Shown: one piece after another, positions 1 to 64,000 of the stretch
Layout of the letters: the number at the start of each line of letters is the position of its first letter
Numbering within the stretch: the stretch's first letter is position 1
Source of the DNA: an uncultured Alphaproteobacteria bacterium
GTDB taxonomy: Bacteria; Pseudomonadota; Alphaproteobacteria; HIMB59; GCA-002718135
Length of the DNA: 64,000 nucleotides
Assembly: GCA_902515745.1 (NCBI GenBank)
Contig: CABXWB010000005.1
Span: 21,303-85,302, forward strand
Reading direction: 5' to 3'
Made by a program: the position numbers and the translations under genes
Notes under the pieces: generated by a model
Seen by the model: only the letters and a program-made list of their open reading frames with translations
Database searches by the model: none
Told to the model about the DNA's origin: nothing

Positions 1-332
1 GCTTAAGAAATGTGACAGAGTATTTATTGTCTATAAAAGAAGCTTACAGAGTTCTTAAACCTGGTGGTAAATATTGTTGCTTAGAATTTAGTACACCTAA
101 ATCATCGTTGATATCAAGTTCATATAAAATTTATAAATCAAAGATTTTACCTCTTTTAGGAGAAATAGTTGCTAAAGATAAAAATGCTTATAATTATTTG
201 AGTGAAAGTATTGATTTATTTCCATCACAAGAAGAGCTTAGTAAAAATCTAAGTGATTGTGGATTTACTAAAGTCGAGACTATTAATCTATTCAATGGAA
301 TTGTTGCTATACACACTGGTTACAAATTGTAA
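1..332 (+). CDS. ubiE: Ubiquinone/menaquinone C-methyltransferase UbiE, C-terminal part (5' end outside the window; reading frame starts at nt 3)
   Basis: The frame is open to the window edge. The translation LRNVTEYLL...RVLKPGGKYCCLEFS...NYLSESI matches the UbiE/MenG class I SAM-methyltransferase C-terminus. Its stop overlaps the next start (TAATG). Confidence 0.85.
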   Translation, partial: LRNVTEYLLSIKEAYRVLKPGGKYCCLEFSTPKSSLISSSYKIYKSKILPLLGEIVAKDKNAYNYLSESIDLFPSQEELSKNLSDCGFTKVETINLFNGIVAIHTGYKL

Positions 333-1501
333 TGAATAAAATTTTATTAATTATAAGTGGCTCTATTGCTGCATCCAAATGTAAAGAAATTATTACTTTG
401 CTAAATATCAATGAAATTAAGATTAGCTGTATTCTAACTAACGAGGCTAAAAAATATATAAAAACATCAGATATAAAAAAATTACTTAAAAATAGAATAT
501 TTACAGATGAAGATGAGAAAAAAAATAAGATGCTCCATATTAATTTATCAAGAGGTAATGATATAATAGTTGTGTGTCCAGCTACAGCTAATTCTATTGC
601 AAAATTTGCTAATGGATATGGAGATAATTTAGCTTCTAATACATTGCTTGCTGCAAATAAAAAAATTTTGTTTGTCCCCGCAATGAATAGTTTTATGTGG
701 CATAATAAAATTAATCAAAAAAATGTGAAATTATTAAAAGATAATGGTCATGAGTTTATTGGTCCAAAAATTGGATATCTAAAATGTGGAGAATTTGGTT
801 TAGGAAGAATTGATAACTCAAAAAATATAGTAAATAAAATTTTAAGCAGATTAGAAAATATTAATTTATTAAAAGATAAAAAATGCCTAGTAACTGCAGG
901 ACCAACAATTGAAATGATTGATCCAGTTAGGTTTATTTCTAATCAATCTTCTGGAAAACAAGGCTATGAAATTGCTTCACAACTAGTTTTATATGGAGCG
1001 AATGTAACCTTGATATCTGGACCAACAAAATTAGATCCTCCACCAAATTTGAAATTTATTCAAATAAAATCGGCAAACGAAATGTATCAAAAAATTAGAA
1101 AAATTTCTAAAATTGATATAGGAATTTTTACAGCTGCAGTATCTGATTTCAAAAATAAAAATATATATAAATCCAAGATTAAAAAAAATGAAAAATTAAA
1201 TATTAGTCTTAATAAGAATATTGATATTTTAGAAAAAATTGGAAAAAGCAAAACTCAAAGGCCTAAATTTTTAGTAGGTTTTGCAGCTGAAACAGGAGGC
1301 ATTAATAATGCTAAAAAAAAATTAGCAGATAAAAAATGTGATATGATTGTTTACAATAAAATCGATAGTAAAAATAAAGTTTTTGGTTCAGATTATAATC
1401 GGATATCAATAATTACAAAAAACCAGATAAAAAAATTTAAGAAAATGACAAAGGTAAATTGTGCAAAGCAAATTATAAAACAAATTTATAATTCTGTATA
1501 G
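332..1501 (+). CDS. coaBC: Bifunctional phosphopantothenoylcysteine decarboxylase / phosphopantothenate-cysteine ligase (CoaBC/Dfp)
   Basis: 389 aa. It has an N-terminal flavoprotein domain (ILLIISGSIAASK, PATANSIAKFANG) and a C-terminal ligase domain (LVTAGPTIEMIDPVRFISNQSSGKQG). Confidence 0.92.
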   Translation: MNKILLIISGSIAASKCKEIITLLNINEIKISCILTNEAKKYIKTSDIKKLLKNRIFTDEDEKKNKMLHINLSRGNDIIVVCPATANSIAKFANGYGDNLASNTLLAANKKILFVPAMNSFMWHNKINQKNVKLLKDNGHEFIGPKIGYLKCGEFGLGRIDNSKNIVNKILSRLENINLLKDKKCLVTAGPTIEMIDPVRFISNQSSGKQGYEIASQLVLYGANVTLISGPTKLDPPPNLKFIQIKSANEMYQKIRKISKIDIGIFTAAVSDFKNKNIYKSKIKKNEKLNISLNKNIDILEKIGKSKTQRPKFLVGFAAETGGINNAKKKLADKKCDMIVYNKIDSKNKVFGSDYNRISIITKNQIKKFKKMTKVNCAKQIIKQIYNSV

Positions 1502-1505
1502 AATT

Positions 1506-2258
1506 ATGAATAATTACTCTGAAGAAGAATATAAAATTTTCAGCAGATTATTTATTTTAAAAGAATTTTCTGAAGAAAATCTAAAAAAATTATCAAATAT
1601 AAAAATTGGTATTGTGGGTATGGGAGGTATAGGATGTCCTTTAAGTCAATATTTAGTCAACTCTGGAATAAAAGAATTGTTAATAGTAGATGGAGACATT
1701 GTTGAAAAAAGTAATCTTAATAGACAAATTTTGTTTAATTTAAATGATATTGGAAGAAAAAAGGTTGATGTAGCAAAAAATAAATTACGATTAATTAATA
1801 CTGAATGTAAAATTCATACTATTGATGAAAATATTAATTCTTTAAATTTAAATTCTTTAAAAGAATGTTCTATAATTGTTGATGCAACTGATGATTGGGT
1901 AAGTTCTAAATTGTTAAATGAATATTGTCTTAAAAACTCAATCAATTTTTTATATTCCTCTGCATTAAGACACGATTTACAAATAATTCTTTTCAATAAT
2001 TCAAATAAAAATAATCATCTATGTTTAAATTGTATCTTTCCTAACAAAGATGAAGTTGATCTTCCCAGATGTGATGTAGTAGGTATTTCAGGTATTTCTT
2101 CAGGGTTAGCAGGTTTGATTACTGCTCAAAAAATAATTAATTTCTATTTAAATTTAAAGGATGAAACTAATATAATGACAATTTCTGATGGAAAAAAATT
2201 AAGCATTGATAATATTGTTATTAAAAGTAAACATGATTGTTATTTAAAATCAGTTTAA
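1506..2258 (+). CDS. ThiF/MoeB/HesA-family adenylyltransferase (E1-like)
   Basis: 250 aa. It carries the nucleotide loop IGIVGMGGIGCP, the NLNRQ motif and a CxxC pair (LCLNC) typical of the ThiF/MoeB family. Confidence 0.85.
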   Translation: MNNYSEEEYKIFSRLFILKEFSEENLKKLSNIKIGIVGMGGIGCPLSQYLVNSGIKELLIVDGDIVEKSNLNRQILFNLNDIGRKKVDVAKNKLRLINTECKIHTIDENINSLNLNSLKECSIIVDATDDWVSSKLLNEYCLKNSINFLYSSALRHDLQIILFNNSNKNNHLCLNCIFPNKDEVDLPRCDVVGISGISSGLAGLITAQKIINFYLNLKDETNIMTISDGKKLSIDNIVIKSKHDCYLKSV

Positions 2259-2297
2259 GTTAATTGATAAATACATAAAAAAAGTTTAATTAAAATT

Positions 2298-2804
2298 ATG
2301 AAACAAAATTCATTTACCTACGATCAATTGATTGATTGTGCAAAAGGTGTTCTTTTTGGAAAAGGGAATGCACAACTTCCAATGCCTCCTATGTTAATGT
2401 TTGACAGAATTACTTCAATAAATGAGAATGGAGGAGTATTCGCTAAAGGTGAGGTTATTGCAGAATTAGATATTAAAGAAGACTTATGGTTTTTTGAATG
2501 TCATTTTAAAGATGATCCCGTAATGCCGGGTTGTTTAGGTTTGGATGCTATGTGGCAATTACTTGGTTTTTATTTAGGATGGCTTGGTCAACCAGGAAAA
2601 GGTAGAGCTTTAGGAGTTGGAGAAGTTAAGTTTACCGGTCAGGTATTACAAAAAGTCAAAAAAGTAACTTATCATATATCTCTTAAAAGACTTATACTAA
2701 GAAAATTGATTTTAGGAGTTGGAGATGGTGTTTTAAAAGCTGATGGTGAAACAATTTATGAAGCTAAAGATATGAAAGTCGGTTTATTTTCACCTGAGAA
2801 ATAA
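2298..2804 (+). CDS. fabA: 3-hydroxydecanoyl-ACP dehydratase/isomerase FabA
   Basis: 168 aa. The active-site region [24 protein letters not shown] is present, and fabB follows directly. Confidence 0.95.
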
Positions 2805-2807
2805 GTA

Positions 2808-4025
2808 ATGAATAGAGTAGTAGTAACAGGTTTAGGAATAGTATCATGTATTGGTAATAATCAATCGGATGTTATAGACAGTCTTAAAAATTTGAAATCT
2901 GGGATAACAAGTGCAGAAGAGTATGAGGAGTTTTCTTTTAGAAGTCTTGTACACGGTAAACCAAATATAGATATTAGTAACAAAATTGATAGAAGATTAC
3001 TAAGGTTTATGGGTGATGGAGCTGCCTACAACTATATTGCGATGAAAGATGCTATAGACGACTCAGGGCTGGACGATAGTGATATTTCAAATGAAATGAC
3101 TGGTATAATTGTTGGTTCAGGTGGTCCATCTACTCAAAATTTATTTAAGTCTTCTGAAATTGGGAAGAGTTCGGGTTCAAAAAAAATTGGACCATTTATG
3201 GTGCCAAGAGCAATGTCTAGTACAAATTCTGCAACACTTGCGACTCCTTTTAAGATTAAAGGAGTTAACTATTCAATTACTTCAGCATGTTCTACAAGTT
3301 CACATTGTATTGGTAATGCGTACGAACTAATTCAGATGGGAAAACAAAACATTGTTTTTGCTGGAGGAGGTGAAGAGCTCCATTGGACTTTATCAATTTT
3401 ATTTGATGCAATGGGTGCTTTGTCATCAAAATATAATTCTACTCCAAACAAATCTTCAAGGGCATATGATGCAGATAGAGATGGATTTGTAATTGCTGGT
3501 GGGGGTGGAACTTTAGTACTTGAAGAATTAGAGCATGCAAAAGCTAGAGGTGCTAAAATATATGGTGAAATAACAGGATATGGAGCAACCTCAGATGGAT
3601 ACGATATGGTACAGCCTTCTGGAGAAGGAGCAGAAAGATGCATGAAGCAAGCATTAAAAAATATTGATGATAAAATTGATTATATAAATACACATGGAAC
3701 AAGCACTCCAATAGGAGATGTAAAAGAATTGGAAGCAATCAAAAATGTTTTTGGTTCAAATATTCCTAAAATGAGCTCAACAAAATCTTTGACTGGTCAT
3801 TCTTTAGGGGCAACTGGTGTGCATGAGGCAATTTATAGTTTATTGATGATGAAAAATAATTTTATTAGTGGTTCTGCTAATATTGAAAATCTAGATGATA
3901 GTGCCAAAGATTGTAATATTCTTTTAAAAACGGAAAATGACCTTGAAATTGAGCATGTTATGTCGAATAGTTTTGGTTTTGGTGGTACAAATGCAACATT
4001 AGTTTTTTCAAAATATCATGCTTAA
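2808..4025 (+). CDS. fabB: Beta-ketoacyl-ACP synthase I FabB
   Basis: 405 aa. It has the KAS fold with the active-site Cys in [10 protein letters not shown] and the His motifs HGTSTP and GHSLGATG. It sits in fabA-fabB synteny. Confidence 0.93.
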
Positions 4026-4791
4026 TAAAAAAAAAGGTTTAGTATTTGGTATTGCAAATAATCATTCAATTGCATGGGGAATAGCAAAACAACTAGCTAA
4101 AAATGGTGCTGAAATAGCCATTGGTTATCAAAATGAAATATTATTGAAGAGAGTGAAACCGCTTTCTGAAGAAATTAATTCAAAAATATTAATAGAATGT
4201 GATTTTAATAATGATGACTCAATAAACAAATCTGTAGAAATTATAAAAAAAGAATGGGGCACAATTGATTTTATAATTCATGCTGTTGCATTTGCAGATA
4301 AGTCAGAGTTAAATGGCAGATATGTTGATACTACGAAGGATAATTTTATTAATTGTTTGGAAATATCATGTTTTTCTTTAACTAGTCTTGCAAGAAATTT
4401 TGAACCTATAATGAATGATGGAGGAAGTATTCTCACCCTTACTTTTTACGGGTCAAATAAAGTAATACCAAATTACAATTTAATGGGAATTGCAAAAGCC
4501 GCTTTAGAAACAAGTGTAAAATACTTAAGTGTGGATTTAGGCACAAAAAATATTCGTGTTAATGCAATCTCAGCAGGACCTATGAGAACAGTTGCTGGTG
4601 CAGCAATAAATAATGCTAGGGAGGTGTTTAAATTTACAGAAGAACATTCAGCATTGAAACGAAATGCAAAACTAGATGAAATTGGTAAATCTGCTTTATA
4701 CTTTGTTAGTGATTTATCTTCTGCAGTTACTGGTGAAGTGCATTATGTTGACTGTGGTTACAATATTATCGGAATGCCCAATAAGTTCTAA
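4018..4791 (+). CDS. fabI: Enoyl-ACP reductase (NADH) FabI
   Basis: 257 aa. It carries [22 protein letters not shown] and ISAGP motifs of SDR-type FabI. It overlaps fabB by 8 nt. Confidence 0.93.
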
Positions 4792-5543
4792 AATTTTCCC
4801 AATAAATCTAAAGGATTATCAACAAAAATACTATCAACACCTATGGAGAAAATATCATTAGCACTAGATAAATTTATATTTTTATTCGAATAAACAGTTA
4901 TTGCCATATTGGATTCTTTAATTTTTTTTATAATATCAGCAGTAACAAGATCTATATTTAATCCACAAATTTTTAAATCATGATTAATTGAAATACTAAT
5001 CAAATCATCAATATTATATTTTTTAAAATCATCTAATAAAAAACTGCGTATAGATTGAGGGTAAAGTTTTGAAATTTCCAAAATAGAAATCATATCAAAT
5101 GAGGAGAAAAAAATATCTACTTGATTAATATTTTTTATAATTTTATATATTTGATAAACATTTTCTTTTTCAAAATTTTTATTGGGTTTTAATTCGATAT
5201 TTAAATTACCATTATAATTAGTACACAAACTAAGAATATCTTCTAACTTTGGAACAAAAATATTTGTATTTTCTTTATAAAAAAATTTTCCCGCATCAAG
5301 TCTTTTTATGTTCTCATAATCATAATCAATAGCAAGCCCACTTCCATTAGTAGTTCTATCAAGTGTGTCATCATGTAATAAAATTGGAACTCTGTCTTTA
5401 GAAATCTTAACATCTATTTCTACAAAACTTAAACCTAAATCGAATGCCTTTAAGATAGATTCTAAAGTGTTTTCTGGACACAGATCTTTTACACCTCTGT
5501 GCCCAATTAATTTAGGTAATTTAAGCGTTTTCTTCTGCGTCAA
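4788..5543 (-). CDS. ugpQ: Cytoplasmic glycerophosphodiester phosphodiesterase (GDPD family, UgpQ-like)
   Basis: 251 aa. GHRG...PENT and EIDV motifs are present and there is no signal peptide. Its stop codon overlaps the fabI stop, a 4-nt convergent overlap. Confidence 0.85.
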
Positions 5544-7614
5544 CTGCTTTCATAGAAAGTTTTATTTTTCCTCTTGAGTCGATATCCAATACTTTTACTT
5601 TAACGATATCTCCTTCACTAATAACATCTTCAACTTTCTCTACTCTTTCATTTTTTAATTGACTAATATGAACAAGACCATCTGTAGACCCCATGAAATT
5701 TACAAAAGCACCAAAGTCCATTATCTTTATAACTTTACCATCATAAATTTTCCCAATCTCTGGCTCTTCAACAATACCTTTGATCCATTCTAATGCATCA
5801 TTTCCAGATTTTTGATCGACAGCTGCAATACTCACTAAACCTTCATCATTAATTTCAATTTTAGCTCCAGTTGTTTCAGATATTTCTCTAATAACAGCTC
5901 CTCCTTTACCAATAACTTCTCTGATTTTATCTTTGTTTATTTGAAGGTTAGTTATTGTTGGTGCGTATTGTGAAATTGATTTTTTTGGTTTATCAATTGC
6001 CTTAGCCATTTCGCCTAATATATGGAAACGTCCATCTTTAGCTTGAGCTAAAGCTTCTTTCATTATTTCAGGCGTTATGCTTGTTATCTTAATATCCATT
6101 TGAAGAGACGTAATGCCTTCTGAAGTTCCAGCTACTTTAAAATCCATATCTCCCAAATGATCTTCATCACCTAAGATATCTGACAAAATTACATACTTAT
6201 CATCTTCTTTAATTAACCCCATCGCAATTCCAGCTACTGGTCTTTCTAATGGTACACCTGCATCCATTAAAGACATAGATGTGCCACACACAGTTGCCAT
6301 TGAGCTAGATCCGTTTGATTCTGTAATCTCAGAGACAACTCTATAAGTGTATGGGAATTTTTCGTTTGAAGGCAACATTGGATGTATTGCTCTCCATGCT
6401 AGTTTTCCATGACCAATTTCTCTTCTGCTAGTTGAACCGACCCTACCGACTTCTCCAACTGAGTATGGTGGAAAATTATAGTGAAGCATAAATTTTTCAG
6501 TATATTCTCCATCAATAGCATCAATTCTTTGCTCATCTTGACCAGTGCCTAAAGTTGATACAACAATTGCTTGCGTTTCTCCTCTGGTGAATAATGCTGA
6601 TCCATGTGTACGTTCTAGAATACCTGTTTCACATACAATTGGTCGAACAGTTTTTGTATCTCTTCCATCAATTCTTTTACCAGTATTGATTAGCTCACCT
6701 CTAACAATATCTTTCTCAACATTTTTGATAGCATCAGCTATTATTACTGCTGATAGTGTTTCAGATGTATATTTTTCAGAAATTGAATTTCTAATAGAAG
6801 ATAATTGATCTGATCTCTTTTGTTTTTCTATTATTTTATATGCATCTATAAAATCATTACCAAACTCACTACTAATATTTGTTGGTAGATTTTTAATCTC
6901 ATCTTCTTTTTCTTTTAATTCCCATGGATCTTTTGCTGCTTTTTTTGCTAGAGCTATAATTGCATCAATTACTGCTTTGTAACTATCTTGGCCAAGAACA
7001 ACGGCATCTAACATCTGTTTTTCTGAGAGCTCATGTGCTTCAGACTCAATCATTAAGACACCCTCTTTTGTTCCTGCTAACACTAACTCTAGTTTTGTAT
7101 TAGCTAATTGACTTTTTGTTGGGTTAACAACAAACTCATTATCAATAAAACCAATTTTTATTGCGCCTAATGGTCCTAAAAATGGCAATCCAGATAATGT
7201 CAATGCTGCACTTGCAGCAACTAGCGCTACTACATCTGAGTCATTTTCTTGATCATGTGATAAAACTGTACATGTAACTTGAGTTTCATTTTTGAAATCT
7301 TTGTGAAATAATGGTCTAACGGGTCTATCAATTAGACGACAGACTAAAGTTTCTTTTTCAGTAGGTCTAGCTTCTCTTTTAAAAAAACCGCCTGGAATTT
7401 TACCTACTGAGTAATATTTTTCCTGATAGTTTACTGTTAGTGGAAAAAAATCAATATCTGGTTTTGCTTCTTTTGCCGCCACTACATTTGCCATGACTGT
7501 AGTTCCACCATAAGTGGCTAATACCGTTGCATCAGCTTGTCTTGCTATTTTTCCAGTTTCTAGTTTAAGTTTTCTACCTGCCCATTCAATTTCTACATTT
7601 TTTACATCAAACAT
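5521..7614 (-). CDS. pnp: Polyribonucleotide nucleotidyltransferase (PNPase)
   Basis: 697 aa. It has two RNase PH domains plus C-terminal KH and S1 domains, with full-length resemblance to Pnp. It lies in rpsO-pnp synteny. Confidence 0.97.
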
Positions 7615-7636
7615 AATTTCTATTCTTCCTCTTTTA

Positions 7637-7906
7637 TTATCCTCTAATATTTAGCTTTTTAATTAACTCTGAGTATTCAGAGTTGTTTTTTTTAGATAAG
7701 TAATTTAATAATTTTTTTCTTTTATTGACCAAAGCAACCAAACCTCTTTTGGAATGATTGTCTTTGTTATGTGATTTAAAATGTTCAGTTAAGTTTTTTA
7801 TTCTTTCTGTTAAAACTGCTATCTGAACACTTGTTGATCCAGTATCTTTATCATTTTTAGAAAATTCATTAATAAGATTTTTTTTATTTTCTTTAGTTAT
7901 CGACAT
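7637..7906 (-). CDS. rpsO: 30S ribosomal protein S15
   Basis: 89 aa. It has the typical S15 sequence ([22 protein letters not shown]...HSKRGL). Confidence 0.96.
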
Positions 7907-7914
7907 CGGTTCTC

Positions 7915-8820
7915 CTATATTAATATTTTATTTGGTTTAAACAAACTACCATCTAATTTGCCTATTGAGACTATGTCTCCATTTTTAAATAAAAAAATAT
8001 TTTTTTTATCTAAATTGATTGATGAAGAATTAAAAATTTTTTTTTCATCAATCTTAATTGATCTCCCAAAAGATAAATTATCAATATCCAGTTGTTCTTC
8101 AATTTCATAAGCCAAGATGTCGTCCAGCATAGAGATTGATGGGGAAATACAATTAATTTCTTTGTGCCTTTGTCCTATTTTAAGAAGATCGTCCAGTAAA
8201 ATCGATGTTTTTTCAGTAAATTTGCCTACTTTTGACCTTTTTAATGAAGAAATATGACCATATGTTTTTAGGTCTAATGCAAAATCACGAGCAAAACTTC
8301 TAACGTAAAAACCTTTTCCGCATAAAATTTTAAATGAGGTTTTATTTGTACTATGATTAATAATAGTCAAATTTTCAATAAATACTTTTTTTGGTTTAAT
8401 CTCAAATATTTCATTATCTCTAAATAATTTATAAGCTCTTCTTCCATTAATTTTAACTGCTGAAACTTTAGGAGGTATTTGATCAATATAACCCAAATAA
8501 TTATCAATTTTTTTTTCAATTTCTTTTTTTTTGGGAAAATAATTAGATTCGAATAAAATTTCACCTTCAGCATCATCTGTTGTTGTTTGACTTCCCCATG
8601 TGATTGTAAACTCATATTCTTTGTTAATAATGCCGATGTATGGGATTAGTTTTGTTGCTTTTCCAATAGCAATAGGTAGCACACCCTCGGCCATAGGATC
8701 TAAGGTGCCAGCGTGACCAATTTTATCAATTGAAAATTTTTTTTTAATAGAATTAATTGCTTTAAAAGATGTAATATTTTTAGGTTTATATAAATTTATC
8801 CAACCTTGTTTTGAAATCAT
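7915..8820 (-). CDS. truB: tRNA pseudouridine-55 synthase TruB
   Basis: 301 aa. The catalytic Asp motif [15 protein letters not shown] is present, and it lies in rbfA-truB-rpsO synteny. Confidence 0.94.
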
Positions 8821-9185
8821 TACTTAATATCTCTAAGGACATTTTTGTTTAATAATAGGTTTTCAATTTTTTCTGCTTCGTCAAAGGTATCATCTAAATA
8901 AAAAGATAGTTTTGGTGTAAATTTAGAATTAATTTTTGCTTTTGATAAAAATTTTTGAAAAATATATTTTCTATCTTTCAAAACTTCTAAAATTTGTATT
9001 TTGTCCTTACCGCCAAGCGGCATAAAATATACATTAGCAATTTTTAGATCCTTAGACATTCTAACAAATGATATTGTTATTGAAGAAGAGTTAATATTTT
9101 CGTCAAAAAAATCTTCTTTTAGTAAACAATCACTTAATAATGACCTTATCAATTCTCCAAATCTAATTTGCCTTTGTGTATCCAT
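8820..9185 (-). CDS. rbfA: Ribosome-binding factor A
   Basis: 121 aa. It has an RbfA-like sequence and sits in the canonical position between infB and truB. Confidence 0.9.
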   Translation of the reverse strand: MDTQRQIRFGELIRSLLSDCLLKEDFFDENINSSSITISFVRMSKDLKIANVYFMPLGGKDKIQILEVLKDRKYIFQKFLSKAKINSKFTPKLSFYLDDTFDEAEKIENLLLNKNVLRDIK

Positions 9186-9197
9186 TGTAAAAAAACA

Positions 9198-11444
9198 TTA
9201 TAACTTTCTACTTGTAGAAACTTCTTCAAATGTTTCAATAATATCACCTACTTTTATATCACTATAATTATCTAGCATTACACCGCACTCAAAACCAGAC
9301 TTAACCTCAGATACTTCTTCCTTAAATCTTTTTAGACTACTAATTAGTCCTTTATGAATTACAATATTGTCTCTTAGAATTCTAATCTGAGATTTTCTAG
9401 AAATTAGACCGTCTTTAACCATACATCCTGCAATATTTCCAACTTTGGAAATACTGAAAACCTCTCTAATTTCTACATTACCTGTAATATTTTCAGAGAT
9501 ATCAGGTTTTAATAAACCAGTTAATAGGTTTTTTACATCATCAATTAGTTCATAAATGATTGAATAATATTTTATATCTACACCATCTCTTTTTGCTATA
9601 TCTCTTGCGTGAGGTAGCGCCCTGACATTAAAGCCAACAATAAAACCTTTTCCAGAGCTAGCTAGGGTAACATCACTCTCAGTAATTGCACCTACGCCTT
9701 TATAAATAACATTTACCTTAACTTCATCAGTTGAAAGTTTAGTTATTGAATTTTCAATTGCTTCTGCCGAACCTTGTACATCAGTTTTAATTACTACTGG
9801 AAGACTTGTTGCTTCACCTTTATTAATTTGAGCAAACATTTCTTCAACATTTGATTTTGCAACTGTATTTTTTTGAATTTGTAGTTTACTAGATCTAAAT
9901 TCTGCAATTTTACGAGCAATACTTTCATTTTCAACAACAATAAAATCGTCACCAGCTAAGGGGTTAGAATCAAATCCTAGTACTTCTACTGGTACTGATG
10001 GTTCAGCTTGTTTAATATTTTTTCCTTTGTCATCAATTAAAGCTTTAACTTTTCCCCATTCAGATCCTGATACAAAAATATCACTTACTTTTAAGGTTCC
10101 TTTTTGTACTAGGACTGTTGCTACTGAACCTCTACCTTTTTCAAGCTTAGATTCGATTACAGACCCTCTAGCTTTTCTATCAGGGTTAGCTTTAAGATTA
10201 AGAATATCTGCTTGTAGATGAATTGCTTCTTCTAGTTTATCTAAATTTGTTCCTTTAGTTGCAGATACTTCTATATCTAAAACTTCTCCACTAAGCTTCT
10301 CAACAATTACTTCATGACTTAGTAATTCATTTCTTACTTTATCAGGATCGGCTCCAGGAAGATCAATTTTGTTAATAGCTACAATTATTGGTACTTCAGC
10401 TGATTTTGCATGAGCAATTGATTCAATTGTCTGAGGTTTAATTCCATCATCAGCAGCCACAACAAGTATAACTATGTCCGTTGTTTTAGATCCTCTAGCT
10501 CTCATATTTGAAAAGGCAGCATGACCTGGAGTATCAATAAATGTAATTCTTTTATTATTATTATTTATTTGATAAGCTCCGATATGTTGAGTAATGCCTC
10601 CTGCTTCTCCAGATACTACGTTACTTTTTCTAAAAGCATCTAATAAAGATGTTTTACCATGATCAACATGACCCATGATTGTTACTACCGGAGCTCTTGT
10701 AATAAGACTGTCTTCATGATCTTCATGATCTTTGATATCATTTAATACATCATCATCTTTAACTACAGTTACTTTATGACCTAATTCTTCAGCAACTAAT
10801 TGAGCTGTATCAGATTCCAGTGATTGAGTAGCATTAGCCATAACGCCCATTTTCATAAGAACTTTTACTACGTCCGCTGTTTTTTCTGCCATTCTGTTAG
10901 CTAAATCTTGAACAGTGATAAAATCAGGAATAGAAATTTCTCTAGAAATTTTATTCTCATCATTGTCGTTTGCTGATTTAAGTTTTTCTTTTTCTCTAGC
11001 TCTTTTTATTTTAGCTAAACTTGGGAACCTATCAAATTCTTGTTCCTCTTGTTCTAATATTTTTTTTGCATCAGATTTACTAAAGTCGTCTTCAAGTGGT
11101 CTTAGGGTTGATTTCTTTTGCTGTGTTTTTTTATCAACAGTTTTTTTATTTTTATTTTCAAAATTTCTAGTTTTGTTAGGTGATGAAAAGTTTGGTTGTG
11201 GCGAAGAGTTAATGCCTGGTCTAGGAGTTCTTAAGCTAGATGATCCTCTAAAATTTGATTGAGTAGTTGATGAGCTTTTCTGTTGGTTATTTTTATTTTT
11301 AAAAACAATTTGAATTGTTTTTTTATTCCCACTATTTCTTGCCTTATCATCTGCTGGACCAAGATTTTTTCTTATTTGTAACCTACCTGATGAAGATAGT
11401 TTTAATGGTTTTTTCTTTTTACCTATATCTTTATCTTTATCCAA
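9198..11444 (-). CDS. infB: Translation initiation factor IF-2
   Basis: 748 aa. It has a low-complexity N-terminus and GTPase motifs GHVDHGKTSLLD, DTPGH and NKID. Confidence 0.97.
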   Translation of the reverse strand: MDKDKDIGKKKKPLKLSSSGRLQIRKNLGPADDKARNSGNKKTIQIVFKNKNNQQKSSSTTQSNFRGSSSLRTPRPGINSSPQPNFSSPNKTRNFENKNKKTVDKKTQQKKSTLRPLEDDFSKSDAKKILEQEEQEFDRFPSLAKIKRAREKEKLKSANDNDENKISREISIPDFITVQDLANRMAEKTADVVKVLMKMGVMANATQSLESDTAQLVAEELGHKVTVVKDDDVLNDIKDHEDHEDSLITRAPVVTIMGHVDHGKTSLLDAFRKSNVVSGEAGGITQHIGAYQINNNNKRITFIDTPGHAAFSNMRARGSKTTDIVILVVAADDGIKPQTIESIAHAKSAEVPIIVAINKIDLPGADPDKVRNELLSHEVIVEKLSGEVLDIEVSATKGTNLDKLEEAIHLQADILNLKANPDRKARGSVIESKLEKGRGSVATVLVQKGTLKVSDIFVSGSEWGKVKALIDDKGKNIKQAEPSVPVEVLGFDSNPLAGDDFIVVENESIARKIAEFRSSKLQIQKNTVAKSNVEEMFAQINKGEATSLPVVIKTDVQGSAEAIENSITKLSTDEVKVNVIYKGVGAITESDVTLASSGKGFIVGFNVRALPHARDIAKRDGVDIKYYSIIYELIDDVKNLLTGLLKPDISENITGNVEIREVFSISKVGNIAGCMVKDGLISRKSQIRILRDNIVIHKGLISSLKRFKEEVSEVKSGFECGVMLDNYSDIKVGDIIETFEEVSTSRKL

Positions 11445-11446
11445 TT

Positions 11447-12985
11447 TTAATCCTTATTTTGTTCTTCGGTCCAGAAACTTCTTGCTTCCATTATCATATT
11501 GTTAACAATTTCCTCATCAACCTCTAATTCTTTTAAAATTCCCTCTTCTTTATCTATAAGTTCAAAAGTTGCTAAATCAGCAAAATCATTAACGTTTAGA
11601 ATATTAGATTTAGCAAGTTTTGCTAAAATACTATTATTCATACCCTTCAAATTTTTTAATTTTTCATCATTGATATTTTCTTCTATAAGTTTTTTGTCAG
11701 ATTCTTCTTTATCTTGAACAAAACTTTTAGATCTATCAATTATTTCTTGAGCTAAAGTAGAATCAAACCCTTCTATTTTTTCTAAATTTTCTAAAGTTTC
11801 AGCAGCTACTGACTCGACTGTTGTATATCCATCAGTAACAAGAAGTTGGGCGATAACATCTTCAACGTCAAGTGTCTCGGCTAATAAAAGACTTTTTTCC
11901 TTAAATTCTTTTTGTCTTCTATCTGATTCTTCATCTTCAGTTAAGATATCTATTTCTAAGCTAGTTAAATTTGAAGCTAATTTTACATTTTGACCTTTTC
12001 TTCCAATAGCCAGACTTAATTGATCGTCAGGTATAACAACCTCAACTTTATTTTTTTCTTCATATAAGAAAATCTTACTTACTTCTGCAGGAGCAAGTGC
12101 ATTTGCTAAGAAAGTAGCTTGGTTATCAGACCATGTAACTATATCTATTTTTTCTCCTTGTAATTCATTTACAACAGCTTGTACTCTAGAACCTCTCATT
12201 CCAACACAAGCACCTACAGGATCTATCGTAGAATCTTCTGTAAAAACACTAATCTTAGCTCTGGAACCAGGATCCCTCGCAACACTTTTCACAGTAATAA
12301 CTCCCTCATATATTTCTGGAACTTCTTGAAAAAATAATTTTGATAAAAATTGAGGATGTGTTCTTGATAAAAAGACTTGATATCCTTTAACATCATTTTT
12401 TACTTCATATATGTAAGCTCTTACTCTATCTCCATTCTTAAATGTTTCTCTTGGAATAAGTTCTTCTCTTTTTATTATTGCTTCACTCTTACCTAAATCT
12501 ATAATTAAGTTTCCAAATTCAGTTCTTTTAACTATACCAACCGCTATTTCACCTACCTTATCTTTATACTCTTCATATTGATTAGATTTATCAGCTTCTC
12601 TTACTTTTTGAATTATTACACCTTTAGCGTTTTGTGCAGCAACTCTTCCTAATTCAATAGGTGGTAATTCTTTAATAATAAATTCTCCTAAATTAATATC
12701 TGGATTAATTTTTTTGGCATCTGACAAGAGTATTTGCCTAGATTGTAATTCTTCGTCAATGTTTTGAACAACCTCTAAATATGAGTTTAAATTAATATCT
12801 CCTGTTTCTCTATCTATAGAGATTCTTATATCGATTTCTTGACCGTATTTAACTCTAGCAGCTTTTTCTAATGCTTGCTCCATTGCTGAGAAAACTGAGT
12901 CTTGATCAATATTCTTTTCTAAAGCTACATTAGATGCAACTTGAAGCATCTCTTCCCTAATTACATTATATTTTTTTTTAGCCAT
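11447..12985 (-). CDS. nusA: Transcription termination/antitermination factor NusA
   Basis: 512 aa. It has N-terminal, S1 and two KH domains (GRKGQNV) and an acidic C-terminal repeat region. Confidence 0.96.
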   Translation of the reverse strand: MAKKKYNVIREEMLQVASNVALEKNIDQDSVFSAMEQALEKAARVKYGQEIDIRISIDRETGDINLNSYLEVVQNIDEELQSRQILLSDAKKINPDINLGEFIIKELPPIELGRVAAQNAKGVIIQKVREADKSNQYEEYKDKVGEIAVGIVKRTEFGNLIIDLGKSEAIIKREELIPRETFKNGDRVRAYIYEVKNDVKGYQVFLSRTHPQFLSKLFFQEVPEIYEGVITVKSVARDPGSRAKISVFTEDSTIDPVGACVGMRGSRVQAVVNELQGEKIDIVTWSDNQATFLANALAPAEVSKIFLYEEKNKVEVVIPDDQLSLAIGRKGQNVKLASNLTSLEIDILTEDEESDRRQKEFKEKSLLLAETLDVEDVIAQLLVTDGYTTVESVAAETLENLEKIEGFDSTLAQEIIDRSKSFVQDKEESDKKLIEENINDEKLKNLKGMNNSILAKLAKSNILNVNDFADLATFELIDKEEGILKELEVDEEIVNNMIMEARSFWTEEQNKD

Positions 12986-12990
12986 ATTTA

Positions 12991-13017
12991 TAAAAAAAAG
13001 GTGGGATAACCCACCTT
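12991..13017 (-). terminator. Rho-independent terminator between trmB and nusA
   Basis: The minus strand reads AAGGTGGG-TTAT-CCCACCTT followed by a T-tract. The tract ends about 6 nt before the nusA ATG. Confidence 0.75.
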
Positions 13018-13018
13018 A

Positions 13019-13047
13019 ATAATATTGCGTATATTAATATTTTACAA
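13019..13047 (-). promoter_or_regulatory. Candidate sigma-70 promoter for the nusA operon (TTGTAA-17 nt-TATTAT)
   Basis: The hexamers are read on the minus strand with a 17-nt spacer. The -10 ends 2 nt before the terminator's 5' arm. Confidence 0.3.
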
Positions 13048-13057
13048 AATTTCAAGC

Positions 13058-13714
13058 TTATAATTTTCGTAAAATGAATAAAGATGGTTTTCTTTGAGAA
13101 TTAATTGCTTTTTTATAATATTTCGTCTCAATATCGAAATAATCTTTTATACTTAAATTAATTTTAGACTGGTTAACCCAAAGAAAATAATCCTTACATT
13201 TGTAAAGTGAGTTTAAAATAAATCTTACATAAATTATTGAATCTGTTGCTATATATATCTCACCATTATTTTTCAAAATTTTATGTAGTTTTATTAAAAA
13301 TTCACTAGTTATCAATCTTCTTTTAGCATGTCTATTTTTTGGCCATGGATCAGGAAAAAAAATCCATACGAGTCTAAAATATTTTTTATTTGTAATATCT
13401 AAAACATTATAAACATTACCATTATGGAGTAGAATATTGTTTATATTATTTGTTTCAATATTTTTAAGTAAGATTATATTTCCATCAATATATTTTTCAC
13501 AAGATATAACAACTTTGTCTGAAAATTGTTTAGCAAGAAATATACTTGTTTCACCATAACCAGTACCTACATCTAAAATATATTCTGAATTTTTATTAAA
13601 ATTTTGAAACTTATATTTATCAACTTTTTCATAATAATTTTTCAAATTAATTTTTTTCTTACTTCTCCCCCTTGTTCTTCCAAATAATCGATTTGTATAA
13701 TTGCTACTAAACAT
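13058..13714 (-). CDS. trmB: tRNA (guanine-N7)-methyltransferase TrmB
   Basis: 218 aa. It carries the SAM motif DVGTGYGE and the FFPDPWPKNRHAKRRL signature. Confidence 0.9.
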   Translation of the reverse strand: MFSSNYTNRLFGRTRGRSKKKINLKNYYEKVDKYKFQNFNKNSEYILDVGTGYGETSIFLAKQFSDKVVISCEKYIDGNIILLKNIETNNINNILLHNGNVYNVLDITNKKYFRLVWIFFPDPWPKNRHAKRRLITSEFLIKLHKILKNNGEIYIATDSIIYVRFILNSLYKCKDYFLWVNQSKINLSIKDYFDIETKYYKKAINSQRKPSLFILRKL

Positions 13715-15158
13715 TTTTCCTTAAATAATAGAAAGTAATTAAAAGAAATATAATAAAAAAATAAATTTTTAGTATTAAATGCTGGTTAACAAAATTAGTA
13801 TTTTCTTGAAGAAATAATTTATGTTCAAATTTTTCAATATTATTTAGTTTAGTGTTTTTTATTATACTGCCGTTATTATCTATCACTGCAGATATTCCAT
13901 TATTAGATACACGTATTGTTGTTTTATTAAACTCTGCTGCTCTAATTTTAGTTAAATACAAATGCTGGTATGGTCCTATATATTTACCAAACCAAAAATC
14001 ATTAGTTATATTTATAATAAAATTACTTTTGTAATTTAACTTATTTAGCAGCTTCCAATAAAAAACTATTTCATAACAAATTACAGGAATAAAACTTATA
14101 TTATTTGGTAAATTAATTATTCTTTCTTCTTTACCACTTGAATAATTGTTTGGGCCAACAATATTCTCTAGAAAAGTAAGTGAATCTCTAAGAGGTAAGA
14201 ATTCTCCAAAAGGAACAAGTATTATTTTGTCAAAATAAGTTACTTTTGATTTGGTAATATTGATTAAACTATTGTAGTATCTATTATTATCAAATCTTGT
14301 AGCACCAATAATCAATACTTGATTTTCTTTTAAAGATTCTTTTAGGATTTTTAGATCAAGATTATCTAAAAGATAAGGAAAATTATTTTCACCAAATATT
14401 AACAAATCTGCAGTACTTTCTTGAATATTATTAATTATTGTATTTAGTTTTTTTTCAGGAGTTAGTGATTCATCATTGTTTTTAAAATTTAGTTGAAAAA
14501 TTTCTAAATCTATTGTGTTTGTATTAAAATTATTATTTTTAGAATTAAAATTTGATATTATTATAAAAACTATCGGTAGAACAATAAAAAATGATAGGAA
14601 CCCAATTTCCTTTTTGAATTTCACTTTAGTAATAAAAACAAAAGGTAGACAGAATATCTGAATGATCAGATAACTTGAGATTAATGTTCCAAAAAACTTT
14701 AATGAAAAAAGTAGAGATTCATTACTAGAAACAACCAAAGAAAAGGTAAACCATGGAAATCCATAAAAAAATACTGAAATTATATATTCACTAATAGTGA
14801 ACATAAATGGAATTAAAAAAATTATTGGAATTTTTTTTCCTAACTTAAAAATTATTGTAAATACCAAACTTAGAATTAAAGATAATAAGATTATTAATAA
14901 CAAAAAAACTAGAAAGAAATTTTTTGTTTCTTCAAAAACAAAAAAAGGATTTTTTATCCAAAATAAATAACTTATAAAAAATCCAAAGCCAAAAAATGAA
15001 AAATTTTTAAAGATATTTAATTTATTTTTATTTTTTCTATTTAAATCTAAAAGCAGGCAAAGAAAGGGGAAAATTATAAATCCTAAAGGTAAAAAAAAAT
15101 AAGGAGGAAATAAAAGTGATGTTAAAAGTCCTAAGATAAAATAAATTAAAATACTCAA
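13707..15158 (-). CDS. lnt: Apolipoprotein N-acyltransferase Lnt
   Basis: 483 aa. It has a polytopic N-terminus and a C-terminal CN-hydrolase domain with the catalytic Cys context PVICYEIVF. Confidence 0.88.
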   Translation of the reverse strand: MSILIYFILGLLTSLLFPPYFFLPLGFIIFPFLCLLLDLNRKNKNKLNIFKNFSFFGFGFFISYLFWIKNPFFVFEETKNFFLVFLLLIILLSLILSLVFTIIFKLGKKIPIIFLIPFMFTISEYIISVFFYGFPWFTFSLVVSSNESLLFSLKFFGTLISSYLIIQIFCLPFVFITKVKFKKEIGFLSFFIVLPIVFIIISNFNSKNNNFNTNTIDLEIFQLNFKNNDESLTPEKKLNTIINNIQESTADLLIFGENNFPYLLDNLDLKILKESLKENQVLIIGATRFDNNRYYNSLINITKSKVTYFDKIILVPFGEFLPLRDSLTFLENIVGPNNYSSGKEERIINLPNNISFIPVICYEIVFYWKLLNKLNYKSNFIINITNDFWFGKYIGPYQHLYLTKIRAAEFNKTTIRVSNNGISAVIDNNGSIIKNTKLNNIEKFEHKLFLQENTNFVNQHLILKIYFFIIFLLITFYYLRKNV

Positions 15159-16003
15159 TTATTTTTGTTTACTTCAACAATTTCAATTTTTCTGTTATTT
15201 GATTTGATAATCTTAATCCTAAGTTCATCATTAAAATCAATTACTTCATTATTTTTTGGTATCCTATTTATTTTTTCATATACAAGACCACCTACAGAAG
15301 AGGTTTCATCATCTTCATTTCTTGAAATATTAATTGAAAAAAATTCTTCCAAATCTTCCACTCTATAACTAGCATCTACAGTTATTGAATTATCTGATTT
15401 TTTATAAACTAATTCTTCATCATCTTCTGCGTCATGTTCATCTTCAATCTCACCAACAATTTCTTCAACTAAATCTTCTATCGTTACCAATCCATCAACA
15501 CCTCCAACTCCATCAACAACTAGCCCTATATGAATCCTAGATGATCTCATGGTTTTCAGTAAATCTAAGATCGGAGATTTTGGGGCAACATATAACACAT
15601 CTCTGATTATTTCACTCATCTGAAATGTATCCTGTGATGATTTAATAAAATCTTTTATATGAAAAAAGCCAATTACATTATCAATATTTTTTTTGAATAC
15701 TGGAATTCTAGAATGTCCCTCTTCCTTAATAACTTCTAAAATTTCGTTGTAAGATTTATCATGTTCTAAGGCTACTATTTCACTCCTAGGTATCATTAAA
15801 TCTTCAACACTTTTTTCATTCAAATTTACTATGTTTTTAATTAGATTTTTTTCATTATTATCATTTAAATTTTCGATATCTTTATTATCTTCGTCATTAG
15901 CAATAAAATTTAAGATATCTTCTTTTGTTGAATCATTAGATAATAATTTTTTAATTATCCAATTTTTCCAGCTCGATGATTTATCAGCGTTATTTGTATT
16001 CAT
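15155..16003 (-). CDS. corC: CBS-pair / CorC-HlyC domain protein (magnesium/cobalt efflux-associated CorC family)
   Basis: 282 aa. It has a CBS pair followed by a transporter-associated C-terminal domain, in conserved ybeY-corC-lnt order. Confidence 0.85.
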   Translation of the reverse strand: MNTNNADKSSSWKNWIIKKLLSNDSTKEDILNFIANDEDNKDIENLNDNNEKNLIKNIVNLNEKSVEDLMIPRSEIVALEHDKSYNEILEVIKEEGHSRIPVFKKNIDNVIGFFHIKDFIKSSQDTFQMSEIIRDVLYVAPKSPILDLLKTMRSSRIHIGLVVDGVGGVDGLVTIEDLVEEIVGEIEDEHDAEDDEELVYKKSDNSITVDASYRVEDLEEFFSINISRNEDDETSSVGGLVYEKINRIPKNNEVIDFNDELRIKIIKSNNRKIEIVEVNKNN

Positions 16004-16482
16004 TAAGTTGTATAAGGATTATTAATTCCAAATGATCCTAAAATTTTTATCTCCTCGTTTTTCATTTTTTTAAAATCTGAATTTTTTTTATGATCATATC
16101 CGTTAATATGCAATAAACTATGGATTAGTAAATGGTTAAAATGATCATATATGCTAACTTTATTTTTGTATATGAATTTTTCAATAGTATCTATAGAGAA
16201 AAAAATATCACAATATAAAATTTTTCCAACATTTTTATTTGAATTCTTTAAAATAAAAGTAAGAACATCTGTGTCTAGTTGTTTATTTTTATAGATTTTA
16301 TTAAGTTTTATCATTTTTTCTTTATCAGATAAAATTATATTTAATTCAAATCTATGATCTCTTTTAAAATAAGAGCTCATCTTATTAATAGTTTTTTTTG
16401 TAATAATTTTAATTTTTGGTATTCTTCTCGGCCATTTTTTAGATTGTGAAAAAAATTCAACTTTTATGTTTTTCATATGCAT
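16003..16482 (-). CDS. ybeY: rRNA maturation endoribonuclease YbeY
   Basis: 159 aa. The zinc motif HSLLHINGYDH is present. Confidence 0.9.
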   Translation of the reverse strand: MHMKNIKVEFFSQSKKWPRRIPKIKIITKKTINKMSSYFKRDHRFELNIILSDKEKMIKLNKIYKNKQLDTDVLTFILKNSNKNVGKILYCDIFFSIDTIEKFIYKNKVSIYDHFNHLLIHSLLHINGYDHKKNSDFKKMKNEEIKILGSFGINNPYTT

Positions 16483-17416
16483 TAATAATCTTTTTTACTA
16501 AATCATGTCGAACAACATCCTTTTCTGATAATTCAATAAAACCTATATCGTTAACTTTGTATAATTTCTTCAATGCATCTTTAAGTCCTGAATCTTTTTC
16601 ACTTACAAGATCAATCTGTGTAATATCACCCACAACAACCATTTGACTATTTTTACCTAGTCTTGTTAAGAACATTTTCATTTGTGTTTTTGTAGTATTT
16701 TGGGCTTCATCTAAAATTATAAAACAATCTTCAAGAGTTCTTCCTCTCATAAATGCAATAGGTGCTATTTCAATTGTGTTATTAAGTAATTTTTTTTCGA
16801 CCTGTTCATATGGTAACATTGAATATAATGCATCATAGATAGGTCTCAAAAAAGGATCTACTTTTTCTTTTAAATCACCTGGGAGAAATCCTAATTTTTC
16901 TCCTGCTTCAACTGCTGGTCTTGATAAAATAATCTTATTTACCTTTCCATCTTGTAGGGCTGAAACTGCTTTTGCAACAGCTAGATAAGTTTTTCCAGTT
17001 CCAGCAGGACCAATAGCAAATGTGATGTTTTTAGTATTTAGTAGTTGAAGATATTTATTTTGTATTTCTGTTCTTGGTATAATTTTTCTTTTTTTAGTTT
17101 GAATAAATAAATCCATCTGTTTGTCTGACTTAATATTCATAGATATTAAACTTTTATTATCTCTAATTCTATCCTCATCTATTTCTGCACCATTTTGTGC
17201 TTCTTTAAATAAATTAAGAATGGTTTTCTTAGTTTCAAAAATTGATTTTTTATTACCTGATATTTTAATTTTGTTTCCACGGTATTGGATTTTAACTTGA
17301 TTAATTTGTTCTATAAGAGATAAGTTTCTATCATTGATACCAAATAAGTTACTTAAAATTGTATTATCTTCTAATTCTAATTCTAAATTTTCGTTTTTAT
17401 TTACTATATCTGACAT
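16457..17416 (-). CDS. phoH: PhoH-like ATPase (YbeZ)
   Basis: 319 aa. It has the Walker A motif GPAGTGKTYLAV and sits in miaB-phoH-ybeY synteny. Confidence 0.92.
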   Translation of the reverse strand: MSDIVNKNENLELELEDNTILSNLFGINDRNLSLIEQINQVKIQYRGNKIKISGNKKSIFETKKTILNLFKEAQNGAEIDEDRIRDNKSLISMNIKSDKQMDLFIQTKKRKIIPRTEIQNKYLQLLNTKNITFAIGPAGTGKTYLAVAKAVSALQDGKVNKIILSRPAVEAGEKLGFLPGDLKEKVDPFLRPIYDALYSMLPYEQVEKKLLNNTIEIAPIAFMRGRTLEDCFIILDEAQNTTKTQMKMFLTRLGKNSQMVVVGDITQIDLVSEKDSGLKDALKKLYKVNDIGFIELSEKDVVRHDLVKKIINAYEKHKS

Positions 17417-18705
17417 TCAAGTGCAAAATTAGTTGAGTTTGTAATTTTAACATCCATAATTTGATTTAATAAATCTTTTTTTGAGTTAATAAATGTACTT
17501 TGATTGTAGATTGTACGACCTATAAATTGATCTTTATGCCTGCCTACCTTTTCAAATAATACTTCCATCCCTTTATTAACAAATGATTTATTAAAATTTA
17601 TTTGTTGTTGTGTAAGTAAAGATTGCAAAGCGCTTAAGCGCGCTTTTTTGTCTAACAAACTAATATTATCTTTGTTTTGAGCAGGTGTTCCTGGTCTTGG
17701 ACTATAAATAAATGAATAAGCAATAACAAAATTTATTTTTTCAATAAATTTCATTGTGTCTTCAAAATCTTTATCTGTTTCTTCCGGGAAACCAACAATA
17801 AAATCTGATGAAAGAGCAATATCAGGACGAACATTTCTTATTTTTTCTACAATTTTTAAGTAATCATCAACTGTATGTTTTCTATTCATTTTTTTTAAAA
17901 TTTTATTTGAGCCAGATTGAATAGGTAGGTGAAGAAAAGGCATAAGTTTTGAATTATCAGCATGTGCATTTATAAGAGAATCTTTCATATCGATAGGATG
18001 AGATGTCATATATCTAATCCTCTTAATTTCTTCGATTTCACTGATTTTATTAATTAAGTAAGCTAGATCTTTTGATTTTCCATCTGGACCCAGACCATGA
18101 TACGCATTAACATTTTGACCTAGCAAAATTATTTCTTTAATCCCATTTGATACATATTTTTTTGTTTCTTCTACTATATCATCAACTGGTCTAGAAAACT
18201 CAGGTCCTCTTGTATATGGCACTACACAAAAAGAACAAAACTTATCACACCCTTCTTGAATAGATAAAAATTCAGATGATAGATTAGAAGAGTTGAAGAT
18301 TAAGTTTTTAAATTTTTCATTTTGCAAAAATTCACTATTTTCAATTTCATCAACTTTATCAATCATATCAGGTAATTTGTGATATGATTGAGGTCCCACA
18401 ACATAATCAACTGATGGAGATCTTTTTTTAATTTCAAGACCTTCAGCCTGAGCTACACAACCTGCAACAACTAATTTCATATTACTTTTTTTATCTTTAA
18501 TTTTTTTAACTCGACCAATATCAGAATAAACTTTTTCAACTGCCTTTTCTCTAATATGACAGGTGTTCAAAACTGTTAAATCTGCTTTAGAAATATCCTT
18601 TGTTAATTTATAGCCTTTATTCGAAAACAAATCTTTAATACGGTTACTGTCATATACATTCATCTGACAACCATATGATTTGATATAAATGTATTTATCA
18701 CTCAT
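17404..18705 (-). CDS. miaB: tRNA-i6A37 methylthiotransferase MiaB
   Basis: 433 aa. It has the N-terminal UPF0004 Cys motif (GCQMNVYDS), a radical-SAM CxxxCxxC (CDKFCSFC) and a TRAM domain. Confidence 0.94.
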   Translation of the reverse strand: MSDKYIYIKSYGCQMNVYDSNRIKDLFSNKGYKLTKDISKADLTVLNTCHIREKAVEKVYSDIGRVKKIKDKKSNMKLVVAGCVAQAEGLEIKKRSPSVDYVVGPQSYHKLPDMIDKVDEIENSEFLQNEKFKNLIFNSSNLSSEFLSIQEGCDKFCSFCVVPYTRGPEFSRPVDDIVEETKKYVSNGIKEIILLGQNVNAYHGLGPDGKSKDLAYLINKISEIEEIKRIRYMTSHPIDMKDSLINAHADNSKLMPFLHLPIQSGSNKILKKMNRKHTVDDYLKIVEKIRNVRPDIALSSDFIVGFPEETDKDFEDTMKFIEKINFVIAYSFIYSPRPGTPAQNKDNISLLDKKARLSALQSLLTQQQINFNKSFVNKGMEVLFEKVGRHKDQFIGRTIYNQSTFINSKKDLLNQIMDVKITNSTNFALECQI

Positions 18706-19177
18706 GATTAATTTTTTTTATGAAGCATTTAGCATGAATATTTTTGTTATTATACCTAAAATAATTATGTCTAAAATTTAAAAAAACAAAGTTGTTTTTT
18801 TGGTATAAATTTATTGCCTCTACATTATCTTCAGCAACTTCAATGAAAATCTTTGAAAAATTAAGATTATTTGTTTCAATATAATTTAATAATTTTGTTG
18901 CAATTTTTTTTCTTCTTTGATCTTTTGATACAAATAAAATATGCAATTCTAAATCATATTCTTTATCATTTTTAATTTTATCACCAATTAAGACTCCTTC
19001 AAGATTATTATCCTGAAAATATCCAAGAGAGTAATTATTATCTTTGCTAAATTGACTTTCAATATTTTTTGTATTCCATCCTATGTTTTTAAAATAATTA
19101 AATTCATCACTATTATCATTTATAAAATTGATTATTGATAATAGGTTTTCTTTATTTATTAAGCTAATTCTATTCAA
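18698..19177 (-). CDS. rimI: GNAT N-acetyltransferase, RimI-like
   Basis: 159 aa. It has a GNAT acetyl-CoA motif region (QRRKKIATKLL) and the usual position beside tsaB. Confidence 0.7.
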   Translation of the reverse strand: MNRISLINKENLLSIINFINDNSDEFNYFKNIGWNTKNIESQFSKDNNYSLGYFQDNNLEGVLIGDKIKNDKEYDLELHILFVSKDQRRKKIATKLLNYIETNNLNFSKIFIEVAEDNVEAINLYQKNNFVFLNFRHNYFRYNNKNIHAKCFIKKINHE

Positions 19178-19785
19178 TTTAGTAATTGATTATTTGATAT
19201 ATATATTGGTTCAATAATAATATTTTTTTTAAAAGTAAAATTATTATAATTGGTGTAAAATTCTTCAAAAAAAGAAAACTGCATTTGTTCTAATTCATTG
19301 TTTTCATTAATTTTACTTTTATTAAAAAGAATCAAATCGATATTTTTTGGAATTGAATATTTATTATTTTCAATTTTATAGTATTCCATGTGGTGATCCT
19401 TAGTTTTATAACAGAAAAATTTCTGATTATTAGAAGAGGTTATAAAAACTCCCAATTTTTTTTTGGAATGTTTTATTGTGTTCAAATTTAAGATATCCTC
19501 AATAGTTAGTGGGTAATAAGGAATATTACGAGAGATCATAAGACCAGATATAAATGCTGAACCAACCCTTAAACTTGTATAAGATCCAGGACCAATTGTT
19601 GTAGAAATTTTTTTGAGATTTTTAGTTAAATTTAATCGTTTATCTATTTCTATATAGGTTTCTATTATATTATCACTTAACTTATCTGTTTCAGATTGAG
19701 TAATTTTCTGTTGTAATATTATTTTGTTGTCATCAATTACACAAAACTCTGGTATTGATGATATAATATCTAGAAATAACAACAT
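19174..19785 (-). CDS. tsaB: tRNA t6A biosynthesis protein TsaB (YeaZ)
   Basis: 203 aa. The IGPGSYTSLRVG motif is present. Confidence 0.82.
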   Translation of the reverse strand: MLLFLDIISSIPEFCVIDDNKIILQQKITQSETDKLSDNIIETYIEIDKRLNLTKNLKKISTTIGPGSYTSLRVGSAFISGLMISRNIPYYPLTIEDILNLNTIKHSKKKLGVFITSSNNQKFFCYKTKDHHMEYYKIENNKYSIPKNIDLILFNKSKINENNELEQMQFSFFEEFYTNYNNFTFKKNIIIEPIYISNNQLLN

Positions 19786-20814
19786 ATGAAATTACATAAC
19801 TACATTCTATTACTATTTTTAAAAAGTATTTCTTTAACTTTTTTATTAGTAAGTGGAGCTTTTGCAAATGAAGTAAAAAATTCAGCTACTGTATTTATGT
19901 ATCATAAATTTGGAGTTGCAAAATATCCTTCAACAAGTGTCACTATTGATCAACTTAACAGTCACATTGAAGAACTAACTAAAGAAAAATATACCATTAA
20001 ATCATTAGATTTTATTATTGATACAATTATTAATGATGGTGATCTTCCAGAAAATACTATTGGTATAAGTGTAGATGATGCTGATAAGTCTTTTTTAGAA
20101 GTTGGGTGGCCTTTATTTAAAAAAAATAATATTCCTGTAACTTTATTTGTAACGACGGGGACAATTTCAAATAATAAAAAATATATTAACTGGGATCAAA
20201 TAAGACAGCTCAAAGAAGAAGGTGTAATAATTGGTGCACACTCTCATACACATGCTCACATGCCAGATATTAGTATCGAAGAAGTAAGAAATGAAATAGA
20301 AACTTCTAATAAAATTTTTCTTAAAGAACTTGGAGAAATACCAACTTTATTTGCATTTCCTTATGGGGAGACAACAGATGAAATTATTGAATTAGTAAAG
20401 GAATTTAAATTTAAAGTTGCTTTTGGACAGCATTCAGGAATAATTAATGAAACTTCTAATATGTATTACCTGCCAAGATTTTCCTTAAATGAAAGATATG
20501 GTGAAATAGACAGAGTTAAGTTTGCTGCATTATCCAAGGGTTTAGGAGTTTATGACTTTATACCTCAAAATCCAACAATTAAGCAAAACCCTCCGTTCAT
20601 AGGTTTTTCTCTTCTTGATGATAAGAAGGCACAATCTCTAGATTGTTTTGTTTTTGATAGCAAAGGTCAAGTTGATAAGGAAGTTTATAAATTTAATGAA
20701 AGGATTGAGATAAGACTTGCGAGAGAATTGTCACCTGGAAGATCAAGAATGAATTGTACTGTTAAAGATAGTAATGGGAATTGGAGATGGTTTGGTCACC
20801 AATTCTATTTTTAA
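19786..20814 (+). CDS. Secreted polysaccharide deacetylase (NodB-homology / PgaB-like) protein
   Basis: 342 aa. It has a signal peptide, the VFMYHKF and ISVDDADKS motifs, and an HSHTH His cluster. Confidence 0.78.
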   Translation: MKLHNYILLLFLKSISLTFLLVSGAFANEVKNSATVFMYHKFGVAKYPSTSVTIDQLNSHIEELTKEKYTIKSLDFIIDTIINDGDLPENTIGISVDDADKSFLEVGWPLFKKNNIPVTLFVTTGTISNNKKYINWDQIRQLKEEGVIIGAHSHTHAHMPDISIEEVRNEIETSNKIFLKELGEIPTLFAFPYGETTDEIIELVKEFKFKVAFGQHSGIINETSNMYYLPRFSLNERYGEIDRVKFAALSKGLGVYDFIPQNPTIKQNPPFIGFSLLDDKKAQSLDCFVFDSKGQVDKEVYKFNERIEIRLARELSPGRSRMNCTVKDSNGNWRWFGHQFYF

Positions 20815-21804
20815 TTAATAAGAAATAATTTTTTGATCAAAAATACTAAAGTTATTAGTCTTAATTACTTGTTTGATTGTTCTAATATAATTCTCATCTT
20901 CTGCGTAAGTAGATAATCTATCAACAAGTAGGCTAACATTTGAGAAATTATTTCTTTCTCTCATTATGTTTCGAATTTCACGAAAATCTTCATATGCGTA
21001 ATGAGAATTAATATTATTGAAGTACGAGGTAACACTATTATTATAAGAATTAAATGCTTTGATTAAATGAGTATCACCGTTTTCTCTTTCCAGGGGAACA
21101 ACTCCTTTAGAATTGTCATATGTGTATTCACCAAATAATGCATTATATTCCTGTGCAAATCTAGATGATCCCCAACCACTTTCAATTGCAGCTTGAGCTA
21201 AAACAATAGAATTTGGAATTATTTCAACTCTTACAAGAAGTCTTTCAATAATTTCCATCTTATGCTCATTATCAAATTGTATTTTATATTTTTTAGATAA
21301 TTTTCTTAATTTATTTATTTCATAATTATTTAGTGAATTGTTTTCAGTAAGCTTAGAACGTAAAACAATTAGATCATTTCTGTTTGATAAGATTTTTTGG
21401 TTTTCATTTATGATTAAAGGTAGAACTGTTTTAACAAATTGTCGTTTTTGTTGATTTAAATGCTGAAAGTCTATTTCAGATAAATTTGTAACTACATTGA
21501 CTCGTGCATTATTTTCAATACCAGAATATGACTTTGGATTTAAAGGTTTAGTTTTAATATTAACTAAAAATTTTTTTTTCTTTAGTTTATTTAGAATATC
21601 ATTTTTAAGAATATCTTTTTCTGAATAAAGTTTGTTAATTGTATATGAGTCATAAGTCTTACAATAATTTAAAACAAGCTCATCTAGTTCTGCATTTAAT
21701 TTGTATTTAACATCTAGTGTTGAAGGTTTTTCTTCAAAGGCAATAGTTGGAATTGCAGCTGCGAGCCCAATGATGAGAACTGGATATAAAAAAAGTTTAT
21801 GCAT
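20815..21804 (-). CDS. Exported glucosaminidase-domain protein (Bax/FlgJ-like muramidase family)
   Basis: It has the motif AQAAIESGWGSSRFAQEYNALFG. I moved the start to Met12 (MHKLFLYPVLIIGLAAA is a signal-like N-terminus), which overlaps the upstream stop by 8 nt (ATGCATAA). Confidence 0.72.
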   Translation of the reverse strand: MHKLFLYPVLIIGLAAAIPTIAFEEKPSTLDVKYKLNAELDELVLNYCKTYDSYTINKLYSEKDILKNDILNKLKKKKFLVNIKTKPLNPKSYSGIENNARVNVVTNLSEIDFQHLNQQKRQFVKTVLPLIINENQKILSNRNDLIVLRSKLTENNSLNNYEINKLRKLSKKYKIQFDNEHKMEIIERLLVRVEIIPNSIVLAQAAIESGWGSSRFAQEYNALFGEYTYDNSKGVVPLERENGDTHLIKAFNSYNNSVTSYFNNINSHYAYEDFREIRNIMRERNNFSNVSLLVDRLSTYAEDENYIRTIKQVIKTNNFSIFDQKIISY

Positions 21805-22360
21805 CAATTGGTCTAACTTCTTGGACCTCAGGAACATAATGCTTGAGCATATTTTCTATTCCCATTTTAAGTGTAGCGGTAGAACTTGGACAGCCAGAGC
21901 ATGCACCTTGCATATGCAGATAGACGACTCCGTCCTTAAAACTGTCATAAACAATGTCACCACCGTCCATTGCTACAGCTGGTCTGACCCTTGTATCAAG
22001 TAGTTCTTTAATCTGTTTAACAATATCTGTATCATTTTCATCAACCTTTAACGAAGTAACATCATTCTTTTTTTGAGTATTGATTGTTACATCACCAGAA
22101 TTATAGTGATCCATAATAGATCCCAAAATTAATGGCTTCATAACTTGCCAGTCTAAAGATTGGTTTTTTGTTATAGTAATAAAATCACTGCCAAAAAATA
22201 CACCTTCCACACCCTCTAATTCAAATAAACGCTTCGCGAACGGAGAGTTTGATCCTTCTTCAACATTTTGAAAAAAAGCTGTTCCCTCTTCCATCACAAC
22301 TTTACCGGGAAGGAACTTTAACGTTTGCGGATTTGGTGTTTGTTCAGTTTGTATAAACAT
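21797..22360 (-). CDS. Nfu/NifU-like Fe-S cluster scaffold protein
   Basis: 187 aa. It has an Nfu_N domain (MFIQTEQTPNPQTLKF) and a NifU C-terminal domain with CSGCPSS. Confidence 0.88.
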   Translation of the reverse strand: MFIQTEQTPNPQTLKFLPGKVVMEEGTAFFQNVEEGSNSPFAKRLFELEGVEGVFFGSDFITITKNQSLDWQVMKPLILGSIMDHYNSGDVTINTQKKNDVTSLKVDENDTDIVKQIKELLDTRVRPAVAMDGGDIVYDSFKDGVVYLHMQGACSGCPSSTATLKMGIENMLKHYVPEVQEVRPIDA

Positions 22361-22433
22361 ATGCTGTATATATAGTTATTAATATGTCTTTAGTATGAAT
22401 TTTATAAAAAAAAATATTAAATTTGGGGAGTTT

Positions 22434-23441
22434 TTATGTCAAAAAACCAATAATTTCTTTTGTTTTTTGTAAAACAGGTTCTGCAACTGAAGTTGCATTA
22501 TCTTTTCCGGCATTTAGAACAGAATCGATATACGAAATATCATTCATAAGTTTATTCATTTCACTCGTAATTGGCTCCAACTTTGAGACAGATAAATCAG
22601 CTAAATCCTTCTTAAAAATTGAGAATTCTTTTCCAGAATATTCATTAATGACAGTTTCAACTGAAGTATCTTTTAGTGAAGCAAATATGGAAATTAAGTT
22701 CTCGGCTTCAGGTCTTTTTTCTAAATCAGTTTTATTTTCAGGAAGTGGTTCTGGATCTGTTTTTGCTTTTCTTATTTTTTGAACAATATTTTCTGCTGTA
22801 TCAGTTAACATTATTCTTGAATAATCAGATGGATCAGACTTACTCATTTTTTTTGACCCATCACGAAGGCTCATTACTCTTGTTGCTTCACCAAAAATTA
22901 GTGGTTCAGGAATGGGGAATAAATCTGTTTTAAAATCATTATTAAATTTTTGCGCTATATCTCTGGTCAGTTCCAAGTGTTGTTTTTGATCATCTCCAAC
23001 TGGTACGTGAGTGGCTAAATAAATTAAAATATCTGCTGCCATTAAAGTTGGATAGGAAAAAAGACCAACTGAAACATTTTCACTATTCTTTCCTGCCTTA
23101 TCTTTAAATTGCGTCATACGGTTTAACCAGCCCATTCTTGCAACACAGTTAAATAGCCAACCAAGCTGTGCATGTTGGGGAACTTGTGATTGAACAAAAA
23201 TATTATTTTTCTTTGGATCAATGCCAGAGGCAATAAAGGCAGCTGTTACTTCTCTAGTTTTATCTGCCAATACTTTAGGATCTTGCCATACTGTGATTGC
23301 ATGTAAATCGACAACACAAAAAAAACATTCATATTCTTTTTGAAGCGTAACAAAATTTTTTATCGCACCAAGATAATTTCCTAAATGAAGATCACCTGAA
23401 GGCTGTACTCCTGATAAAATTCTTTTAGTTGGCTTATCCAT
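22434..23441 (-). CDS. trpS: Tryptophan-tRNA ligase
   Basis: 335 aa. It has the HIGH-type motif HLGNYLG and the KMSKS motif. Confidence 0.96.
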
Positions 23442-23442
23442 T

Positions 23443-24990
23443 TTAATTTTTTAAATATTCTCTTAATTGATTAATGGTTAAGACTTTTAACACAATTACT
23501 AAGGCAAAATAAATAATTATAGCTAAAAAGATCATTAGAAGTAAAAGACCTGAGTTTACCAATGCTGAATTCTCAATAATATTATTAAAGAGGGCTCCGT
23601 TTAATACATATATTCCTACAAACAATATGGTGGAGCTAACAAATATTTTGAATGAATTTTTAACTAAAATATCATCAAATTGGATAAGGTTTCTCGTATA
23701 TAAAAAGACATAGAGTAACAAAGCATTTATCCATGCACTGATTGCTGTTGCAACAGCAATCCCCATTTCTCTCATCGATCCAATTAAAAGAAGCGATAAC
23801 ACAATATTACTAATTACGCTTACAATTGAGATATAAAGAGGTGTTCTCGTATCCTCTCTTGCAAAGAAACAAGAAACTAAGACTTTAATAATAATATAAG
23901 CAGGTAGGCCTAAGGCAAAGTAACTGAGAACTTTAGCTGTATAAAAAGTATCTTCTTCTAAAAATGCACCTCGTTCAAATAAAATATGAATAATAGGTTC
24001 AGCTAAAATAAATAATCCTATAGCTGATGGTAAAGAAATTAATAATGAAAATTCAATAGATCTATTTTGAATATTATTTGTTGTGTCTAAATCAGATTGT
24101 TTGATGGCTTTTGATAAACTTGGCAAAAGAACAATACCAAGGGCTATTCCAAATATCGCAAGTGGCAATTGGTTAAGACGGTCTGCATAATAAATATGAC
24201 TGATTGCACCAACGGGTAAAAAAGAAGCAATGATAGTACCAATCACAATATTTAATTGAATAACACCTGAGCCGAAAACACCTGGTAAAAATAATGTAAA
24301 AAACTTTTTTAGTTTTTCATTTAAAACTGGGATACGAATACGTGGTCGGTAAAAATTTAAGACTGCTCTGTATAAATATAGAAATTGTAAAACTCCTCCT
24401 ATTAATACACCGTACGATAATGCGTGACCTGCAGTGGTTACAAAAGGTGTTAAAAAGAATAATGATAGAATAAAACTTATATTCAAAATCGCAGGAGCAA
24501 ATGCACCAGCCGCAAAACGTTCATGAACATTATTAATTGAGGCAAAGTGAGCGGCTAAGGAAATAAAAATTATATAGGGAAAAATTATTTTTCCAAAGTG
24601 CACAGCAAGTTCATACGCCTCTTTATTATCAGTAAAACCTGGTGCTAAAACTTGAATGATATAAGGCATCCCAAAGAAAAAAAGGATGGTTAAAACTAGC
24701 GTAGCAAATAGTAACATGGAGGTCGTGTTTTCAACAAAATCAGACGCTTCACGTTCATCTTTTGGATTGAGAACAACACCGGAGAAAACAGGGATTAATG
24801 CAGCGCTATATGCTCCTTCTGCTAGGACACGACGAAAGAAATTAGGAATACGAAATGCTACGAAGAATGCATCAGCAATGACTGTTGATCCAAGATATTT
24901 TGCTATTAATATGTCTCGGATAAAACCTAATACTCGACTTAAAAATGTATAGAAGCTGACAGTAAAGAATGATCTAAAAAGACTCTTCAT
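23443..24990 (-). CDS. murJ: Lipid II flippase MurJ (MviN)
   Basis: 515 aa. It is polytopic and has a typical MurJ N-terminus ([17 protein letters not shown]). Confidence 0.93.
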
Positions 24991-25164
24991 AGGATAGTTT
25001 TATAGTTTGAATGGTGATTTGTATAAATGAATTTTAGGGCCTAATTATGCCCAAAGCTATAACCTGTAGATCTTCCGGTTCTTGTTTGTAACAGAAGTAT
25101 TATTTTTTTAAATAAAAAAAATTATCTTTCGAATCTAATTTTAGATAAATATATGATTTAATAT

Positions 25165-26124
25165 ATGGAGTTAACCTTAATTTATACTATAATAGGTTTT
25201 GGACTTGCAGCATATTCTGTTATCGCAAACGACTCTGTTCAAACTCTCGGAACATTTATAGCTTCAAACCAACGCTTTAAATGGTACTGGTTAGCTACTG
25301 CTGGCTCTGCTGTACTAGCATTTACACTTATATATGGATGGACCATTAACGACGGTGATATTACTTTTGGACGTTTAAATAAAATTCCATATCAAACTAT
25401 TCAGTGGTATCATGCTTGTGCTCCATTAATTTTAGTACTTCTTACAAGAGGTGGAATTCCAGTATCTACTACTTTCTTAGTTTTGTCTGCTTTTGCATCA
25501 ACAGTCGTATTAGAAAAAGTTCTGATGAAATCTGTAATTGGATACGGATTAGCAGCAATGATAGCGTATGTGGTTTGGATTGGTGTAAGTTATTTTATAA
25601 ATGAAAAATTTGATAAAGTTCAAGATAAACACAGAAAACCATGGGTAATAGCTCAATGGTGTACAACTGGTTTTCTTTGGTACACTTGGTTAAGTCATGA
25701 TATTGCGAATATAGCTGTTTTTCTTCCTCGTGAACTTCCAGTAAATTTATTAATAGCAATAATTGTTTTATTAAGTGTTCTCTTATTTTATATCTTTTGG
25801 GATAGAGGTGGACGCATTCAACGAGTTGTCTATTCAAAAACTGGAACACGTTATACTCGTTCAGCAACTATAATTGATTTTGTTTATGCAGTCATTCTAC
25901 TCTACTTTAAGCAATACAATGATATTCCAATGTCAACTACATGGGTCTTTGTTGGTTTATTATGTGGAAGAGAACTTGCGATTTCTACAATGAACAAAGA
26001 TTACAAACTTCGCTATGTCTTTCCATTAATTGGAAAAGATTTTCTTAAAATGATTTTTGGATTAACAGTATCTGTTGGAATTGTTTTATCAATTCATTAT
26101 GTTTTGATACCAAACGGTTTTTAA
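25165..26124 (+). CDS. Divergent PiT/PHO4-superfamily permease paralog (substrate unknown)
   Basis: 319 aa and polytopic. Degenerate PiT signature pairs are visible: IANDSVQTLGTF versus GANDAANVFGTA, and GIPVSTT / DIPMSTT versus GLPVSTT / PLVPVSSS in the canonical PiT at 29542. Confidence 0.55.
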   Translation: MELTLIYTIIGFGLAAYSVIANDSVQTLGTFIASNQRFKWYWLATAGSAVLAFTLIYGWTINDGDITFGRLNKIPYQTIQWYHACAPLILVLLTRGGIPVSTTFLVLSAFASTVVLEKVLMKSVIGYGLAAMIAYVVWIGVSYFINEKFDKVQDKHRKPWVIAQWCTTGFLWYTWLSHDIANIAVFLPRELPVNLLIAIIVLLSVLLFYIFWDRGGRIQRVVYSKTGTRYTRSATIIDFVYAVILLYFKQYNDIPMSTTWVFVGLLCGRELAISTMNKDYKLRYVFPLIGKDFLKMIFGLTVSVGIVLSIHYVLIPNGF

Positions 26125-26618
26125 AGCTTACCTCTATTCTTTTTGAGTTCTTTTTTTAATTTAGGCCAATCATTATCGCTTAAAATATAACCCACACAAT
26201 TTCTAGAACCACACTTACAAATGTGATCCACAAAATCTGTATCAAAAGGATAACCATAGTTATAAAAAAGTTCGGCACCTTTTTTTATTCGTTTAATAGA
26301 TGAGATCCAAATTTCATTATCTATGATGTCTACTTCACAATTAGGATTACATGAATGATTAATAAATTTTGCTAAATTATAATCAACATCACCGTCGATG
26401 TCGTATCGCTTGTTTAATTCAAAAACATAGACCATGCCGTTATTTTTATCTTTTTTTGCTTTGCGGATTTGTTTATCTGCTCTTTTGTCACCCTCTCTTT
26501 TAGTAACTTTATCACCAATATATTGGATTACTTTCTGGCCTTTTTTAATATTAGTTTTTGCAAATAATCCAGACCCGTGAAGGGGTGATTTTTTTTTAAA
26601 CCAAATTTTCTGTGTCAT
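26121..26618 (-). CDS. SET-domain protein (putative protein-lysine methyltransferase)
   Basis: 165 aa. It has the NHSCNPN and ELFYNYGY motifs and a post-SET Cys cluster, CKCGSRNC. Confidence 0.85.
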   Translation of the reverse strand: MTQKIWFKKKSPLHGSGLFAKTNIKKGQKVIQYIGDKVTKREGDKRADKQIRKAKKDKNNGMVYVFELNKRYDIDGDVDYNLAKFINHSCNPNCEVDIIDNEIWISSIKRIKKGAELFYNYGYPFDTDFVDHICKCGSRNCVGYILSDNDWPKLKKELKKNRGKL

Positions 26619-26704
26619 ACTGTTATTTTTTTACAATACACACATATAATAATAAATTGTATTATAAAATGATACTTTTATGTATAAGAACAATTCTTTA
26701 ATTA

Positions 26705-27517
26705 ATGAAATTTGAAACAAATAAAAAATTTTACCGCACAATTTGGATTTCGGATACCCATCTAGGAACTAGTGGTTGTAAAAGCAAAATGCTTTTAGAA
26801 TTCTTAGAGGAAACAGATTCAGAATATCTATTTTTAGTAGGCGACATTGTTGATGGATGGCGCATGCGTAAGAAAATGTATTGGCCTCAAGAACATAACG
26901 ACGTGGTTCAAAAAGTTTTAAAGAAAGCAAAAAATGGAACTAAGGTAGTGCTTATCCCAGGAAATCATGATGAAGTATTAAAAGATTTTACAAATTTCTC
27001 CTTTGGAGAAATTTCAATCAAAAACGAAGATACGCATCAATTAGCTGATGGAAGGAAAGTACTGATTACACACGGAGATGAGTTTGATGCTGTGATCATT
27101 AATGCAAGATGGTTAGCCAAAGTGGGATCAGCACTTTATGAATATTTACTAAAGTTAAATAATGTATTTAATTTTATTCGAAGAAAGATGGGTTTATCTT
27201 ACTGGTCACTGTCTCAATATTTAAAAAAGAAAACAAAGCATGCAACGAACTTTATTAGCAATTTTGAGTTTGCTGTATCTGATAGGGCAAGAAGAGAAAA
27301 TGCCGATGTTGTTGTCTGTGGGCATATACATAGACCTGAAATAAAGGAATTAAATGGTGTTCTCTATTGTAATGATGGTGACTGGATTGAAAGTTGTACA
27401 GCACTCGTTGAAGATGAAATTGGCAATTTATCAATTCTTAATTGGCCCGAAGAAAGAGAAAAATTAAAGTTAATTTCTTTTGAAGAAAGACGAAAAATAA
27501 AAGAGGATGCAGCCTAA
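26705..27517 (+). CDS. plcP: LpxH-like metallophosphoesterase, probable phosphate-starvation phospholipase C (PlcP-type)
   Basis: 270 aa. It has calcineurin-fold motifs (ISDTHLG, GDIVDGW, GNHD, GHIH). It is translationally coupled to a GT4 glycosyltransferase, the arrangement described for PlcP-Agt lipid remodelling. Confidence 0.65.
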   Translation: MKFETNKKFYRTIWISDTHLGTSGCKSKMLLEFLEETDSEYLFLVGDIVDGWRMRKKMYWPQEHNDVVQKVLKKAKNGTKVVLIPGNHDEVLKDFTNFSFGEISIKNEDTHQLADGRKVLITHGDEFDAVIINARWLAKVGSALYEYLLKLNNVFNFIRRKMGLSYWSLSQYLKKKTKHATNFISNFEFAVSDRARRENADVVVCGHIHRPEIKELNGVLYCNDGDWIESCTALVEDEIGNLSILNWPEEREKLKLISFEERRKIKEDAA

Positions 27518-28514
27518 AAAAATCGCGTTAATTAGTGATGCGTGGGTTCCTCAGGTAAATGGCGTAGTTACGACATTTCAAAGCGTTATATCTATTCTAG
27601 AAAAAAAAGGTTTTGAAATTAAAATATTACATCCTGAGATGTTTAATAATTTTAGTTATCCTTGGTACAAAGAAATAAAAATTTCTTACAATACTAAAAA
27701 AGTTACGGAAAAATTTTTTAAAGAATTTAATCCAGATATTGTTCATATAATGACTGAAGGTCCAGTAGGTTTTGCTGGTCGTAAATACTGTGTTAAAAAT
27801 AAACTACGATACACTTCTTCTTTTCACACCCGTTTTCCTGATTATATTAAACAGAGAGCTTATATTCCTAAAAGTTTAACATATTCAATATTAAGAAGAC
27901 TTCATGATAATTCTGTAAACGTACTTGTTCCATCACTTTCCATGGTCGAAGAATTAGAGCAGTATAATTTCAAAAATTTAAAAGTATGGAATAGAGGAGT
28001 TGATACTAAATTATTTGACCCAAATAAAAGAAATAGAAATGATAATGACATTCAACTGACTTATGTTGGAAGAGTTGCTATTGAAAAAAATATTGAAGAA
28101 TTTTTAAAACTAAAAGGAAATTATAATAAAACTGTAGTGGGTGATGGTCCTGAATTACAAAAATATATAAATAAGTATCCTGATGTAAATTTTGTTGGAT
28201 TGAAACGAGGTAATGAACTTGCAGAATATTATGCAAATGCTGATGTATTTGTTTTTCCTTCTAAAACGGATACTTTAGGGAATGTAATTTTTGAAGCTCT
28301 AGCTTGCGGTACACCAGTTGCTGCATTTCCTGTTACTGGACCAAAAGATATTCTAAAAGATTCTAAAATAAATACACTTGATGACAGACTACGTAATTCA
28401 GTAGAAAAAGCTCTTAGAGTGAATAGAAATGATTGTCGTGATTTTGCTTTGAAATTTACGTGGGAAGATTGTGCTAATGAATTTTTAGATTCACAAATTG
28501 ATTCTAAAAATTAA
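27507..28514 (+). CDS. agt: GT4 glycosyltransferase, probable diacylglycerol glycosyltransferase (Agt-type)
   Basis: 335 aa. It has the GT-B C-terminal motif FPSKTDTLGNVIFEALACGTPVAAF and overlaps plcP by 11 nt. Confidence 0.62.
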   Translation: MQPKKIALISDAWVPQVNGVVTTFQSVISILEKKGFEIKILHPEMFNNFSYPWYKEIKISYNTKKVTEKFFKEFNPDIVHIMTEGPVGFAGRKYCVKNKLRYTSSFHTRFPDYIKQRAYIPKSLTYSILRRLHDNSVNVLVPSLSMVEELEQYNFKNLKVWNRGVDTKLFDPNKRNRNDNDIQLTYVGRVAIEKNIEEFLKLKGNYNKTVVGDGPELQKYINKYPDVNFVGLKRGNELAEYYANADVFVFPSKTDTLGNVIFEALACGTPVAAFPVTGPKDILKDSKINTLDDRLRNSVEKALRVNRNDCRDFALKFTWEDCANEFLDSQIDSKN

Positions 28515-28522
28515 TAACTTTT

Positions 28523-28750
28523 TTAAACAAATAAATAGACGTACCCAAAAAGAAAAAGGGGTAATTGTAATCCAAAGTTTGTTAATAACGCTTTATCTCT
28601 TGTCATATAACCAACCACTGACCAACCAACTGCACCTGTTCCATGTATAATAATATTATATGGATATGCATTTAAGTTAGTTAATAATATTCCTGACAAG
28701 ATTAAAAAGGTACTAAACCACTTAATTCTATTAATTGATATATCTGTCAT
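28523..28750 (-). CDS. Small hypothetical membrane protein (75 aa, 2-3 predicted TM segments)
   Basis: It has hydrophobic segments FSTFLILSGILLTNL, GTGAVGWSVVGY and LPLFLFGYVYLFV. I recognise no family. Confidence 0.45.
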   Translation of the reverse strand: MTDISINRIKWFSTFLILSGILLTNLNAYPYNIIIHGTGAVGWSVVGYMTRDKALLTNFGLQLPLFLFGYVYLFV

Positions 28751-28815
28751 AAAACTCCTAAATACTGAAAATATTCATTAATATATGTATCCTAAAGATA
28801 AAGATATTAATCAAA

Positions 28816-28833
28816 TTGTAACGAATTTTTAAC
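28816..28833 (+). promoter_or_regulatory. Candidate Pho-box-like direct repeat TTGTAAC-gaat-TTTTAAC
   Basis: Two 7-mers with 11-bp periodicity lie about 40 nt upstream of the phoU-like/pit operon. The geometry resembles the CTGTCAT-N4-CTGTCAT PhoB site. Confidence 0.3.
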
Positions 28834-28872
28834 ATTTCTTTATTTTTTTTTGAAAAGTTCTATAAGCACGCC

Positions 28873-29535
28873 ATGTTTGGACTAAAAAGTGCATCATTAT
28901 TTGGTGATACCAAGAAACTTGAGAGAGAAATTGATGAATTTGTCGATATTGTCTCTGAAGTAGGTTTGGTATTTAAATCTATTGTTCCAACTTATCTCAA
29001 TCATTCCGCCAACGGTAAATTTGAGGAAATGGTTGAAAAAGTAAAAGAAATGGAAAGTAAGGCCGACAAAATTACAAAAGATGTTGAGCATACTCTTTAT
29101 GAAGAAACACTAATCCCAGATGCAAGAAGTGATGTGTTACGACTTCTAGAACACATCGATGAGTTAATTGGAATGTACCAAGGTAATTGTTATCACTTCT
29201 CTATTCAAAAACCTAATTTTCCAAAAGAGTTTCACCAAGATTTAATTGAGTTAACAGAGACTGTTGTAAATTGTGTTGAATCATTATGTTTAACCGTAAG
29301 ATCATTTTTTAGAGATATTAAATCTGTTAGAGATAATGCACATAAAGTAACTTTTTATGAAAAAGAATCTGATATAAAATTTAGTTCTCTTGCAAGAAGA
29401 ATTTTTGATTCTGAATTACCTCTAGATCAAAAAATGCATCTTCGATATTTTGTAGAGAAGATTGATCGTATTTGTGATCAAGCAGAAGACATAGCTGACG
29501 AGGTTCAAATTTACGCTATTAAACGTTCCGTTTAA
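28873..29535 (+). CDS. DUF47 / PhoU-like phosphate transport regulator (PitR-type)
   Basis: 220 aa. It looks helical and PhoU-like, and it sits immediately upstream of a PiT transporter, a conserved pairing. Confidence 0.8.
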   Translation: MFGLKSASLFGDTKKLEREIDEFVDIVSEVGLVFKSIVPTYLNHSANGKFEEMVEKVKEMESKADKITKDVEHTLYEETLIPDARSDVLRLLEHIDELIGMYQGNCYHFSIQKPNFPKEFHQDLIELTETVVNCVESLCLTVRSFFRDIKSVRDNAHKVTFYEKESDIKFSSLARRIFDSELPLDQKMHLRYFVEKIDRICDQAEDIADEVQIYAIKRSV

Positions 29536-29541
29536 TTTTCA

Positions 29542-30594
29542 ATGGAAATTACAATTCTAATTTTTTTATTTGGTGGTCTTTTTTTAGGTTGGTCACTTGG
29601 TGCCAATGATGCAGCAAATGTTTTTGGGACTGCTGTTGGGACGCGAATGGTTGGTTTCACAACTGCAGCAATAATTTGTAGTGTCTTTGTTATTCTAGGT
29701 GCAATTATTAGCGGAGCAGGTACAACAGAAACTTTAGGAAAGTTAGGTGCTATTAATGCATTGCCTGGTGCTTTTGCAGCATGTGTGGCTGCGGGAATAT
29801 CTGTTTATTTAATGACCAAAGTTGGCTTGCCTGTTTCAACAACGCAAGCGATTGTTGGAGCAATTGTTGGTTGGAATTTATACACGGGATCTTCAACTAA
29901 TCTTCAAGTTTTAATTACTATTTTAGGAACATGGATACTCTGTCCTATTATTGCAGGAGTTATTGCAATGGGTTTATTTACTTTTACAAAAAAAGTTATA
30001 CTCAATAGAAAGTTACATATTCTCAGACTTGATGCCTATACAAGAACAGCTTTACTTTTAGCAGGTGCTTTTGGTGCTTATAGTTTAGGTGCAAACAATA
30101 TTGCTAATGTAATGGGTGTCTTCGTACCTATATCACCGTTTACTGATGTTACTATTGGAAATTTATTTGTCTTTTCCTCAAAAGAACAATTATTTCTTCT
30201 AGGTGGTTTAGCAATAGCTGTTGGTGTTTTTACTTACTCGAAAAGAGTTATGTTTACCGTTGGTAATGATCTCTTAAAAATGACACCAGTAGCAGCATTT
30301 ATTGTTGTTATATCACATTCTATTGTTTTATTTTTATTTGCATCCCAGGGTATAAGTGCTTTTTTACAATCTATAAATCTTCCCTCTATACCTTTGGTAC
30401 CAGTATCAAGTTCCCAAGCTGTTGTCGGCGGCGTAATTGGAATTGGTCTTTTAAAAGGAGGAAAAGAGGTTCAATGGTCAATTGCGGGTAGAATTTCTTT
30501 GGGTTGGATGACGCTACCTATAATTGCAGCTTTAATTTCTTTAATTGTTTTATTTATTCTAGAAAATATTTTTAATTTAACGGTCTCTTTTTAA
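29542..30594 (+). CDS. pit: Inorganic phosphate transporter, PiT family
   Basis: 350 aa. It has duplicated PHO4 signatures GANDAANVFGTAVG and GANNIANVMG, plus PVSTTQAIVGAIVG. Confidence 0.92.
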   Translation: MEITILIFLFGGLFLGWSLGANDAANVFGTAVGTRMVGFTTAAIICSVFVILGAIISGAGTTETLGKLGAINALPGAFAACVAAGISVYLMTKVGLPVSTTQAIVGAIVGWNLYTGSSTNLQVLITILGTWILCPIIAGVIAMGLFTFTKKVILNRKLHILRLDAYTRTALLLAGAFGAYSLGANNIANVMGVFVPISPFTDVTIGNLFVFSSKEQLFLLGGLAIAVGVFTYSKRVMFTVGNDLLKMTPVAAFIVVISHSIVLFLFASQGISAFLQSINLPSIPLVPVSSSQAVVGGVIGIGLLKGGKEVQWSIAGRISLGWMTLPIIAALISLIVLFILENIFNLTVSF

Positions 30595-31115
30595 TTAACT
30601 GCTCGATAAGAAAAAATAAAATCTTCCTGGATTTTTGACTCAATAGCTCCTTTTCTTCTTGATCGTACTAGATCAATAGCTTCTTGTTTTTCATAATTAA
30701 ATTCAACAAGTAAAATAGCAGCTATAGTGCCAGCTCTTCCTTTGCCTCCACGGCAATGTAAAACTATATTTTTACCATCTATCAATTCGTTCTTTAATAA
30801 AACTTTTGTTGTTTCCCATTTATATTTAAAATCTTTATCTGGTGCTCCCATGTCATAAATGGGTAAATGGTACCAATGTAATTTATGTTCATAAATATTT
30901 TTGACAAACAAAGTTTTATCACACAATTTTTCAAATTCGCTATCTTCAACAAAAGAAGTAATAGAACTACAATTATTATTTTTAAATATTTCTAATTCGT
31001 TTGCTAAAATTGTTTCTTCAAATAAACCATTAGAGTTAAGGCCTGGAAAAGAAGTTAATATAATTTTGCCTGCAAATGACTTAGAGTCAATAAAATCATA
31101 ATTGCTAAATTGCAT
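30591..31115 (-). CDS. Cys-X5-Arg phosphatase (dual-specificity/PTP-like fold)
   Basis: 174 aa. It carries the P-loop VLHCRGGKGRAGT. Confidence 0.8.
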   Translation of the reverse strand: MQFSNYDFIDSKSFAGKIILTSFPGLNSNGLFEETILANELEIFKNNNCSSITSFVEDSEFEKLCDKTLFVKNIYEHKLHWYHLPIYDMGAPDKDFKYKWETTKVLLKNELIDGKNIVLHCRGGKGRAGTIAAILLVEFNYEKQEAIDLVRSRRKGAIESKIQEDFIFSYRAVN

Positions 31116-31691
31116 TTACGCTTGTTTAGCTAAAAAAGACTGTCTTGCTTCTTCTAAATAGGAACGGAAATGTTCAACATCGGGAGTTTTTTTATCTAGA
31201 ACTTTTGCTAAATCATCAAATCTTCTAAGCTCTACTGCTTCATCCATAAAAGGTTTGCTTATGAACGCATCTGCTTCTTCTTTTGTGAAAGGACCACCTT
31301 GAACTTTTAACGAAAGTTTCGATGCTTCTGATAGACTATCATAATAACCTTCTTCAACACTTGATAAATATCTTTTTGAGTCAACATGTGCTCTAATTGG
31401 TAGAATAACATCCTCACCAAAATATTTTTTTAAAAAATCAGCACCTAAATTTTCATGATGACCATCTTTCCCTTCATGAATGGGATCACCGTCCTCATAG
31501 ATAAGGTGGCCAACATCATGCAGTAATGCTGCAGCAATTGTTGGTCCTGGTAATTTATGTTTTTCAGCAAGTTCAGCACATTGGAGTGCGTGCTCAAGTT
31601 GGGTCACATCCTCATTACCATATTGAATATCAGCACCTTTTGTTTTCAAAAGATCTAAGAGATAATCTACAATATTTTCTTCCATTCTCAT
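31116..31691 (-). CDS. phnZ: HD-domain mixed-valent di-iron oxygenase, PhnZ-like (C-P bond-cleaving 1-hydroxy-2-aminoethylphosphonate dioxygenase family)
   Basis: 191 aa. Motifs QLEHALQCA, AALLHDVGH, HHENLGADFL, RAHVDSKRYL, LSEASKLSLKVQGGPF and RRFDD align with PhnZ as I recall it. The Tyr24/Glu27 pair (DIQYGNED) is present. Confidence 0.75.
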   Translation of the reverse strand: MRMEENIVDYLLDLLKTKGADIQYGNEDVTQLEHALQCAELAEKHKLPGPTIAAALLHDVGHLIYEDGDPIHEGKDGHHENLGADFLKKYFGEDVILPIRAHVDSKRYLSSVEEGYYDSLSEASKLSLKVQGGPFTKEEADAFISKPFMDEAVELRRFDDLAKVLDKKTPDVEHFRSYLEEARQSFLAKQA

Positions 31692-31779
31692 TTATAATTA
31701 ACTTATTAGAAAATAAATTCAATTCCAACTTTAATAAGATTGATCAAATTTATAATAATATTTATTAAGTAAATATTTA

Positions 31780-32877
31780 ATGGATAAAAAATTATTAACC
31801 CCTGGGCCTCTCACGACATCGATGTCAACAAAAGAAGCTATGCTTCATGATTGGGGTTCGAGAGATACAAAATTTATTGATCTCAATGCATCAATTAGAG
31901 ATTCTCTTGTTAAATTAATAGATGGTGAAGATAAATATCAATGTGTTCCAATGCAGGGAAGTGGAACTTTTGCTGTAGAGTCGATGGTGAGCTCTCTTAC
32001 TCAAAAAGATTCTAAAATTCTGATTCTGATCAATGGTGCTTACGGACAAAGAATGAAAAAAATGTGCACATATTTAGGGAGAGATTTTATTGAATATGAA
32101 GTTGCTGAACATGAAGTACATGACATCAATAAAATTGAAGAGTTAATTGATAGCAACAACTTAACGCACGTCTTTACTGTATATTGTGAAACAACATCGG
32201 GTATTTTAAATCCTATTGAAGACATTGCAAAATTGGTTGAAGGGAAAAATTTATCGTTATTCATCGATGCAATGAGTGCCTTTGGTGCATTACCCTTAAG
32301 TTCTAAAACAATTACTTTTGATGCTGTTGCCGCTTCATCAAACAAATGCTTAGAAGGTGTGCCAGGTGTTGGTTTCATTCTTGTTAAAAATGAAGTTATT
32401 CAAAATGCAAAAGGCAATAGTCACTCACTAAGTCTAGACTTATATGATCAATGGCAAGCAATGGAAAAAAATAAACAATGGCGATTTACACCTCCTACAC
32501 ACGTATTGGCTGCATTCAATCAAGCGATTGAGGAACATAAACAACAAGGTGGGGTAGAGGGAAGAGGTAAAAGATATAAAAAAAATTGTGAAATTATTTG
32601 TAATGGAATGAAAGAGTTGGGATTTGAACAACTACTTCCTGATAATTTGCAAGCACCAATTATTATTACTTTTAAACAACCTAATGATCCTAAATTTAAC
32701 TTTGAGAAATTTTATAATGCTCTTAGTGAAAAAGATTTTTTAATTTATCCAGGAAAACTAACAGTAGCAGAAACTTTTAGAATTGGGTGTATTGGTAATT
32801 TAGATGAACAAGACATGATGGATACAATAAAAGCTGTAAAAGAAGTCGTTACTGAATTGGGATTAACATTAAACTAA
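31780..32877 (+). CDS. phnW: 2-aminoethylphosphonate:pyruvate aminotransferase PhnW
   Basis: 365 aa. It has the N-terminus LLTPGPLTTSMSTKEAMLHDWGSRD and a class V aminotransferase fold. Confidence 0.9.
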   Translation: MDKKLLTPGPLTTSMSTKEAMLHDWGSRDTKFIDLNASIRDSLVKLIDGEDKYQCVPMQGSGTFAVESMVSSLTQKDSKILILINGAYGQRMKKMCTYLGRDFIEYEVAEHEVHDINKIEELIDSNNLTHVFTVYCETTSGILNPIEDIAKLVEGKNLSLFIDAMSAFGALPLSSKTITFDAVAASSNKCLEGVPGVGFILVKNEVIQNAKGNSHSLSLDLYDQWQAMEKNKQWRFTPPTHVLAAFNQAIEEHKQQGGVEGRGKRYKKNCEIICNGMKELGFEQLLPDNLQAPIIITFKQPNDPKFNFEKFYNALSEKDFLIYPGKLTVAETFRIGCIGNLDEQDMMDTIKAVKEVVTELGLTLN

Positions 32878-32884
32878 CAAAATA

Positions 32885-33517
32885 ATGACAAAAGAAATTG
32901 AAATACCATTAGTTAAAGCAACAAATGAAAATCTTAAAGGATACGGATATTTAATCGATAGTTTTGAAAATAGTGATATTGAAATTGTTACTTGGCCAAA
33001 ACAAGGATGGCGCGAAATAGAAGAGGGAACTGGTAATGAAGGTGGAACTACCGAAGGTTCTTTTGATACATGGTGGCAAGGTGACGTGCTTTTTGGACAA
33101 AATAATGCTGTGCAACATAAAAGTGATTATGAAGTAGATGGAAAATATATACTGGGTTATGCCAATAATCCTGATCAAGAATTACAAAAAGATAAATATT
33201 CAGATCCAACAAAAATATTTCTATGGCATGCAAATTATCATCCTGATGGAGGTCAGCTTTTCTTTCCTGAAGAAAATAAACCATTTATTTGTCCTTTAGC
33301 CTTACCAACAGACGACATTGAACCAGAACATTTTAAAGCATTTTATTGTGATGGATCAAAAGGTTTGTATATTCATCCAAACATTTGGCATGAAGGGGTG
33401 TTTCCAGTTACAGAAAAACAATCGTTTCAAGGAAAACAAGGTAAAGTACATGCAAGAGTTAGCATCGACTTAAAAGAGGAATTTAATAAATATATTTATT
33501 TTAAAACTGCGATCTAA
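32885..33517 (+). CDS. Ureidoglycolate-lyase (AllA)-fold protein of unknown function
   Basis: 210 aa. It has an N-terminal PLVKATNENLKGYGYLI and a C-terminal HPDGGQLFFP...FKAFYCDGSKGLYIHPNIWHEG that parallel AllA (HPLGTQAFIP...GVNYHRNVWHHP). Its start lies 7 nt after the phnW stop. Confidence 0.6.
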   Translation: MTKEIEIPLVKATNENLKGYGYLIDSFENSDIEIVTWPKQGWREIEEGTGNEGGTTEGSFDTWWQGDVLFGQNNAVQHKSDYEVDGKYILGYANNPDQELQKDKYSDPTKIFLWHANYHPDGGQLFFPEENKPFICPLALPTDDIEPEHFKAFYCDGSKGLYIHPNIWHEGVFPVTEKQSFQGKQGKVHARVSIDLKEEFNKYIYFKTAI

Positions 33518-33537
33518 TTATAAATTTATATTTAATA

Positions 33538-34326
33538 ATGAAAATTATTCACCTTTCAGACCCCCATATTTATATAGATAAGATTCATGGCATAGATCCT
33601 GTCAGTAAATTTAAAAAAGCATTAAGTCATATAAAAAATAATCATGGTGATGCGGATTTATTTGCCATCACTGGTGATATTACAGACTTAGGTGATAAAG
33701 ATTCTTATCAGTTATTTATAAAAATAATTGATGAAGCAAATCTGCCAAAGAATTTAAATCCTCAATTAATTATAGGTAATCATGATAACAGAGACGAGTT
33801 TAAAATAAACTTTCCTAATATTGAAACCGATCCAAATGGATTTATTCAATACTTTAAGGATATAGATAATAAACGTTTAATTTTTATAGATACTAATCTG
33901 ATTAACACTCACCAAGGACATTACTGTAAAGAGAGGCAAGAATGGTTAAATAATATTTTAAGTAAGACTAATACGGATACGTACATCTTTATGCATCATA
34001 ATCCACTAGCATTAGTAAAAGAGGAAAGTGATGGAATAGGATTACAACAAAAAAAAGAGTTTCAACAAATTTTAACTAAAAATAATAAGATAATAAAACA
34101 TATTTTTTTTGGTCATCAACACATTACAAGTTCTGGTTCTTATTGTGGTATTACTTTTTCCTCCCCAAGAAGTACTTGGTCTCCTCTAATACCTAACTTT
34201 TCAAATGAATATCGTTTAGGAACGGCTAATACAGATACAAATTATAATGTTGCAATAATTCGATCAGACGCCTTAATTATTCATACAGAGGATTTTTTAA
34301 AAACAGAAGTTAATTGGTTTAAATAA
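33538..34326 (+). CDS. Calcineurin-type metallophosphoesterase (class III phosphodiesterase, CpdA/GpdQ-like)
   Basis: 262 aa. It carries the motifs HLSDPH, GDITDLG, GNHDN, MHH and GHQH. Confidence 0.8.
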   Translation: MKIIHLSDPHIYIDKIHGIDPVSKFKKALSHIKNNHGDADLFAITGDITDLGDKDSYQLFIKIIDEANLPKNLNPQLIIGNHDNRDEFKINFPNIETDPNGFIQYFKDIDNKRLIFIDTNLINTHQGHYCKERQEWLNNILSKTNTDTYIFMHHNPLALVKEESDGIGLQQKKEFQQILTKNNKIIKHIFFGHQHITSSGSYCGITFSSPRSTWSPLIPNFSNEYRLGTANTDTNYNVAIIRSDALIIHTEDFLKTEVNWFK

Positions 34327-34330
34327 AAAA

Positions 34331-35437
34331 TTATTTTTTTTCGATTACAAATATTTCATTGTTAAAATAAAGACCTTTATTTTTAGCAACAATGTTTTGA
34401 ACAATTTTTTCATAGTTTTTAGTTTTTTCTACTTTCATTACTTTTTCGTCATCCATTTGATTGACATATATGGAGGCATTCCAAGCAGAAAAAACTAATG
34501 ATGTCGCTATACCTCCGCTGATTTCTGTTGGTAGAGCTCTCAATTTACATTTAATAATTCTTTTTTCTCCAAAAGATAAACTTCTTAATAAATCTTTATC
34601 TAAATTTTTCTTAAGATAAGAAATGATACTATTCCCAAGAGAAGGAAATGGGTCCTCTTTTGGCCAAATTTTACGAATTATTTCATTAGCAGGATCTTTT
34701 CCTGAAGCATGAATAGTTAATAATTTCCCTTTTGATTTTAACGCTCTAATCATTGGTTCGATGACATATTTTGATTTCTTTTCTGCTGAAATTCTTGACC
34801 GATACGGCTGTGAAGCAATAATAAGATCAAATTTATTATCTGATTTTTTTTTGGTAGGTATTAATTCATTTACGTTAAATTCTTGATCTTCGCGGTAGAT
34901 AACCATGACTGAAGGCTCTTTATAAGTATGGTTACCTGACTTTTTATTAATTTCTATATTCCATTTTTTTTCTAAAAATTCATTTTGTTTTCTTAATTGT
35001 TGGGCAAATTCAAGAGAGGTATCTCCTTTTAATTTAATAATATTCCAATTAATTTTTTTCTGTTTAACTTCATTTTTTGATTTTAGGTTTGCGGCTTCAG
35101 CGTAGTGTAGATTTGAAATGACAAAAACCGTATTCTTATGTTCAACAAACCTGTCGGGTAATTTTTCTAAACCTAATCTTACATCTTCTATGCTTATTTC
35201 TTTTGTGCAAACTAATAGAGGTACGTTAGGCTTAGCCTCGTGGCACTGACGCATAACATTCATAAGTAAGGAGCCATCACCCATACCAGCATCAAATATT
35301 TTTATGCCAGGTTTTTGAGGTTTAATTTTATTTACGTGAGGGCGTATCGCATCAGCAATTTGATTTTTTTCATTTGTTGTTGTGACAAATAATAAGTATT
35401 TTTGTCTATTATCATAAAACCTGAAATTTTTTTTCAT
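34331..35437 (-). CDS. Hypothetical protein with a class I SAM-methyltransferase-like motif
   Basis: 368 aa. It has IKIFDAGMGDGS (motif I-like) and DLIIASQPY (motif IV-like) separated by a Lys-rich insert. I recognise no confident family. Confidence 0.4.
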   Translation of the reverse strand: MKKNFRFYDNRQKYLLFVTTTNEKNQIADAIRPHVNKIKPQKPGIKIFDAGMGDGSLLMNVMRQCHEAKPNVPLLVCTKEISIEDVRLGLEKLPDRFVEHKNTVFVISNLHYAEAANLKSKNEVKQKKINWNIIKLKGDTSLEFAQQLRKQNEFLEKKWNIEINKKSGNHTYKEPSVMVIYREDQEFNVNELIPTKKKSDNKFDLIIASQPYRSRISAEKKSKYVIEPMIRALKSKGKLLTIHASGKDPANEIIRKIWPKEDPFPSLGNSIISYLKKNLDKDLLRSLSFGEKRIIKCKLRALPTEISGGIATSLVFSAWNASIYVNQMDDEKVMKVEKTKNYEKIVQNIVAKNKGLYFNNEIFVIEKK

Positions 35438-35439
35438 TA

Positions 35440-36552
35440 CTAATAAAGTCCCATTGATTTAGCAGAAGAGATGAATGCTTCTTTATTGCCAATAAAGTTT
35501 TTACCTCGTTCCCCTAAAAACGCATCATCTACTATATTATTCCATTCTTGAACAGGAACTTTTATTTCATTTAAGTTAAGAGGAACCTCTAAAGAACGCA
35601 TAAATTCACTCAAATGATTTGCGGCATTCTCTAGGTTATCGTTAAAAATTAACTTTAGTCTTTCTTCAGCTACACTATCAATTCCAACCATACTTTTAGT
35701 AATCATGGGTAAAGTAAATGAACAAGCAATACCATGCTGAATACCGTAATTGAGTGTCACAGGGTATGATAGATTGTGCGCAATAGCAGTTTTCGTATTG
35801 GAAAACGCTAAGCCAGCATGAACGCACGCCAATGCAATGTTTGAGCGTAATACAACATTTCTTAAATCTTTAGTGAGAAGTGGTAAATTTTCTAATACTA
35901 ATTTTGATGCTTGTATTGCATGAGAAGCAGAAATTGGGTTCGCATTAATATTCCAAATACTTTCCATCGAATGGGAGAGAGCATCTAAACCAGTTGAAAT
36001 GGTCAAGCCTAAAGGCTTATCAACCATAATAGATGGATCAATAATTGCTTTTTCTGCATAAAGAGATTTGTGCGCCAAAGATAATTTATTGTTTTTTTCT
36101 TTATCCCAAATTGTGGCCCAACACGTAAGCTCACTTGATGTTCCTGAAGTTGTAGGTATTGCAATAATCTTGATTGGATTTTCGACTCTTGGACTTTTCT
36201 TATTACGAACAAAATCTGTTAGATATTCTTGTTTATCTTTAAATGCAGCAATTGCTTTAGCTGTGTCTGTAACAGAACCACCACCTATAGCTAAAATATA
36301 ATCTACCGATTCATTGATTGAAGAAAATTTATTTTGTAGCTCTAAAATATCCTTATAGTCTGGATTAGGCTGAACATCCGTCATAATGGATAGTGGTGGA
36401 TTTGAAGAAGATTTTAATTCATCGCTATATTTTTTAAATATTTCTTCTGGATGTGTGATTATGATGTAGTTCTTATTTTTAAGAGCATCATGTACTTCTT
36501 TAAATCTATTTTCTCCAAAAATAATTTCAACAGGGTTAAAATAATTCCACAT
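35440..36552 (-). CDS. Iron-containing alcohol dehydrogenase (group III ADH; size and context compatible with the phosphonoacetaldehyde reductase/HEP dehydrogenase subfamily)
   Basis: 370 aa. It has AIGGGSVTDTAK, GLDALSH and a HxxxH region (AIAHNLSYP...QHGIA). Confidence 0.8.
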   Translation of the reverse strand: MWNYFNPVEIIFGENRFKEVHDALKNKNYIIITHPEEIFKKYSDELKSSSNPPLSIMTDVQPNPDYKDILELQNKFSSINESVDYILAIGGGSVTDTAKAIAAFKDKQEYLTDFVRNKKSPRVENPIKIIAIPTTSGTSSELTCWATIWDKEKNNKLSLAHKSLYAEKAIIDPSIMVDKPLGLTISTGLDALSHSMESIWNINANPISASHAIQASKLVLENLPLLTKDLRNVVLRSNIALACVHAGLAFSNTKTAIAHNLSYPVTLNYGIQHGIACSFTLPMITKSMVGIDSVAEERLKLIFNDNLENAANHLSEFMRSLEVPLNLNEIKVPVQEWNNIVDDAFLGERGKNFIGNKEAFISSAKSMGLY

Positions 36553-36556
36553 TACA

Positions 36557-37636
36557 TTAAATTGATTTTGCCGCTTTAGTTAAAATTGTCATTTTCTCAA
36601 TTGCTTGTTCTCGCGTAAAGAAACCTAAACCACAATCTGGTGCAGCTATTAAACGGTCTTCATCAATATGTTCAAGTGAATCTTTGATACGGACTCTTAC
36701 TTCTTCAACAGACTCCATTCTACTTTTTGCAATATCAATAAATCCAAAAATTACTTTTGTTTTTGTAAATTTTTCTAAAAGATTTAAGTCATTATGTCTG
36801 TGGGAATCTTCCAAAGATACTTCATCAATAGTTGAATCATCTACAAGTGATGCAATTCTATCATAAGCATCTAGATCAGCTTTTTTATAACCTTCTGAAT
36901 CTAGTGAGTTGGGATAACCACAACAAATATGACATACACGTTGAACTTCTTTAGGAATACCATGCATCATTCTTTCTAAATTTTCCATACCATATGAATG
37001 AGCTTCATCGGGCTTTCTAGCAAATACTGGTTCATCAATTTGAATATACTGACAGCCTGCATCTACAAGTGCTTTAACTTCTTTATTAAGTGCTAATGCT
37101 AAATCAAAACCAAGTTTTTTCATGTCATCATAGTAGTTGTTCGCAATTGAATCTGTTATTGTCATTGGTCCAGGTAGGGTAATTTTAACTGGATTTTTTG
37201 TAAATTGTTGTGCGCTCTTCCAGTCTAGATGCATACGTATTTCTTTACTTGAAATCGGTGCAACAATAGTTGGAAGATCAGCTTCGAACGCACCTTGTCG
37301 TACTGACTTATGTGTAACTTCTTTAAAACTTACTCCATTTAAAAATCGACATTGATATAAGACATAACTCTCACGTCTCACTTCTCCATCTGTTGGAACA
37401 TCAATTCCCGCATTTACCTGATCAATAATAACTTCTTTAATTGCTTCTAAAAATAATTTTTCAGCATCCGCACCCGCAGACTCTAACGCTTTTTCATATG
37501 CACCAGGTGACCAATTCGATAATAATCCTTTTGACGCTTTTCTCTCTTCTTCTGATTTTGTCCCTAAAAACCAATCTTGAATCGGCGTCTGTTTTGGTTT
37601 TGGATATGCACCTATGGTAGTAGTTGTAAGAGGCAT
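36557..37636 (-). CDS. MetE C-terminal-domain-only protein (cobalamin-independent methionine synthase / alkyl-thiol transferase superfamily)
   Basis: 359 aa. It has IQIDEPVF, RVCHICCGYP (a His-x-Cys zinc motif) and APDCGLGF (the distal zinc Cys). An SD sequence GGGAGA lies upstream. Confidence 0.8.
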   Translation of the reverse strand: MPLTTTTIGAYPKPKQTPIQDWFLGTKSEEERKASKGLLSNWSPGAYEKALESAGADAEKLFLEAIKEVIIDQVNAGIDVPTDGEVRRESYVLYQCRFLNGVSFKEVTHKSVRQGAFEADLPTIVAPISSKEIRMHLDWKSAQQFTKNPVKITLPGPMTITDSIANNYYDDMKKLGFDLALALNKEVKALVDAGCQYIQIDEPVFARKPDEAHSYGMENLERMMHGIPKEVQRVCHICCGYPNSLDSEGYKKADLDAYDRIASLVDDSTIDEVSLEDSHRHNDLNLLEKFTKTKVIFGFIDIAKSRMESVEEVRVRIKDSLEHIDEDRLIAAPDCGLGFFTREQAIEKMTILTKAAKSI

Positions 37637-37660
37637 GACTTATTCTCCCAAATATCTTAA

Positions 37661-37690
37661 AATAAAACAGCGGCTTTTATAAAGCCGCTG
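37661..37690 (-). terminator. Strong intrinsic terminator/attenuator after the binding-protein gene
   Basis: The minus strand reads CAGCGGCTTT-ATA-AAAGCCGCTG (10-bp stem) followed by TTTTATTTT. It lies 28 nt after the SBP stop and about 25 nt before the metE-like ATG. Confidence 0.8.
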
Positions 37691-37718
37691 TAGTAAAAAG
37701 TTAACAATAAAGTAATCT

Positions 37719-38972
37719 CTATAAAAGATCCTCTATTTCTTCCATCATCTCTTCTTGAAGATCAGCCATATTATCTGCACTGCCTGTAGCAATTTCTTCA
37801 GTGTAATCATATATTACCTGAGTTATTGCTAGACCGTTTTCACCAGGATATGCAAACCAATCAGCCAATAAAGGTAATTGATTTACAGCAGTTAGCTTGT
37901 TTGGATTTTTAGTATAAAAATCACCTAACAAATCATTGGCTGCTTTATTTGGTGGAACATATCCAGTAGTTTCAGCAACTAAAGCTGCACCTATACCAGA
38001 AGTGATAAACTTTAAGAAAGTCCATGCAGCATCTACTCTTGCTGGATCATCAGATGTAGAAACCAACATCGCAGCATTTCCACCCGCTGGAAGTCTTGCT
38101 GGAGTTCCTCCATTTACACCTGGCATTCCTGGAAATGGTGCTGTTTTAAGTTCAAAATCTGCTTTGGCTGCGTTCACTGAACCTAAGCTTGATGTTGACC
38201 AGAAAAACATACCAATAGTGCCTGCATTAAATGCAGCTTGACCGTCAGCAATTGAATAGTTTGGCATATTACAACCACTCATTATGTCATGCATTTGTTG
38301 TAAAGTTGCTAAACCAGCGTCTCCACCCATATTAACAGCACCATCTTTTACCATTGGAACATTTTGGGTATGCATTAATGCTTGGTGAAACCAGTTACCT
38401 GTAATATTCCAACCAAAATATAAAGTTCCTTTTCCAGCTGCTTCTAATTTATTACAAGCTGCGATAACTTCATCCCAGTTAGTTGGGATGCTATCTATAC
38501 CTGCTTCAGCTAATAGATCCATGTTATAGTATCCAACTGGTGTTGATACAGAAAAAGGCAACCCATATACGTCACCACCAAAGGTAGATAGACTTAACAT
38601 AGCAGAGTGATAACCATCTTTTTCAAAGTCAGCTTCTCCTGCAATAAAAGGCTCTAATGATTTTGCAATCCCTTTATCAACAAGTGGTGCTTGTCTGTTA
38701 AGACCTTGCATTGTTACATCTGGTAAATTACCTGAAGTAGACTCCCTGAAGATTGTTGCGGTTGCATCCTCATAGTTTTCATAAGTTGCTCTAAATTTAA
38801 CTTGAATATCTGGATGTGCTTTTTCAAACTCTGGCATAATAGCTTGAAACGTAACATCGAATAATCCTGAATAAGGATAAGCTACTTCTATTTCAATAGA
38901 CTTAGCTGAATTAACAGAACCATAAAAACCAAAAGCTAATACGGCTGCCAATCCTGTAATTAATTTTTTCAT
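37719..38972 (-). CDS. ABC transporter periplasmic substrate-binding protein, family 1 (UgpB/sugar-type fold); candidate organophosphonate/organophosphate binder
   Basis: 417 aa with a signal peptide (MKKLITGLAAVLAFGFYGSVNSA). It is flanked by phnY/phnA and by cognate UgpAEC-like genes. Confidence 0.8.
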   Translation of the reverse strand: MKKLITGLAAVLAFGFYGSVNSAKSIEIEVAYPYSGLFDVTFQAIMPEFEKAHPDIQVKFRATYENYEDATATIFRESTSGNLPDVTMQGLNRQAPLVDKGIAKSLEPFIAGEADFEKDGYHSAMLSLSTFGGDVYGLPFSVSTPVGYYNMDLLAEAGIDSIPTNWDEVIAACNKLEAAGKGTLYFGWNITGNWFHQALMHTQNVPMVKDGAVNMGGDAGLATLQQMHDIMSGCNMPNYSIADGQAAFNAGTIGMFFWSTSSLGSVNAAKADFELKTAPFPGMPGVNGGTPARLPAGGNAAMLVSTSDDPARVDAAWTFLKFITSGIGAALVAETTGYVPPNKAANDLLGDFYTKNPNKLTAVNQLPLLADWFAYPGENGLAITQVIYDYTEEIATGSADNMADLQEEMMEEIEDLL

Positions 38973-39024
38973 TTAATCCTCCCGATTGAATATAATAGTT
39001 TAATCTATCATGTAGCCCTAGAGG

Positions 39025-39042
39025 GTTACAATTTTATTACGA
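39025..39042 (-). promoter_or_regulatory. Candidate Pho-box-like direct repeat TCGTAAT-aaaa-TTGTAAC
   Basis: Read on the minus strand, it lies about 50 nt upstream of the SBP start. It has the same 7+4+7 geometry and the same TTGTAAC heptamer as 28816-28822. Confidence 0.3.
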
Positions 39043-39109
39043 AAATATAACTAAAAAATATGCTTATTTTTCCACAGCATTAATGAAAATTAGAGAAAAA
39101 CTGATTTAT

Positions 39110-40552
39110 TTACCAAGGTAGCGAAAAGGTTTTTACATTAGTAAAACTTTTCATTGCTTCAATAACACCCTCTTTGTAACCAAGACCTGAATCTTTTATT
39201 CCTCCAAAAGGAGACATTTCAATTCTATAGCCTGGAACCTCCCAAATATTTACCGTACCAACATTTAAACCTTGAATATATTTTTTTGCTCGCATGAAGT
39301 TATTTGTACATACACCAGATGATAATCCGAATGCAGTTGAATTAGATATTTTCATTACAGCTTCATCGTCATTAGGCACACGAATGATTGGGATAACTGG
39401 ACCAAATGTTTCTTCTAAAACCAATTCACTTTTAGGATCAACATTATCTACAACTATTGGAGGTAACAAAGCACCCTTTCTTCCAGGATGATATAAAATT
39501 TTTGCACCGTCTTCTTCAGCCATAGAAACTCTTTTATCAAAAAGTTCTGCAGCTTGAGCATTAACAACAGTACCTAAGTCTGTTTCCATATTCATAGGAT
39601 CGCCAAATTTAATTTTCTTAGCACGCTCTAGAGCCATTTCAACAAATTGATCTGCGATAGATTCTTGTACTAATATTCTTTTAACAGCTGTACAACGTTG
39701 ACCAGAGTTTTTCGTTGCTCCAGTAACAGCTAGCTCAACAGCTTTTTTAAGATCATCACCATCTAAGTCATTTAAAACAATTAATGGATCATTACCACCA
39801 AGCTCAAGAACTGTTCTTTTATATCCAGCTTGTTCAGCAATTAATTTTCCTACACCTACACTGCCTGTAAAAGTAATTAGATCAATATTTGGATTCTTGA
39901 TCATTTCTGATCCGATATCTTGAGGCCAGCCTGTAACAACTGAAAACATTTCTGGTGGTAAACCAGCTTCATATAAAACATCAGCAAGAACCATTGCGGT
40001 TAAGGGAGTTAACTCTGTCTGCTTACAAACAGTACAATTGTTTGTTGCAATTGAAGGCGCAATTTTATGCGCTACCATATTCAAAGGATGATTAAATGGA
40101 GTGATTGCTGAAATAGCTGTTAATGGTTCTCTTATAGTAAATATTTTTCTGGCTTTTCCATGTGGAGTTAAATCACAAGAAAATATTTCTCCATCATCTA
40201 GAATACAAAGTTGAGCCGTTAATGAAAATACATCGAAAGCTCTTCCTACTTCGTATAAAGAATCTTGTTTTGAGATTCCAAGTTCTAAAGTAATAATATC
40301 AGAAATTTCTTCTTTTCTTTTAACAAGTACTTCTGCAGCAGTTTGAAGAATTTTTTGTCTCTCATATCTTGTAAGTTTAGGTTGGTAATTTGCAGCAATA
40401 TCTAGAGCCTTTCTTGCATGCTCAGCAGTACCGGCAGGGACCGTGCCGATTACTTCACCTGTAAAAGGGTACTCAACATTTATTGTTTTGTCTGAAGTAA
40501 CTTTTTCTCCAGCAATACGCATTGCTTCATTAATCATTTTTTTGTGCATCAT
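39110..40552 (-). CDS. phnY: Aldehyde dehydrogenase, probable phosphonoacetaldehyde dehydrogenase PhnY
   Basis: 480 aa. It has ALDH motifs (ELGGNDP, catalytic Cys in GQRCTAV). It overlaps phnA by 4 nt, the arrangement of the PhnW-PhnY-PhnA pathway. Confidence 0.75.
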
Positions 40553-41790
40553 AGGGCTCCATTTATTGCATAATAAAATGCATCATAGTTATATAATTGT
40601 TTGCTAGTATCTATGTTTTGTAATTTTAAATTAGATATGAATGGCACTTCTCTTTCATGAAGTCCACCGTGTGAACGCAAAGGTTCATTTAATCCAGAAA
40701 GATTGTGTTTATCTTTCGATGAACCAATGGTCATAAATTCTGAAGACATACATATTATGTCTCCCATTCTATCAGGGGGTAAGTTATAAGTAGAGCATCC
40801 TTCGTCTTTTGTTAAAACAACTTCTATATCTTTTATTTCTTTGATAGCATTTACAACTGAATCTACCTTACTTTTGTCTTCTAAATAAATTGTTGCAAAA
40901 GAACCAAGTGAACCATGATGCACGACATATGGATCTGTAATTGGTAGAATAACTTTAGCCATGTTTGGTTCAAATTTATTATCTAAATAATCTTGTAAAA
41001 ATATTGCATTAGGTGAACCGTCTTCTTTTGATTTTGGTTTCATACCGTGATCTGCTGTAATGATTATAGAAACATTCTCCTTATTTAAAAGACCAATATA
41101 TTTATCAAACATTGCATAAAATTTATTTGCTGTTTCATTTCCTGGTGCATATTTGTGTTGAATATAATCCGTAGTCGATAAATACATGATATTTGGTTTG
41201 AACTCTTCAAGAAGCTTTACACCTGCGGCCATTACAAATTCAGAAAGTCCTTCAGAGTATACTTCTGGCACTGGCATTCCCAACCAATCGTTTACATTAT
41301 CTATACCATTGAGATCTTTTGTTGCTTGATCAGATTTTTCAGCAGAAAAACAAATAGCTCTCTCATCATTAAAACTTAATCCGTTTCCTAAAAGTGTTCT
41401 CAGCTTATCTTTTGCAGTAACAAGAGCAATTTTAGAACCAGAATTGTAAAATTTTTCAAAAATAGTTGGTGCTCGCATATATTTTGGGTCATTCATCATT
41501 ACTTCTTCACCAGTCTCAGGTGTATAAAAGAAGTTTCCGCATATACCGTGAACAGAACTTGGCTGCCCAGTTACAATGGAAATATTATTAGGATTTGTAA
41601 AACTTGGAATAGCGCTGTGGACAAGTAGGTTTTCACCGTTTGCAATTAATTTATCAAGATTTGGTGTAAGATCTGATTTTGATGCTTCGTCGAGATACTC
41701 TTTTTGACTACCATCAAGGCATATAACAATAGCAGTTTTTGAGAAAGAGGTTGGATATTCTCTTTTATTAATTTCTAAATTATCGGACAC
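40549..41790 (-). CDS. phnA: Phosphonoacetate hydrolase PhnA (alkaline-phosphatase superfamily)
   Basis: 413 aa. The sequence [14 protein letters not shown]...[28 protein letters not shown] matches the PhnA signature as I recall it. Confidence 0.8.
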
Positions 41791-41867
41791 GATTTAAACT
41801 AATATATATCATTAAAAATACGAATTTATAGTTATCTACTTGTTAAACTCAATCATAATTTGAATAT

Positions 41868-41900
41868 TTGTTAATAAAATTGAAATAAAACTGAAATAAT
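41868..41900 (+). promoter_or_regulatory. Three tandem 11-bp Pho-box-like units TTGTTAA-taaa-ATTGAAA-taaa-ACTGAAA-taat, just upstream of a TATAAT at 41907-41912
   Basis: Direct repeats with helical periodicity replace a -35 element in the 180-bp divergent spacer between phnA and the ABC ATPase gene. Confidence 0.35.
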
Positions 41901-41970
41901 TGGATTTATAATATTCTCAAATTTAATAAAATTTTGTAGATTAAATATAATTATAAGGGGAGGAGATTAA

Positions 41971-43110
41971 GTGGGCACAATATCACTTAAAAATATTTCA
42001 AAGTCATTTGGGTCTACGCAAGTATTAAACAATTTAAATGTTGATATACAAGAGGGTGAATTTTTAACATTAGTTGGTCCATCTGGTTGTGGTAAATCCA
42101 CCTTACTCCGAATCATTGCAGGATTAGAACAACAAACTTCAGGCGATGTATTAATTGATAATAAGAATGTAAATAAAATTAGAGCCAGCGAGCGAGATCT
42201 TGCAATGGTATTTCAATCATACGCTTTATATCCACATTTAACTGTAAGAAAAAATTTAGAAACACCTCTAAGACTGAGAGATTATAATGCTTTTGAACGC
42301 CTTCCTTTAATAGGGAATTTTTCTCCAAACAAAAAAAATAAAACTGAGTCTATCAATCAATTAGTTAATAAAACATCTGAAACACTTCAGATTTCTGAAC
42401 TACTGGATAGAAAACCAGGACAATTATCAGGGGGCCAAAGACAAAGAGTAGCTCTTGGTCGCGCAATGGTAAGAGAACCTGTTGCATTCTTAATGGATGA
42501 ACCACTGTCAAATTTAGATGCCGCTCTAAGAGTGCATATGCGATCTGAATTATCGGAACTTCACAATTCACTTAAAACAACATTTGTTTATGTAACGCAT
42601 GATCAAGCAGAAGCATTAACAATGTCTTCTCGTATGGCGGTAATGATTGATGGCAATCTATTACAACTTGATACACCACAAGAAGTATATGATAATCCTT
42701 CATCATTAAGTGTTGCACAATTTGTTGGCAGTCCTAAAATAAATATTTTTAATGGATCTTCAGATTCTAGTGGAACTGTTAATTTTTTAAATGTTAACCT
42801 AAAAAGAAAAAGTTCTGAAAGTAATTCAGATTTACACATAGGAATTCGACCAGAACATTTAGAAATTACTAATAATAAAGATGAAAACACATTTAGTGGC
42901 ACTGTTGCTTACAGAGAAAATTTAGGATCAGATATATACTTCCATGTTAATATAGAAGACAACTCAAAAAAAATAATTGTAAGAGGCTTACCTCAATTTA
43001 CACATCAAATTACAAATGGTTCAAGTGTAAATATCAAGAGAGATTCAAATAAAGCATTGTTATTTAATCAAACAGGGATGAGGATTCATTTTAATAATGC
43101 AATGGGATAA
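41971..43110 (+). CDS. ABC transporter ATP-binding protein, MalK/UgpC type (GTG start)
   Basis: 379 aa. It has Walker A GPSGCGKST, the LSGGQRQRVALGRA signature, Walker B FLMDEPLSNLD and a C-terminal regulatory domain. The SD sequence is GGGGAGGAG. Confidence 0.9.
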   Translation: MGTISLKNISKSFGSTQVLNNLNVDIQEGEFLTLVGPSGCGKSTLLRIIAGLEQQTSGDVLIDNKNVNKIRASERDLAMVFQSYALYPHLTVRKNLETPLRLRDYNAFERLPLIGNFSPNKKNKTESINQLVNKTSETLQISELLDRKPGQLSGGQRQRVALGRAMVREPVAFLMDEPLSNLDAALRVHMRSELSELHNSLKTTFVYVTHDQAEALTMSSRMAVMIDGNLLQLDTPQEVYDNPSSLSVAQFVGSPKINIFNGSSDSSGTVNFLNVNLKRKSSESNSDLHIGIRPEHLEITNNKDENTFSGTVAYRENLGSDIYFHVNIEDNSKKIIVRGLPQFTHQITNGSSVNIKRDSNKALLFNQTGMRIHFNNAMG

Positions 43111-43125
43111 GGATAATATTTACTA

Positions 43126-44082
43126 ATGCATAATTCAAAGGCTCATCTATGGTTTATTGCCCCTGCAATAATACTCATGATAATTATTTTAATCTTTCCT
43201 CTTTTTCTTGCAGGTGGGATTTCCTTTACTGACTATAATTTAGGCAACAAAACATTTGAATGGATTGGGTTAGAGAACTATGACAAAATGTTTAACCGAA
43301 AAACTTATGTGAAGATGATTTGGGCAACAGCAACGTATGTAATTGTTGTGGTGCCTATTTCAGTTATACTTGGTTTATGTGCAGCAATGCTCTTAAATTC
43401 TCTACGATTTGGTGCTGACATATATAAAACTATTTTCTTTCTTCCAGTTATGGCGACGCTTCTGGCAATGGCTATTGCGTGGGAATTCACTCTTCACCCA
43501 ACTCTTGGAATAGTAAATAGTTTTTTAGCTAATGGTTGTGGTGGAGCAAGAGAATTTATTTTTGGTTTTCATTGGTTACCATGGGTAAACTCAGAACAAA
43601 GCTGGTATGCAGTGGCATGTGCTAATAACATGGACTTTCCTTATTGGTTAAAACAAAAAAATACTGCAATTTGGACTGTGTGTTTTATTGGAATATGGCA
43701 AGCCTTTGGTTTCAATATGGTTTTATATTTAGCCGGATTAACAGGTATACCAAGAGAACTATATCAAGCTGCCGAAATGGATGGAGCTAAATCAACATGG
43801 GAACAATTTAAACTTGTGACATGGCCAATGCTTGGTCCAACAACTTTATTTGTTGTAACCATAACGACTATTAGAACCTTTCAAGTTTTTGATACAATTG
43901 AAATACTCACAAAAGGTGGTCCATCTAAAACAACCTATGTTATGATGTATGCAATTTTTGAAAAAGCTATTCAACAAAATTTAACAAGTATTGGTGCAGC
44001 TATCACAGTTGTCTTCATTGGCTTTATATTGATATTAACTTTCTTCCAAAGATATATCATTGAGAAAAGGGTTCATTATTAA
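43126..44082 (+). CDS. ABC transporter permease (UgpA/MalF-like)
   Basis: 318 aa. It has the EAA loop ELYQAAEMDGAKSTWEQFKLVTWPML. Confidence 0.88.
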   Translation: MHNSKAHLWFIAPAIILMIIILIFPLFLAGGISFTDYNLGNKTFEWIGLENYDKMFNRKTYVKMIWATATYVIVVVPISVILGLCAAMLLNSLRFGADIYKTIFFLPVMATLLAMAIAWEFTLHPTLGIVNSFLANGCGGAREFIFGFHWLPWVNSEQSWYAVACANNMDFPYWLKQKNTAIWTVCFIGIWQAFGFNMVLYLAGLTGIPRELYQAAEMDGAKSTWEQFKLVTWPMLGPTTLFVVTITTIRTFQVFDTIEILTKGGPSKTTYVMMYAIFEKAIQQNLTSIGAAITVVFIGFILILTFFQRYIIEKRVHY

Positions 44083-44975
44083 TGGAAGCTAAACAGTATA
44101 TTGGGGAAGGTTGGAAACATGCAATATTGATTATTGGTGCAATTGTTGTGTTGTTGCCTTTTTATATGATGGTTTCAATGTCATTAAAATCTCAACAAGA
44201 AATTCAATCTATTTCTGGAGGCCTAATTGGTGCTCAAGAAACTCAGACATTTCCCGTATGTGTAAAAACTGGATACTCAGAAGAAGAATGCACAATGAAA
44301 CCATATAAATACAACTATTGGTTTGCTTTCGAAAAGGCTCCCATTCCAAGATACTTGATGAATGGTGTTATTGTAACTTTATCAATTTTTATCATTCAAG
44401 TTCTTGTCGCTTTACCGTGTGCCTACGCTCTGGCCAAACTTAGATTTTATGGACGAGAGTTTGTTTTCTCCATGGTGTTATTTTGTTTACTCATCCCAGT
44501 GCATGGAATTGCACTTCCACTTTACGTCATGCTTGCCCAGGCAGGTTTGGTCGATACCTATTCTGCCTTAATACTCCCCTGGACAATATCGGTGTTTGGA
44601 ATTTTTCTAATGCGGCAATTTTTTATGACAGTCCCAGATGAATTAATTGACGCCGCCAGGATGGATGGAATGGGAGAGTATGCTATAGTCTGGAAAGTAA
44701 TGCTTCCAACTGCGATACCAGCATTACTTGCCTTTGCTATTTTCTCAGTAGTTGCACACTGGAATGATTATTTCTGGCCTCGAATGGTAATTACTGGAAA
44801 TAGAGATCTCTTTACGCCACCTCTTGGTATCAGAGAATTTAGAGGTGGAATTGATAGTGATGAGTTTGGTCCAATGATGGCTTCAATTGTTACAGTAACA
44901 GTACCTCTCATTGTTGCTTTTATAATTGCGCAAAAAAGATTTATTGAAGGAATTACTTTAACAGGAATGAAGTAA
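44082..44975 (+). CDS. ABC transporter permease (UgpE/MalG-like)
   Basis: 297 aa. It has the EAA loop ELIDAARMDGMGEYAIVWKVMLP. Confidence 0.88.
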   Translation: MEAKQYIGEGWKHAILIIGAIVVLLPFYMMVSMSLKSQQEIQSISGGLIGAQETQTFPVCVKTGYSEEECTMKPYKYNYWFAFEKAPIPRYLMNGVIVTLSIFIIQVLVALPCAYALAKLRFYGREFVFSMVLFCLLIPVHGIALPLYVMLAQAGLVDTYSALILPWTISVFGIFLMRQFFMTVPDELIDAARMDGMGEYAIVWKVMLPTAIPALLAFAIFSVVAHWNDYFWPRMVITGNRDLFTPPLGIREFRGGIDSDEFGPMMASIVTVTVPLIVAFIIAQKRFIEGITLTGMK

Positions 44976-44984
44976 GATAGTCTT

Positions 44985-45827
44985 TTGTCTATCAATTTTA
45001 TTTTTCTTTTAATTATTTTATCTTCACTGTGTCACGCAATTTGGAGTGCCATAATTAAATCAAGTAAAAATCCCTTATCACTAATGGGAATTACTTCTAT
45101 CTTAGAAGTAGTCATTTTTTTTCCTTTAACATTCACTGTTCCTTTTCCCTCAATAGAAGTTTGGTATTTTCTCATAGCAACCGTTATCATTCATGTTTTT
45201 TATAGATTGAATGTAATTTATTCTTATAGGTACGGTGACCTGTCCTACATTTATCCAATCTCTAGGGGAAGTTCATGTCTATTTGTTGCTATCATTAGTA
45301 TTTTGTTTTTAAGTTCAGATATTAGTGTTGCTGGCTTTATTGGAATATTAATTGTTTGTATTGGTTTATTTTTAATATCGTATTCGAAAAATTTATCTTT
45401 TAACTTTAGAGGTTTTGCTCTTGCGATTTCAACTGCTATTTTAATTACTGCATATACTTTAGTTGACGGAGTCGGAGTTAGGCTTTCGGAAAACGGTTTT
45501 TCGTATATTTATTGGCTCTTCACTCTAAATGGTATTCCTTTATTAGTTATAGGTTTAATTTCTAAGAATGGATTGCGAAAAACAGAAACGTATAATTTTA
45601 GTTCTGGCATAGCAGCAGGTATATTTGCAACAAGTAGTTATGCAATTGTTGTTTGGAGTATGCAATTTATAGAAATAGCTTATGTCTCTAGTATTAGAGA
45701 AATAAGCATTGTATTTGCTTCCATTATTGGCATGGTTTTCTTATTTGAGAGAAATGCGAAATCGAGAATTATTCCCTCTATTTTAATAGTAAGTGGTATT
45801 TCAGCGGTTTATTTTCAAATTCTATAG
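44985..45827 (+). CDS. EamA/DMT-family membrane transporter (TTG start)
   Basis: 280 aa with about 10 TM segments and a duplicated EamA-like architecture. Confidence 0.7.
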   Translation: MSINFIFLLIILSSLCHAIWSAIIKSSKNPLSLMGITSILEVVIFFPLTFTVPFPSIEVWYFLIATVIIHVFYRLNVIYSYRYGDLSYIYPISRGSSCLFVAIISILFLSSDISVAGFIGILIVCIGLFLISYSKNLSFNFRGFALAISTAILITAYTLVDGVGVRLSENGFSYIYWLFTLNGIPLLVIGLISKNGLRKTETYNFSSGIAAGIFATSSYAIVVWSMQFIEIAYVSSIREISIVFASIIGMVFLFERNAKSRIIPSILIVSGISAVYFQIL

Positions 45828-45871
45828 TTAAAAAATATAGACATTTTTAGTTAAAATTTTATATGAGTTTT

Positions 45872-46033
45872 ATGGCAGATGATATTGTTGAAGTTGATCC
45901 TAAAACTGAAACTATCTCTTGCGATGGTGGAGAAGATGGTTTAGGACATCCCGCAGTTTATTATACCTTCAATAATGAGAACAAAATTGTCTGTGGTTAT
46001 TGTGGTAAAATATTTATAAGAAAAGAAAATTAA
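45872..46033 (+). CDS. Small zinc-finger protein (53 aa; not in the supplied ORF track)
   Basis: Translation is MADDIVEVDPKTETISCDGGEDGLGHPAVYYTFNNENKIVCGYCGKIFIRKEN, the NDUFS6-like zinc-ribbon pattern common in alphaproteobacteria. An in-frame alternative ATG lies at 45863. Confidence 0.7.
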   Translation: MADDIVEVDPKTETISCDGGEDGLGHPAVYYTFNNENKIVCGYCGKIFIRKEN

Positions 46034-46034
46034 A

Positions 46035-46388
46035 ATGTATAAAGAATCCTGGGGTAGTAAAAGAATCTGTCCAATGTGTAGTAAGCAATACTATGATTTG
46101 GGAAGAACTGAACTTGAATGTCCAGAATGTGGTAAATTAATTGAAGTTACGACATTAACCAGACCAAGACGTGGAAGAAAACCAGGAAGTACAAACGCAG
46201 CTCCTTTAACAAACCCTATTCCTCCAAAACCAAAAGAAAAAGATGATGATCTTGACATCGATAATTTGGATGTAGATGACAATGAAGACAATCTCGAAGA
46301 TGATACTGTTTTATTAGAAGACGAAACAGAAATTGATCCAATAGCTGAAGGTATTAAGCCTAAAGACGACGGCGAAGAAGAATACTAA
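46035..46388 (+). CDS. FYDLN_acid-family protein (zinc ribbon plus acidic tail)
   Basis: 117 aa. It has CPMCSKQYYDLG...CPECG followed by a Pro/Lys stretch and an Asp/Glu-rich C-terminus. Confidence 0.75.
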   Translation: MYKESWGSKRICPMCSKQYYDLGRTELECPECGKLIEVTTLTRPRRGRKPGSTNAAPLTNPIPPKPKEKDDDLDIDNLDVDDNEDNLEDDTVLLEDETEIDPIAEGIKPKDDGEEEY

Positions 46389-46410
46389 AAATTCAATAAA
46401 AATTCAGAAG

Positions 46411-47649
46411 ATGTTTAAGGTACTACAAAACACTTGGGCTCTTTTTTTTGGCTTTGCTTTAATTAGTCTTGGTCATGGTTTGCAAGGAACACTAATTGGT
46501 GTTCGTTCTGTTTTAGAAGGTTTTAGTTTTTTTGCATCAGGATTTATAATAGCTGGTTATTACATTGGATACTTAATGGGCGCGTTAACAATTCCAATTT
46601 TTTTACAACGTGTTGGTCATATAAGAGTTTTTGCCGCTTTAGCTTCACTTGCTTCTATTGCCATATTATTACACTCAATATTTGTTCATCCCTATTCATG
46701 GATGTTTATACGAATATTAACTGGTTTAAGTCTTGCTGGGATTTATGTAATCATGGAGAGTTGGTTAAATGAAAAATCAACTAATCAAACTCGCGGTCAA
46801 TTACTTTCGGTTTATATGATTATTACATTTGTGTTTGTTGGAGCAGGTCAATTTTTATTAAATTTAGGTGATCCAGCTAAAGTTGATTTATTTATTTTAG
46901 TCTCAATCTTATTATCATTTGCACTTCTTCCTATTCTTTTATCTTCAACAGAACAACCTAATACAGAAAGTCCTAAATTTTTTTCTTTAAGCGAATTTTA
47001 TGCTTTGTCACCTTTAGGTTTTGTTGGTGCGTTAGCAACTGGTTTATCCCATAGTGCTGTTTTTGGGTACGGTGCAATTTATGCATCATCTATAAATTTA
47101 AGCTTATTTGAAATTTCTCTGTATATGATGATTATAACATCAGCTGGGGCTCTATCGCAGTGGCCTATTGGATATTTGTCAGATAGAATTGATAGACGTG
47201 TTATTCTTATTGGTGTTTCTTTTATGGCTGCTGGTTTGAGTTTATTTTTTGTTTTTGCAAACTTTATGCCACTAACATTATTCTTAATTTTTACTGGTCT
47301 TTTTTCAGTTGCTTGTTTACCAATGTATTCATTAACGATTGCTCATACAAATGACTTTTTACAACCTAATGAGATAGTATCAGCGAGTGCAACCTTTGGC
47401 ATACTTATTGGTATTGGATCAATTATCGGACCTTTGTTTGTTTCTGGATTCATGGAAATTTTGGGAGCGGTAGGTTTTTATATCTATTTATTTTTAATAC
47501 ACGGACTATTAGGATTATTTGGTTTGTATAGGATGACACAAAGAACTAAACCACGTGATCTTGAATCACAATACAATCCTTTACCACGAAATATTAGCCC
47601 TGCCGGTATGGAAATGAACCCCGTTACTGAGACAACTGAGGACGAGTAA
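46411..47649 (+). CDS. MFS transporter
   Basis: 412 aa with about 12 TM segments and an MFS loop motif (SDRIDRRVIL). Confidence 0.8.
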   Translation: MFKVLQNTWALFFGFALISLGHGLQGTLIGVRSVLEGFSFFASGFIIAGYYIGYLMGALTIPIFLQRVGHIRVFAALASLASIAILLHSIFVHPYSWMFIRILTGLSLAGIYVIMESWLNEKSTNQTRGQLLSVYMIITFVFVGAGQFLLNLGDPAKVDLFILVSILLSFALLPILLSSTEQPNTESPKFFSLSEFYALSPLGFVGALATGLSHSAVFGYGAIYASSINLSLFEISLYMMIITSAGALSQWPIGYLSDRIDRRVILIGVSFMAAGLSLFFVFANFMPLTLFLIFTGLFSVACLPMYSLTIAHTNDFLQPNEIVSASATFGILIGIGSIIGPLFVSGFMEILGAVGFYIYLFLIHGLLGLFGLYRMTQRTKPRDLESQYNPLPRNISPAGMEMNPVTETTEDE

Positions 47650-48229
47650 GTCTTTTAAACATTCTGTGAAGTAACAAGAGAATAATTATTCCCATATAAA
47701 TGACTGGTTCGGTTTTATCAGCACGAACTAAAACATAAAAATGCATACTAGCTAGAATGGCTACTGGGTAAATTAAATAATGAATTTTCTTCCATAGTTT
47801 AAAACCTAGTCGTTTAATCATATTGTTTGTTGAAGTGCTAGCAAGTGGAATTAAAAAGAGAAAACTTATAAAACCAAAAGTTATAAATGGTCTTTTTATA
47901 ATATCTTGTATGATAAATTGCATATCTAAAAAATGATCTAAAACTATGTAAGTGGAGAAATGCAAACAGACATAATAGAAAGCGAAAAGTCCAATCATTC
48001 TTCGTAAGACAACTATCGATTTAAAAGGTTTAATATTTGATAGAGTAGTAATCATAAGAGTTATTATTATTAATCTGAGTGCCATTAGACCTAACTCATC
48101 CATTAGTTTTTCAATTGGATTTACTCCAAGATCCCCAATAACAAATTGGTACGCCCAGAGTAGACTAGGAAATAGAATTAAAATAAATAAGACAGGTTTA
48201 CTGCGGTTAAAATTTCTTGTTGAAAACAT
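47624..48229 (-). CDS. msrQ: Protein-methionine-sulfoxide reductase heme-binding subunit MsrQ (YedZ)
   Basis: 201 aa. It is a ferric-reductase-like TM protein immediately downstream of msrP. Confidence 0.82.
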   Translation of the reverse strand: MFSTRNFNRSKPVLFILILFPSLLWAYQFVIGDLGVNPIEKLMDELGLMALRLIIITLMITTLSNIKPFKSIVVLRRMIGLFAFYYVCLHFSTYIVLDHFLDMQFIIQDIIKRPFITFGFISFLFLIPLASTSTNNMIKRLGFKLWKKIHYLIYPVAILASMHFYVLVRADKTEPVIYMGIIILLLLHRMFKRLTRPQLSQ

Positions 48230-48232
48230 TCA

Positions 48233-49150
48233 TTAATAAAATTTAGTCAAATCTAAATTTTTATAGAGATGGGCTACTTCTTCTTCATAGCCATTAAACA
48301 TAAGTGTTTCTCTTCTTTTAAACTCTCCAATTCGTCTCTCTGTTCCTTGACTCCATCTTGGATGATTAACATTAGGATTAACATTAGCATAAAAACCATA
48401 TTCCCAAGGAGCTAAAGTTTCCCAAGATGTTTCAGGTTGAGTATCTAAAAATCTAATTTCCACAATTGATTTAATTGATTTGAAACCATACTTCCATGGA
48501 ACAACTAATCTAATGGGTGCACCATTTTGATTAGGCATTTCATGACCATACAATCCAGTTGCTAATATTGTTAAAGGATTCATTGCTTCATCAATTCGAA
48601 GCCCTTCTCTATATGGCCAAATAATTGTTCTTTTTTGCTGTCCTGGCATTTCTTCGGGCCTGAAGACAGTTACAAATTGAACATATTTTGCTGAACTTAA
48701 AGGTTCAGCCATTCTTATAAGTTCAGATAATTGAAAGCCTTGCCAAGGAATAACCATGGACCATGCCTCAACACATCTTAATCGATACACTCTATCTTCT
48801 ATTGTTACGTTTGATAAAATTTTTTCTAAGTCAAATGTTTGAGGCTTTTTCACAAGACCATCTATTTTTATTGTCCATGGCCTAGGCTTAAAATTTCCAG
48901 AGTTTAAATGAGGATGTTTTTTGTGAGTACCAAATTCATAGAAGTTATTATAAGTAGTGATTTCTTCGTAAGAATTAAGTTTATCGTTTTCATTTAAATT
49001 TTTACTATAAATTGAAGGATCGCTTTCATGATTTGCAAGTGCTGATGATGTAACAGTAGCTAGCATAGCACTAGCCAAAGATCCCTTTATAAACTTTCGT
49101 CTATTTAAATATGTCTTATAGGGTGTAATTTCAGATCCTAAAATTTTCAT
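48233..49150 (-). CDS. msrP: Periplasmic protein-methionine-sulfoxide reductase molybdopterin subunit MsrP (YedY)
   Basis: 305 aa. It has a Tat-like signal (RRKFIKGS) and an oxidoreductase molybdopterin-binding domain (YRLRCVEAWSMVIPW). Confidence 0.88.
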   Translation of the reverse strand: MKILGSEITPYKTYLNRRKFIKGSLASAMLATVTSSALANHESDPSIYSKNLNENDKLNSYEEITTYNNFYEFGTHKKHPHLNSGNFKPRPWTIKIDGLVKKPQTFDLEKILSNVTIEDRVYRLRCVEAWSMVIPWQGFQLSELIRMAEPLSSAKYVQFVTVFRPEEMPGQQKRTIIWPYREGLRIDEAMNPLTILATGLYGHEMPNQNGAPIRLVVPWKYGFKSIKSIVEIRFLDTQPETSWETLAPWEYGFYANVNPNVNHPRWSQGTERRIGEFKRRETLMFNGYEEEVAHLYKNLDLTKFY

Positions 49151-49178
49151 ACTAATAATATATATCTTAAATATTAAA

Positions 49179-49197
49179 ATTGAAGTTTTGCTTCAAT
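49179..49197 (-). terminator. Hairpin after the cytochrome c gene
   Basis: The minus strand reads ATTGAAG-CAAAA-CTTCAAT followed by TTTTAATATTT. Confidence 0.45.
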
Positions 49198-49201
49198 AAT
49201 T

Positions 49202-49609
49202 CTAACTCTTAAAATGGGAATTATATTTTTTTAGTAATTTTTCTGGCCATGTACTTTTAATAAATTCGATAATAGACCAAACATCATCATCTGATAACGT
49301 TTCATTACCAAGCATTTTTCCTTCATAATCAGGAATTATTTTTTTAAAACCATATTTAGTGACCTGAAATAAATATTTAGGGGAGTGATGCCAGGTATGG
49401 CCTGTGCCATTAAGTGGCGGCGCTCTTCGATGACCGTCTTCATCTAAAGATTTATTCCACTCTTCATGACCGGCTAAATTACCCATATGACAGCCAGCAC
49501 AATTTTCGGCATATAATTTCATCCCTTTAAAAATATCAATTTCTGCCGCATGAATACTTGGCCCAATACATAATATTGTAATTAGGGAAATTATTTTAAG
49601 ACATTGCAT
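49202..49609 (-). CDS. Periplasmic class I c-type cytochrome
   Basis: 135 aa with a signal peptide and a single CAGCH heme-binding motif. Confidence 0.8.
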   Translation of the reverse strand: MQCLKIISLITILCIGPSIHAAEIDIFKGMKLYAENCAGCHMGNLAGHEEWNKSLDEDGHRRAPPLNGTGHTWHHSPKYLFQVTKYGFKKIIPDYEGKMLGNETLSDDDVWSIIEFIKSTWPEKLLKKYNSHFKS

Positions 49610-49677
49610 TCTATTTATATAATTTTTTAGATTTATATTTCATTACAAATCTCTCTTTTTTTTGATAGGATGAATTA

Positions 49678-51468
49678 ATGAAAAAAACTCTCATTATTTT
49701 TCTCCTTTTAGCATCAATAATTTCATTTAATAATCATGCATACAGTGAAAAGGTTCACGGTATTGCTATGCACGGAATACCAAAGTATGCCAGTGATTTT
49801 GAAAATCTAGATTATGTAAACCCAAACGCACCTAAGGGTGGTACTGTGAAATTTGGATCATATGGATCTTTTGATAATCTTAATAGGGTGGCTTTTAAAG
49901 GCTCTAAAGCTGCTGGCCTTGGGTACGTCAATGATACATTAATGAGAAGAGTTTGGGATGAAGCATTCTCTCTCTATGGATTGATAGCTGAGAAGGTTGA
50001 ATTACCTGAAGACAGATCATCTATAACTTTTTATTTAAATGCAAATGCAACCTTTCATGATGGTTCACCAATAACACGTGATGATGTATTATTTAGTTTA
50101 GAAACGTTTCAAACAAAAGGCACTCCAAATCAGAAAAAAACTTATGGCAAAGTTGTTGAAACTGAATTGATTGGAAATGACGGAATAAAAATGATTTTTG
50201 AAAATAATGAAGATAAAGAATTGCCCCTTATTATTGCAGGCTTTCTTCCTATCATTCCAAAAAAGTTTTATGAAAATCTAGATGTTACAAAAACATTTTT
50301 AGATATCCCTCTAGGCAGTGGGCCATACCAGGTTGATAGTCTCGATCCTGGGCGTCAAATAAAATACAAACGTGTTGAAAATTACTGGGCAAAAGATTTA
50401 CCAGTAAATAAAGGTCTCTATAACTTTGATACAATTATTTATGATTATTACAAAGACTCAAATGTCTTAGTTGAAGCTTTTAAGGTTGGTGAATACGACT
50501 TTAGAAGAGAGTACAACGTTAAACGTTGGTTATCGGAATATGATTTTAAAGCTGTCCAGAATGGCAAAGTAATACTTACAGAAATGAATAACGATAGACC
50601 TGTTGGAATGAATGGTCTTGTGATGAATACTAGACGAGACATATTTAACAATAGAAACGTGCGCCTAGCACTCAGTTATGCTTATGATCATGAGTGGATT
50701 AATAAAACAATTTATCAAAATGCCTATGTAAGAACGGATAGTTATTTTGATAATTCTCCATTAGCTTCTTCAGGCTTACCATCAAAAAATGAGTTAGAAT
50801 TATTAAATGTATGGAAAGATGAAATTCCAGCAGAAGTATTTACGGAAACATTTACCCCACCTCTTACAGATGGAAGTGGAAATGATCGTAAAAATTTATT
50901 GAAAGCAAAAGAGATACTCGAAAAAGAGGGGTGGAATGTTGAAAATGGAAAGTTGTTCAAAGATGGGCAAGAATTTAAATTTGAATTTTTAATTGTCAGT
51001 CCTTCAGATGAAAAAATAGCTTTAGCCTATCAAAGTAACTTAAAAAAACTTGGTATTACTATGGAGGTAAGAACAGTTGATTCCTCACAGTATCAAGAAC
51101 GTCTTTTAAGTTATGATTTTGATATGATTAAAAGATACTGGGGAGTCAGTTTAAGTCCAGGAAATGAGCAACAATTTTATTGGGGGTCAGAAGTTGGTCA
51201 AAAAGATGGGAGCAGAAATTATCCTGGTATTAATAGTCCAGCAGTTGATGCATTAATTGAAAAGCTAATAAATGCCTCAAATAGACAAGAACTAACTACT
51301 GCAATTCACGCTCTTGATAGAGTTTTATTATGGGGTCACTATGTTGTTCCACTCTATCATAGTAACAAAGATCGAATTGCTTATTGGGATTTTTTTGAGT
51401 ATCCCGATGAAATTCCACTTTATGGGATAGTAATTGAATCTTGGTGGATTAATAAAGATAAACAATAA
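49678..51468 (+). CDS. ABC transporter substrate-binding protein, family 5 (YejA/oligopeptide-like); no cognate permease or ATPase nearby
   Basis: 596 aa with a signal peptide. It shows full-length SBP_bac_5-type features. Confidence 0.8.
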   Translation: MKKTLIIFLLLASIISFNNHAYSEKVHGIAMHGIPKYASDFENLDYVNPNAPKGGTVKFGSYGSFDNLNRVAFKGSKAAGLGYVNDTLMRRVWDEAFSLYGLIAEKVELPEDRSSITFYLNANATFHDGSPITRDDVLFSLETFQTKGTPNQKKTYGKVVETELIGNDGIKMIFENNEDKELPLIIAGFLPIIPKKFYENLDVTKTFLDIPLGSGPYQVDSLDPGRQIKYKRVENYWAKDLPVNKGLYNFDTIIYDYYKDSNVLVEAFKVGEYDFRREYNVKRWLSEYDFKAVQNGKVILTEMNNDRPVGMNGLVMNTRRDIFNNRNVRLALSYAYDHEWINKTIYQNAYVRTDSYFDNSPLASSGLPSKNELELLNVWKDEIPAEVFTETFTPPLTDGSGNDRKNLLKAKEILEKEGWNVENGKLFKDGQEFKFEFLIVSPSDEKIALAYQSNLKKLGITMEVRTVDSSQYQERLLSYDFDMIKRYWGVSLSPGNEQQFYWGSEVGQKDGSRNYPGINSPAVDALIEKLINASNRQELTTAIHALDRVLLWGHYVVPLYHSNKDRIAYWDFFEYPDEIPLYGIVIESWWINKDKQ

Positions 51469-51485
51469 ATTTACATACATTTTCT

Positions 51486-52370
51486 ATGAGTCATACAAGA
51501 GCAAATATAATGATGCTTATTGCATCACTTATATGGGGAACAGCATTTGTTAGTCAGACGACTGGAATGGGTGCAATTGGACCTTTTACTTTTAGTTTTG
51601 GAAGATTTTTCTTTGCTTTTTTAACTGTGATCCCCTTTGCTATTTACCTGGAAAAAAAAAATGTTTCAAAAATTTTGCAAGATAGAAAAAAAATTTATCT
51701 GTGTATTGCAACGGGAATTTTTCTTTTTGGCGGTATGGGCCTACAACAATATGCTCTTCAAAAATCGTTAATATCAAATGCAGCTTTTCTAAGTACTCTG
51801 TATGTTCCATTTGTTGGAATCATTTCAAGATTTATAATTAAAAAACAAGTTCACTGGATTATATGGGTTGCAATACTACTGTGTTTGTATGGGTCTTACC
51901 TCTTATCTTCAAATCAATCAGTTGACATACAACAATCTGATAGTCTTTTATTTATAGCGGCCTTGTTTTTTGCTTTGCATATTATTTGTATTGATATTTT
52001 TATGAAGGATCTAAACAGTCCTTTTTTATTTGGTAGCATTCAATACTTTATAGTTTTTATATTATCTATGATTCTAGCTTTCTGGTGGGAGGAACCCAAA
52101 CTATCAAATATGCAAATTGAATGGTTTGAAATTTTGTATACAGGAATTTTCTCTGCAGGAATTGGTTATACATTACAAATAATTGCTCAACAAAAAGCTA
52201 ATCCTGCGCCAGCTGCAATTATATTATCAATGGAATCTGTATTTGCAGCAATTGCAGGATGGATACTTTTAAATCAAATCTTAGACACACAAAAAATACT
52301 GGGATGCCTTGCAATATTTATTGGAGTGATTATAGTACAACTTGTACCAATAATAATTAAACAAAAATGA
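51486..52370 (+). CDS. EamA/DMT-family transporter
   Basis: 294 aa with 10 TM segments and two EamA repeats. Confidence 0.78.
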   Translation: MSHTRANIMMLIASLIWGTAFVSQTTGMGAIGPFTFSFGRFFFAFLTVIPFAIYLEKKNVSKILQDRKKIYLCIATGIFLFGGMGLQQYALQKSLISNAAFLSTLYVPFVGIISRFIIKKQVHWIIWVAILLCLYGSYLLSSNQSVDIQQSDSLLFIAALFFALHIICIDIFMKDLNSPFLFGSIQYFIVFILSMILAFWWEEPKLSNMQIEWFEILYTGIFSAGIGYTLQIIAQQKANPAPAAIILSMESVFAAIAGWILLNQILDTQKILGCLAIFIGVIIVQLVPIIIKQK

Positions 52371-53341
52371 GTGAAAAATTAGACGTAGTAGGAATTGGAA
52401 ACGCAATGGTTGATGCGATTATTCCATCCAATCAAAGCGAAATTGAAAAACATGAAATAAATAGAGATTCTATGAATCTTATTGATGAAGGTTTGAAAAA
52501 TAATTTACATGATAGTTATTCAATCAGAGAAATGGCAGGTGGCGGATCACTTGGTAATTCTATGTTTGGCATTACATCATTCGGTGGCAATGGAAGCTTT
52601 ATTGGAAAAATAAAAAATGATGAAATTGGTATTTATCTTCAAAAAGATATGGTTCGTGAAGGATTAAAATTTCCTTTAGGTTTTACATCACCTGATATTT
52701 CAACAGGATGTTGTACAATATTTGTAGAAGAAGATGGAACAAGAACAATGTGTACCTTTTTGGGTGCGGGAACATTGATTGGCCCTGAAGATATCAAAGA
52801 GGATGATATTAAAAATCATAAGATTGCTTATTTAGAAGGATATTTGTGGGATAATGAAAATGCAAAAAAAGCTATGAAAAAAATGGTGGATATTTGTAAA
52901 GCCGATAATCAAAAAATTGCTTTTACTCTTTCAGATCTTTTTTGTGTTGATAGACACCGTGACTCTTTTAAAGAATTAATAACAGAGAATGTTGATATTT
53001 TATTTGCCAATGAAGATGAAATCAAAGCTATGGCAGAAACAGATAGTTTTGATGAAGGTTTAGAATATGCAAAATCATTAAATATTGTTGCAGCTATTAC
53101 TAAAGGAAGTAGTGGATCAGTAATTGTATCGGGAGGTGAAGTAACTGAAGTTTCGGCAAAAAAAGTAGAAAAGGTTATTGATACTACTGGTGCAGGAGAT
53201 TTATTTGCAGCTGGCTTTTTGTTTGGTTATTCAAAAGATAAGAGCATGGAAGAATGTGGAAACTATGCATCGATTGCTGCAGCAGAAATTATTTCGCACT
53301 ACGGAGCAAGACCTTTAGTAAAACTATCTAGCTTAATTTAG
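52367..53341 (+). CDS. PfkB-family kinase (adenosine kinase-like)
   Basis: 324 aa. It has a GG dipeptide region and the C-terminal DTTGAGDLFAAGFLFG motif. Confidence 0.82.
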   Translation: MSEKLDVVGIGNAMVDAIIPSNQSEIEKHEINRDSMNLIDEGLKNNLHDSYSIREMAGGGSLGNSMFGITSFGGNGSFIGKIKNDEIGIYLQKDMVREGLKFPLGFTSPDISTGCCTIFVEEDGTRTMCTFLGAGTLIGPEDIKEDDIKNHKIAYLEGYLWDNENAKKAMKKMVDICKADNQKIAFTLSDLFCVDRHRDSFKELITENVDILFANEDEIKAMAETDSFDEGLEYAKSLNIVAAITKGSSGSVIVSGGEVTEVSAKKVEKVIDTTGAGDLFAAGFLFGYSKDKSMEECGNYASIAAAEIISHYGARPLVKLSSLI

Positions 53342-54308
53342 ATAATAATTTATTTTTATTTTCATCATCACAAAAAGAATACTTAATGGCATTATGAGTT
53401 AGTGACGTAAGTTCTTTTTCATTCAAACCTAATTCTTCCATAACTTTGTATTCACCTTGAATAGTGGCATTGAAAAAAGGAGGGTCATCTGAATTAACTG
53501 TAACTTTAACACCTTGATCAAATAACGATTTAACTGGATGACTTTCATAATCTTCATAAATTTTTGTTGCGATATTACTTGTTGGACAAGTTTCAAGAAT
53601 GATATCTTTTTCAATAATCTCTTTTACAAGATCAGGATCCTCAATTGATCTTACACCGTGACCTAATCTAGTCGGGTGTAATAAATTGATAGCATTACGA
53701 ATATTTTCTGGACCATCCCACTCACCAGCATGAACAGAAATGGGAAAATTCATCTCTTTCAGCATATCAAATGTTTTTACAAATAGATTTGGAGGAAAAT
53801 GTAACTCATCACCAGCTAAACCAAAACCAACTAAACATGGATGAGGGTTATCAAGGACTTCTTTAGCTGTATTTTGAACAGACTCTGGTCCAAGATGTCT
53901 AATTCCATTCATTATATATCGAGACACAATACCAAAATCCTCTTCAGCTTTTTTAGAAGCTTCGTATACTCCTTCAATAAATGAATGATATGTCATTCCC
54001 TTTGCTTTGGCATGAGTTGATGAAATCATCGCTTCAACATAGAGGACATTGTTGGCGGCGCATTCTTTTAAATACTCATACGTTAATTCAAAATAGTCTT
54101 CTGGTGTGTAAATAACAGAAGTGACAATGTCGTACTTTTTTATAAAATCATAAAAATCATCCCATTGGTATGCATATTTTGATCCAAACATTTCTTCTGG
54201 TATTTCATGATTGTTACGCATAGCAAATTTTTTACAAAGATCTGGTGTAATGGTAGCTTCAAGATGAACATGAATTTCTGCTTTTTTAACTGTATTAAAA
54301 ATTTTCAT
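53328..54308 (-). CDS. add: Adenosine/adenine deaminase family protein
   Basis: It has HVHLE metal motifs, SVHAGE and NSDDP. I moved the start to MKIFNTVKK (Met16 of the track ORF). Confidence 0.85.
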   Translation of the reverse strand: MKIFNTVKKAEIHVHLEATITPDLCKKFAMRNNHEIPEEMFGSKYAYQWDDFYDFIKKYDIVTSVIYTPEDYFELTYEYLKECAANNVLYVEAMISSTHAKAKGMTYHSFIEGVYEASKKAEEDFGIVSRYIMNGIRHLGPESVQNTAKEVLDNPHPCLVGFGLAGDELHFPPNLFVKTFDMLKEMNFPISVHAGEWDGPENIRNAINLLHPTRLGHGVRSIEDPDLVKEIIEKDIILETCPTSNIATKIYEDYESHPVKSLFDQGVKVTVNSDDPPFFNATIQGEYKVMEELGLNEKELTSLTHNAIKYSFCDDENKNKLLSKLS

Positions 54309-54337
54309 ATAATTGAAATTATGTATATAATAAATTA

Positions 54338-55255
54338 GTGGAAACAAAAACAAATAGAAGAAATTTTATTGTTGGAGCAAGTTGCTCTTTATGTGGTTCT
54401 GTGATTTTACCATCTTGTTCAACAGTTCCTCTAACTAATAGAAAACAATTAAATGCATTTGATAGTAACGCCCCCATAATTATTTTAGGTGGCGGAACCC
54501 TTGGCCTGCCAGAGATATATGGTAATGAAGATTCATTAAATAAAGATACAGAGAGACAGTACGAAAGGTTTTTATCTAGGGCAAAGGCACAGAATATTCT
54601 TTTGGACAATACTGATGAATCTAGAAAAATTGAAGAAATAGGTAAAGAAATTTATACATCTCTAGACACATATTACCTTAATAAACGTGAAGAAAATCCA
54701 GTGGGTACTTTTAATTGGAAATTTGCTTTAGTTGAATCTGAAACTGTAAATGCGTGGTGTATGCCAGGAGGAAAGATTGCTTTTTATACTGGAATTCTTC
54801 CAGTATGTGAAAATGATGATGGTATAGCTGCTGTTATGGGTCATGAAATTGCACACGCATTTGCAAGACACACTGTTGAAAAACTAACTCAATATTCAAT
54901 GATGCAAATGGCCGCAATAGGTTTGTCAAACACAAAAACAGGAACTAAATTACTTAATCAAACTTATAAAAATCTTAAGGGTCAACGTGCAAGTGTATTT
55001 GGTGATTTAATTAAATTCGGTATTTTTCTTCCATATAGTAGAAAAATGGAAAGTGAAGCAGATTATTTAGGTATGGGTTTTATGAATCTTGCAGGTTTTA
55101 ATATTAAAGAGTGCTCAAAATTATGGGAAAGAATGGGTAAAAAAAACTTTAATATATTACCAGAATTTATGAAATCTCATCCAACACCAGATAATAGATC
55201 TAAAAAGTTTCTTGAATGGGAAAGTGAAATTGTAGATAAATTTACTCGTGTTTAA
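54338..55255 (+). CDS. M48-family zinc metallopeptidase lipoprotein (GTG start)
   Basis: 305 aa. It has RRNF plus the lipobox-like LPSC, the zinc motif HEIAHAFARH, and ESEADYLG. Confidence 0.82.
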   Translation: METKTNRRNFIVGASCSLCGSVILPSCSTVPLTNRKQLNAFDSNAPIIILGGGTLGLPEIYGNEDSLNKDTERQYERFLSRAKAQNILLDNTDESRKIEEIGKEIYTSLDTYYLNKREENPVGTFNWKFALVESETVNAWCMPGGKIAFYTGILPVCENDDGIAAVMGHEIAHAFARHTVEKLTQYSMMQMAAIGLSNTKTGTKLLNQTYKNLKGQRASVFGDLIKFGIFLPYSRKMESEADYLGMGFMNLAGFNIKECSKLWERMGKKNFNILPEFMKSHPTPDNRSKKFLEWESEIVDKFTRV

Positions 55256-55277
55256 TTTTTAGTGTATTAGGAAAGTT

Positions 55278-56324
55278 ATGTTAGCTGTTGAAGTTAAAAA
55301 TCTGACTCATGAGATTAATAATAAAAAAATCTTAAATAATATTGAGTTCAATCTAACCAAGGATAGCATTTCTTGTATTCTTGGTCCTTCAGGAAGTGGA
55401 AAAACAACATTATTAAAACTTATTGCAGGTTTAGAAAAAGTACAATCTGGTGAAATCTTAATAAATGGCGAAGAGGTGAGTAGTACAAAAAAACATTTGC
55501 CAACTGAAAAGAGAAAAATTGGATTTTTATTTCAAGACTATGCTTTGTTTCCACATTTAACAGTCAAGCAAAACTTAGAGTATCCCATAAATTATAAAAA
55601 TTCAAATTATAGAATTGAGGATATTATTGATTTAATAAAACTTCCAAACTCTCTAAATAAATTTCCCCATGAGTTAAGTGGTGGCGAACAACAAAGAGTA
55701 GCATTAGCAAGATCAATTATTTCTCAACCTGATTTACTTTTATTAGATGAGCCATTTTCGAGTCTTGATTTGAATTTAAGAGAAGAGGTCAGGGATGATA
55801 CTTTGCATTTATTACAAAAATCTAACATATCAGTGATTATTGTTACTCATGATCCATTTGAAGCTATGTTCATTTCTAATCAAATAAATATTATGGATAC
55901 CTCAGGATATATTATTCAATCTGGTAGCCCGGCAGAATTATATAAAAATCCTAAAAATTCGTATGTGACTGAATTTTTTGGCGAAACAAATAGGTTTCAT
56001 GGAAAAGTTAATAACTCTTTTGTAGATACGCCAGTAGGAAAAATTAAAGCTCCAAATGAACTTGAAAATACAAATGTAGAAATACATGTAAGACCACAAG
56101 GAGTAAAATTAAAACAACAACCAACACCTGTTAATGGAATAAAAGGTACTGTTATGGCCTCAAAATTAATGGGGTCTTTTAGTTTTGTGCATCTTTCAGT
56201 GCTTGATGACAATAATGAGGTTATTCATGTTCATAGTCACATGCCGCCAGAATTTAATCCTCAACAATCATCTGCTGTCGAAATTGAGATAGATCAATCT
56301 CAAGCTTTTATTTTTAAAAATTAG
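55278..56324 (+). CDS. fbpC: Fe(3+) ABC transporter ATP-binding protein
   Basis: 348 aa. It has Walker A GPSGSGKTT and the LSGGEQQRVALAR signature. It is convergent with fbpB. Confidence 0.8.
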   Translation: MLAVEVKNLTHEINNKKILNNIEFNLTKDSISCILGPSGSGKTTLLKLIAGLEKVQSGEILINGEEVSSTKKHLPTEKRKIGFLFQDYALFPHLTVKQNLEYPINYKNSNYRIEDIIDLIKLPNSLNKFPHELSGGEQQRVALARSIISQPDLLLLDEPFSSLDLNLREEVRDDTLHLLQKSNISVIIVTHDPFEAMFISNQINIMDTSGYIIQSGSPAELYKNPKNSYVTEFFGETNRFHGKVNNSFVDTPVGKIKAPNELENTNVEIHVRPQGVKLKQQPTPVNGIKGTVMASKLMGSFSFVHLSVLDDNNEVIHVHSHMPPEFNPQQSSAVEIEIDQSQAFIFKN

Positions 56325-57934
56325 TTGCTTTCTTTTTTTTGTGAAACTCTTTGAAGAGTTGTGTTTAAAAATATTACTGGACCAAGACCAACTACAATAA
56401 TTATTAGAGCAGCAAATGATGATTCTTGTAAAAGTTCATCGGATGCATATTGGTAGACATAAGTAGCTAAAGTTTCAAAATTAAAAGGTCTTAGCAGTAG
56501 AGTAATTGGAAGTTCTTTTAAAATATCAACAAAAACTAGGATGCCTCCTATTAAGATATTTGTATAAATTAAGGGTAATACGATTACTCTAATTGTATTT
56601 AGAAAACCTTTTCCCATTGTTTGGGAAGCATCAACTGCATTTGGATGAACTTTAAGTATTCCTGATCGCAGGGCAGCGTTACCAACTGCTAAAAATCTAG
56701 TTGTGTAAGCAAAAATTAATACTAAGAAACCACCTGCAGCATAACCCATTTCTATATTAGTTATTGAGTTTAACCATCCAAAAAATATAACAATGCCAAC
56801 TGCAAGTATAGTACCTGGTAGAGCATAACCACATGAAGCTACAAAAATTAATCCTTTTTGAAAAGTATTTGATTTATAATTTGATACAATAATTAGAATT
56901 ATAGAAACTAGCATGACAGTAGCAGCTCCTGCAAGTGCAAGCGATATACTTGTTGTTGCAGCAAATATAACTTCACTAAAATTAATTATAGAAAAACCAC
57001 TTAAAACGAAATTTAAAAGAATGAGCACAGGAATTACAAATCCAAGAGTAATTGGGGTCAAACAAATTAAAAAACAAAGTAACTTTCCAGAAAATGAAAT
57101 TGTTTCTGACTCAAGCATATTTTGACCACTACTTTTTTCAAAATATCTTTGTCTACGTCTTGCTAAATATTCAATAGTTAAAAGGACAACAACAAAAATA
57201 AATAAAACTGAAGATATTTGTGCTGCACCTGATAGACTGTTCATTCCCAACCAAACATTAAATACACCAAGGGTTAGAGTCTCTAGAGCAAAGTATTCAA
57301 CTGTTCCAAAATCAGAAATTGTTTCCATTAATACGAGTGCTAGGCCAGCAAATATTCCCGGTCTTGCAAGTGGCAGGGCAACAGAAAAAAAACTGCTTCG
57401 TCCATAAATTAAACTTGTTTGATAAAAAGATAAGGGCACGGTTAAAAAAGATGCTCTGGTCATCATGTAAATATATGGATAAAGAACACACGACATAACT
57501 AAAATAGCTCCGCCCATTGATCGTATTTCTGGGAACCAATAGTCGTCAACATTACTCCAGTTAAAAATTTCCCTTAGTAGTTTTTGTAATGGACCAGCGT
57601 ATTCTAAAAAATCAGTATATGTATAAGCAATGATATATGCAGGTACTGCAGCAGGTAATAATAGTGCCCACTCAAAAAAATTTTTACCTATAAAGTTATA
57701 TCTTGTAACTACCCATGCTGAAGAAACACCAAAGATCATACTTAGAATACCTACTCCGATCATGAGCACAATTGTGTTGTAAACATATCTTGGTAGAACG
57801 GTTGAGAATAAATGTGGCCATAGACTGGTGTCTCCTAAAAATGCGGAGTAAAAAATAGCAACTATTGGACAAATAATAAAAAGAGCAAGAAAAGTTGCTA
57901 ATGTAGATGAGCTATTCCAATTATACAAATTCAC
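56321..57934 (-). CDS. fbpB: Fe(3+) ABC transporter permease, fused two-domain type
   Basis: 537 aa. It is a duplicated permease architecture typical of FbpB/SfuB/HitB. Confidence 0.82.
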   Translation of the reverse strand: MNLYNWNSSSTLATFLALFIICPIVAIFYSAFLGDTSLWPHLFSTVLPRYVYNTIVLMIGVGILSMIFGVSSAWVVTRYNFIGKNFFEWALLLPAAVPAYIIAYTYTDFLEYAGPLQKLLREIFNWSNVDDYWFPEIRSMGGAILVMSCVLYPYIYMMTRASFLTVPLSFYQTSLIYGRSSFFSVALPLARPGIFAGLALVLMETISDFGTVEYFALETLTLGVFNVWLGMNSLSGAAQISSVLFIFVVVLLTIEYLARRRQRYFEKSSGQNMLESETISFSGKLLCFLICLTPITLGFVIPVLILLNFVLSGFSIINFSEVIFAATTSISLALAGAATVMLVSIILIIVSNYKSNTFQKGLIFVASCGYALPGTILAVGIVIFFGWLNSITNIEMGYAAGGFLVLIFAYTTRFLAVGNAALRSGILKVHPNAVDASQTMGKGFLNTIRVIVLPLIYTNILIGGILVFVDILKELPITLLLRPFNFETLATYVYQYASDELLQESSFAALIIIVVGLGPVIFLNTTLQRVSQKKESN

Positions 57935-57945
57935 TTGGTTATAAA

Positions 57946-58965
57946 CTACCAGCCAACCCGATCAATTATCATTTGGGCATTAGGAGCAAGTTCTGCTATT
58001 TTTATTATTGGAAGTGTATCCTCTCTAAAGCTACCCCAGCTTTGTAATTCTTCTCCAGGCTCAATTTTTAGATTTGCTGGGTACTCAAAATTTATTTCTC
58101 CGTAAAGTTTTTGTGCCTTTTCACTTGTTAAAAACTCAAGTAACTTCTGAGCTTCTTCTTTGTTACTAGAATACTTAGCTACACCTCCACCTGAAATATT
58201 TACATGAGCTCCTCTGTCACCCTCAGCTTGATTAGGAAAAACTAATCTCACACTTTCAGCCCATTTTCTTTGTTCAGGGTCTTCTGAGAATTTCAGTTTT
58301 CCATAATAATAATTATTTATAAGAGCAAGTTCACACTCCCCTTCATGAATAGCTTTAACCTGCGCTCTATCATTGCCTTGTGGTCTTTTGGCAAAATTAG
58401 CCACCATAGCCTTAGCCCATTTTTCAGCTTCATCTTCTCCAAGCGCTGCTAAAACTGATGCCATTATTCCACGGTTATAAACATGACTTCCAGGTCTTGA
58501 GCAAATTTTTCCCTTCCACTTGGGGTCCGCCAAATCTTCAATTCTAGTTATTTCACCTTCTGCAATCTTCTCTTTGTGAACTACAATAACTCTAGCTCTT
58601 TTGGAAAGACCAAACCATGTATTGTCAGGGCTCCTCAGGTAATTAGGAATATTATTTTGTAACTGTTTTGAATCTAATGGAGAGAGTAAATCAAGATCAT
58701 CATAAATATACAGTCTTCCTATATCTACTGTAAGAATAACATCCGCTGGACTATTTTCTCCCTCAGCCTTCAGTCTCTGGGCTAAGCCTTTTTTAGAATA
58801 AACAACATTTGTTTTAATGCCAGTTTCCTCAGTAAATAATTCTAGAAAAGGGTTAATTAAGAATGGCTGTCTATGTGAATAAATATTTATCTCTTTTGCA
58901 TTTAAATACGGAGTAAAAATAAATATAAAAAATAAAAATACAAAATGTAATAAATTAGTTTTCAT
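57946..58965 (-). CDS. fbpA: Fe(3+) ABC transporter periplasmic binding protein
   Basis: 339 aa. It has a signal peptide followed by KEINIYSHRQPFLINPFLELFTEETGIK, typical of FbpA/AfuA. Confidence 0.85.
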   Translation of the reverse strand: MKTNLLHFVFLFFIFIFTPYLNAKEINIYSHRQPFLINPFLELFTEETGIKTNVVYSKKGLAQRLKAEGENSPADVILTVDIGRLYIYDDLDLLSPLDSKQLQNNIPNYLRSPDNTWFGLSKRARVIVVHKEKIAEGEITRIEDLADPKWKGKICSRPGSHVYNRGIMASVLAALGEDEAEKWAKAMVANFAKRPQGNDRAQVKAIHEGECELALINNYYYGKLKFSEDPEQRKWAESVRLVFPNQAEGDRGAHVNISGGGVAKYSSNKEEAQKLLEFLTSEKAQKLYGEINFEYPANLKIEPGEELQSWGSFREDTLPIIKIAELAPNAQMIIDRVGW

Positions 58966-59965
58966 TTAAAGATCTCCTTTTTTGATTAATTGAGCTAAAT
59001 TTAAGTTTTATTTTTAAAAACTTTCTTAAAAAATAATTTTTAATTTCAATAAATGGATTTATGTATAAATCTTTTAAATTATGACTTTCATCTTTTTGGT
59101 TCTTTTCAATTCCAAGTTCTAGAGTTTCAAATTCAACTGAATGATGAAGTGATCTAAATACATAATCCCAAATAGCTAAAGCTGCTCCAAAGTTCTTATC
59201 ATGGTGTTCTCTTGCTATAGAGTGATGTAATTGATGTTGAGCTGGAGAAATGAATATATACTCTACCCATCTCCAATATCTAATTCCTACATGCGAGTGT
59301 CGTAAATTTGATCCTAGAATATTAAAAATAAATACAAAAATGTTTACTCCAAGAACTGTATATAAGCTTACTGAATCACCAAATAAAAAAATAAAAGAAG
59401 AAATACTTATTGCTTGTGTGATTGAACTTCTAAGAGAGAAAATTATTCCCTCTAAAGGATGAGTTCTAAAAACAGTCATTGGTGTTAAAACGGTAGCAGA
59501 ATGGTGCACCTTATGAAGTGACCATAAAATTGGCCATTTGTGCATAAACCTATGAACTATATATTTGCTAAAATCATCAATAGTAAATTGAAAAGTAGTG
59601 AAAGCAATTATCACAAGAATTGGAAGGGTTTCTTTAAACATTCCAACACTTAACCAATCAATGGTGTGAAAATAAAAGTAAAGTGCTGTGGCAATTGTTA
59701 ATTGAGTAATTAAAAATGGTGAAATAGTCATCATAATTAATTGATTAATAAGAAAAACTTTGTAGTCGGATTTTGCTGACTTAGAAAAAAATATTTTTTT
59801 ATCAAAAATTTTCTTAAATGCTGCAAAAAGAGAATATTTTCTTAATAAGATAAACCATAGAAATGCAATTAATATTGAGATACCAATGTAAGCTACAAAG
59901 ACTCTTTTTTTTGGATCAATAAATTGATTACCAATATTAGATATATATTCTGTTAAAATTTCCAT
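58955..59965 (-). CDS. Fatty acid hydroxylase / sterol desaturase-family membrane di-iron enzyme
   Basis: 336 aa. It has the histidine boxes HRFMH, HKVHH and HQLHH. It overlaps the fbpA start by 11 nt. Confidence 0.8.
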   Translation of the reverse strand: MEILTEYISNIGNQFIDPKKRVFVAYIGISILIAFLWFILLRKYSLFAAFKKIFDKKIFFSKSAKSDYKVFLINQLIMMTISPFLITQLTIATALYFYFHTIDWLSVGMFKETLPILVIIAFTTFQFTIDDFSKYIVHRFMHKWPILWSLHKVHHSATVLTPMTVFRTHPLEGIIFSLRSSITQAISISSFIFLFGDSVSLYTVLGVNIFVFIFNILGSNLRHSHVGIRYWRWVEYIFISPAQHQLHHSIAREHHDKNFGAALAIWDYVFRSLHHSVEFETLELGIEKNQKDESHNLKDLYINPFIEIKNYFLRKFLKIKLKFSSINQKRRSLNEN

Positions 59966-59977
59966 CCCAGTTCAGCA

Positions 59978-60001
59978 GTGTGGCTTTATATAAAGCCACA
60001 C
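59978..60001 (-). terminator. Hairpin between the 459-aa protein gene and the hydroxylase-fbpAB operon
   Basis: GTGTGGCTTTA-TA-TAAAGCCACAC is a perfect 11-bp stem and a near-palindrome. It lies 13 nt after the upstream stop and 12 nt before the next ATG. Confidence 0.55.
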
Positions 60002-60013
60002 TATAATATTGAA

Positions 60014-61393
60014 TTAATCGTTTTCAGCTGAGTCAGAACTTCCCATAGAGCTGGCAAGTTCTTCCATAGCAGCTAATTGATCATTATTTCTTGCAGTAAC
60101 CCCAAATTCATCAACCATCAGTTTTTGAATTTTAATCATGTGCATTTTAAATTCTCCCCAATCCTGAGCTTGATCTTTAATGAAGTTACCATTTGAATCA
60201 ACTCCAACAACTTGAGAAGCATTTAATAGAACTGGTCCAAAACCCATCATTCTATTCATCTTTTCTGCAGTTTCACCCAAATCTTCTGGTCCACATTGAA
60301 GAGCTAAAGCAAACCCTTTGAGTTCACCCCAGTGTTTAGCATACTTTCTAAATGCTTCTTCGGTATCACCATTGGCATCCATAATTGTTTCAAGTGCAAC
60401 AATATCTTTATAGGTAGAACCAGCATACTTGAACACAGACTCAGCAATAACTTTTTGCCAATTTTCTCTGATAGTATCTCTAGCTTCTAACATATCTGTT
60501 CTTTCAGAAAAGTTGAGGTTTCTTCCACCAGCGTCTCTAATAACTTTTCTACCATCAATAAATGCTTGGTTAATAGTAGCTAGATAATTAGTCTTACCAC
60601 CTTTGTCATAGCTTGATGCATAGTAAGCGTGTGCAAAAGTCATCTCAGAATATAGATCAACAACACCATCCCCGTTAAAGTCAGCAGCAGCTAAATCTTT
60701 CATCTTAGCAACATTATAATTTTGTTCTGCTGTTAATGTTAAAGAGTGGGCTGCAGCACCCCAGTATCCAAATGCTTCGTCCCAACTATGTTCTTTACCA
60801 GTATAATAAGCGCCTTCTTTATAAGGCTTACGGTTTTCTTTTTGACCAATTTCCATTTTACTTCCAAGATAACTATTTACGGCTTGGTTATAAAAAACTG
60901 CGCCCATAGCGAACTTAGATATTAATTGAGTGTAATCGAATCCTGTAGCAGGATCAAAATCACTACCAATTTCACTAGCTTTCTGCATCATGTGCTCAAG
61001 AGCTTCAGGTCCAGATAGTCCGCCCCAACCTGGAATAGCGCCTTTGTACATTTTGCCAGATAAGTTTCCACTACCAATCTCTGAAACCATAGTTTGCATT
61101 ACTGGGAAACCATCTTTTGATTTTGGAGCAATAATCTCTAAACCATCTTCCCCATTATAATATGCCATCATTTTATCGAGATCACCAGTTTTGACAAGTT
61201 TCTTCAGACTATCATGTAAGACTTGTCTAGCCATTTGACCTGTATATTTTACTGAGTTTGTTTTATCGCCATCATAACCTTTTAATGTAATAGGGTAAGG
61301 TCCATAAACTTCTGGACCATGACCATCGGCAAAAGATTTAGAAAAGCTGAAAGAAAAAACTAAAGCAGTAGCTATGAGTAATATTTTTTTCAT
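60014..61393 (-). CDS. Secreted 459-aa protein of unknown function (possibly DUF4856/imelysin-like, iron-locus associated)
   Basis: It has a signal peptide (MKKILLIATALVFSFSFSKSFA) and a central EHSWDEAFGYWGAAAH motif. An SD sequence AAGGAAA is present. The family assignment is from memory only. Confidence 0.5.
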   Translation of the reverse strand: MKKILLIATALVFSFSFSKSFADGHGPEVYGPYPITLKGYDGDKTNSVKYTGQMARQVLHDSLKKLVKTGDLDKMMAYYNGEDGLEIIAPKSKDGFPVMQTMVSEIGSGNLSGKMYKGAIPGWGGLSGPEALEHMMQKASEIGSDFDPATGFDYTQLISKFAMGAVFYNQAVNSYLGSKMEIGQKENRKPYKEGAYYTGKEHSWDEAFGYWGAAAHSLTLTAEQNYNVAKMKDLAAADFNGDGVVDLYSEMTFAHAYYASSYDKGGKTNYLATINQAFIDGRKVIRDAGGRNLNFSERTDMLEARDTIRENWQKVIAESVFKYAGSTYKDIVALETIMDANGDTEEAFRKYAKHWGELKGFALALQCGPEDLGETAEKMNRMMGFGPVLLNASQVVGVDSNGNFIKDQAQDWGEFKMHMIKIQKLMVDEFGVTARNNDQLAAMEELASSMGSSDSAEND

Positions 61394-61436
61394 ATATATT
61401 TTCCTTAATTGTAAATTTTTTCTTAGTTTAAAAGGT

Positions 61437-61505
61437 GTGGAGATGAGTTGAAACTCGTTTGGTTAAGATGCGCCTTTACCTTTAAAAAAGATTTCTCATC
61501 TCCAC
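61437..61505 (-). promoter_or_regulatory. Structured 5' leader element: 11-bp inverted repeat GTGGAGATGAG...CTCATCTCCAC enclosing about 47 nt
   Basis: It lies 44-112 nt upstream of the 459-aa gene start. A competing inner hairpin, GAGTT-GA-AACTC, shares the GAG of the outer stem. Confidence 0.4.
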
Positions 61506-61601
61506 GTCCTATTACTAAGGATCTGAGGTTCTTTTATAATAATTAAAAAAAAAATTTTTTTTATTTTATTTTACCCGCTTTTAAAGGCTATTTTTAATGT
61601 T

Positions 61602-61618
61602 TTTAGAGTTATTCTAAT
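61602..61618. promoter_or_regulatory. Irr-box / iron control element-like site TTTAGAG-TTA-TTCTAAT
   Basis: It matches the ICE consensus TTTAGAA-N3-TTCTAAA at 12 of 14 specified positions. Confidence 0.45.
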
Positions 61619-61636
61619 TTAAAGATTTTTTAAATA

Positions 61637-61693
61637 GGTGGTTAGTAATCGTAATATTAAATGTGAGTTATAATGTTATAAAAACTAACCACC
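61637..61693. other. Long-range hairpin GGTGGTTAGT...ACTAACCACC (10-bp stem, 37-nt AT-rich loop)
   Basis: A perfect inverted repeat was read directly, and it lies between the two ICE-like boxes. Confidence 0.35.
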
Positions 61694-61783
61694 ATGGAAC
61701 GGAAGTAGATTTTTTAATATGTTAATATTAATATTTGTGTAAAAAAAAATTAATTTGATATCATAAAATAGATATTTGAGAGT

Positions 61784-61800
61784 TTTAGAACTATTCTAAT
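61784..61800. promoter_or_regulatory. Irr-box / iron control element-like site TTTAGAA-CTA-TTCTAAT
   Basis: It matches the ICE consensus at 13 of 14 specified positions. It is part of a roughly 25-nt direct repeat shared with 61601-61625. Confidence 0.5.
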
Positions 61801-61827
61801 TAAAAGTAATAGACGTTCATTATAGGC

Positions 61828-61845
61828 GGGGCCTCAAAGGGCCCC
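61828..61845 (-). terminator. GC-rich hairpin GGGGCC-N6-GGCCCC after hsp20
   Basis: It lies 10 nt downstream of the hsp20 stop. It has no clear U-tract, but it is a conspicuous GC clamp in AT-rich DNA. Confidence 0.4.
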
Positions 61846-61854
61846 TATCCAAGA

Positions 61855-62292
61855 CTATTTTATAGAAATAAGTCTAGCTTTCTTTTCTTCTGGTATAATT
61901 CTCTCAAGATCAATTGTTAAAAGTCCATTAATTAATTCAGCATCCTTAACTTTGATGTCTTCTGAAATAGTGAACGATCTTTCAAACTGTCTCGTTGAGA
62001 TTCCTTTATGAATTACTCCATTACCATTATCATTAACCACTTTTTCTTTTGGTTTATTTCTAACAGTAAGATTATTTTCTTTTAATTCAATCTCAATGTC
62101 TTCTTTACTATATCCAGCAAGAGCAACTTCAATTTTATAATTGTGATCATCAACTCTATGAATATTGTAAGGTGGATAGTTTGTATTATAACGTTCAGTG
62201 GATTCTAACATTCTATCAAATTCATCGAAAATCGAATCAAATCCAACAGAAAATGGTCTTAGAGAATTCCAAACGGATAGGTTTCTAGTCAT
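61855..62292 (-). CDS. Small heat-shock protein, Hsp20/IbpA family
   Basis: It has an alpha-crystallin domain (PPYNIHRVDDHNYKIEVALAGYSKEDIEIE...GLLTIDL). I moved the start to MTRNLSVW (Met17 of the track ORF), which is preceded by the SD AAAGGAG. Confidence 0.9.
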   Translation of the reverse strand: MTRNLSVWNSLRPFSVGFDSIFDEFDRMLESTERYNTNYPPYNIHRVDDHNYKIEVALAGYSKEDIEIELKENNLTVRNKPKEKVVNDNGNGVIHKGISTRQFERSFTISEDIKVKDAELINGLLTIDLERIIPEEKKARLISIK

Positions 62293-62317
62293 AATAACTC
62301 CTTTATAAGCAAGTATT
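62293..62317 (-). promoter_or_regulatory. ROSE-like RNA thermometer hairpin masking the hsp20 Shine-Dalgarno
   Basis: In the minus-strand RNA AAUACUUGCU-UAUAA-AGGAGUUAUU, the conserved UUGCU pairs with AGGAG including a G.G opposition. The stem ends at the AUG. Confidence 0.5.
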
Positions 62318-62353
62318 AATGTCGGCACCCACAATGGCATACTGACATTTATG

Positions 62354-62381
62354 ATGTGGGGATGATTATGATTAATTCAAG
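62354..62381 (-). promoter_or_regulatory. Sigma-32 (RpoH)-type heat-shock promoter CTTGAA-14 nt-CCCCACAT
   Basis: Read on the minus strand, it is a close match to the CTTGAA / CCCCATNT consensus. It lies in the 96-bp spacer upstream of hsp20. Confidence 0.6.
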
Positions 62382-62388
62382 TATGTGA

Positions 62389-63045
62389 TTATTTTTTTCT
62401 TATAAAGGATAAGCCGTCTGATAGAGGTAAAAGAGAAAAGTCTACACGAGAATCATTTTGAATTCTTGTATTTAAATCTCTTATGGTATTTGTTTGAGAG
62501 TCATTTTTTTTCTCATCCGCAACATCACCATGCCAAAGCATGTTATCAATAATTATAATGCCATTTGATGGAACAAGACTTAAAGATAATTCATAATAAT
62601 TAGGATAATTATTTTTGTCAGCATCTATGAAGATAAAATCATAAGAATGTTGACGGTCTATCATACTTTGCATTATTTCAACCCCATCACCGATCATAGA
62701 TTCGATCTTTGAACTCATATTATCTAAATCCCAATATTTTTTAGCTAGTGATAGAAATTCGTCTGAATTATCAATTGTTGTAATTTTTCCTTCTGCTGAC
62801 AAACCTCTTGCAATAAATAAAGTGCTCATGCCAGTAAATCTTCCAACTTCTAGACAAGATTTTGCTTTCGATAATTTTGTGATTATTTCTAAAAATTGAC
62901 CTTGTTCTTTTGCAATTTGCATTTGAGATACACTGCCAAGCTTAGATGTTTCATCTGCTAGATCGTCAATTATTTTATCTTTTCTATAACCTACATTCTG
63001 TAGATATTTTACTAAGCTTTCATCTATTTTAGTTTGTGTACTCAT
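62389..63045 (-). CDS. Class I SAM-dependent O-methyltransferase (family 3, caffeoyl-CoA OMT-like)
   Basis: 218 aa. It has LEVGRFTGMSTLFIA (SAM motif), FIFIDADKNNY and IIIDNMLWHG. Confidence 0.82.
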   Translation of the reverse strand: MSTQTKIDESLVKYLQNVGYRKDKIIDDLADETSKLGSVSQMQIAKEQGQFLEIITKLSKAKSCLEVGRFTGMSTLFIARGLSAEGKITTIDNSDEFLSLAKKYWDLDNMSSKIESMIGDGVEIMQSMIDRQHSYDFIFIDADKNNYPNYYELSLSLVPSNGIIIIDNMLWHGDVADEKKNDSQTNTIRDLNTRIQNDSRVDFSLLPLSDGLSFIRKK

Positions 63046-64000
63046 TAATTAATGTACTCATAAACTTGTGGTAATTTTTTCATTTCTTTATCTGAAATTA
63101 TAAAACAATTTTTTATTCTTTCTTCCAATTCTTTTGAATCATCTTCTGTGTTTGAGTGTAATTGCAATAATGGTTTCGTGCTATCAATTTTTTCACCAAC
63201 AGAAATAACACTGTCATATCCTACACCATAATTTATTTTATCAGAAACTTGTTTACGTCCTCCGCCAAGCTCTATTAAAATTAAACCTAATTCTCTTGTA
63301 TGAATTTTTTCGATCCAACCTTCTTTATCAGGAAAAATATCTCTTGCTTTTGACTCATTACGTAAATCTGTTTCGTAAGTTGATAAAATATTTTTTGGTC
63401 CTCCCAAAGCTGAAGTCATCTTTTCAAATTTTTCTGCTGCTGTTCCATTTGAAAGCACTTGTTTAATTTTTTTAAGGGCATCTTCTTTAGAAATTTTATG
63501 CACCATCATTAAAAGTGAAGAGATTAATTCATTCGTGATTTTTTCTAAGCGATAATCTTTAATTTCATTTTTTAAATACTTTATACACTCTATCATTTCT
63601 AAAGTATGACCTGCGCTTTTTCCTAAGACTTGATTCATATCTGTAATTATAGCTTCGCATTTAAGCCCAGCCCCCTTTGCAACACTAACTAAAGATTGTG
63701 ATAATTCTCTTGATATCTCTATAGTGCTATTAAAAGATCCGTTCCCAACTTTTACATCTAGAATAAGTGACTTCAGCCCAGAGGCAATTTTCTTAGATAA
63801 AATGGAGGAGGTAATTAATGGTAATGATTCCACTGTTCCAACAATATCTCTTATGGAATAAAGTTTTTTATCAGCAGGTGCTAAGTTTGATGTTTGACCA
63901 ATTATAGCACAACCAACTTCTTTAACTACTTTCTTAAACATATCTAAATTAGGTTGTGTGTTATATCCTGGGATTGAATCGAATTTATCTAATGTTCCGC
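63045..64000 (-). CDS. deoA: Thymidine/pyrimidine-nucleoside phosphorylase, C-terminal two-thirds (5' end outside the window)
   Basis: The frame stays open upstream of the track's Met and reads GTLDKFDSIPGYNTQPNLDMFKK. The sequence then continues with TP-family motifs (SIRDIVGTVESLPLITSSILSKK). Confidence 0.85.
   Translation of the reverse strand, partial: GTLDKFDSIPGYNTQPNLDMFKKVVKEVGCAIIGQTSNLAPADKKLYSIRDIVGTVESLPLITSSILSKKIASGLKSLILDVKVGNGSFNSTIEISRELSQSLVSVAKGAGLKCEAIITDMNQVLGKSAGHTLEMIECIKYLKNEIKDYRLEKITNELISSLLMMVHKISKEDALKKIKQVLSNGTAAEKFEKMTSALGGPKNILSTYETDLRNESKARDIFPDKEGWIEKIHTRELGLILIELGGGRKQVSDKINYGVGYDSVISVGEKIDSTKPLLQLHSNTEDDSKELEERIKNCFIISDKEMKKLPQVYEYIN

Follow-up and report, generated by a model that had tools for sequence, protein, structure and literature searches.

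A PhnZ-like HD oxygenase gene that lies beside phnW and has no hydroxylase gene next to it raises the question of where its substrate comes from and what its neighbours contribute. The window, i.e., the whole 64-kb stretch of DNA analysed, appears to carry the hypervariable island for phosphate scavenging of a cell of SAR11 (Pelagibacterales), and this island would hold a multi-substrate phosphonate catabolic cluster (Table 1); the surrounding island genes include PstSCAB, PhoR, Ppk, Ppx, PHO4 and PhoU. The coordinates and gene junctions given in a preliminary description of this DNA were correct: a CX5R phosphatase gene (PTP) directly abuts the HD gene on the same strand, 88 nt separate the latter from phnW, and phnW is followed after 7 nt by an AllA-fold ORF of the same orientation. 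PhnW, PhnY and PhnA all exceed the curated profile cutoffs, and the PhnZ-like ORF does share its locus with the hydrolytic route. Sigma-70 consensus sites were no commoner than chance in the 88-nt gap.

Table 1. Features of the phosphonate cluster and its flank (positions in the window).
Feature	Position	Strand	Remarks
CX5R dual-specificity/PTP-like phosphatase	30591..31115	-	174 aa; Pfam PTP-SAK 1.1e-12 and DSPc
PhnZ/TmpB-type HD mixed-valent di-iron oxygenase	31116..31691	-	191 aa; sister to the TIGR03276 'PhnHD' clade
Divergent intergenic region, HD gene/phnW	31692..31779		88 nt
PhnW, 2-aminoethylphosphonate:pyruvate transaminase	31780..32877	+	NF010006 511 bits (cutoff 296); TIGR03301 467 bits (cutoff 361)
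Divergent AllA-fold (PF04115) cupin	32885..33517	+	210 aa
Metallophosphoesterase, SpdA/CpdA-like phosphodiesterase	33538..34326	+	262 aa; PF00149 5e-17; NF050112 174 bits, below cutoff
Protein without assignable family	34331..35437	-	368 aa; conserved beside PhnY-PhnA in SAR11
PhpC-type Fe-ADH, probable 2-hydroxyethylphosphonate dehydrogenase	35440..36552	-	TIGR03405 363 bits (cutoff 423.7, not reached)
MetE-like (Meth_synt_2) protein	36557..37636	-	359 aa; variable insert, absent from locus L001
UgpB-like ABC substrate-binding protein	37719..38972	-	NF008211 67 bits, weak; SBP_bac_1/8
PhnY, phosphonoacetaldehyde dehydrogenase	39110..40552	-	TIGR03250 797 bits (cutoff 636)
PhnA, phosphonoacetate hydrolase	40549..41790	-	TIGR02335 468 bits (cutoff 408)
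ABC transporter: UgpC-like ATPase and two permeases	41971..44975	+	

The HD protein is a genuine member of the PhnZ/TmpB-type di-iron oxygenases, for which oxygenase activity is predicted. Full-length alignments were obtained with TmpB of Leisingera caerulea (6NPA, E 2e-31, the best PDB sequence match; 38% identity) and with PhnZ of the uncultured bacterium HF130_AEPn_1 (4MLM/4N6W, E 4e-29 for 4MLM; 36% identity), which the HD protein also resembles in length. All six expected metal ligands (H34, H58, D59, H79, H102 and D159) were confirmed by alignment, whereas the alternatives H78 and D160, which had been offered for two of them, were not. Together with the YxxE loop (Y24/E27) and H62, these ligands are invariant in SAR11, in a betaproteobacterial homologue and in the roseobacter TmpBs. 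An external reductant is dispensable for mixed-valent di-iron oxygenases, whose active site is gated by the YxxE loop (PMC8177086). The Y24/E27 pair, present as described earlier, is not diagnostic of 2-amino substrates, since TmpB shares it.

The AF2 model of the HD protein (pLDDT 90.6) matched only TmpB and PhnZ chains in the PDB at E<=8e-9 (TM 0.82-0.89; 0.83-0.89 for the all-helical fold shared with PhnZ), while SpoT/MESH1 and PgpH gave E>=0.05 and a TM of ~0.3. In the NCBIfam model TIGR03276 ('phosphonate degradation HD-domain oxygenase') the protein scored 201.4 bits, just below the cutoff of 214.6; it reached 154 bits on both the TmpB equivalog (cutoff 300) and the PhnZ1 equivalog (far under its cutoff). 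The TIGR03276 model does not discriminate specificity, because genuine TmpB also scores 198 bits. The profile search and structure prediction suggested in the preliminary description thus support a PhnZ/TmpB-type oxygenase. That the protein is an ordinary HD phosphohydrolase of the nucleotidase or (p)ppGpp type would suit a phosphate-starvation island with phosphatases and phosphate transporters as neighbours, and Pfam reports a generic HD domain only; given the complete H...HD...H...H...D motif with its YxxE loop and structural matches exclusive to PhnZ/TmpB, this is hardly credible.

The absence of a nearby partner of the PhyH, TauD or GBBH type was confirmed by Pfam scans and by tblastn with TmpA. 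The window has 62 non-shadow ORFs that reach 100 aa or more; direct Pfam scans of 50 of them yielded no match to PhyH, TauD or 2OG-FeII families. Nine further ORFs were covered by the Pfam annotation of syntenic loci only (an MFS transporter also by NCBIfam), and three short ORFs (106-161 aa; 12-332, 8820-9185 and 61855-62340) lay outside the Pfam scan, the last being IbpA-like by NCBIfam. No TmpA homologue was detected by tblastn in the window, nor within +-10 kb in 37 syntenic SAR11 GTDB loci and eight further SAR11-context loci (L001-L006, L087, L088). An adjacent tmpA in relatives, which had been named as the observation that would speak against an orphan enzyme, was seen at roseobacter TmpB orthologues only, where TmpA precedes TmpB, and neither in the SAR11 HD clade nor at its closest relative.

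A PhnY*/TmpA-type hydroxylase encoded elsewhere in the genome could still make the substrate from 2-AEP, as the DNA examined comprises the 64-kb window and +-10 kb around each locus only, and in Achromobacter phnW lies away from its phosphonatase cluster (PMC11203657), so split pathways do occur. Such a distal enzyme is nevertheless judged improbable: TmpA homologues are missing from all SAR11-context loci examined, the orphan state recurs in pseudomonads, in Achromobacter and in 24/75 phnWAY clusters (PMC8154272, PMC11203657), characterised hydroxylase/oxygenase pairs are operonic, and the hydroxylase would duplicate PhnW on the same substrate.

A partnerless phnZ such as that of the SAR11 phosphonate island, regarded as odd in the preliminary description, has been reported before. 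According to Zangelmi 2021, phnZ occurs without phnY* in 24 of 75 phnWAY clusters (32%); phnZ is also found in 15 of 1186 phnWX clusters, and in both cases never with pbfA (PMC8154272). Members of the TIGR03276 clade are found in phosphonate-catabolism contexts alongside PhnW and PhnX and without PhnY*, and HAEP has been modelled as their substrate (PMC11203657). Pelagibacterales account for 45% of marine phnZ (Lockwood 2022; PMC9381506). The SAR11 cluster resembles the TIGR03276 'PhnHD' and phnWAY+phnZ clusters (Zangelmi 2021; Epiktetov 2024) in having an orphan HD gene beside PhnW and PhnY/PhnA, with neither PhnY* nor PbfA, and its HD protein is 49% identical to the TIGR03276 member of the betaproteobacterial locus L048. 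It differs in the sub-cutoff profile score and in the AllA-like, phosphodiesterase, PhpC and MetE-like genes added in the SAR11 phosphate-island hotspot. From the original PhnZ it is set apart by its separate clade and by its position inside a phnWAY cluster, with no adjacent PhnY*.

Taken as a whole, we consider it just probable that this is a multi-substrate phosphonate cluster in which the HD oxygenase cleaves a pre-hydroxylated substrate without a partner and the AllA-fold protein acts as an accessory enzyme. PhnW would convert 2-AEP to phosphonoacetaldehyde, and the PhpC-type Fe-ADH would form the same product from 2-hydroxyethylphosphonate, an oxidation reported for PhpC-type enzymes (PMC13576164); PhnY and then PhnA would degrade phosphonoacetaldehyde to acetate and phosphate. 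The HD oxygenase would need no hydroxylase, its predicted substrate (R)-1-hydroxy-2-aminoethylphosphonate (R-HAEP), or a close 1-hydroxyphosphonate, arriving already hydroxylated by import or by release from phosphonate esters; the metallophosphoesterase next to the AllA-fold gene may carry out such a release. With O2, (R)-HAEP would then yield glycine and phosphate. Uptake of preformed (R)-HAEP, the first explanation offered previously, is the reading that the literature already favours. R-HAEP is a natural compound that is poorly processed by PhnW and PhnX, although its free abundance in the sea is poorly known (PMC8154272). The HD oxygenase would thereby handle a compound poorly served by the PhnW route, which is the job of PbfA in clusters lacking phnZ. 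PbfA, an (R)-HAEP ammonia-lyase, shares the niche of orphan phnZ, namely R-HAEP disposal for an AEP cluster (PMC8154272), but is a PLP enzyme yielding phosphonoacetaldehyde and is absent from the window.

A different 1-hydroxyphosphonate, such as hydroxymethylphosphonate, N-methylated HAEPs, 1,2-dihydroxyethylphosphonate or 1-hydroxy-2-oxoethylphosphonate, is an unlikely substrate, albeit one with several points in its favour. PhnZ, TmpB and PhnZ1, an HMP dioxygenase, are all equally distant from the SAR11 HD protein, and substrate specificity differs between phnZ clades, since only the original PhnY*Z clade, a form rare in the ocean, is reported to be 2AEP-specific (Murphy 2021). PhnW transaminates R-HAEP, if slowly (PMC8154272), and could make 1-hydroxy-2-oxoethylphosphonate from it, in which case PhnW, the AllA-fold protein and the HD oxygenase would form one HAEP module; in 33/33 SAR11 loci PhnW directly precedes the AllA-like gene, and the HD gene lies within 2 kb in 29/32. 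Against this, the YxxE loop is invariant and its Glu hydrogen-bonds the substrate amine (PMC8177086), a methylphosphonate hydroxylase is absent, and HAEP is indicated as the substrate because phnZ and PbfA are mutually exclusive (PMC8154272).

The AllA-fold gene, which is uncharacterised and recurs as an accessory gene in the aminophosphonate clusters of many unrelated bacteria, is more unexpected than the orphan HD gene. Its product is a real but divergent AllA relative: Pfam recognises PF04115 (40 bits) in residues 119-182 only, but the AF2 model (pLDDT 81) had the AllA structures 2BDR, 1XSQ and 1YQC as best Foldseek matches (E 5e-8 to 3e-7), and the family profile matched PDB AllA with E 5e-14. 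The protein shares the fold, the motif core H119-P-x-G-x-Q124 and W168-H169 with AllA, the Ni2+-dependent ureidoglycolate lyase, and would likewise be a metal-dependent cupin. It differs by an identity of only ~15%, 50 additional residues with an extra N-terminal W37/R43 segment, an Asn in place of the AllA Glu at -2 from His, and D121, Q185, H189 and E199, which are specific to its family. The invariant, His/Asp/Gln-rich signature comprises W37, R43, H115, H119, D121, Q124, H164, W168, H169, Q185, H189, R191 and E199. The gene adjoins phnW, with which it would be co-transcribed, rather than purine or allantoin genes, and no link of the protein to phosphonates was found in the literature searched, in line with the earlier claim of a gene lacking any described phosphonate role.

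The co-occurrence with phosphonate genes that had been proposed as a check was found well beyond SAR11. In 25/36 SAR11 loci a phosphodiesterase gene comes directly after the AllA-like gene, and outside SAR11 16 of 50 AllA-like genes are near TmpA-TmpB, PhnW, PbfA, PhnX, HpnW-type oxidases or AEP transporters. The betaproteobacterial locus L048 combines the same components as the SAR11 cluster: an HD protein (TIGR03276 229.9 bits), PhnY, PhnA, an AEP-type ABC transporter, PhnW and the AllA-like protein. The AllA-like gene directly follows TmpA-TmpB in seven roseobacter loci, is accompanied by a TmpB-like HD protein without TmpA in Amylibacter (L075), and occurs without any HD oxygenase in the clusters of L044, L049, L061, L070, L077, L084 and L094, including two with PbfA (L077 and L084).

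These contexts bear on the idea that the AllA-fold cupin itself replaces PhnY*/TmpA, making the 1-hydroxy substrate as a 2OG-independent metal oxygenase or otherwise. The AllA family is metal-dependent (Ni2+; Fe in a DUF4867 relative), an extra Asp two residues past the conserved His (HxD) and H189 are both lacking in AllA, and an HD protein accompanies it in SAR11 and L048 as well as in the TmpA-less Amylibacter locus. Such a role is nonetheless very doubtful: a hydroxylase is already there in the seven roseobacter loci, seven clusters offer no HD oxygenase, the residue signature is identical in AllA-like proteins from non-phosphonate contexts, and similarity to 2OG oxygenases was undetectable by structure search. 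Most likely, the AllA-fold protein has an accessory enzymatic role, with an AEP-related compound as its substrate, and is not the missing hydroxylase. A parallel is given by DUF4867 SqvB/SftX (9GYY), which was among the structural matches: this distant AllA relative and metal-binding cupin is also a recurrent accessory gene, in organosulfonate (sulfoglycolysis) clusters that miss no enzymatic step, though it belongs to PF16161 and to a sugar-sulfonate rather than an aminophosphonate context.

The CX5R phosphatase (motif HCRGGKGR), pointed out earlier as a neighbour of the HD gene, is not a specific partner of the HD protein. No homologue was present in 43 non-SAR11 GTDB loci, and the gene belongs to the conserved PhoU_div-PHO4 flank and not to the phosphonate module; in locus L004, a PTP remnant still abuts PHO4, with the HD gene ~5 kb away.

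The window has a G + C content of about 30%, and all coordinates and gene junctions of the preliminary description were recovered at the locus of the predicted HD-domain di-iron oxygenase (HD). The gene order there is MurJ, SET, PhoU_div, PHO4, PTP, HD / PhnW, AllA-like, metallophosphoesterase / 368-aa ORF, Fe-ADH, MetE-like, SBP, PhnY, PhnA / ABC ATPase and permeases, with slashes between gene groups. At the equivalent position in related contigs PstSCAB, PhoR, polyphosphate kinase and Ppx are found as well. The AllA-like protein is 99% identical to copies from GORG-Tropics single-cell genomes labelled uncultured Alphaproteobacteria, and more distant copies carry the label Pelagibacteraceae. 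Due to the PhoU/PHO4 gene order, the additional phosphate genes of the related contigs and the Pelagibacteraceae-type relatives, the region is assigned to a phosphate-acquisition variable island of SAR11. PhnW, PhnY and PhnA score above their cutoffs and are clustered with a phnZ homologue, as in the phnWAY clusters with phnZ of Zangelmi et al., 2021, and Pfam scans of the window ORFs revealed no class-III aminotransferase that could represent pbfA. Judged by its predicted genes, the cluster represents the SAR11 version of this type, to which a putative HEP (2-hydroxyethylphosphonate) dehydrogenase, the AllA-fold gene and a phosphodiesterase have been added. Between 30400 and 34500, predicted promoters and terminators were no more frequent than in shuffled sequences.

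Coordinates of the features in the window and at homologous loci of other genomes
Sequence	Feature	Coordinates	Strand
Window	GDPD glycerophosphodiester phosphodiesterase	4788-5543	-
Window	PhoH	16457-17416	-
Window	Second metallophosphoesterase	26705-27517	+
Window	CX5R phosphatase (PTP)	30591-31115	-
Window	HD oxygenase, 191 aa	31116-31691	-
Window	phnW	31780-32877	+
Window	AllA-like, 210 aa	32885-33517	+
Window	Phosphodiesterase/metallophosphoesterase	33538-34326	+
Window	368-aa ORF	34331-35437	-
Window	Variable insert	35440-38972	
Window	PhpC-type Fe-ADH (in the insert)	35440-36552	-
Window	PhnY	39110-40552	-
Window	PhnA	40549-41790	-
Window	Weakly PhnS2/T2/U2-like ABC transporter and FA_hydroxylase	55278-59965	
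Window	FA_hydroxylase-family protein, 336 aa	58955-59965	
L004 (SAR11)	Locus of HD oxygenase P0218	9556-15453	
L005 (SAR11)	Locus of HD oxygenase P0218	5173-9835	
L075 (Amylibacter MAG)	TmpB-like and AllA-like pair	9249-10606	
L077 (Rhodospirillaceae)	MttB-like to Fe-ADH cluster	997-8702	

The HD protein aligns from end to end with TmpB (6NPA, E 2e-31) and PhnZ (4MLM, E 4e-29), which bears out its earlier description as PhnZ-like. All six proposed metal ligands are present: H34, H58-D59, H102 and, of the alternatives H78/79 and D159/160 left by that description, H79 and D159 align with the PhnZ/TmpB ligands. The YxxE loop, whose role in substrate gating has been described (PMC8177086), is found as Y24-G-N-E27, together with H62. 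These ligands, Y24, E27 and H62 are invariant in an alignment with SAR11 homologues, one betaproteobacterial homologue and roseobacter TmpBs. An AlphaFold2 model (mean pLDDT 90.6) gave ten structural matches at E ≤ 0.001, all of them PhnZ or TmpB chains (E ≤ 8e-9, TM 0.82-0.89). The alternative raised in the preliminary description, that HD is a nucleotidase or (p)ppGpp hydrolase, is very unlikely because the next structural matches (PgpH, MESH1/SpoT-type and small alarmone hydrolases) reach only E ≥ 0.05 at TM values of about 0.3.

The profile searches proposed earlier place HD less sharply. For TIGR03276 (phosphonate degradation HD-domain oxygenase) it scores 201.4 bits, under the cutoff of 214.6, with 229.9 bits for the HD protein of the betaproteobacterial locus L048; this model does not resolve specificity, since a genuine TmpB scores 197.9 bits. 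The equivalog models for TmpB (NF049941, 154.0 bits) and the HMP dioxygenase PhnZ1 (NF052439, 154.1 bits) stay below their cutoffs of 300 bits. By identity, the closest protein is a bona fide betaproteobacterial TIGR03276 member (49%), with PhnZ and TmpB at 36-38%. The curated models put HD close to, yet outside, the named families. It shares the six-ligand motif, the YxxE loop and the fold with the mixed-valent di-iron enzymes of the PhnZ/TmpB type but differs from them in having no adjacent Fe(II)/2-oxoglutarate (2OG) hydroxylase.

The absence of a hydroxylase partner from the 64 kb held up. Of the 62 non-shadow ORFs with 100 aa or more, 50 were compared with Pfam, and none matched a PhyH, TauD or 2OG-FeII family; nine further ORFs were covered via the Pfam annotation of syntenic loci, an MFS transporter among them also via NCBIfam, and the remaining three are short (106-161 aa). 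A tblastn search with a TmpA whose identity was validated by NF049936 (588.6 bits) found no homologue in the window, in 37 SAR11 GTDB loci or in eight other SAR11-context loci (L001-L006, L087, L088), each with ±10 kb, whereas the same search recovered all seven roseobacter copies. The FA_hydroxylase-family protein (a membrane di-iron hydroxylase, OlsE-like) was rejected as the missing enzyme, as it is encoded 27 kb away beside a transporter only weakly similar to PhnS2. All components of this transporter score far below the PhnS2/T2/U2 cutoffs, and its binding-protein gene overlaps the FA_hydroxylase gene by 11 nt. In a second SAR11 setting (L004, L005), a 69% identical HD oxygenase, P0218, lies differently arranged in the same PhoU/PHO4 island, next to an AEP-type (2-aminoethylphosphonate) ABC transporter and a GntI-like/choline-kinase-fold kinase, which with 153 bits stays below the cutoff of NF041256; neither PhnW nor an AllA-like protein nor a 2OG oxygenase is encoded at these loci.

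This arrangement had been regarded as odd, as had the presence of an oxidative and a hydrolytic route at one locus. Genes of both routes are indeed found together here, but both features belong to a known pattern. Among 19,425 complete genomes, phnZ homologues were found in 24 of 75 phnWAY and 15 of 1,186 phnWX clusters, never together with pbfA, and were interpreted as a separate processing of R-HAEP (R-1-hydroxy-2-aminoethylphosphonate), a natural compound poorly handled by PhnW and PhnX (Zangelmi et al., 2021; PMC8154272). According to Epiktetov et al., 2024 (PMC11203657), the genomic context of the TIGR03276 clade often includes phosphonate-catabolism genes, and Achromobacter and some pseudomonads carry TIGR03276 proteins with PhnW and PhnX but without PhnY*; HAEP was modelled as the substrate and the function was termed a conundrum. 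A partnerless PhnZ-type oxygenase is therefore a documented architecture, the accepted explanation of which is a proposal. The SAR11 HD protein is such a partnerless enzyme inside a phnWAY island, probably of the HAEP type.

Pelagibacterales were estimated to account for 45% of marine phnZ, which co-occurs with phnA or phnX at 30-50% (Lockwood et al., 2022; PMC9381506). Several subclades of phnZ were distinguished by Murphy et al., 2021, who found only the original PhnY*Z form to be 2AEP-specific and the three characterized clades to be low in abundance, and a 2023 review attributed the discrepancy between under 1% and about 20% phnZ abundance partly to this splitting. This SAR11 phnZ form is very abundant; an index of the assembly collection lists exactly this HD protein in 532 blocks. 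Estimates of oceanic 2-AEP oxidative mineralization range from <1% to ~20% of cells, depending on whether this uncharacterized clade is counted. What these surveys count becomes clearer once the SAR11 HD protein is seen as a partnerless and probably HAEP-type enzyme of a phnWAY island.

Of the flanking genes, the CX5R phosphatase is genuine (motif HCRGGKGR; Pfam PTP-SAK, DSPc) and adjoins HD, but a role as its functional partner was rejected. It adjoins PHO4 in syntenic SAR11 loci, in L004 a remnant still abuts PHO4 with HD about 5 kb away, and no homologue was found in 43 non-SAR11 GTDB loci. It is treated as an incidental neighbour; thus, from the earlier interpretation the partnerless oxygenase remains, whereas its oddness and the relevance of the phosphatase do not. 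The Fe-ADH matches TIGR03405 (363 bits), a class for which PhpC-type enzymes were recently shown to oxidize HEP to phosphonoacetaldehyde in catabolic clusters (PMC13576164). It is not a PbfF racemase, which belongs to a different family (PF02826). As the transporter of the cluster is Ugp-like and the AllA-like gene is followed by a SpdA/CpdA-like metallophosphoesterase, it may reasonably be proposed that phosphonate esters are taken up and de-esterified.

Together with MetE-like and UgpB-like binding protein genes, the Fe-ADH forms a variable insert, present in most close SAGs and missing from the SAR11 loci L001, L028, L032 and L034. The 368-aa ORF has no Pfam or NCBIfam family and only a sub-threshold methyltransferase hint; it is kept beside PhnY-PhnA in SAR11 relatives (370 aa in L001).

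The AllA-fold assignment of the protein encoded beside phnW was substantiated. PF04115 scores 40 bits (gathering cutoff 23) over residues 119-182 only, strong Foldseek matches of the AlphaFold2 model (pLDDT 81) are to AllA alone (E 5e-8), and a profile of diverse family members matches AllA with E 5e-14. The AllA equivalog level (PF04115/NCBIfam PRK03606) is not reached, with at best 33 bits against cutoffs of 160-315. Sequence and model together identify a genuine yet divergent AllA relative. The family motif N117-Y-H119-P-D121-G-G-Q124 aligns with E-R-H-P-L-G-T-Q of AllA and W168-H169 with its W-H, while D121, Q185, H189, E199, W37 and R43 are specific to the family, the signature of which is TWPKQGWR/NYHPDGGQ/WHE/KQGxVHAR. 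Since AllA of E. coli is a Ni2+-dependent lyase freeing urea from ureidoglycolate (PMC3793230) and a related DUF4867 protein binds a metal by two His and two Glu inside the barrel (PMC11968277), a metal site is likely by analogy. The protein resembles the DUF4867 case of sulfoglycolysis (PMC11968277), in which seemingly complete pathways are accompanied by a conserved cupin. It shares fold and motif core with AllA but lacks a purine/allantoin catabolic context, as no allantoicase or allantoinase is encoded in the window and PhnW lies directly upstream.

The family is sizeable, with 710 cluster representatives at 50% identity (E ≤ 0.001) and members in at least 596 GTDB species, and 80 loci were sampled; genes at high-G + C loci, where greedy ORF calling yields shadow ORFs, were compared by cross-locus clustering. 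In SAR11, PhnW is immediately upstream of the AllA-like gene in all loci assessed (33/33), HD is no more than 2 kb away in 29/32 and the phosphodiesterase is directly downstream in 25/36. In 16 of 50 loci from other lineages, one or more validated phosphonate genes are found at a distance of up to 8.3 kb, mostly of up to 2.5 kb, so the AllA-fold gene is associated with phosphonate genes well beyond the window.

AllA-like genes in phosphonate contexts outside SAR11 (slash, break between gene groups)
Arrangement	Lineage	Scores
TmpA-TmpB-AllA-like	Leisingera, Ruegeria, Thalassobius, Amylibacter	Representative copies: TmpA 588.6 and TmpB 362 bits, each exceeding its cutoff
TmpB-like and AllA-like pair without TmpA	Second Amylibacter	
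HD, PhnY, PhnA, phnS2-type transporter, PhnW, AllA-like	Betaproteobacterium	
PhnW / PhnY, orf234, AllA-like	Arenicellales	
AllA-like, then phnS2-type AEP transporter	Deltaproteobacterium	SBP 508 bits
PhnX-like, AllA-like, HpnW-type FAD oxidase	Cyanobacterium	HpnW-type 465 bits
PhnW, AllA-like, HpnW	Another betaproteobacterium	
MttB-like, DMGDH-like, AllA-like beside PhnW and PbfA	Rhodospirillaceae	PbfA 670 bits
PhnX and Phn_aa_oxid, divergent from AllA-like	Thalassomonas	PhnX 315, Phn_aa_oxid 642 bits

The remaining 34 of the 50 loci contain carbamoylase/dihydropyrimidinase clusters (all Sneathiella), class-III aminotransferases, ilv/leu genes or no informative neighbours. In the Sneathiella loci L067, L074, L078 and L083, the gene, with identical signature, has an allantoate-amidohydrolase/carbamoylase-family gene as its neighbour, and in L062 and L080 it is flanked by an NMT1-type ABC transporter on one side and a dihydropyrimidinase gene on the other; any proposed function must also explain this non-phosphonate setting. 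Irrespective of context, 48 of the 50 loci share an identical 13-residue signature, and the phosphonate-linked members are scattered over a neighbour-joining tree, which suggests one conserved and repeatedly recruited chemistry. As stated earlier, no phosphonate role is known for this fold: full-text searches on PhnZ with ureidoglycolate and on ureidoglycolate lyase with phosphonate yielded nothing connecting both, and the recurrent linkage seems not to have been described before. What merits experimental follow-up at this locus is this linkage.

A tentative reading, possible though short of probable, is that the AllA-fold cupins represent an unrecognized metal-dependent aminophosphonate enzyme, in effect a new 'phosphonate breakdown factor', recruited repeatedly beside PhnW, TmpA-TmpB, PbfA, PhnX and HpnW-type oxidases and catalysing a reaction undescribed for phosphonates. 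By analogy with AllA, and with low confidence, this might be a metal-assisted cleavage or isomerization at a carbon that carries a hydroxyl group, in a beta-amino compound or one related to AEP. Such a C-N or C-X cleavage, or isomerization, would feed or tidy up the PhnW and HD-oxygenase routes. As a metal cupin with a new HxD, paired with HD where the hydroxylase is absent, the protein might instead take the place of PhnY*, but support for this is weak: it also follows TmpA-TmpB, occurs in clusters without HD oxygenase and, with an identical site, outside phosphonate contexts, and neither Pfam, NCBIfam nor structural matches revealed similarity to PhyH, TauD, GBBH or other 2OG oxygenases. A cofactor-free HAEP racemase is chemically implausible without redox assistance. 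If the reading as a new aminophosphonate enzyme were true, it would help to explain partnerless PhnZ-type oxygenases in the most abundant marine bacteria. Conserved in SAR11 as well as in roseobacters with the TmpA/TmpB operon first characterized in Leisingera caerulea, the gene is a concrete and testable candidate for a component that aminophosphonate catabolism still lacks.

Several of these loci show further variation. In the Amylibacter MAG L075, the AllA-like gene comes directly after a TmpB-like gene (74%), and the surrounding ±10 kb contain no TmpA; another Amylibacter (L046) has TmpA-TmpB-AllA-like. The syntenic Rhodospirillaceae loci L077 and L084 have the order LysR / MttB-like methyltransferase (352 bits on TIGR02369), DMGDH-like FAD/GcvT protein, AllA-like / PhnW, PbfA, LysR, Fe-ADH, which looks like a demethylation route for N-methylated AEPs joined to AEP/HAEP catabolism. 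In some SAGs (L025-L030), inserted permease genes separate the phosphodiesterase from the AllA-like gene. The window itself carries three further phosphorus genes, encoding the GDPD, PhoH and the second metallophosphoesterase.

Follow-up and report, generated by a model that had tools for sequence, protein, structure and literature searches.

A putative mosaic transcription unit encoding a MetE-like protein, a PhpC-type dehydrogenase and a methyltransferase-fold protein behind phnA-phnY in a SAR11 phosphorus-scavenging island

SAR11 bacteria rank among the most abundant in the ocean, and phosphonates account for much of the marine dissolved organic phosphorus. The PhpC-type 2-hydroxyethylphosphonate (HEP) dehydrogenases form a class described by Piazza et al. 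(2026; PMC13576164). In PhpC, the metal ligands are Asp191, His195, His260 and His274, and HEP is bound by Lys157, Thr256, Tyr264 and Arg349; Tyr264 is replaced by Phe in sulfoacetaldehyde reductases (PMC13576164). Clusters that contain phnW in addition to phpC are uncommon, and SAR11 is not mentioned in the main text of that paper (PMC13576164). For the core methionine synthase MesD, Price et al. (2021; PMC7857596) take similarity to ACIAD3523 as the criterion, with at least 560 bits (about 72% identity). Here we compare these systems, the Ugp/GpdQ glycerophosphodiester systems and the histamine N-methyltransferase-type enzymes with a SAR11 locus in a DNA stretch of 64,000 nucleotides, the whole of which is referred to as the window.

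The first-pass annotation had described three tightly packed minus-strand genes downstream of a solute-binding protein (SBP) gene, and these ORFs lie exactly where it placed them, with intergenic gaps of 4 nt and 2 nt. Their products are called MetEc, ADH and X below, and the features of the locus are summarized in Table 1. Most SAR11 loci surveyed have the pair of phnW and its 210-aa partner. The solved structure nearest to the metallophosphoesterase (MPE) is GpdQ (2zo9/2dxl); the MPE is a candidate phosph(on)oester hydrolase acting on the imported compound.

Table 1. Features of the phosphonate-related locus in the window
Feature	Position	Strand	Evidence and assignment
phnW	31780-32877	+	PRK13479, 511 bits
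210-aa constant partner of phnW	32885-33517	+	weak Ureidogly_lyase match only
GpdQ-like metallophosphoesterase (MPE)	33538-34326	+	Metallophos; convergent with X
X	34331-35437	-	368 aa; class I SAM-methyltransferase fold (modelled); family without name
ADH	35440-36552	-	370 aa; predicted PhpC-type Fe-ADH, HEP dehydrogenase; TIGR03405 and signature residues
MetEc	36557-37636	-	359 aa; PF01717, E 1.6e-35; core MetE-like zinc thiol alkyl/methyl-transferase (predicted)
Intercistronic hairpin and T-run between SBP gene and MetEc	37659-37691	-	folding and conservation
SBP gene	37719-38972	-	importer solute-binding protein, UgpB/sugar-type; Pfam SBP_bac_1
Promoter-like site of SBP-MetEc-ADH-X unit	39002-39077	-	conservation; inferred
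phnY, phosphonoacetaldehyde dehydrogenase	39110-40552	-	TIGR03250, 797 bits (cut-off 635.7)
phnA, phosphonoacetate hydrolase	40549-41790	-	TIGR02335, 468 bits (cut-off 407.6)
ABC importer ATPase	41971-43110	+	Pfam ABC_tran/TOBE_2; divergent from phnA
ABC importer permeases (two)	43126-44082, 44082-44975	+	Pfam BPD_transp_1; divergent from phnA

ADH matched the Pfam models Fe-ADH and ADH_Fe_C, and its best family match, by more than 200 bits, was TIGR03405 (363.2 bits, E 1e-108). The residues were placed by a constant offset against section 2.8 of PMC13576164, not by alignment to the P. fungorum protein; on this placement, the predicted metal ligands (D190, H194, H259 and H273) and the predicted HEP-binding residues (K156, T255, Y263 and R349) are all present. 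ADH shares with PhpC the Fe-ADH fold, the predicted metal ligands and HEP-binding Lys/Thr/Tyr/Arg set and the clustering with phnY-phnA. In contrast, its TIGR03405 score is under the curated cut-off of 423.7 bits and its cluster also contains phnW. The assignment of ADH as a PhpC-type HEP dehydrogenase, predicted from its family score and signature residues, is well supported, and its product, phosphonoacetaldehyde, would be passed to PhnY and PhnA. This reaction had been suggested in the first-pass annotation, which nevertheless counted ADH outside the described phosphonate routes; ADH is no longer unassigned because the PhpC enzyme class has now been published (PMC13576164). The adh gene is on the same strand and in the same operon as phnA-phnY in 64 of the 75 SAR11 loci. 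ADH would bring the newly described HEP catabolic route into SAR11.

A strong hairpin with a U-tract had been noticed after the SBP gene, and we found a G+C-rich stem of 11 bp (6 G-C pairs, 3-nt loop) at 37691-37667(-), directly followed by the T-run TTTATTTT at 37666-37659. The centroid energy is -16.9 kcal/mol and the z-score of the spacer is -2.8. The Shine-Dalgarno sequence of MetEc, GGGAGA, is at 37649-37644 and its ATG at 37636, so that only 22 nt separate the T-run from the start codon; the first-pass annotation saw no room for an independent promoter here. A sigma-70 scan reported no minus-strand promoter in the SBP-MetEc spacer. The stem and T-run are unchanged in 62 of 62 SAR11 loci having SBP-MetEc, even in those whose proteins are only about 88% identical and whose surrounding spacer and Shine-Dalgarno sequence have changed. 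This conservation marks the hairpin as more than a chance feature. In L176 and L177, the two non-SAR11 lineages whose spacers were inspected, a comparable hairpin is found downstream of the SBP stop codon. Upstream of the SBP gene, there is a CTGTGGAAAAA box at 39077-39067, then TTGTAA (39031-39026), an 18-nt spacer and TG-n-TAGATT, with the -10 hexamer at 39007-39002. The box and hexamers are conserved across 49 distinct SAR11 spacer sequences, while the stretch between the hexamers is variable; this pattern suggests that the site may be the promoter of SBP-MetEc-ADH-X. Because the SBP-hairpin-MetEc order recurs in two distant lineages and a conserved promoter-like site lies 5' of the SBP gene, expression past the hairpin, as proposed previously, is plausible. 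MetEc, ADH and X are real genes and are probably co-transcribed. The hairpin is most likely a partial terminator or an mRNA stabilizer, through which the SBP would be made at a high ratio to the enzymes encoded after it.

The three genes had been taken as a single module. Indeed, they share a strand and a preceding hairpin and are separated by only 2-4 nt, and the arrangement SBP-MetEc-ADH-X, with the trio intact, is found in 60 of 75 SAR11 loci, as would be expected if MetEc, ADH and X were the three enzymes of a pathway dedicated to one novel phosphonate. However, ADH-X occurs without MetEc in 4 of the 75 loci and X without the other two in 11. Moreover, nearly identical genomes that lost parts of the trio retain deletion scars: a 130-nt remnant of the 3' end of ADH in L060, and remnants of the 5' end of MetEc of 47 nt in L061 and 27 nt in L045. 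Outside SAR11, MetEc was never found with X, and X was never found with an ADH of this type, in the lineages sampled (nine outside SAR11). The partners of MetEc are instead ABC importer genes: in SAR11, the ATPase and permease genes are present only where SBP-MetEc is present. The distribution largely refutes the one-pathway view, which we consider very improbable. Because the three distributions differ and close relatives carry the scars, MetEc-ADH-X is not one module but a mosaic of three separately inherited add-ons to the SAR11 phosphonate-scavenging operon. Among them, X is the old, constant partner of phnA-phnY: all SAR11 loci in which this interval is complete have X behind these two genes.

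Like MesD (PMC7857596; PDB 3RPD), MetEc is a single MetE C-terminal barrel without the folate domain. The zinc/thiolate motifs, reported as intact in the first-pass annotation, are indeed all present, namely IQIDEP (D201), HICCGY (H236, C238), SLE (E276) and PDCGLG (C335), and the motif residues are at least 97% conserved among 118 clade members. The zinc ligands H236, C238, E276 and C335 correspond to His641, Cys643, Glu665 and Cys726 in E. coli numbering. This H-x-C, Glu, Cys site is common to MetEc and MesD, and so are the Glu and Asp to which the amino group of homocysteine binds: among the equivalents of homocysteine-binding Ser433/Glu484/Asp599, E85 and D201 are conserved. In contrast, MetEc has Ala at the position of the carboxylate-binding Ser, as do about three quarters of the clade members; the others have Ser. 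Because this Ser is mostly Ala, the thiol may not be homocysteine. MetEc further differs from MesD in an N-terminal insertion of about 24 residues and in R207, H279 and R280, which are specific to the MetEc clade. This clade is separate from MesD; identity to MesD proteins is 33-34% (about 33% over the full length), below the MesD similarity criterion, and MetEc scores below every NCBIfam cut-off, including that of PRK09121 (195.5 bits against 392). No MesX (DUF1852) partner was found among the genes examined near MetEc in the window, L002 and L170-L180, whereas DUF1852 adjoins a true MesD in L181. In place of MesX or a flavin reductase, MetEc is linked to an ABC importer and HEP dehydrogenases.

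MetEc, the UgpB-like SBP, two permeases and the ATPase form a five-gene cassette. The cassette recurs in five non-SAR11 marine lineages (L170, L174, L176, L177 and L180) with MetEc identities of 54-72%. Importer orthologues at 52-71% identity adjoin MetEc in L170, L174, L176 and L177, SBP orthologues (61-64% identity) precede it in L176, L177 and L180, and the order ATPase-permease-permease-SBP-MetEc is seen in the latter three. In L176 and L177, genes for inorganic phosphate transporters (PHO4; a Na/Pi cotransporter with PhoU) are direct neighbours of the cassette. A phosph(on)oesterase gene adjoins MetEc or its unit, namely the MPE in SAR11 and a distant Metallophos gene in L170; in L180, a sulfatase/Phosphodiest family gene is one gene away from MetEc. 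The importer beside a GpdQ-like MPE in a phosphorus-scavenging context resembles the Ugp/GpdQ glycerophosphodiester systems, with UgpB/UgpC-like components. However, the SBP resembles UgpB only distantly (67 bits on the UgpB model, which has a cut-off of 411; sugar SBPs and UgpB are the nearest solved structures, E 1e-18 to 1e-12), and the cassette carries a MetE-like enzyme. To our knowledge, a MetE-like enzyme has no role in known Ugp systems.

The UgpB-like SBP and GpdQ-like MPE would also suit another explanation, in which MetEc is a folate- and B12-independent methionine synthase, sister to MesD, and its donor is an imported non-phosphonate onium compound, for example choline or betaine derived from glycerophosphocholine, or a sulfonium. 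The phosphonate genes would then adjoin MetEc as mere neighbours because all are part of a P-stress island. MesD, a proven methionine synthase, is both the closest solved structure and the closest characterized family of MetEc, and there is conservation of the zinc ligands and of two of the three residues for homocysteine binding. Moreover, Magnetovibrio-like and other genomes have solitary MetEc orthologues (about 70% identity) that lack neighbouring transporter or phosphonate genes, and the MetEc gene of L170 is divergent from a BCCT transporter gene and near MTHFR and a URO-D/B12-binding gene. In one SAR11 lineage (L001), an intact PF02574 homocysteine S-methyltransferase gene directly follows X, replacing MetEc, together with a second UgpB-like importer and GDPD; stand-alone PF02574 relatives use onium donors. 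In contrast, PbfG-type Zn-ADHs beside MetEc in L174 and L180 (295 bits on TIGR03366, below the curated cut-off) keep the equivalents of C45, S47, R56, H66, H124 and C166, and their predicted substrate-binding residues fit an anionic phosphonate, not choline. The PhpC-type ADH of the window has the same kind of phosphonate-binding signature. Furthermore, no SAM or B12 riboswitch was found by Rfam upstream of MetEc in the window and seven loci, and the replacement of the carboxylate-binding Ser also speaks against a methionine synthase. We consider this onium-donor explanation possible but somewhat unlikely. The earlier idea that a methionine-synthase-like system merely sits in the island is disfavoured, yet the stand-alone orthologues exist.

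The other earlier idea, transfer of a methyl or alkyl group to a thiol by MetEc, is strengthened because MetEc is linked to HEP dehydrogenases of both unrelated classes, PbfG-type and PhpC-type. In L172, for example, MetEc is about 5.5 kb from genes for a PhpC-type ADH and a Phosphonate-bd SBP. The homocysteine S-methyltransferase gene that replaces MetEc in L001 also speaks for methyl transfer to a thiol. On the other side of the ledger, phnX, phnA and phnY were not found within 7-10 kb in L174, L176, L177 and L180. The conservation of the cassette across marine Proteobacteria, together with this double linkage, points to a natural organophosphonate yet to be identified and suggests that MetE-type zinc-thiolate chemistry has been put to a new use. 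We propose that the importer takes up an esterified or alkylated organophosphonate, from which MetEc would strip the methyl or alkyl group with a zinc-activated thiol, most likely homocysteine. A phosphoesterase, here the GpdQ-like enzyme, would release the phosphonate, and the product would join the HEP route, in which ADH would convert HEP to phosphonoacetaldehyde and PhnY and PhnA would yield acetate and phosphate. Speculatively, homocysteine from X might be re-methylated by MetEc. We give about an even chance to this reading, namely that SBP-MetEc-ADH-X is a mosaic transcription unit behind phnA-phnY in a SAR11 phosphorus-scavenging island with these roles. We know of no natural methylated or alkylated HEP derivative.

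A more specific form of the proposal, which we regard as unlikely, is that the imported, methylated or alkylated organophosphorus compound itself donates the alkyl group to homocysteine via MetEc, and that a single step gives methionine and HEP, the latter being mineralized to phosphate. If this were true, MetEc would be the first of the MesD-like core synthases for which an exogenous donor is defined, and the cassette would open a new way into phosphonate catabolism for SAR11 and further marine bacteria. In any case, the cassette offers a handle on the methyl donor question for MesD-like core methionine synthases. MetE and epoxyalkane:CoM transferase (EaCoMT) belong to one superfamily with the same zinc-thiolate chemistry. 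We also considered that MetEc may act like EaCoMT, with a thiol opening an epoxide or displacing a leaving group on a phosphonate and ADH oxidizing the resulting 2-hydroxy thioether. The recurrence of an ADH beside MetEc is in line with this, and the Ser-to-Ala change would permit another thiol. However, MetEc retains the Glu and Asp with which homocysteine-using enzymes hold the amino group, and no conserved thioether-cleaving enzyme is encoded nearby (the glutathione reductase of L002 looks housekeeping). An EaCoMT-like role seems hardly probable.

The SAM-methyltransferase-like motifs noted previously in X are real, and its AF2 model (pLDDT 91.3) has a class I methyltransferase fold (Rossmann-like). 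In contrast, the supposed Lys-rich insert is not disordered: residues of about 112-200 form a confidently folded subdomain in the model. The best Foldseek match was histamine N-methyltransferase (1jqd, E 3e-11), and among 216 PDB matches at E <= 1e-3, the best 50 were all methyltransferases. X shares with histamine N-methyltransferase and other small-molecule class I enzymes the Rossmann-like core, GxGxG and the acidic residue that ends strand 2, and it also has an inserted substrate-binding subdomain. In motif I (FDAGMGDG), G51 and G53 reach a conservation of at least 90%, and K79 and E80 hardly vary. Judged from its modelled fold, X is a putative SAM-dependent methyltransferase resembling histamine N-methyltransferase. 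However, the identity is 11-13%, no Pfam, NCBIfam or PDB match was obtained at the sequence level (Methyltransf_31 reached only 19.4 bits against a cut-off of 27), and the N-terminal FRFxDNRQKYLxFVxTxxEK is specific to the X family. On the more specific proposal above, X would be the founding member of a methyltransferase family that is new and linked to genes of the methyl cycle. The family is widespread, with 775 cluster representatives at 50% identity, and occurs in two different conserved genomic contexts: phnA-phnY in SAR11, and an adjoining MTHFR-like gene in soil relatives, one sub-lineage of which also has LigM and PF01717 paralogues next to X.

The three genes examined here, namely MetEc (a MetE-like gene), ADH (an iron alcohol dehydrogenase gene) and X (encoding a protein of methyltransferase fold), are separated by 4 nt and 2 nt, and the ORF positions and tight packing described in the first-pass annotation were confirmed. 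The gene set around this trio is a phosphorus-scavenging island in an AT-rich window, with a G+C of about 30-38% over the island. The minus-strand order is phnA (TIGR02335, 468 bits), phnY (TIGR03250, 797 bits), SBP (the solute-binding-protein gene of an ABC importer), MetEc, ADH and X, and the genes for the ABC ATPase and two permeases are divergent from phnA. The far side of the island holds a GpdQ-like metallophosphoesterase gene (MPE), a gene for a 210-aa protein, phnW and a gene for a PhnZ/TmpB-like HD protein, and further on a dual-specificity phosphatase and a PHO4 Pi transporter with a PhoU-like protein. Proteins encoded by SAR11 (Pelagibacteraceae) single-cell genomes are 97-100% identical to those of the window.

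Positions of features in the window and in loci of other genomes
Feature	Sequence	Position	Strand
Glycerophosphodiester-phosphodiesterase-like ORF	window	4788-5543	-
HD-domain protein gene	window	30591-31691	-
210-aa protein gene	window	32885-33517	+
MPE	window	33538-34326	+
X	window	34331-35437	-
ADH	window	35440-36552	-
MetEc	window	36557-37636	-
T-run of hairpin	window	37666-37659	
Stem of hairpin (11 bp)	window	37691-37667	
SBP	window	37719-38972	-
Palindrome in phnY-SBP spacer	window	39011-39030	
CTGTGGAAAAA box	window	39067-39077	-
phnA-phnY-ADH-X-PF02574 gene, second importer, GDPD	L001	8923-19248	
Scar with ADH 3' end	L060	6310-6457	
Scar with MetEc 5' end	L061	8784-8877	
Scar with MetEc 5' end	L045	8818-8865	
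Surroundings of importer cassette	L170	45-6680 and 13976-15080	
Soil cluster with long-form X	L087	6450-15400	

ADH had been listed as unassigned, and this did not stand, because its class has already been published. PhpC-type iron alcohol dehydrogenases that are clustered with phnX or phnY-phnA convert 2-hydroxyethylphosphonate (HEP) to phosphonoacetaldehyde, as described in a 2026 paper (PMC13576164). In that paper, Lys157, Thr256, Tyr264 and Arg349 of PhpC were predicted to bind HEP alongside the metal ligands, and the Tyr264 position is Phe in sulfoacetaldehyde reductases (PMC13576164). By constant-offset mapping, K156, T255, Y263 and R349 of the window ADH are the equivalents of these residues. 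The best family was TIGR03405 (E 1e-108, 363 bits, under the cut-off of 423.7 bits). The earlier proposal that ADH oxidizes HEP to phosphonoacetaldehyde was accepted on the basis of this family and the signature residues, and this predicted step is well supported. ADH offers nothing new in its class. Choline dehydrogenase was disfavoured as an assignment: the GbsB model gave 120 bits and the PhpC model 363 bits, and ADH has the phosphonate-clamp residues.

MetEc matches PF01717 and scored under every NCBIfam methionine-synthase cut-off. Among solved and characterised proteins the closest is MesD (3RPD, E 9e-45); MetEc shares 33-34% identity with 3RPD and with an Acinetobacter MesD. Across 118 members of the MetEc clade, conservation is at least 97% for the zinc ligands (H236, C238, E276 and C335) and for the Glu and Asp that bind the amino group of homocysteine; at the position of the carboxylate-binding Ser, most members have Ala. 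Members of the clade also carry an N-terminal insertion (about 24 residues) and keep R207, H279 and R280, at which MesD has other residues. Furthermore, true MesD is flanked by DUF1852 (MesX) and a flavin reductase, whereas MetEc is never so flanked. A MetE-fusion from Phaeocystis (PMC10861871) was rejected as a counterpart because its architecture differs. In a plasmid collection, the relatives of MetEc were of the MesD type only and X had none. Our literature search gave no post-2021 work on MesX donors and no report of a MetE-like gene in phosphonate clusters. Among enzymes of the core MetE/MesD kind, MetEc and its importer form a variant with a new partner set.

We compared the MetEc neighbourhoods in nine non-SAR11 lineages (54-72% identity). 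The order ATPase-permease-permease-SBP-MetEc occurs in L176 (54%) after PHO4 and LysR genes, in L177 (60%) after Na/Pi-PhoU and LysR genes, and in L180 (57%) with a convergent zinc ADH gene and a sulfatase/Phosphodiest-family gene. In L174 (60%), the importer is divergent and a zinc ADH gene precedes MetEc. L170 (72%) has MPE, SBP, two permease genes and the ATPase gene alongside and a divergent BCCT gene. In L172 (68%), MetEc is accompanied by a TRAP transporter, and genes for a PhpC-type ADH (421 bits) and a Phosphonate-bd SBP lie about 5.5 kb off. MetEc is stand-alone in L002 (71%) and L178 (70%); in L002, a succinate-semialdehyde dehydrogenase gene and then a Pyr_redox gene come after MetEc, and the latter encodes an ordinary glutathione reductase. 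The transporter proteins of the cassette are orthologous to those of the window (SBP, 61-64% identity; permeases, 61-71%; ATPase, 52-58%). The SBP was also considered as AepX, AepS or PhnS, and this was rejected because those belong to PF13343 and the window SBP to PF01547/PF13416. The L170 lineage is marine, and its cassette lies in a neighbourhood of methyl-group metabolism, flanked by a BCCT transporter, MTHFR together with a DUF5981 gene, and a gene for a URO-D/B12-binding methyltransferase.

The zinc ADHs of L174 and L180 share 74% identity and match TIGR03366 ("phosphonate catabolism associated alcohol dehydrogenase") with 295 bits against a cut-off of 328. They hold the equivalents of the PbfG zinc ligands and most of the predicted HEP-binding residues. 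Thus, the putative HEP dehydrogenase adjoining MetEc is PhpC-type in SAR11 and, in L174 and L180, of the PbfG class, which is unrelated; the gene arrangements also differ. This pairing with two unrelated classes of predicted HEP dehydrogenase is the strongest clue to MetEc function. In the best-supported reading, the importer would take up an esterified or alkylated organophosphonate, which the phosphoesterase and MetEc would strip to HEP; the thiol used by MetEc would be a zinc-thiolate, probably of homocysteine. ADH, PhnY and PhnA would then free phosphate from HEP. Only gene linkage places the MetEc step in this putative route. In the main rival reading, MetEc would be a methionine synthase that receives a non-phosphonate onium donor via the importer. 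The stand-alone orthologues and the BCCT neighbour in L170 are in its favour, as is the SAR11 locus L001, where MetEc is absent and an intact PF02574 homocysteine S-methyltransferase gene follows X instead. However, an onium donor leaves the repeated pairing with phosphonate-type dehydrogenases unexplained. A less likely candidate role for MetEc is that of an epoxide- or alkyl-transferase. The value of follow-up work lies chiefly in the SBP ligand and the MetEc donor.

In L001, the PF02574 gene is followed by a second UgpB-like importer, unlike that of the window, and a GDPD gene; an importer and GDPD of this type are also present in L045, L048, L050 and L062.

The first-pass annotation regarded the trio as one module, and the survey of SAR11 loci did not bear this out. 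Among 80 SAR11 genome loci with X, the phnY-to-X interval is complete in 75. SBP, MetEc and ADH all lie in this interval in 60 of the 75 loci, so that the trio is intact there, and the others carry subsets: ADH alone intervenes in four loci and no gene in 11. The ATPase and permease genes are upstream of phnA in 57 of the 60 loci with the full set, and SAR11 loci that lack MetEc also lack these genes. Deletion scars were found in three genomes that are nearly identical to the window. In L060, whose X is 96.5% identical, 130 nt of the ADH 3' end is left; of the MetEc 5' end, 47 nt remain in L061 and 27 nt in L045, directly after the phnY stop codon. In deeper SAR11 lineages, phnY is followed by X or by ADH-X, and the spacers are short and clean. 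The gene content of this site undergoes recurrent loss. Likely, phnA-phnY-X is the oldest arrangement, ADH was added next and then the importer with MetEc, and secondary losses came later. That MetEc, ADH and X form a single three-enzyme pathway is largely excluded, since the gene distribution is against it.

The strong hairpin and U-tract noted after the SBP gene were confirmed. The G+C-rich stem and the T-run lie 3' of the SBP stop codon, and a Shine-Dalgarno sequence (GGGAGA) and ATG are downstream, with the ATG 22 nt past the T-run. The centroid energy of the hairpin is -16.9 kcal/mol and the z-score of the spacer is -2.8. All 62 SAR11 loci with both flanking genes have the same stem and T-run, even where the remaining spacer and the Shine-Dalgarno sequence have diverged; the hairpin and the ORF arrangement are more than chance. 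L176 and L177 likewise have a hairpin 3' of the SBP stop codon. A scan of the minus strand of the SBP-MetEc spacer reported no sigma-70-like sites. In the phnY-SBP spacer there are TTGTAA and, after 18 nt, TG-n-TAGATT, and the CTGTGGAAAAA box precedes the promoter-like -35 hexamer of SBP by about 35 nt. These three elements are kept in 49 distinct SAR11 spacer sequences, in which the bases between them vary. The box is nearly invariant even in the most divergent spacers (one single-base variant), and it may be a regulator site. We infer that SBP-hairpin-MetEc-ADH-X is the likely transcription unit, and the hairpin is probably a partial terminator or stabiliser. Such hairpins are common 3' of SBP genes. 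A palindrome in the phnY-SBP spacer was rejected as an operator because relatives do not conserve it. Pho-box-like direct repeats were not enriched (3 found versus 4.8 expected), and Rfam revealed no SAM or B12 riboswitch 5' of MetEc in the window and seven loci, only chance matches below the threshold being obtained.

X belongs to a family of 775 cluster representatives at 50% identity, and every sampled member is annotated as hypothetical. No match was obtained in Pfam, NCBIfam or PDB sequences. The AF2 model (pLDDT 91.3) has a class I methyltransferase fold that carries an inserted subdomain; the best PDB match to it is human histamine N-methyltransferase (E 3e-11), followed by thiol methyltransferases and the phosphonate methyltransferase HvrF. 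Motif I and the acidic residue of strand 2 are conserved. The fold of X is known, and its sequence family is new. In soil alpha- and betaproteobacteria, X has a long form (about 470 aa) with an additional N-terminal domain. For most of 80 soil metagenome loci reaching past the gene, a divergent MTHFR-like gene comes after this long form. This pair is retained in soil loci without the other cluster genes. One soil sub-lineage has a protocatechuate dioxygenase gene upstream of long-form X, and LigM (731 bits) and two to four PRK06520-type PF01717 paralogues downstream. X is thus repeatedly found next to methyl-cycle genes, which belong to three different families. In L087 and L091-L136, the Xanthobacteraceae-like soil cluster comprises protocatechuate 3,4-dioxygenase, long-form X, the MTHFR-like gene, LigM (vanillate O-demethylase) and two to four of the MetE-like paralogues.

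Further genes of the island were also observed. For the 210-aa protein, no NCBIfam family was found and Ureidogly_lyase was the only match, a weak one (E 4e-10). Its gene is directly 3' of phnW in the window and in most surveyed SAR11 loci, and it is a second gene that is both constant in the SAR11 AEP cluster and unassigned. The HD-domain protein scored 201 bits with TIGR03276 (cut-off, 214.6) and also resembles PhnZ1 and TmpB; a dual-specificity phosphatase-like gene comes after its gene. About ten SAR11 loci (L006, L020, L032, L035 and others) have an additional SBP and two permease genes between MPE and the 210-aa protein gene, and these are paralogues of the window importer genes without an ATPase gene of their own. 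Far from the island, the window has a glycerophosphodiester-phosphodiesterase-like ORF with 41% identity over 117 aa to the GDPD of L001.

Follow-up and report, generated by a model that had tools for sequence, protein, structure and literature searches.

Which compound is carried by a Ugp-like ABC importer whose genes are split around phnY-phnA? We analysed a 64,000-nucleotide stretch of DNA (the window) in which such an importer is complete between 37719 and 44975 (Table 1). The host belongs to the order HIMB59 (AEGEAN-169), a group abundant in the ocean, and SAR11 proper was rejected as the host. The explanation that we favour, with slightly better than even confidence, is a high-affinity organophosph(on)ate ABC importer whose substrate is most likely an esterified or hydroxyalkyl phosphonate. 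The substrate would feed the metallophosphoesterase, then PhpC or PhnW, then PhnY and PhnA; we infer both the ligand and the sequence of these steps.

Table 1. Features of the phosphonate island, in window positions
Feature	Position	Strand	Evidence or remark
CX5R dual-specificity/PTP-type phosphatase	30591..31115	-	
PhnZ-like HD oxygenase	31116..31691	-	
PhnW, 2-AEP:pyruvate transaminase	31780..32877	+	accessory to core cluster
Class-III-PDE/GpdQ-like metallophosphoesterase, cytoplasmic	33538..34326	+	GpdQ 2DXL/3D03, E 2e-13
368-aa protein	34331..35437	-	no family match (weak methyltransferase similarity)
PhpC-type Fe-alcohol dehydrogenase (HEP dehydrogenase type)	35440..36552	-	TIGR03405, 363 bits (cut-off 424); PMC13576164
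MetE-core-like Zn enzyme	36557..37636	-	always adjoins SBP gene in this HIMB59-order clade
Terminator-like hairpin, 11 pairs and T run, just past SBP stop codon	37667..37691	-	consensus scan only
SBP, 417 aa, CUT1 family, UgpB-related	37719..38972	-	PF01547 and PF13416, E ~1e-35
PhnY, phosphonoacetaldehyde dehydrogenase	39110..40552	-	TIGR03250, 797 bits (cut-off 636)
PhnA, phosphonoacetate hydrolase	40549..41790	-	TIGR02335, 468 bits (cut-off 408)
Divergent promoter spacer, exactly 180 bp	41791..41970	.	between PhnA and ATPase genes
MalK/UgpC-type ABC ATPase	41971..43110	+	UgpC best match, 390.3 bits (cut-off 432)
UgpA/MalF-like permease	43126..44082	+	UgpA best match, 101.8 bits (cut-off 335)
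UgpE/MalG-like permease	44082..44975	+	UgpE best match, 128.6 bits (cut-off 297)
EamA-family membrane protein	44985..45827	+	best match TIGR03340 'phosphonate utilization associated', 141 bits, below cut-off

The importer and its binding pocket

We found the full make-up of a CUT1 system (TC 3.A.1.1): a family-1 substrate-binding protein (SBP) with a Sec-type signal peptide, two BPD_transp_1 permeases with EAA-loop variants ('QAAEMDGA...TWP' at 43126-44082 and 'DAARMDGM...MLP' at 44082-44975), and a MalK-type ATPase with Walker A, LSGGQ and a match to the C-terminal regulatory domain TOBE_2, its MalK-OB match being sub-threshold (22.5 bits against a cut-off of 27). This bears out the first-pass annotation, which had described these components, with the SBP gene on the phnA-phnY strand and the ATPase and permease genes divergent over the 180-bp spacer. 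The same make-up is found in UgpBAEC with UgpQ (E. coli; Phaeobacter sp. MED193, 9LFF/9LFJ; M. tuberculosis, 6R1B), and UgpB, UgpC, UgpA and UgpE are the best family matches of the four components. However, identity to Ugp is only ~20-27% and all four fall under the NCBIfam Ugp cut-offs; the SBP was rejected as a true UgpB, for which the cut-off is 411 bits, because it reached only 66.7.

The closest solved relatives of the SBP, by sequence and by fold, all bind phosphate esters: M. tuberculosis UgpB with GPC (6R1B; Foldseek E 7e-26 and TM 0.81-0.85 for an SBP model of pLDDT 85.9), E. coli UgpB, Phaeobacter UgpB (9LFF) and the Thermus dinucleotide (U3G) binder 7C0x, the top PDB sequence match. 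The SBP derives from the phosphate-binding CUT1 branch that holds these proteins. In comparison, the known phosphonate binders AepX, AepS and PhnS belong to pfam13343 and PhnD to PF12974. The SBP gave no match to PF12974, pfam13343, TIGR03261 or TIGR03227 at E<=0.001, and was rejected as a PhnD or PhnS/AepX-type binder; the comparison with AepX, PhnS, PhnD and UgpB that had been proposed sets it apart from the known 2-AEP binders.

In the window's genome (90% complete), we found no PhnD-family SBP (PF12974) at the family cut-off, no PhnS2/AepX-type SBP above cut-off, no UgpB and no PhnJ. The earlier claim that a Ugp-type importer replaces the usual phosphonate transporters agrees with the three SBP searches, but 'replaces' is too strong, since an EamA 'phn_DUF6' protein lies directly downstream of the permeases. 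This protein could be a second phosphonate carrier.

Pocket residues of UgpB (9LFF numbering, PMC12718374) were mapped onto the SBP by sequence alignment at ~27% identity. The phosphoryl tetrad Tyr64/Ser143/Ser266/Tyr342 corresponds to Y64/S143/S259/Y338, unchanged in 21 family members and two UgpBs. On the glycerol side, only Gly303 is kept (G298, invariant); Glu88 is replaced by M88, at a variable hydrophobic position, and Arg393 by T384. Of the Trp188/Trp191 clamp, W188 is conserved, and W194 can be paired with the second Trp only if a 3-residue insertion is allowed for (WQSW in UgpB, WNITGNW here). The glycerophosphono-ethanolamine head group suggested earlier is disfavoured, because the Glu/Arg pair with which UgpB, including that of M. 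tuberculosis, grips the glycerol diol is replaced. The tetrad itself does not distinguish phosphate esters from phosphonates.

A conceptual parallel is AepP, an MFS antiporter derived from GlpT: it carries 2-AEP and retains the residues that bind Pi, while those that bind glycerol are gone (PMC8316502). AepP, AepXVW, AepSTU, PhnSTUV and PhnCDE lie beside phnW/phnY/phnA as this importer does (Murphy et al. 2021, PMC8316502). Across the SBP family (44% to 100% identity), 97 positions are invariant, the pocket residues do not vary between gene contexts, and no more than three substitutions and a single short insertion are peculiar to the HIMB59-order clade. Hence, the whole family likely shares one ligand type.

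A metallophosphoesterase partner

The SBP is a member of an uncharacterised family from Alphaproteobacteria, in which the genes usually form an operon in the order ATPase-permease-permease-SBP-metallophosphoesterase. Outside HIMB59, we defined the module by an orthologous SBP (at least 43% identity), the same ATPase and permeases, and a Metallophos gene of the same subfamily. All 17 non-HIMB59 alphaproteobacterial loci have this operon, with the metallophosphoesterase gene directly after the SBP gene in each. The window's genes fit the same module, but the esterase is encoded elsewhere on the island, at a distance of 3.4 kb from the SBP gene and on the opposite strand; the esterase homologue of the HIMB59 family is not linked to the importer. 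The first-pass annotation had pointed to a GpdQ/CpdA-like phosphodiesterase and a CX5R phosphatase, which are both real, and its link between importer and phosphodiesterase is strongly backed by the 17 operons.

The island esterase is of the same family as the SBP-linked ones and has GpdQ (2DXL/3D03) and Rv0805 as its best solved relatives; the fold is common to the class-III phosphodiesterases GpdQ (Enterobacter aerogenes), Rv0805 and SpdA. SpdA is the best NCBIfam match of the island and SBP-linked esterases, at 174-245 bits under a cut-off of 400, so these esterases form a sister subfamily to SpdA. In Ugp with UgpQ, as in this importer's ancestral operon, uptake is coupled to a phosphoesterase in the cytoplasm, but UgpQ is of the GDPD family whereas the partner here is calcineurin-like. 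No GDPD domain was found among the island ORFs scanned.

Phosphonate genes lie within 10 kb in only one of the 17 outside loci, L152; there, PhnN, PhnZ and PhnM/L/K adjoin the module, and PhnJ is on the same contig. We found PhnJ (C-P lyase) in 13 of 14 module-bearing genomes tested; in one class-wide sample, PhnJ was present in 8/9 module genomes and 51/391 others, these genomes not being phylogenetically independent. Carriage of C-P lyase may be a mere mark of P-scavenging lifestyles. A true UgpB over cut-off is also present in four genomes with the orthologous module.

The phosphonate-catabolic cluster in HIMB59

In the HIMB59 order, the module is split and merged into a phosphonate-catabolic cluster. 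The block of the 368-aa protein, Fe-ADH, MetE-like enzyme, SBP, PhnY and PhnA is divergent from the ATPase and permeases, and among 80 retrieved related loci this arrangement is syntenic wherever the flanks reach these genes. Hence, it is not due to chance. The SBP/PhnY/PhnA/Fe-ADH/MetE-like core and the importer are kept across two HIMB59-order families, with the SBP gene between phnY and the Fe-ADH operon in both despite only 72% (PhnA) and 58% (Fe-ADH) identity. In the sister family, the importer co-occurs with a PhpC-type alcohol dehydrogenase, PhnY and PhnA.

PhnW is not part of this core. A family-model search of four HIMB59-family genomes (92-94% complete) gave no PhnW over cut-off, with the window's genome as control (467 bits); in all four, the cluster is the same and the SBP is 87% identical. 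A fifth genome had no PhnW by protein-query search, and three loci from the window's own family had none within 10 kb. Since HIMB59-family genomes with the same importer lack a detected PhnW, 2-AEP is unlikely as the common or defining substrate.

Clusters with PhpC, PhnY and PhnA and without PhnW are a published HEP route (Piazza et al. 2026, PMC13576164), and HIMB59-family genomes match the pattern that its text describes, a PhpC-type Fe-ADH with PhnY-PhnA. Relative to this pattern, which lacks PhnW and PbfD, the window also has PhnW and its Fe-ADH is under the family cut-off (Table 1). Compared with the clusters as described there, the HIMB59 cluster adds the Ugp-like importer and the MetE-like enzyme, and the window adds PhnW, PhnZ and the esterase. 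In the text of that paper, as distinct from its cluster tables, transporters are left 'putative' (drawn grey) and no Pelagibacter, ABC importer or binding protein is named.

The ligand

The ligand is probably a phosphonate or phosphonate ester rather than a glycerol-phosphate, a sugar or plain 2-AEP. In the proposed route, the SBP would capture a ligand in the periplasm, the most likely candidates being a phosphonate monoester or a compound of the 2-hydroxyethylphosphonate type, for import by the permeases and ATPase. The cytoplasmic GpdQ-like metallophosphoesterase would then remove the ester group. Phosphonoacetaldehyde would come from HEP by the PhpC-type dehydrogenase, or from 2-AEP by PhnW in those genomes that have it, and would be converted by PhnY to phosphonoacetate and by PhnA to acetate and phosphate. 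The earlier idea of esterified-phosphonate import thus keeps its Ugp/CUT1 architecture and esterase link and loses its glycerol-type head group.

The strongest competitor, which we regard as unlikely but worth serious weight, is that the system scavenges phosphodiesters in general and has nothing to do with C-P chemistry. It would import a non-glycerol phosphate diester (2',3'-cyclic nucleotides, short RNA fragments or sugar-phosphate diesters) for the SpdA-like esterase and phosphatases. SpdA is a 2',3'-cyclic-nucleotide phosphodiesterase, the Thermus dinucleotide binder is the SBP's top PDB match, and in 16/17 outside operons no phosphonate gene lies within 10 kb. General P-starvation genes are present on the island too (Pit, PhoU-like, a PlcP-like/GT4 pair and the CX5R phosphatase), in line with the flexible P islands known from HIMB59 (PMC10734472); therefore, co-location with phn genes could reflect co-regulation in a shared P-starvation island, not one pathway. 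Three observations speak against this scavenger: two diverged families both have the SBP gene flanked by phnY and the Fe-ADH operon, the L152 module is contiguous with C-P lyase and PhnZ, and the module is strongly associated with PhnJ-bearing genomes.

Less probable still is a dedicated importer of free 2-AEP substituting for PhnSTUV, AepXVW or PhnCDE. PhnW, PhnY and PhnA are all in the window, no classical phosphonate SBP was found in its genome, and AepP is a precedent for a G3P-carrier scaffold turned to 2-AEP. However, PhnW was not found in the five genomes or near the three own-family loci, a free aminophosphonate would leave the esterase, which is the universal partner in other loci, without a function, and the pocket is invariant across all these contexts.

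An ordinary Ugp system (G3P/glycerophosphodiesters) or sugar importer is very improbable: despite the Ugp best matches and a host clade rich in CUT1 sugar systems (~13 other SBPs), all components are under the Ugp cut-offs, the glycerol-binding Glu and Arg are lost, the phosphate tetrad speaks against a neutral sugar, and, unlike Ugp, the importer is embedded in phnA-phnY and its relatives coexist with true UgpB.

In the spacer, three 11-bp-periodic TTG..AATAAA-like units at ~41868-41900 are partly conserved between the two HIMB59-order families, which is suggestive only. With the predicted hairpin past the SBP gene, SBP transcript would be in excess, and transcription would read through to the MetE-like and Fe-ADH genes.

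A phosphorus island in an AEGEAN-169 host

ORF listing and Pfam/NCBIfam scans of the window revealed a phosphorus island that spans about 20 kb (approximately 25165-45827). Its neighbours are housekeeping genes: those for MurJ and TrpRS lie to the left, and those for an FYDLN protein, an MFS transporter and MsrPQ to the right. The first-pass annotation had described a Ugp-type importer beside phosphonate genes at 37719-44975, and the scans bore out its gene description in every particular.

Features of the phosphorus island and of a second transport locus in the window
Feature	Position	Strand	Remarks
Metallophosphoesterase, GpdQ/Rv0805-like	33538-34326	+	262 aa
SBP, family-1	37719-38972	-	417 aa; signal peptide
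MetE-core-like enzyme, PhpC-type alcohol dehydrogenase (Fe-ADH), 368-aa protein without family assignment			immediately downstream of the SBP gene
Perfect palindrome	39011-39030		8-bp arms; in the 137-bp phnY-SBP gap
PhnY and PhnA		as SBP	each above its equivalog cut-off
Spacer between the divergent halves			180 bp
TTG..A(A/C)ATAAA-like units	41868-41900		in the divergent spacer, upstream of the ATPase operon
ATPase, MalK/UgpC-type		opposite to SBP, PhnY and PhnA
Perm1 and Perm2			top matches UgpA and UgpE; EAA-loop variants in both
EamA 'phn_DUF6'-like protein	44985-45827
PhnW, PhnZ-like oxygenase, CX5R phosphatase, Pit and PhoU-like protein			in the island
SET-domain/LpxH-like/GT4 group			in the island
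SBP_bac_6 protein beside fused double permease	56321-58965	-	339 aa (57946-58965) and 537 aa

The best 80 related loci were from GORG-Tropics single-cell genomes. The SBP is 100% identical in SAGs AG-461-D09, AG-337-F02 and AG-903-O20, which are listed as o__HIMB59; f__GCA-002718135; g__AG-337-I02, and 87% identical in AG-404-P08 and AG-895-J15, which are listed as f__HIMB59 (Table S1, Molina-Pardines et al. 2023, PMC10734472). Hence, by the classification of the SAGs with identical genes, the host falls in order HIMB59, family GCA-002718135, genus AG-337-I02. It is thus a member of AEGEAN-169/HIMB59, formerly SAR11 subclade V, and not of the Pelagibacterales in the strict sense. The same paper reports phosphate islands that are flexible and carry genes for SET-domain, LpxH and RfaG proteins, similar to the left part of the island here, and makes no mention of phnA or of a ugp-like importer.

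A terminator-like hairpin directly follows the SBP gene, and the palindrome (TGTAGCCC...GGGTTACA) in the gap between phnY and this gene could act as an operator or as a site of RNA processing, so that the SBP gene would be controlled separately. The spacer repeats are three units with an 11-bp period, partly kept across both families of the HIMB59 order (spacer 7055-7190 in the HIMB59-family locus L071); their sequence resembles a Pho box. As we found no PhoB above the curated cut-off in G000, the genome carrying the window, phosphate control is no more than a suggestion. The promoter scan gave fewer sites than shuffled controls and adds nothing to it.

The SBP_bac_6 protein and its fused permease matched PhnS/PhnS2 and PhnU2 weakly (58-63 bits vs cut-offs of 310-593). 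The SBP_bac_6 protein, at 58-59 bits vs 310-393, is not a hidden AepX or PhnS by those models, and this system is probably of the Fe3+ type or another type rather than AepXVW.

Conservation of the cluster and absence of PhnW

Island proteins were compared with the 80 loci by tblastn. Wherever the fetched flanks reach the genes concerned, we found an invariant core in which Fe-ADH, the MetE-like enzyme, SBP, PhnY and PhnA are encoded divergently from ATPase, Perm1 and Perm2. PhnW, PhnZ, a cupin-like protein, Pit and the esterase vary among these loci, and by tblastn all five are missing from every HIMB59-family locus. Three further loci, L028, L033 and L055, belong to the same family as the window and also lack PhnW within 10 kb. 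The EamA-like gene comes after the permeases in all GCA-002718135-family loci with sufficient flank, including these three, and is absent from HIMB59-family loci.

Querying whole genomes with the PhnW protein gave no match in five cluster-bearing HIMB59-family genomes (92-94% complete). Corroborating this, the PhnW family model was above its cut-off in 0/4 of them (best 143 bits vs 361), with G000 as the positive control at 467 bits. Hence, Fe-ADH is the sole possible source of phosphonoacetaldehyde in these genomes, and the emphasis that the first-pass annotation placed on 2-aminoethylphosphonate (2-AEP) is weakened. A 2-hydroxyethylphosphonate (HEP) route has been established for clusters with PhpC, PhnY and PhnA and without PhnW (Piazza et al. 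2026, PMC13576164), and Fe-ADH, PhnY and PhnA of the HIMB59-family genomes would form the same route. In AEGEAN-169, one clade was reported to have a 'partial 2-AEP pathway (phnY and phnA)' and the other the full pathway, with transcripts of the pathway detected in situ (PMC11366302). The HEP route through Fe-ADH would also explain the partial pathway; we infer that the two clades are the families HIMB59 and GCA-002718135.

The MetE-like protein was found in 1/400 sampled Pseudomonadota, and no MetE-like gene lay within 10 kb of the importer genes in 17 loci from outside the HIMB59 order. G000 has a paralogue, 50% identical (G000:C4:42434-43474; locus L149:9432-10481), directly after a 511-aa ORF without annotation; an Opp/Dpp-type ABC system with a 706-aa SBP lies 1.6 kb away. 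The HIMB59-family homologue of the 368-aa protein (33-39% identity) sits outside the cluster, beyond the permease genes (L071:1368-3759), where it adjoins an M24/creatinase-like peptidase.

The five-gene module and the SBP pocket

Orthologues of the SBP, 43-68% identical, were found in Alphaproteobacteria (9/400 genomes class-wide, 10/63 in one family and 3/39 in one order); sampling 400 genomes across the phylum yielded none outside this class. The order ATPase-Perm1-Perm2-SBP-metallophosphoesterase is shared by all 17 loci whose flanks could be used. Identity is 36-72% among the linked esterases and 25-37% between them and the enzyme of the window, and the SpdA model gives them 183-245 bits, below its cut-off of 400. 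Hence, they are a sister subfamily of SpdA. A true UgpB, above cut-off, accompanies the module in four of these genomes, so the module is a separate system and not Ugp. The esterase gene is present in two tandem copies in a rhizobial-type genome (L105:7465-9281), and at L160 a second, fragmentary metallophosphoesterase match with a short reading frame lies just downstream (7690-8469).

The SBP is not a relative of PhnD, PhnS, AepX or AepS, as those belong to PF12974 or pfam13343 and the SBP matches PF01547/PF13416 only. By sequence, and by Foldseek on the AF2 model (pLDDT 85.9), its nearest solved relatives are phosphate-ester-binding CUT1 proteins: M. tuberculosis UgpB with GPC, E. coli UgpB, Phaeobacter UgpB and a Thermus U3G dinucleotide binder. 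Wang et al. 2025 (PMC12718374) recognise this branch by a set of two Tyr and two Ser that bind the phosphate; contacts to the glycerol hydroxyls come from Gly303, Glu88 and Arg393, with the glycerol clamped by Trp188/Trp191. Numbering was transferred by aligning a roseobacter-type UgpB proxy to 9LFF (paper number = chain index minus 20; 9/9 checked residues agree), and the SBP family was then aligned to two UgpBs for the pocket residues. We found that the tetrad (Y64, S143, S259 and Y338) and G298 are invariant in the SBP family, that M88, a variable hydrophobic position, replaces Glu88 and T384 replaces Arg393, and that an insertion respaces the Trp pair relative to UgpB. With the tetrad kept and Glu88/Arg393 replaced, the pocket is predicted to grip a phosphoryl group but no glycerol diol. 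The literature applies the same logic to AepP, which is related to GlpT and has become a carrier of 2-AEP (PMC8316502).

Across the whole SBP family 97 positions are invariant, all mapped pocket residues included, and just three substitutions and one short insertion set the HIMB59-order SBPs apart. The invariant pocket and the few order-specific changes argue that the type of ligand would have stayed the same as the module became part of the phn cluster.

Candidate ligands and links to C-P cleavage

PhnJ is present in 13/14 module-bearing genomes. In the class sample it occurs in 8/9 module genomes vs 51/391 others (Fisher p 1e-6, with genomes that span seven families and are not independent); within family f132 the co-occurrence is uninformative because 53/63 genomes carry PhnJ. 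At the roseobacter-type locus L152 (11169-17383), the importer-esterase operon runs straight into genes for a PhyH/ectoine-hydroxylase-like 2OG oxygenase, PhnN, PhnZ (above cut-off) and PhnM/L/K, with PhnJ 7 kb away. This compact cluster mixes oxidative and C-P-lyase genes. The esterase is not a general substitute for PhnP in the C-P lyase pathway: G000 has the esterase and no PhnJ, and just one locus puts the esterase beside C-P lyase.

A non-glycerol phosph(on)ate ester fits best as the ligand, since the pocket would take a phosphoryl head and no glycerol tail, a phosphoesterase alone is needed in most hosts, and C-P links recur (PhnJ in 13/14 other hosts, the L152 adjacency and PhpC-PhnY-PhnA here). 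The first-pass annotation had proposed an esterified phosphonate with a glycerol-containing example; the ester part gains from the 17/17 pairing with an esterase, and the glycerol part loses with the replacement of Glu88/Arg393. Free HEP is a possible ligand. The main rival is a scavenger of phosphate diesters that is co-regulated with the phn genes on a phosphorus island: the Tyr/Ser tetrad does not separate P-O-C from P-C, and 16/17 operons outside the order have no phn neighbour. If the ligand is an ordinary phosphate diester, the module is a routine P-scavenging system.

Phosphonates of high-molecular-weight DOM are largely methyl- and hydroxyethyl-phosphonate esters on polysaccharides. 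At least about one fifth of the dissolved organic phosphorus in the sea is phosphonate (PMC10734472, PMC11366302), and alkaline-phosphatase-like enzymes have been postulated to free the esters (Sosa et al. 2017, PMC5649143). Returning to the ester reading, we tentatively propose, as a possibility with the odds against it, that the five-gene module is a dedicated uptake and ester-removal system for small phosphonate monoesters, a front end to C-P cleavage. Its substrates would include esters of methyl- and hydroxyethyl-phosphonate that marine polysaccharides and glycoconjugates release, and the de-esterified phosphonates would feed C-P lyase in roseobacters and rhizobia, or the PhpC/PhnW-PhnY-PhnA route in AEGEAN-169. 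To our knowledge, every phosphonate importer characterised to date binds its substrate in the free form, and the literature searched held no link of this Ugp-like class to phosphonates.

In the present host, an abundant oligotroph, this importer class is integrated with genes for C-P cleavage. An importer of phosphonates or their esters would supply one more marker gene for the cycling of HEP and of esters, and would account for the AEGEAN-169 pathway with phnY and phnA only (PMC11366302). The class is common in marine metagenomes, where close homologues of the SBP fall into clusters whose member sequences and contigs number in the hundreds.

Follow-up and report, generated by a model that had tools for sequence, protein, structure and literature searches.

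Two conserved Irr-type boxes upstream of a likely iron-uptake operon in a SAR11-type genome

The window analyzed here is a 64-kb stretch of alphaproteobacterial DNA. The genome has a GC content of about 30%, and its genes are tightly packed. Between ORFs of at least 60 aa, the longest spacer in the window is the 461-bp region from 61394 to 61854, which has a GC content of about 20 to 27%; the next longest measures 207 bp. An earlier note on this DNA had singled out this spacer as the longest and had named the genes downstream of it on the minus strand, and we found both statements to be correct. The first gene encodes a secreted DUF4856 protein of 459 aa. The protein has more than 2000 homologues, and our search for its function turned up no solved structural relative and no paper. 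It is followed by genes for a fatty-acid-hydroxylase-family protein (FA_hydroxylase), a solute-binding protein, and a two-domain permease (Table 1). The gene for the matching ATPase is on the opposite strand (55278-56324). The binding protein of one relative is annotated as "Iron uptake protein A1." The best NCBIfam matches of the transporter are putative 2-aminoethylphosphonate transporter models, all well below cut-off, and these models do not fix the substrate. The function of the operon is likely iron uptake, with the iron specificity taken from annotation. Upstream of the spacer, the minus strand carries genes for thymidine phosphorylase, an O-methyltransferase, and a small heat-shock protein (hsp20/ibpA-like, 61855-62340).

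Table 1. Positions of the genes and control features in and around the spacer
Feature	Position	Strand	Remarks
Rest of operon	56321..59965	-	Three genes; family/annotation matches
Two-domain ABC permease	56321-57934	-	
FutA1/FbpA-like solute-binding protein	57946-58965	-	
FA_hydroxylase protein	58955-59965	-	
First operon gene, DUF4856 protein	60014..61393	-	Pfam PF16148, E = 1.2e-10
Leader L1 of DUF4856 operon	61394..61524	-	Short 5' hairpin and long stem 61437-61447 / 61495-61505
Box 1-to-leader interval, holding putative P1	61525..61601	-	77 nt; -10 TATAAA 61538-61533; A/T tract 61545-61562
Proximal ICE/Irr-type box (box 1)	61602..61618	-	ATTAGAATAACTCTAAA in gene orientation; 15/17 match to TTTRGAAYNRTTCYAAA
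Orphan leader L2	61619..61708	-	About 90 nt; inverted repeat; hairpin GGTGGTTAGT...ACTAACCACC
Putative promoter P2, orphan module	61714..61743	-	-35 TTTACA 61743-61738; -10 CATATT/TATTAA 61721-61714; consensus scan
Distal ICE/Irr-type box (box 2)	61784..61800	-	ATTAGAATAGTTCTAAA in gene orientation; 16/17 match to TTTRGAAYNRTTCYAAA
GC-rich hairpin GGGGCC/GGCCCC	61826..61847	-	Just past hsp20 stop codon; read from sequence

The spacer contains two palindromes that resemble the iron control element (ICE), the target of the regulator Irr. The ICE consensus was published as TTTAGAA-N3-TTCTAAA and was refined to TTTRGAAYNRTTCYAAA. On the plus strand, the proximal palindrome reads TTTAGAGTTATTCTAAT and has two mismatches to TTTAGAA-N3-TTCTAAA, one of which falls on a conserved half-site position; the distal palindrome reads TTTAGAACTATTCTAAT and has one mismatch. 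Both also fit the central Y-N-R positions of the refined form, and the boxes of relatives match the Irr-box consensus at 16 to 17 of the 17 positions. The two sites lie exactly where the earlier note had placed them. The direct repeat that it had described around them, with copies starting 182 bp apart, is present as well, as 35 nt at 77% identity. With up to two mismatches to TTTAGAA-N3-TTCTAAA allowed, the 64-kb window holds 9 matches versus 3.09 expected from 100 shuffles, and not one of the 100 shuffles reached 9. Outside long ORFs, the only matches are the two boxes and one site at 28848. The latter (TTTTGAAAAGTTCTATA, 28848-28864, two mismatches) is 9 nt before a PhoU_div/DUF47 gene and is probably a chance match; a 75-aa membrane-like ORF is found near it, at 28523-28750 on the minus strand.

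We compared 80 loci encoding DUF4856 homologues, 925 kb in total, and read their upstream regions. The closest public relatives are single-cell genomes labeled uncultured Alphaproteobacteria or Pelagibacteraceae, together with "MarineAlpha5" bins. In gene orientation, the box ATTAGAATA[A/G]TTCTAAA is present in every genome whose DUF4856 protein is at least 79% identical, except L025 and L035, which carry the variant half-site TTACAAT. The exact core TTAGAA-N3-TTCTAA occurs at 30 of the 80 loci, always just upstream of a transcription unit and nowhere else in the 925 kb of related loci. The box is absent from the loci of SAR116, Rhodobacteraceae, and Pelagibacteraceae proper, where DUF4856 identity is 66% or lower. 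The earlier note had named a lack of conservation in orthologous spacers as grounds to reject the sites, and the comparison gave no such grounds. Mean column identity is 0.96 to 1.0 in the boxes versus 0.72 to 0.74 in the first 55 nt after the box; it is 0.76 to 0.83 in the -10 region and 0.91 to 0.96 in the leader. Judged by match and conservation together, the boxes are genuine conserved sites of the ICE/Irr-box type, not chance AT-rich palindromes.

The distance from the proximal box to the leader is nearly constant. Between the box end and the leader start (AGATCC... or its equivalents), 18 loci have 77 nt, 9 have 78 nt, and one locus each has 76 and 79 nt; the divergent metagenome contig L219 also has 79 nt. 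These counts cover the approximately 28 to 29 loci that have the leader, plus L219, and the sequence of the interval diverges among them. In four relatives without the leader (L022, L024, L030, and L035), the 77-nt rule would leave 5' untranslated regions of 23 to 57 nt. The distal module repeats the arrangement, with 75 to 76 nt between the distal box and the conserved start of L2 (CTACTTCCG). The -35 of P2, TT[TAC]ACA, is kept in most group A relatives, with L014 as the exception, and a -10-like hexamer 5 to 7 nt before the leader start is likewise kept in most of them. On reading the interval that holds P1, we recognized no -35; its TATAAA ends 8 nt before the leader start.

We placed the likely transcription starts at about 61524 and 61708, using the conserved leader starts and the -10-like hexamers. 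The center of box 1 would then be about 85 bp upstream of its start, and that of box 2 about 83 bp; the range for both boxes together is about 83 to 86 bp. The distance has been kept within 1 to 3 nt while the sequence drifted. Therefore, a protein bound at the box would have to face the polymerase, as in upstream activation. The position of the boxes thus argues for an upstream activator, not for a repressor site that overlaps the promoter, and the want of a recognizable -35 at P1 points the same way. These findings partly support what the earlier note had read from the single sequence. It had proposed a promoter near 61531-61544, and the -10-like TATAAA and the A/T tract are present; it had put box 1 some 60 to 85 nt upstream, and the box is centered about 85 nt upstream of the conserved leader start. 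Its third proposal, a position that suggests positive control, agrees with boxes that are upstream of the probable promoter and not over it.

Both leaders are predicted to be strongly structured. L1 folds with -30.5 kcal/mol (z = -4.09 versus shuffled controls). In each of the 10 distinct variants, the basal 8 bp of its long stem form, and at 6 of these 8 positions at least two Watson-Crick pair types occur, that is, compensatory changes. These pairs were counted by script; the MAFFT alignment had left the 3' stem strands of two groups out of register. One strand of the 5' hairpin of L1, UCCUUAG, would be complementary to the ribosome-binding site UUAAGGA. L2 folds with -17.6 kcal/mol (z = -4.45) and is nearly invariant in eight genomes, six of which lack an ORF behind it. 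In relatives, L2 is the 5' leader of a MarR-like gene, and in the window no ORF follows it. A search of the whole window against Rfam gave nothing at the gathering score, and a riboswitch or another known RNA was accordingly rejected for L1 and L2; the best hit of a permissive search of the spacer was RAGATH-32 (15 bits, E = 2). A leader peptide in L2 (ATG at 61695, 12 codons) was rejected too: it has no ribosome-binding site, and a 1-nt indel breaks the frame in L014. In earlier work on P. ubique, the spacer upstream of the iron-binding-protein gene was merely listed among unusually GC-rich spacers.

The relatives suggest why the spacer is so long. In ten of them (L007, L015, L016, L018-L021, L023, L026, and L032), the boxes are about 540 bp apart, with an ORF of about 120 aa between them, and the more divergent metagenome contig L219 has the same box-ORF-box layout. 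All eleven copies of this MarR-like gene that we examined are between two ICE boxes and upstream of DUF4856; examples are L007 5409-5768, L019 5440-5808, and L219 381-743. In an alignment of the window with L007 and L015, the distal box and about 160 nt after it are common to both sides, about 360 bp corresponding almost exactly to the MarR-like ORF are missing from the window, and the sequences rejoin at the proximal box. The junction is inside 61619-61636. Since the MarR-like gene occupies the same place in both main groups, a deletion in the clade of the window is the simplest history. The spacer would then be 461 bp long because the gene between the boxes was deleted and the distal box, promoter, and leader were left behind.

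The distal box is identical in all relatives without the MarR-like ORF, except for one central change in L012. The proximal box has C or A at position 11 in every ORF-less genome and the consensus T where the MarR-like gene is kept (ATTAGAATAATTCTAAA). This change may reflect relaxed selection. Alternatively, a weaker proximal site might let transcripts from P2 through, as box 1 would be about 90 nt downstream of P2 after the deletion.

The lost protein belongs to an orphan family of 68 clusters that is restricted to this locus. It has no match in Pfam or NCBIfam, MarR models included, apart from a weak HTH_36 hit below cut-off (E = 0.005). Its AlphaFold model (pLDDT, 85.7) is predicted to be a MarR-type winged helix, and nearly all of its best PDB matches are members of the MarR family, the top one being the heme sensor PefR (PDB 7dvs; E = 6e-4). 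The lost protein is thus like PefR in its predicted fold, but unlike PefR-type MarR regulators it has only 120 aa and no Pfam MarR match. It evolves fast: groups that share 86% identity in DUF4856 share 35% in this protein. Some relatives carry a further gene pair, encoding a 233-aa secreted or membrane protein of no known family and a HupE/UreJ transporter (L019 3972-5272, L029 4506-5806, and L017 4494-5809). This pair sits between hsp20 and either DUF4856 or the MarR-like gene, with an ICE-like box of its own in front of it. Therefore, a box marks the start of each transcription unit in a small variable island. We also considered the direct repeats as the ends of a mobile element. This was rejected, given the ordinary genes between the boxes in relatives and the fixed distance from box to transcription unit; no tRNA or tmRNA was found as an integration site.

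We then scanned public metagenomes for ATTAGAAYNRTTCTAAA, which gave at least 121 sites at no fewer than 120 loci. The DUF4856 locus is not among the 120 listed loci, which makes this an independent line of evidence. Among the matches listed, 99 of the 121 sites are not inside a long ORF, and a Fur-family gene is within about 1 kb at 20 of the 120 loci, mostly at less than 150 nt (at L134 the distance is 1.7 kb). Of these 20 listed neighbors, 14 match Irr of Bradyrhizobium japonicum better than Fur of Escherichia coli. The motif-adjacent regulators that we tested score best against the NCBIfam Irr/IrrA models, with 115 to 136 bits, below the strict cut-offs. The usual order is irr, box, and then a gene for rubrerythrin, KatG, or a peroxiredoxin, and it includes contigs of 26 to 33% GC. 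In the marine contig L165, an Irr-like gene is followed after 14 nt by a box that is identical to the distal box at all 17 positions and precedes katG. However, many AT-rich matches precede genes without a visible iron link, as judged by reading the sequences, so the motif alone is no proof of Irr control. Beyond rubrerythrin, KatG, and AhpC, the downstream proteins look miscellaneous, and some are possibly of phage origin.

The contigs with irr, box, and peroxide-defense genes include L201 (3001-3946), L211-L215, L092, L127, L107, L185, and L165. In L201 and L202, the rubrerythrin, katG, or peroxiredoxin gene is followed by genes for a CCG-domain protein, AhpC, and DUF3501; the CCG-domain protein and DUF3501 are also found in L212. 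Two boxes, 64 nt apart, are present in L107.

In Pelagibacteraceae proper, a gene for a divergent Irr-like protein (NCBIfam IrrA, 83 bits) is directly upstream of the DUF4856 homologue, which links the Irr family to this operon by position. The 119-nt spacer at these loci has no canonical ICE. The Irr-like gene (L070 5456-5875; also L065, L071, L072, and L075-L080) adjoins a histidine-rich znuA. P. ubique encodes Irr, and iron limitation raises the levels of both its ICE-associated rubrerythrin and its sfu iron transporter. A published prediction for P. ubique assigns only rubrerythrin to Irr and gives control of the iron transporter to Fur (Rodionov et al. 2006, PMC1698941), and the order of irr, box, and rubrerythrin in the metagenomes agrees with it.

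Neither the 64-kb window nor any of the 13-kb loci of its clade contains a Fur-family gene. A homologue search from the SAR11 Irr-like protein returned close relatives only. The AT-rich contigs that carry irr belong to other lineages, with a PNPase 60% identical to that of the window; in them irr follows pnp-NMO, which it does not in the window. The box is present where no MarR-like gene adjoins it, both in the window clade and in L017, L022, L024, L029, and L030. Therefore, the factor that binds it is presumably encoded elsewhere in the genome.

We suggest that the spacer represents two copies of one module, each made of a 17-bp operator, about 76 to 77 bp containing a promoter, and a structured RNA leader. 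The proximal module (box 1, P1, and L1) would drive the genes for the DUF4856 protein, the hydroxylase, the iron-type binding protein, and the permease, and the distal module (box 2, P2, and L2) would once have driven the MarR-like gene. The ICE reading is the best-supported one for the boxes, and the protein that binds them would most likely be an Irr-type regulator of the Fur family. Irr is active when iron or heme is scarce. Its binding at both boxes would activate the promoters under iron limitation, and such activation is likely because the box centers keep a strict distance of some 83 to 86 bp from the likely starts, on the upstream side. Taken as a whole, control by an Irr-type activator encoded elsewhere seems to us probable, though well short of assured.

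The ICE of Bradyrhizobium japonicum was reportedly described by Rudolph and colleagues in 2006. The boxes of the window resemble the ICE/Irr box of that species and of other alphaproteobacteria, being 17-bp palindromes that fit TTTRGAAYNRTTCYAAA (Rodionov et al. 2006, PMC1698941). They would also be alike in place, since the B. japonicum ICE is found in promoter regions of iron-related genes; here the iron link of the operon comes from annotation. Depending on where it stands with respect to the promoter, the ICE is described as having a positive or a negative effect (Rodionov et al. 2006, PMC1698941). At promoters that Irr represses, namely, Rhodobacter sphaeroides mbfA and B. japonicum bfr and blr7895, the ICE overlaps the transcription start (PMC3413700). 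The motif and the predicted regulator family are the same there, whereas in the window some 85 bp separate the box center from the likely start downstream of it. The role of Irr in Rhodobacter is modest and not simply activating. The predicted irr-ICE-rubrerythrin locus of P. ubique (Rodionov 2006) shares the 17-mer motif and the setting in AT-rich marine alphaproteobacterial DNA. In loci of that kind, however, the box adjoins irr and is 41 to 119 nt from the start codon of the peroxide-defense gene, whereas the box of the window has no irr close by and would control a transport operon. The box in front of this operon thus departs from the published P. ubique reconstruction. The locus also differs from published ICE cases in that the predicted box precedes an iron-uptake operon in a streamlined, SAR11-type genome, in that about 77 nt, a strictly kept length, separate it from the leader start, and in that one half-site ends in A rather than T in the window.

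An alternative is that another binder of the Fur family, not a classical Irr, occupies the boxes. It could be Fur, a PerR-like peroxide sensor, or the divergent Irr-like paralogue that adjoins DUF4856 in Pelagibacteraceae, and the signal or the sign of control could then differ, for example, as a peroxide response or as repression by looping between the boxes. The box can be written as a 7-1-7 repeat (TTAGAAT-n-ATTCTAA), which is a general Fur-family type. From the PerR box of Bacillus, TTATAATnATTATAA, it differs at only one symmetric position. The peroxide-defense genes next to the motif in marine contigs (rubrerythrin, katG, and AhpC) would suit a peroxide sensor, and PerR is the second-best family match of the motif-adjacent regulators. 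At least two Irr-like lineages, only about 30% identical, occur in SAR11-like DNA, and the iron transporter of P. ubique was itself placed under Fur. However, these regulators score best against the Irr/IrrA models, and a box held about 85 bp from the promoter is an atypical geometry for a repressor. For Fur proper, the boxes mismatch the 7-1-7 consensus TGATAATnATTATCA at 4 of 14 positions. The only Fur-like match in the spacer (61534-61548) has three mismatches, and about 20 such matches are expected by chance across the window; a Fur box was therefore rejected. On balance, we consider a Fur-family binder of this kind an unlikely but serious alternative to an Irr-type regulator.

A different alternative takes the boxes as the operator of the MarR-like protein, an autoregulator that would also control the operon; in the window, they would be relics, or the operon would be permanently de-repressed. 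Such an operator would explain why the MarR-like gene is always bracketed by two boxes, in the ten genome loci and in L219. It would also fit the predicted winged-helix fold with its similarity to PefR and a proximal box that is imperfect exactly in the genomes that lost the gene. Against it, at least five arrangements without an adjacent MarR-like gene retain intact boxes at the fixed distance, and in the ORF-less clade the distal box shows full conservation next to a diverging spacer. Moreover, the motif is that of the Irr box and adjoins irr genes in unrelated contigs without a MarR-like gene, and a third box precedes the HupE pair. We therefore regard a MarR operator as quite improbable. 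Least of all do we credit chance palindromes, or a neutral local duplication without function, as the origin of the boxes: the AT-rich context and the abundance of short AT-rich palindromes, with many metagenome matches that look unrelated to iron, would allow for it, but this reading is already contradicted by boxes that stay near-perfect down to 79% protein identity while their flanks diverge, and also by the excess over all shuffles, the fixed box-leader distance, and the placement of most listed metagenome sites outside long ORFs.

The distal module may still serve a purpose. L2 is almost invariant in genomes without an ORF behind it, which suggests an independent function. L2 may act as a small RNA, or it may belong to the transcript of the second promoter. 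In an extended form of this idea, selection would have kept box 2, P2, and L2 after the deletion, and the module would now yield a small RNA that responds to iron or provide the uptake operon with a second iron-controlled promoter farther upstream. In more general terms, a box, 77 bp, and a leader could form a portable cassette through which one regulator controls accessory genes (the MarR-like gene, the HupE pair, and the DUF4856 operon) in a regulator-poor genome. This extended proposal strikes us as rather unlikely.

SAR11-type bacteria are dominant in the surface ocean; their habitat is poor in iron, and their genomes encode very few regulators. If the predicted boxes act as read, the Irr regulon would extend to iron uptake in an abundant SAR11 subclade, and iron regulation would differ between SAR11 lineages. 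A box with fixed spacing could also serve as a simple sequence-based marker of genes under iron control in marine metagenomes. Candidate parts of the response to iron limitation would be the DUF4856 protein, the hydroxylase, the HupE pair, and the MarR-like protein. The locus may also be seen as streamlining in progress, where a regulator gene was cleanly removed and its control region and leader RNA survive. What is new here is the gene loss behind the length of the spacer, the box-77 bp-leader modules, the link between the motif and irr in marine DNA, and the orphan leader; the subject is of moderate interest for work on SAR11 and marine iron limitation.

Two smaller features were noted on the hsp20 side of the spacer. 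The GC-rich hairpin looks like a terminator for the upstream gene. It is kept in L009 and has equivalents in L023, L032, and L029; a consensus scan made no terminator call there, and the hairpin is not followed by a T-run. In the 5' untranslated region of the hsp20/ibpA-like gene, a ROSE_3-like match was found at 62287-62346 on the minus strand (25.5 bits, E = 0.012, below the gathering score of 43). It is plausibly an RNA thermometer, as in other alphaproteobacteria.
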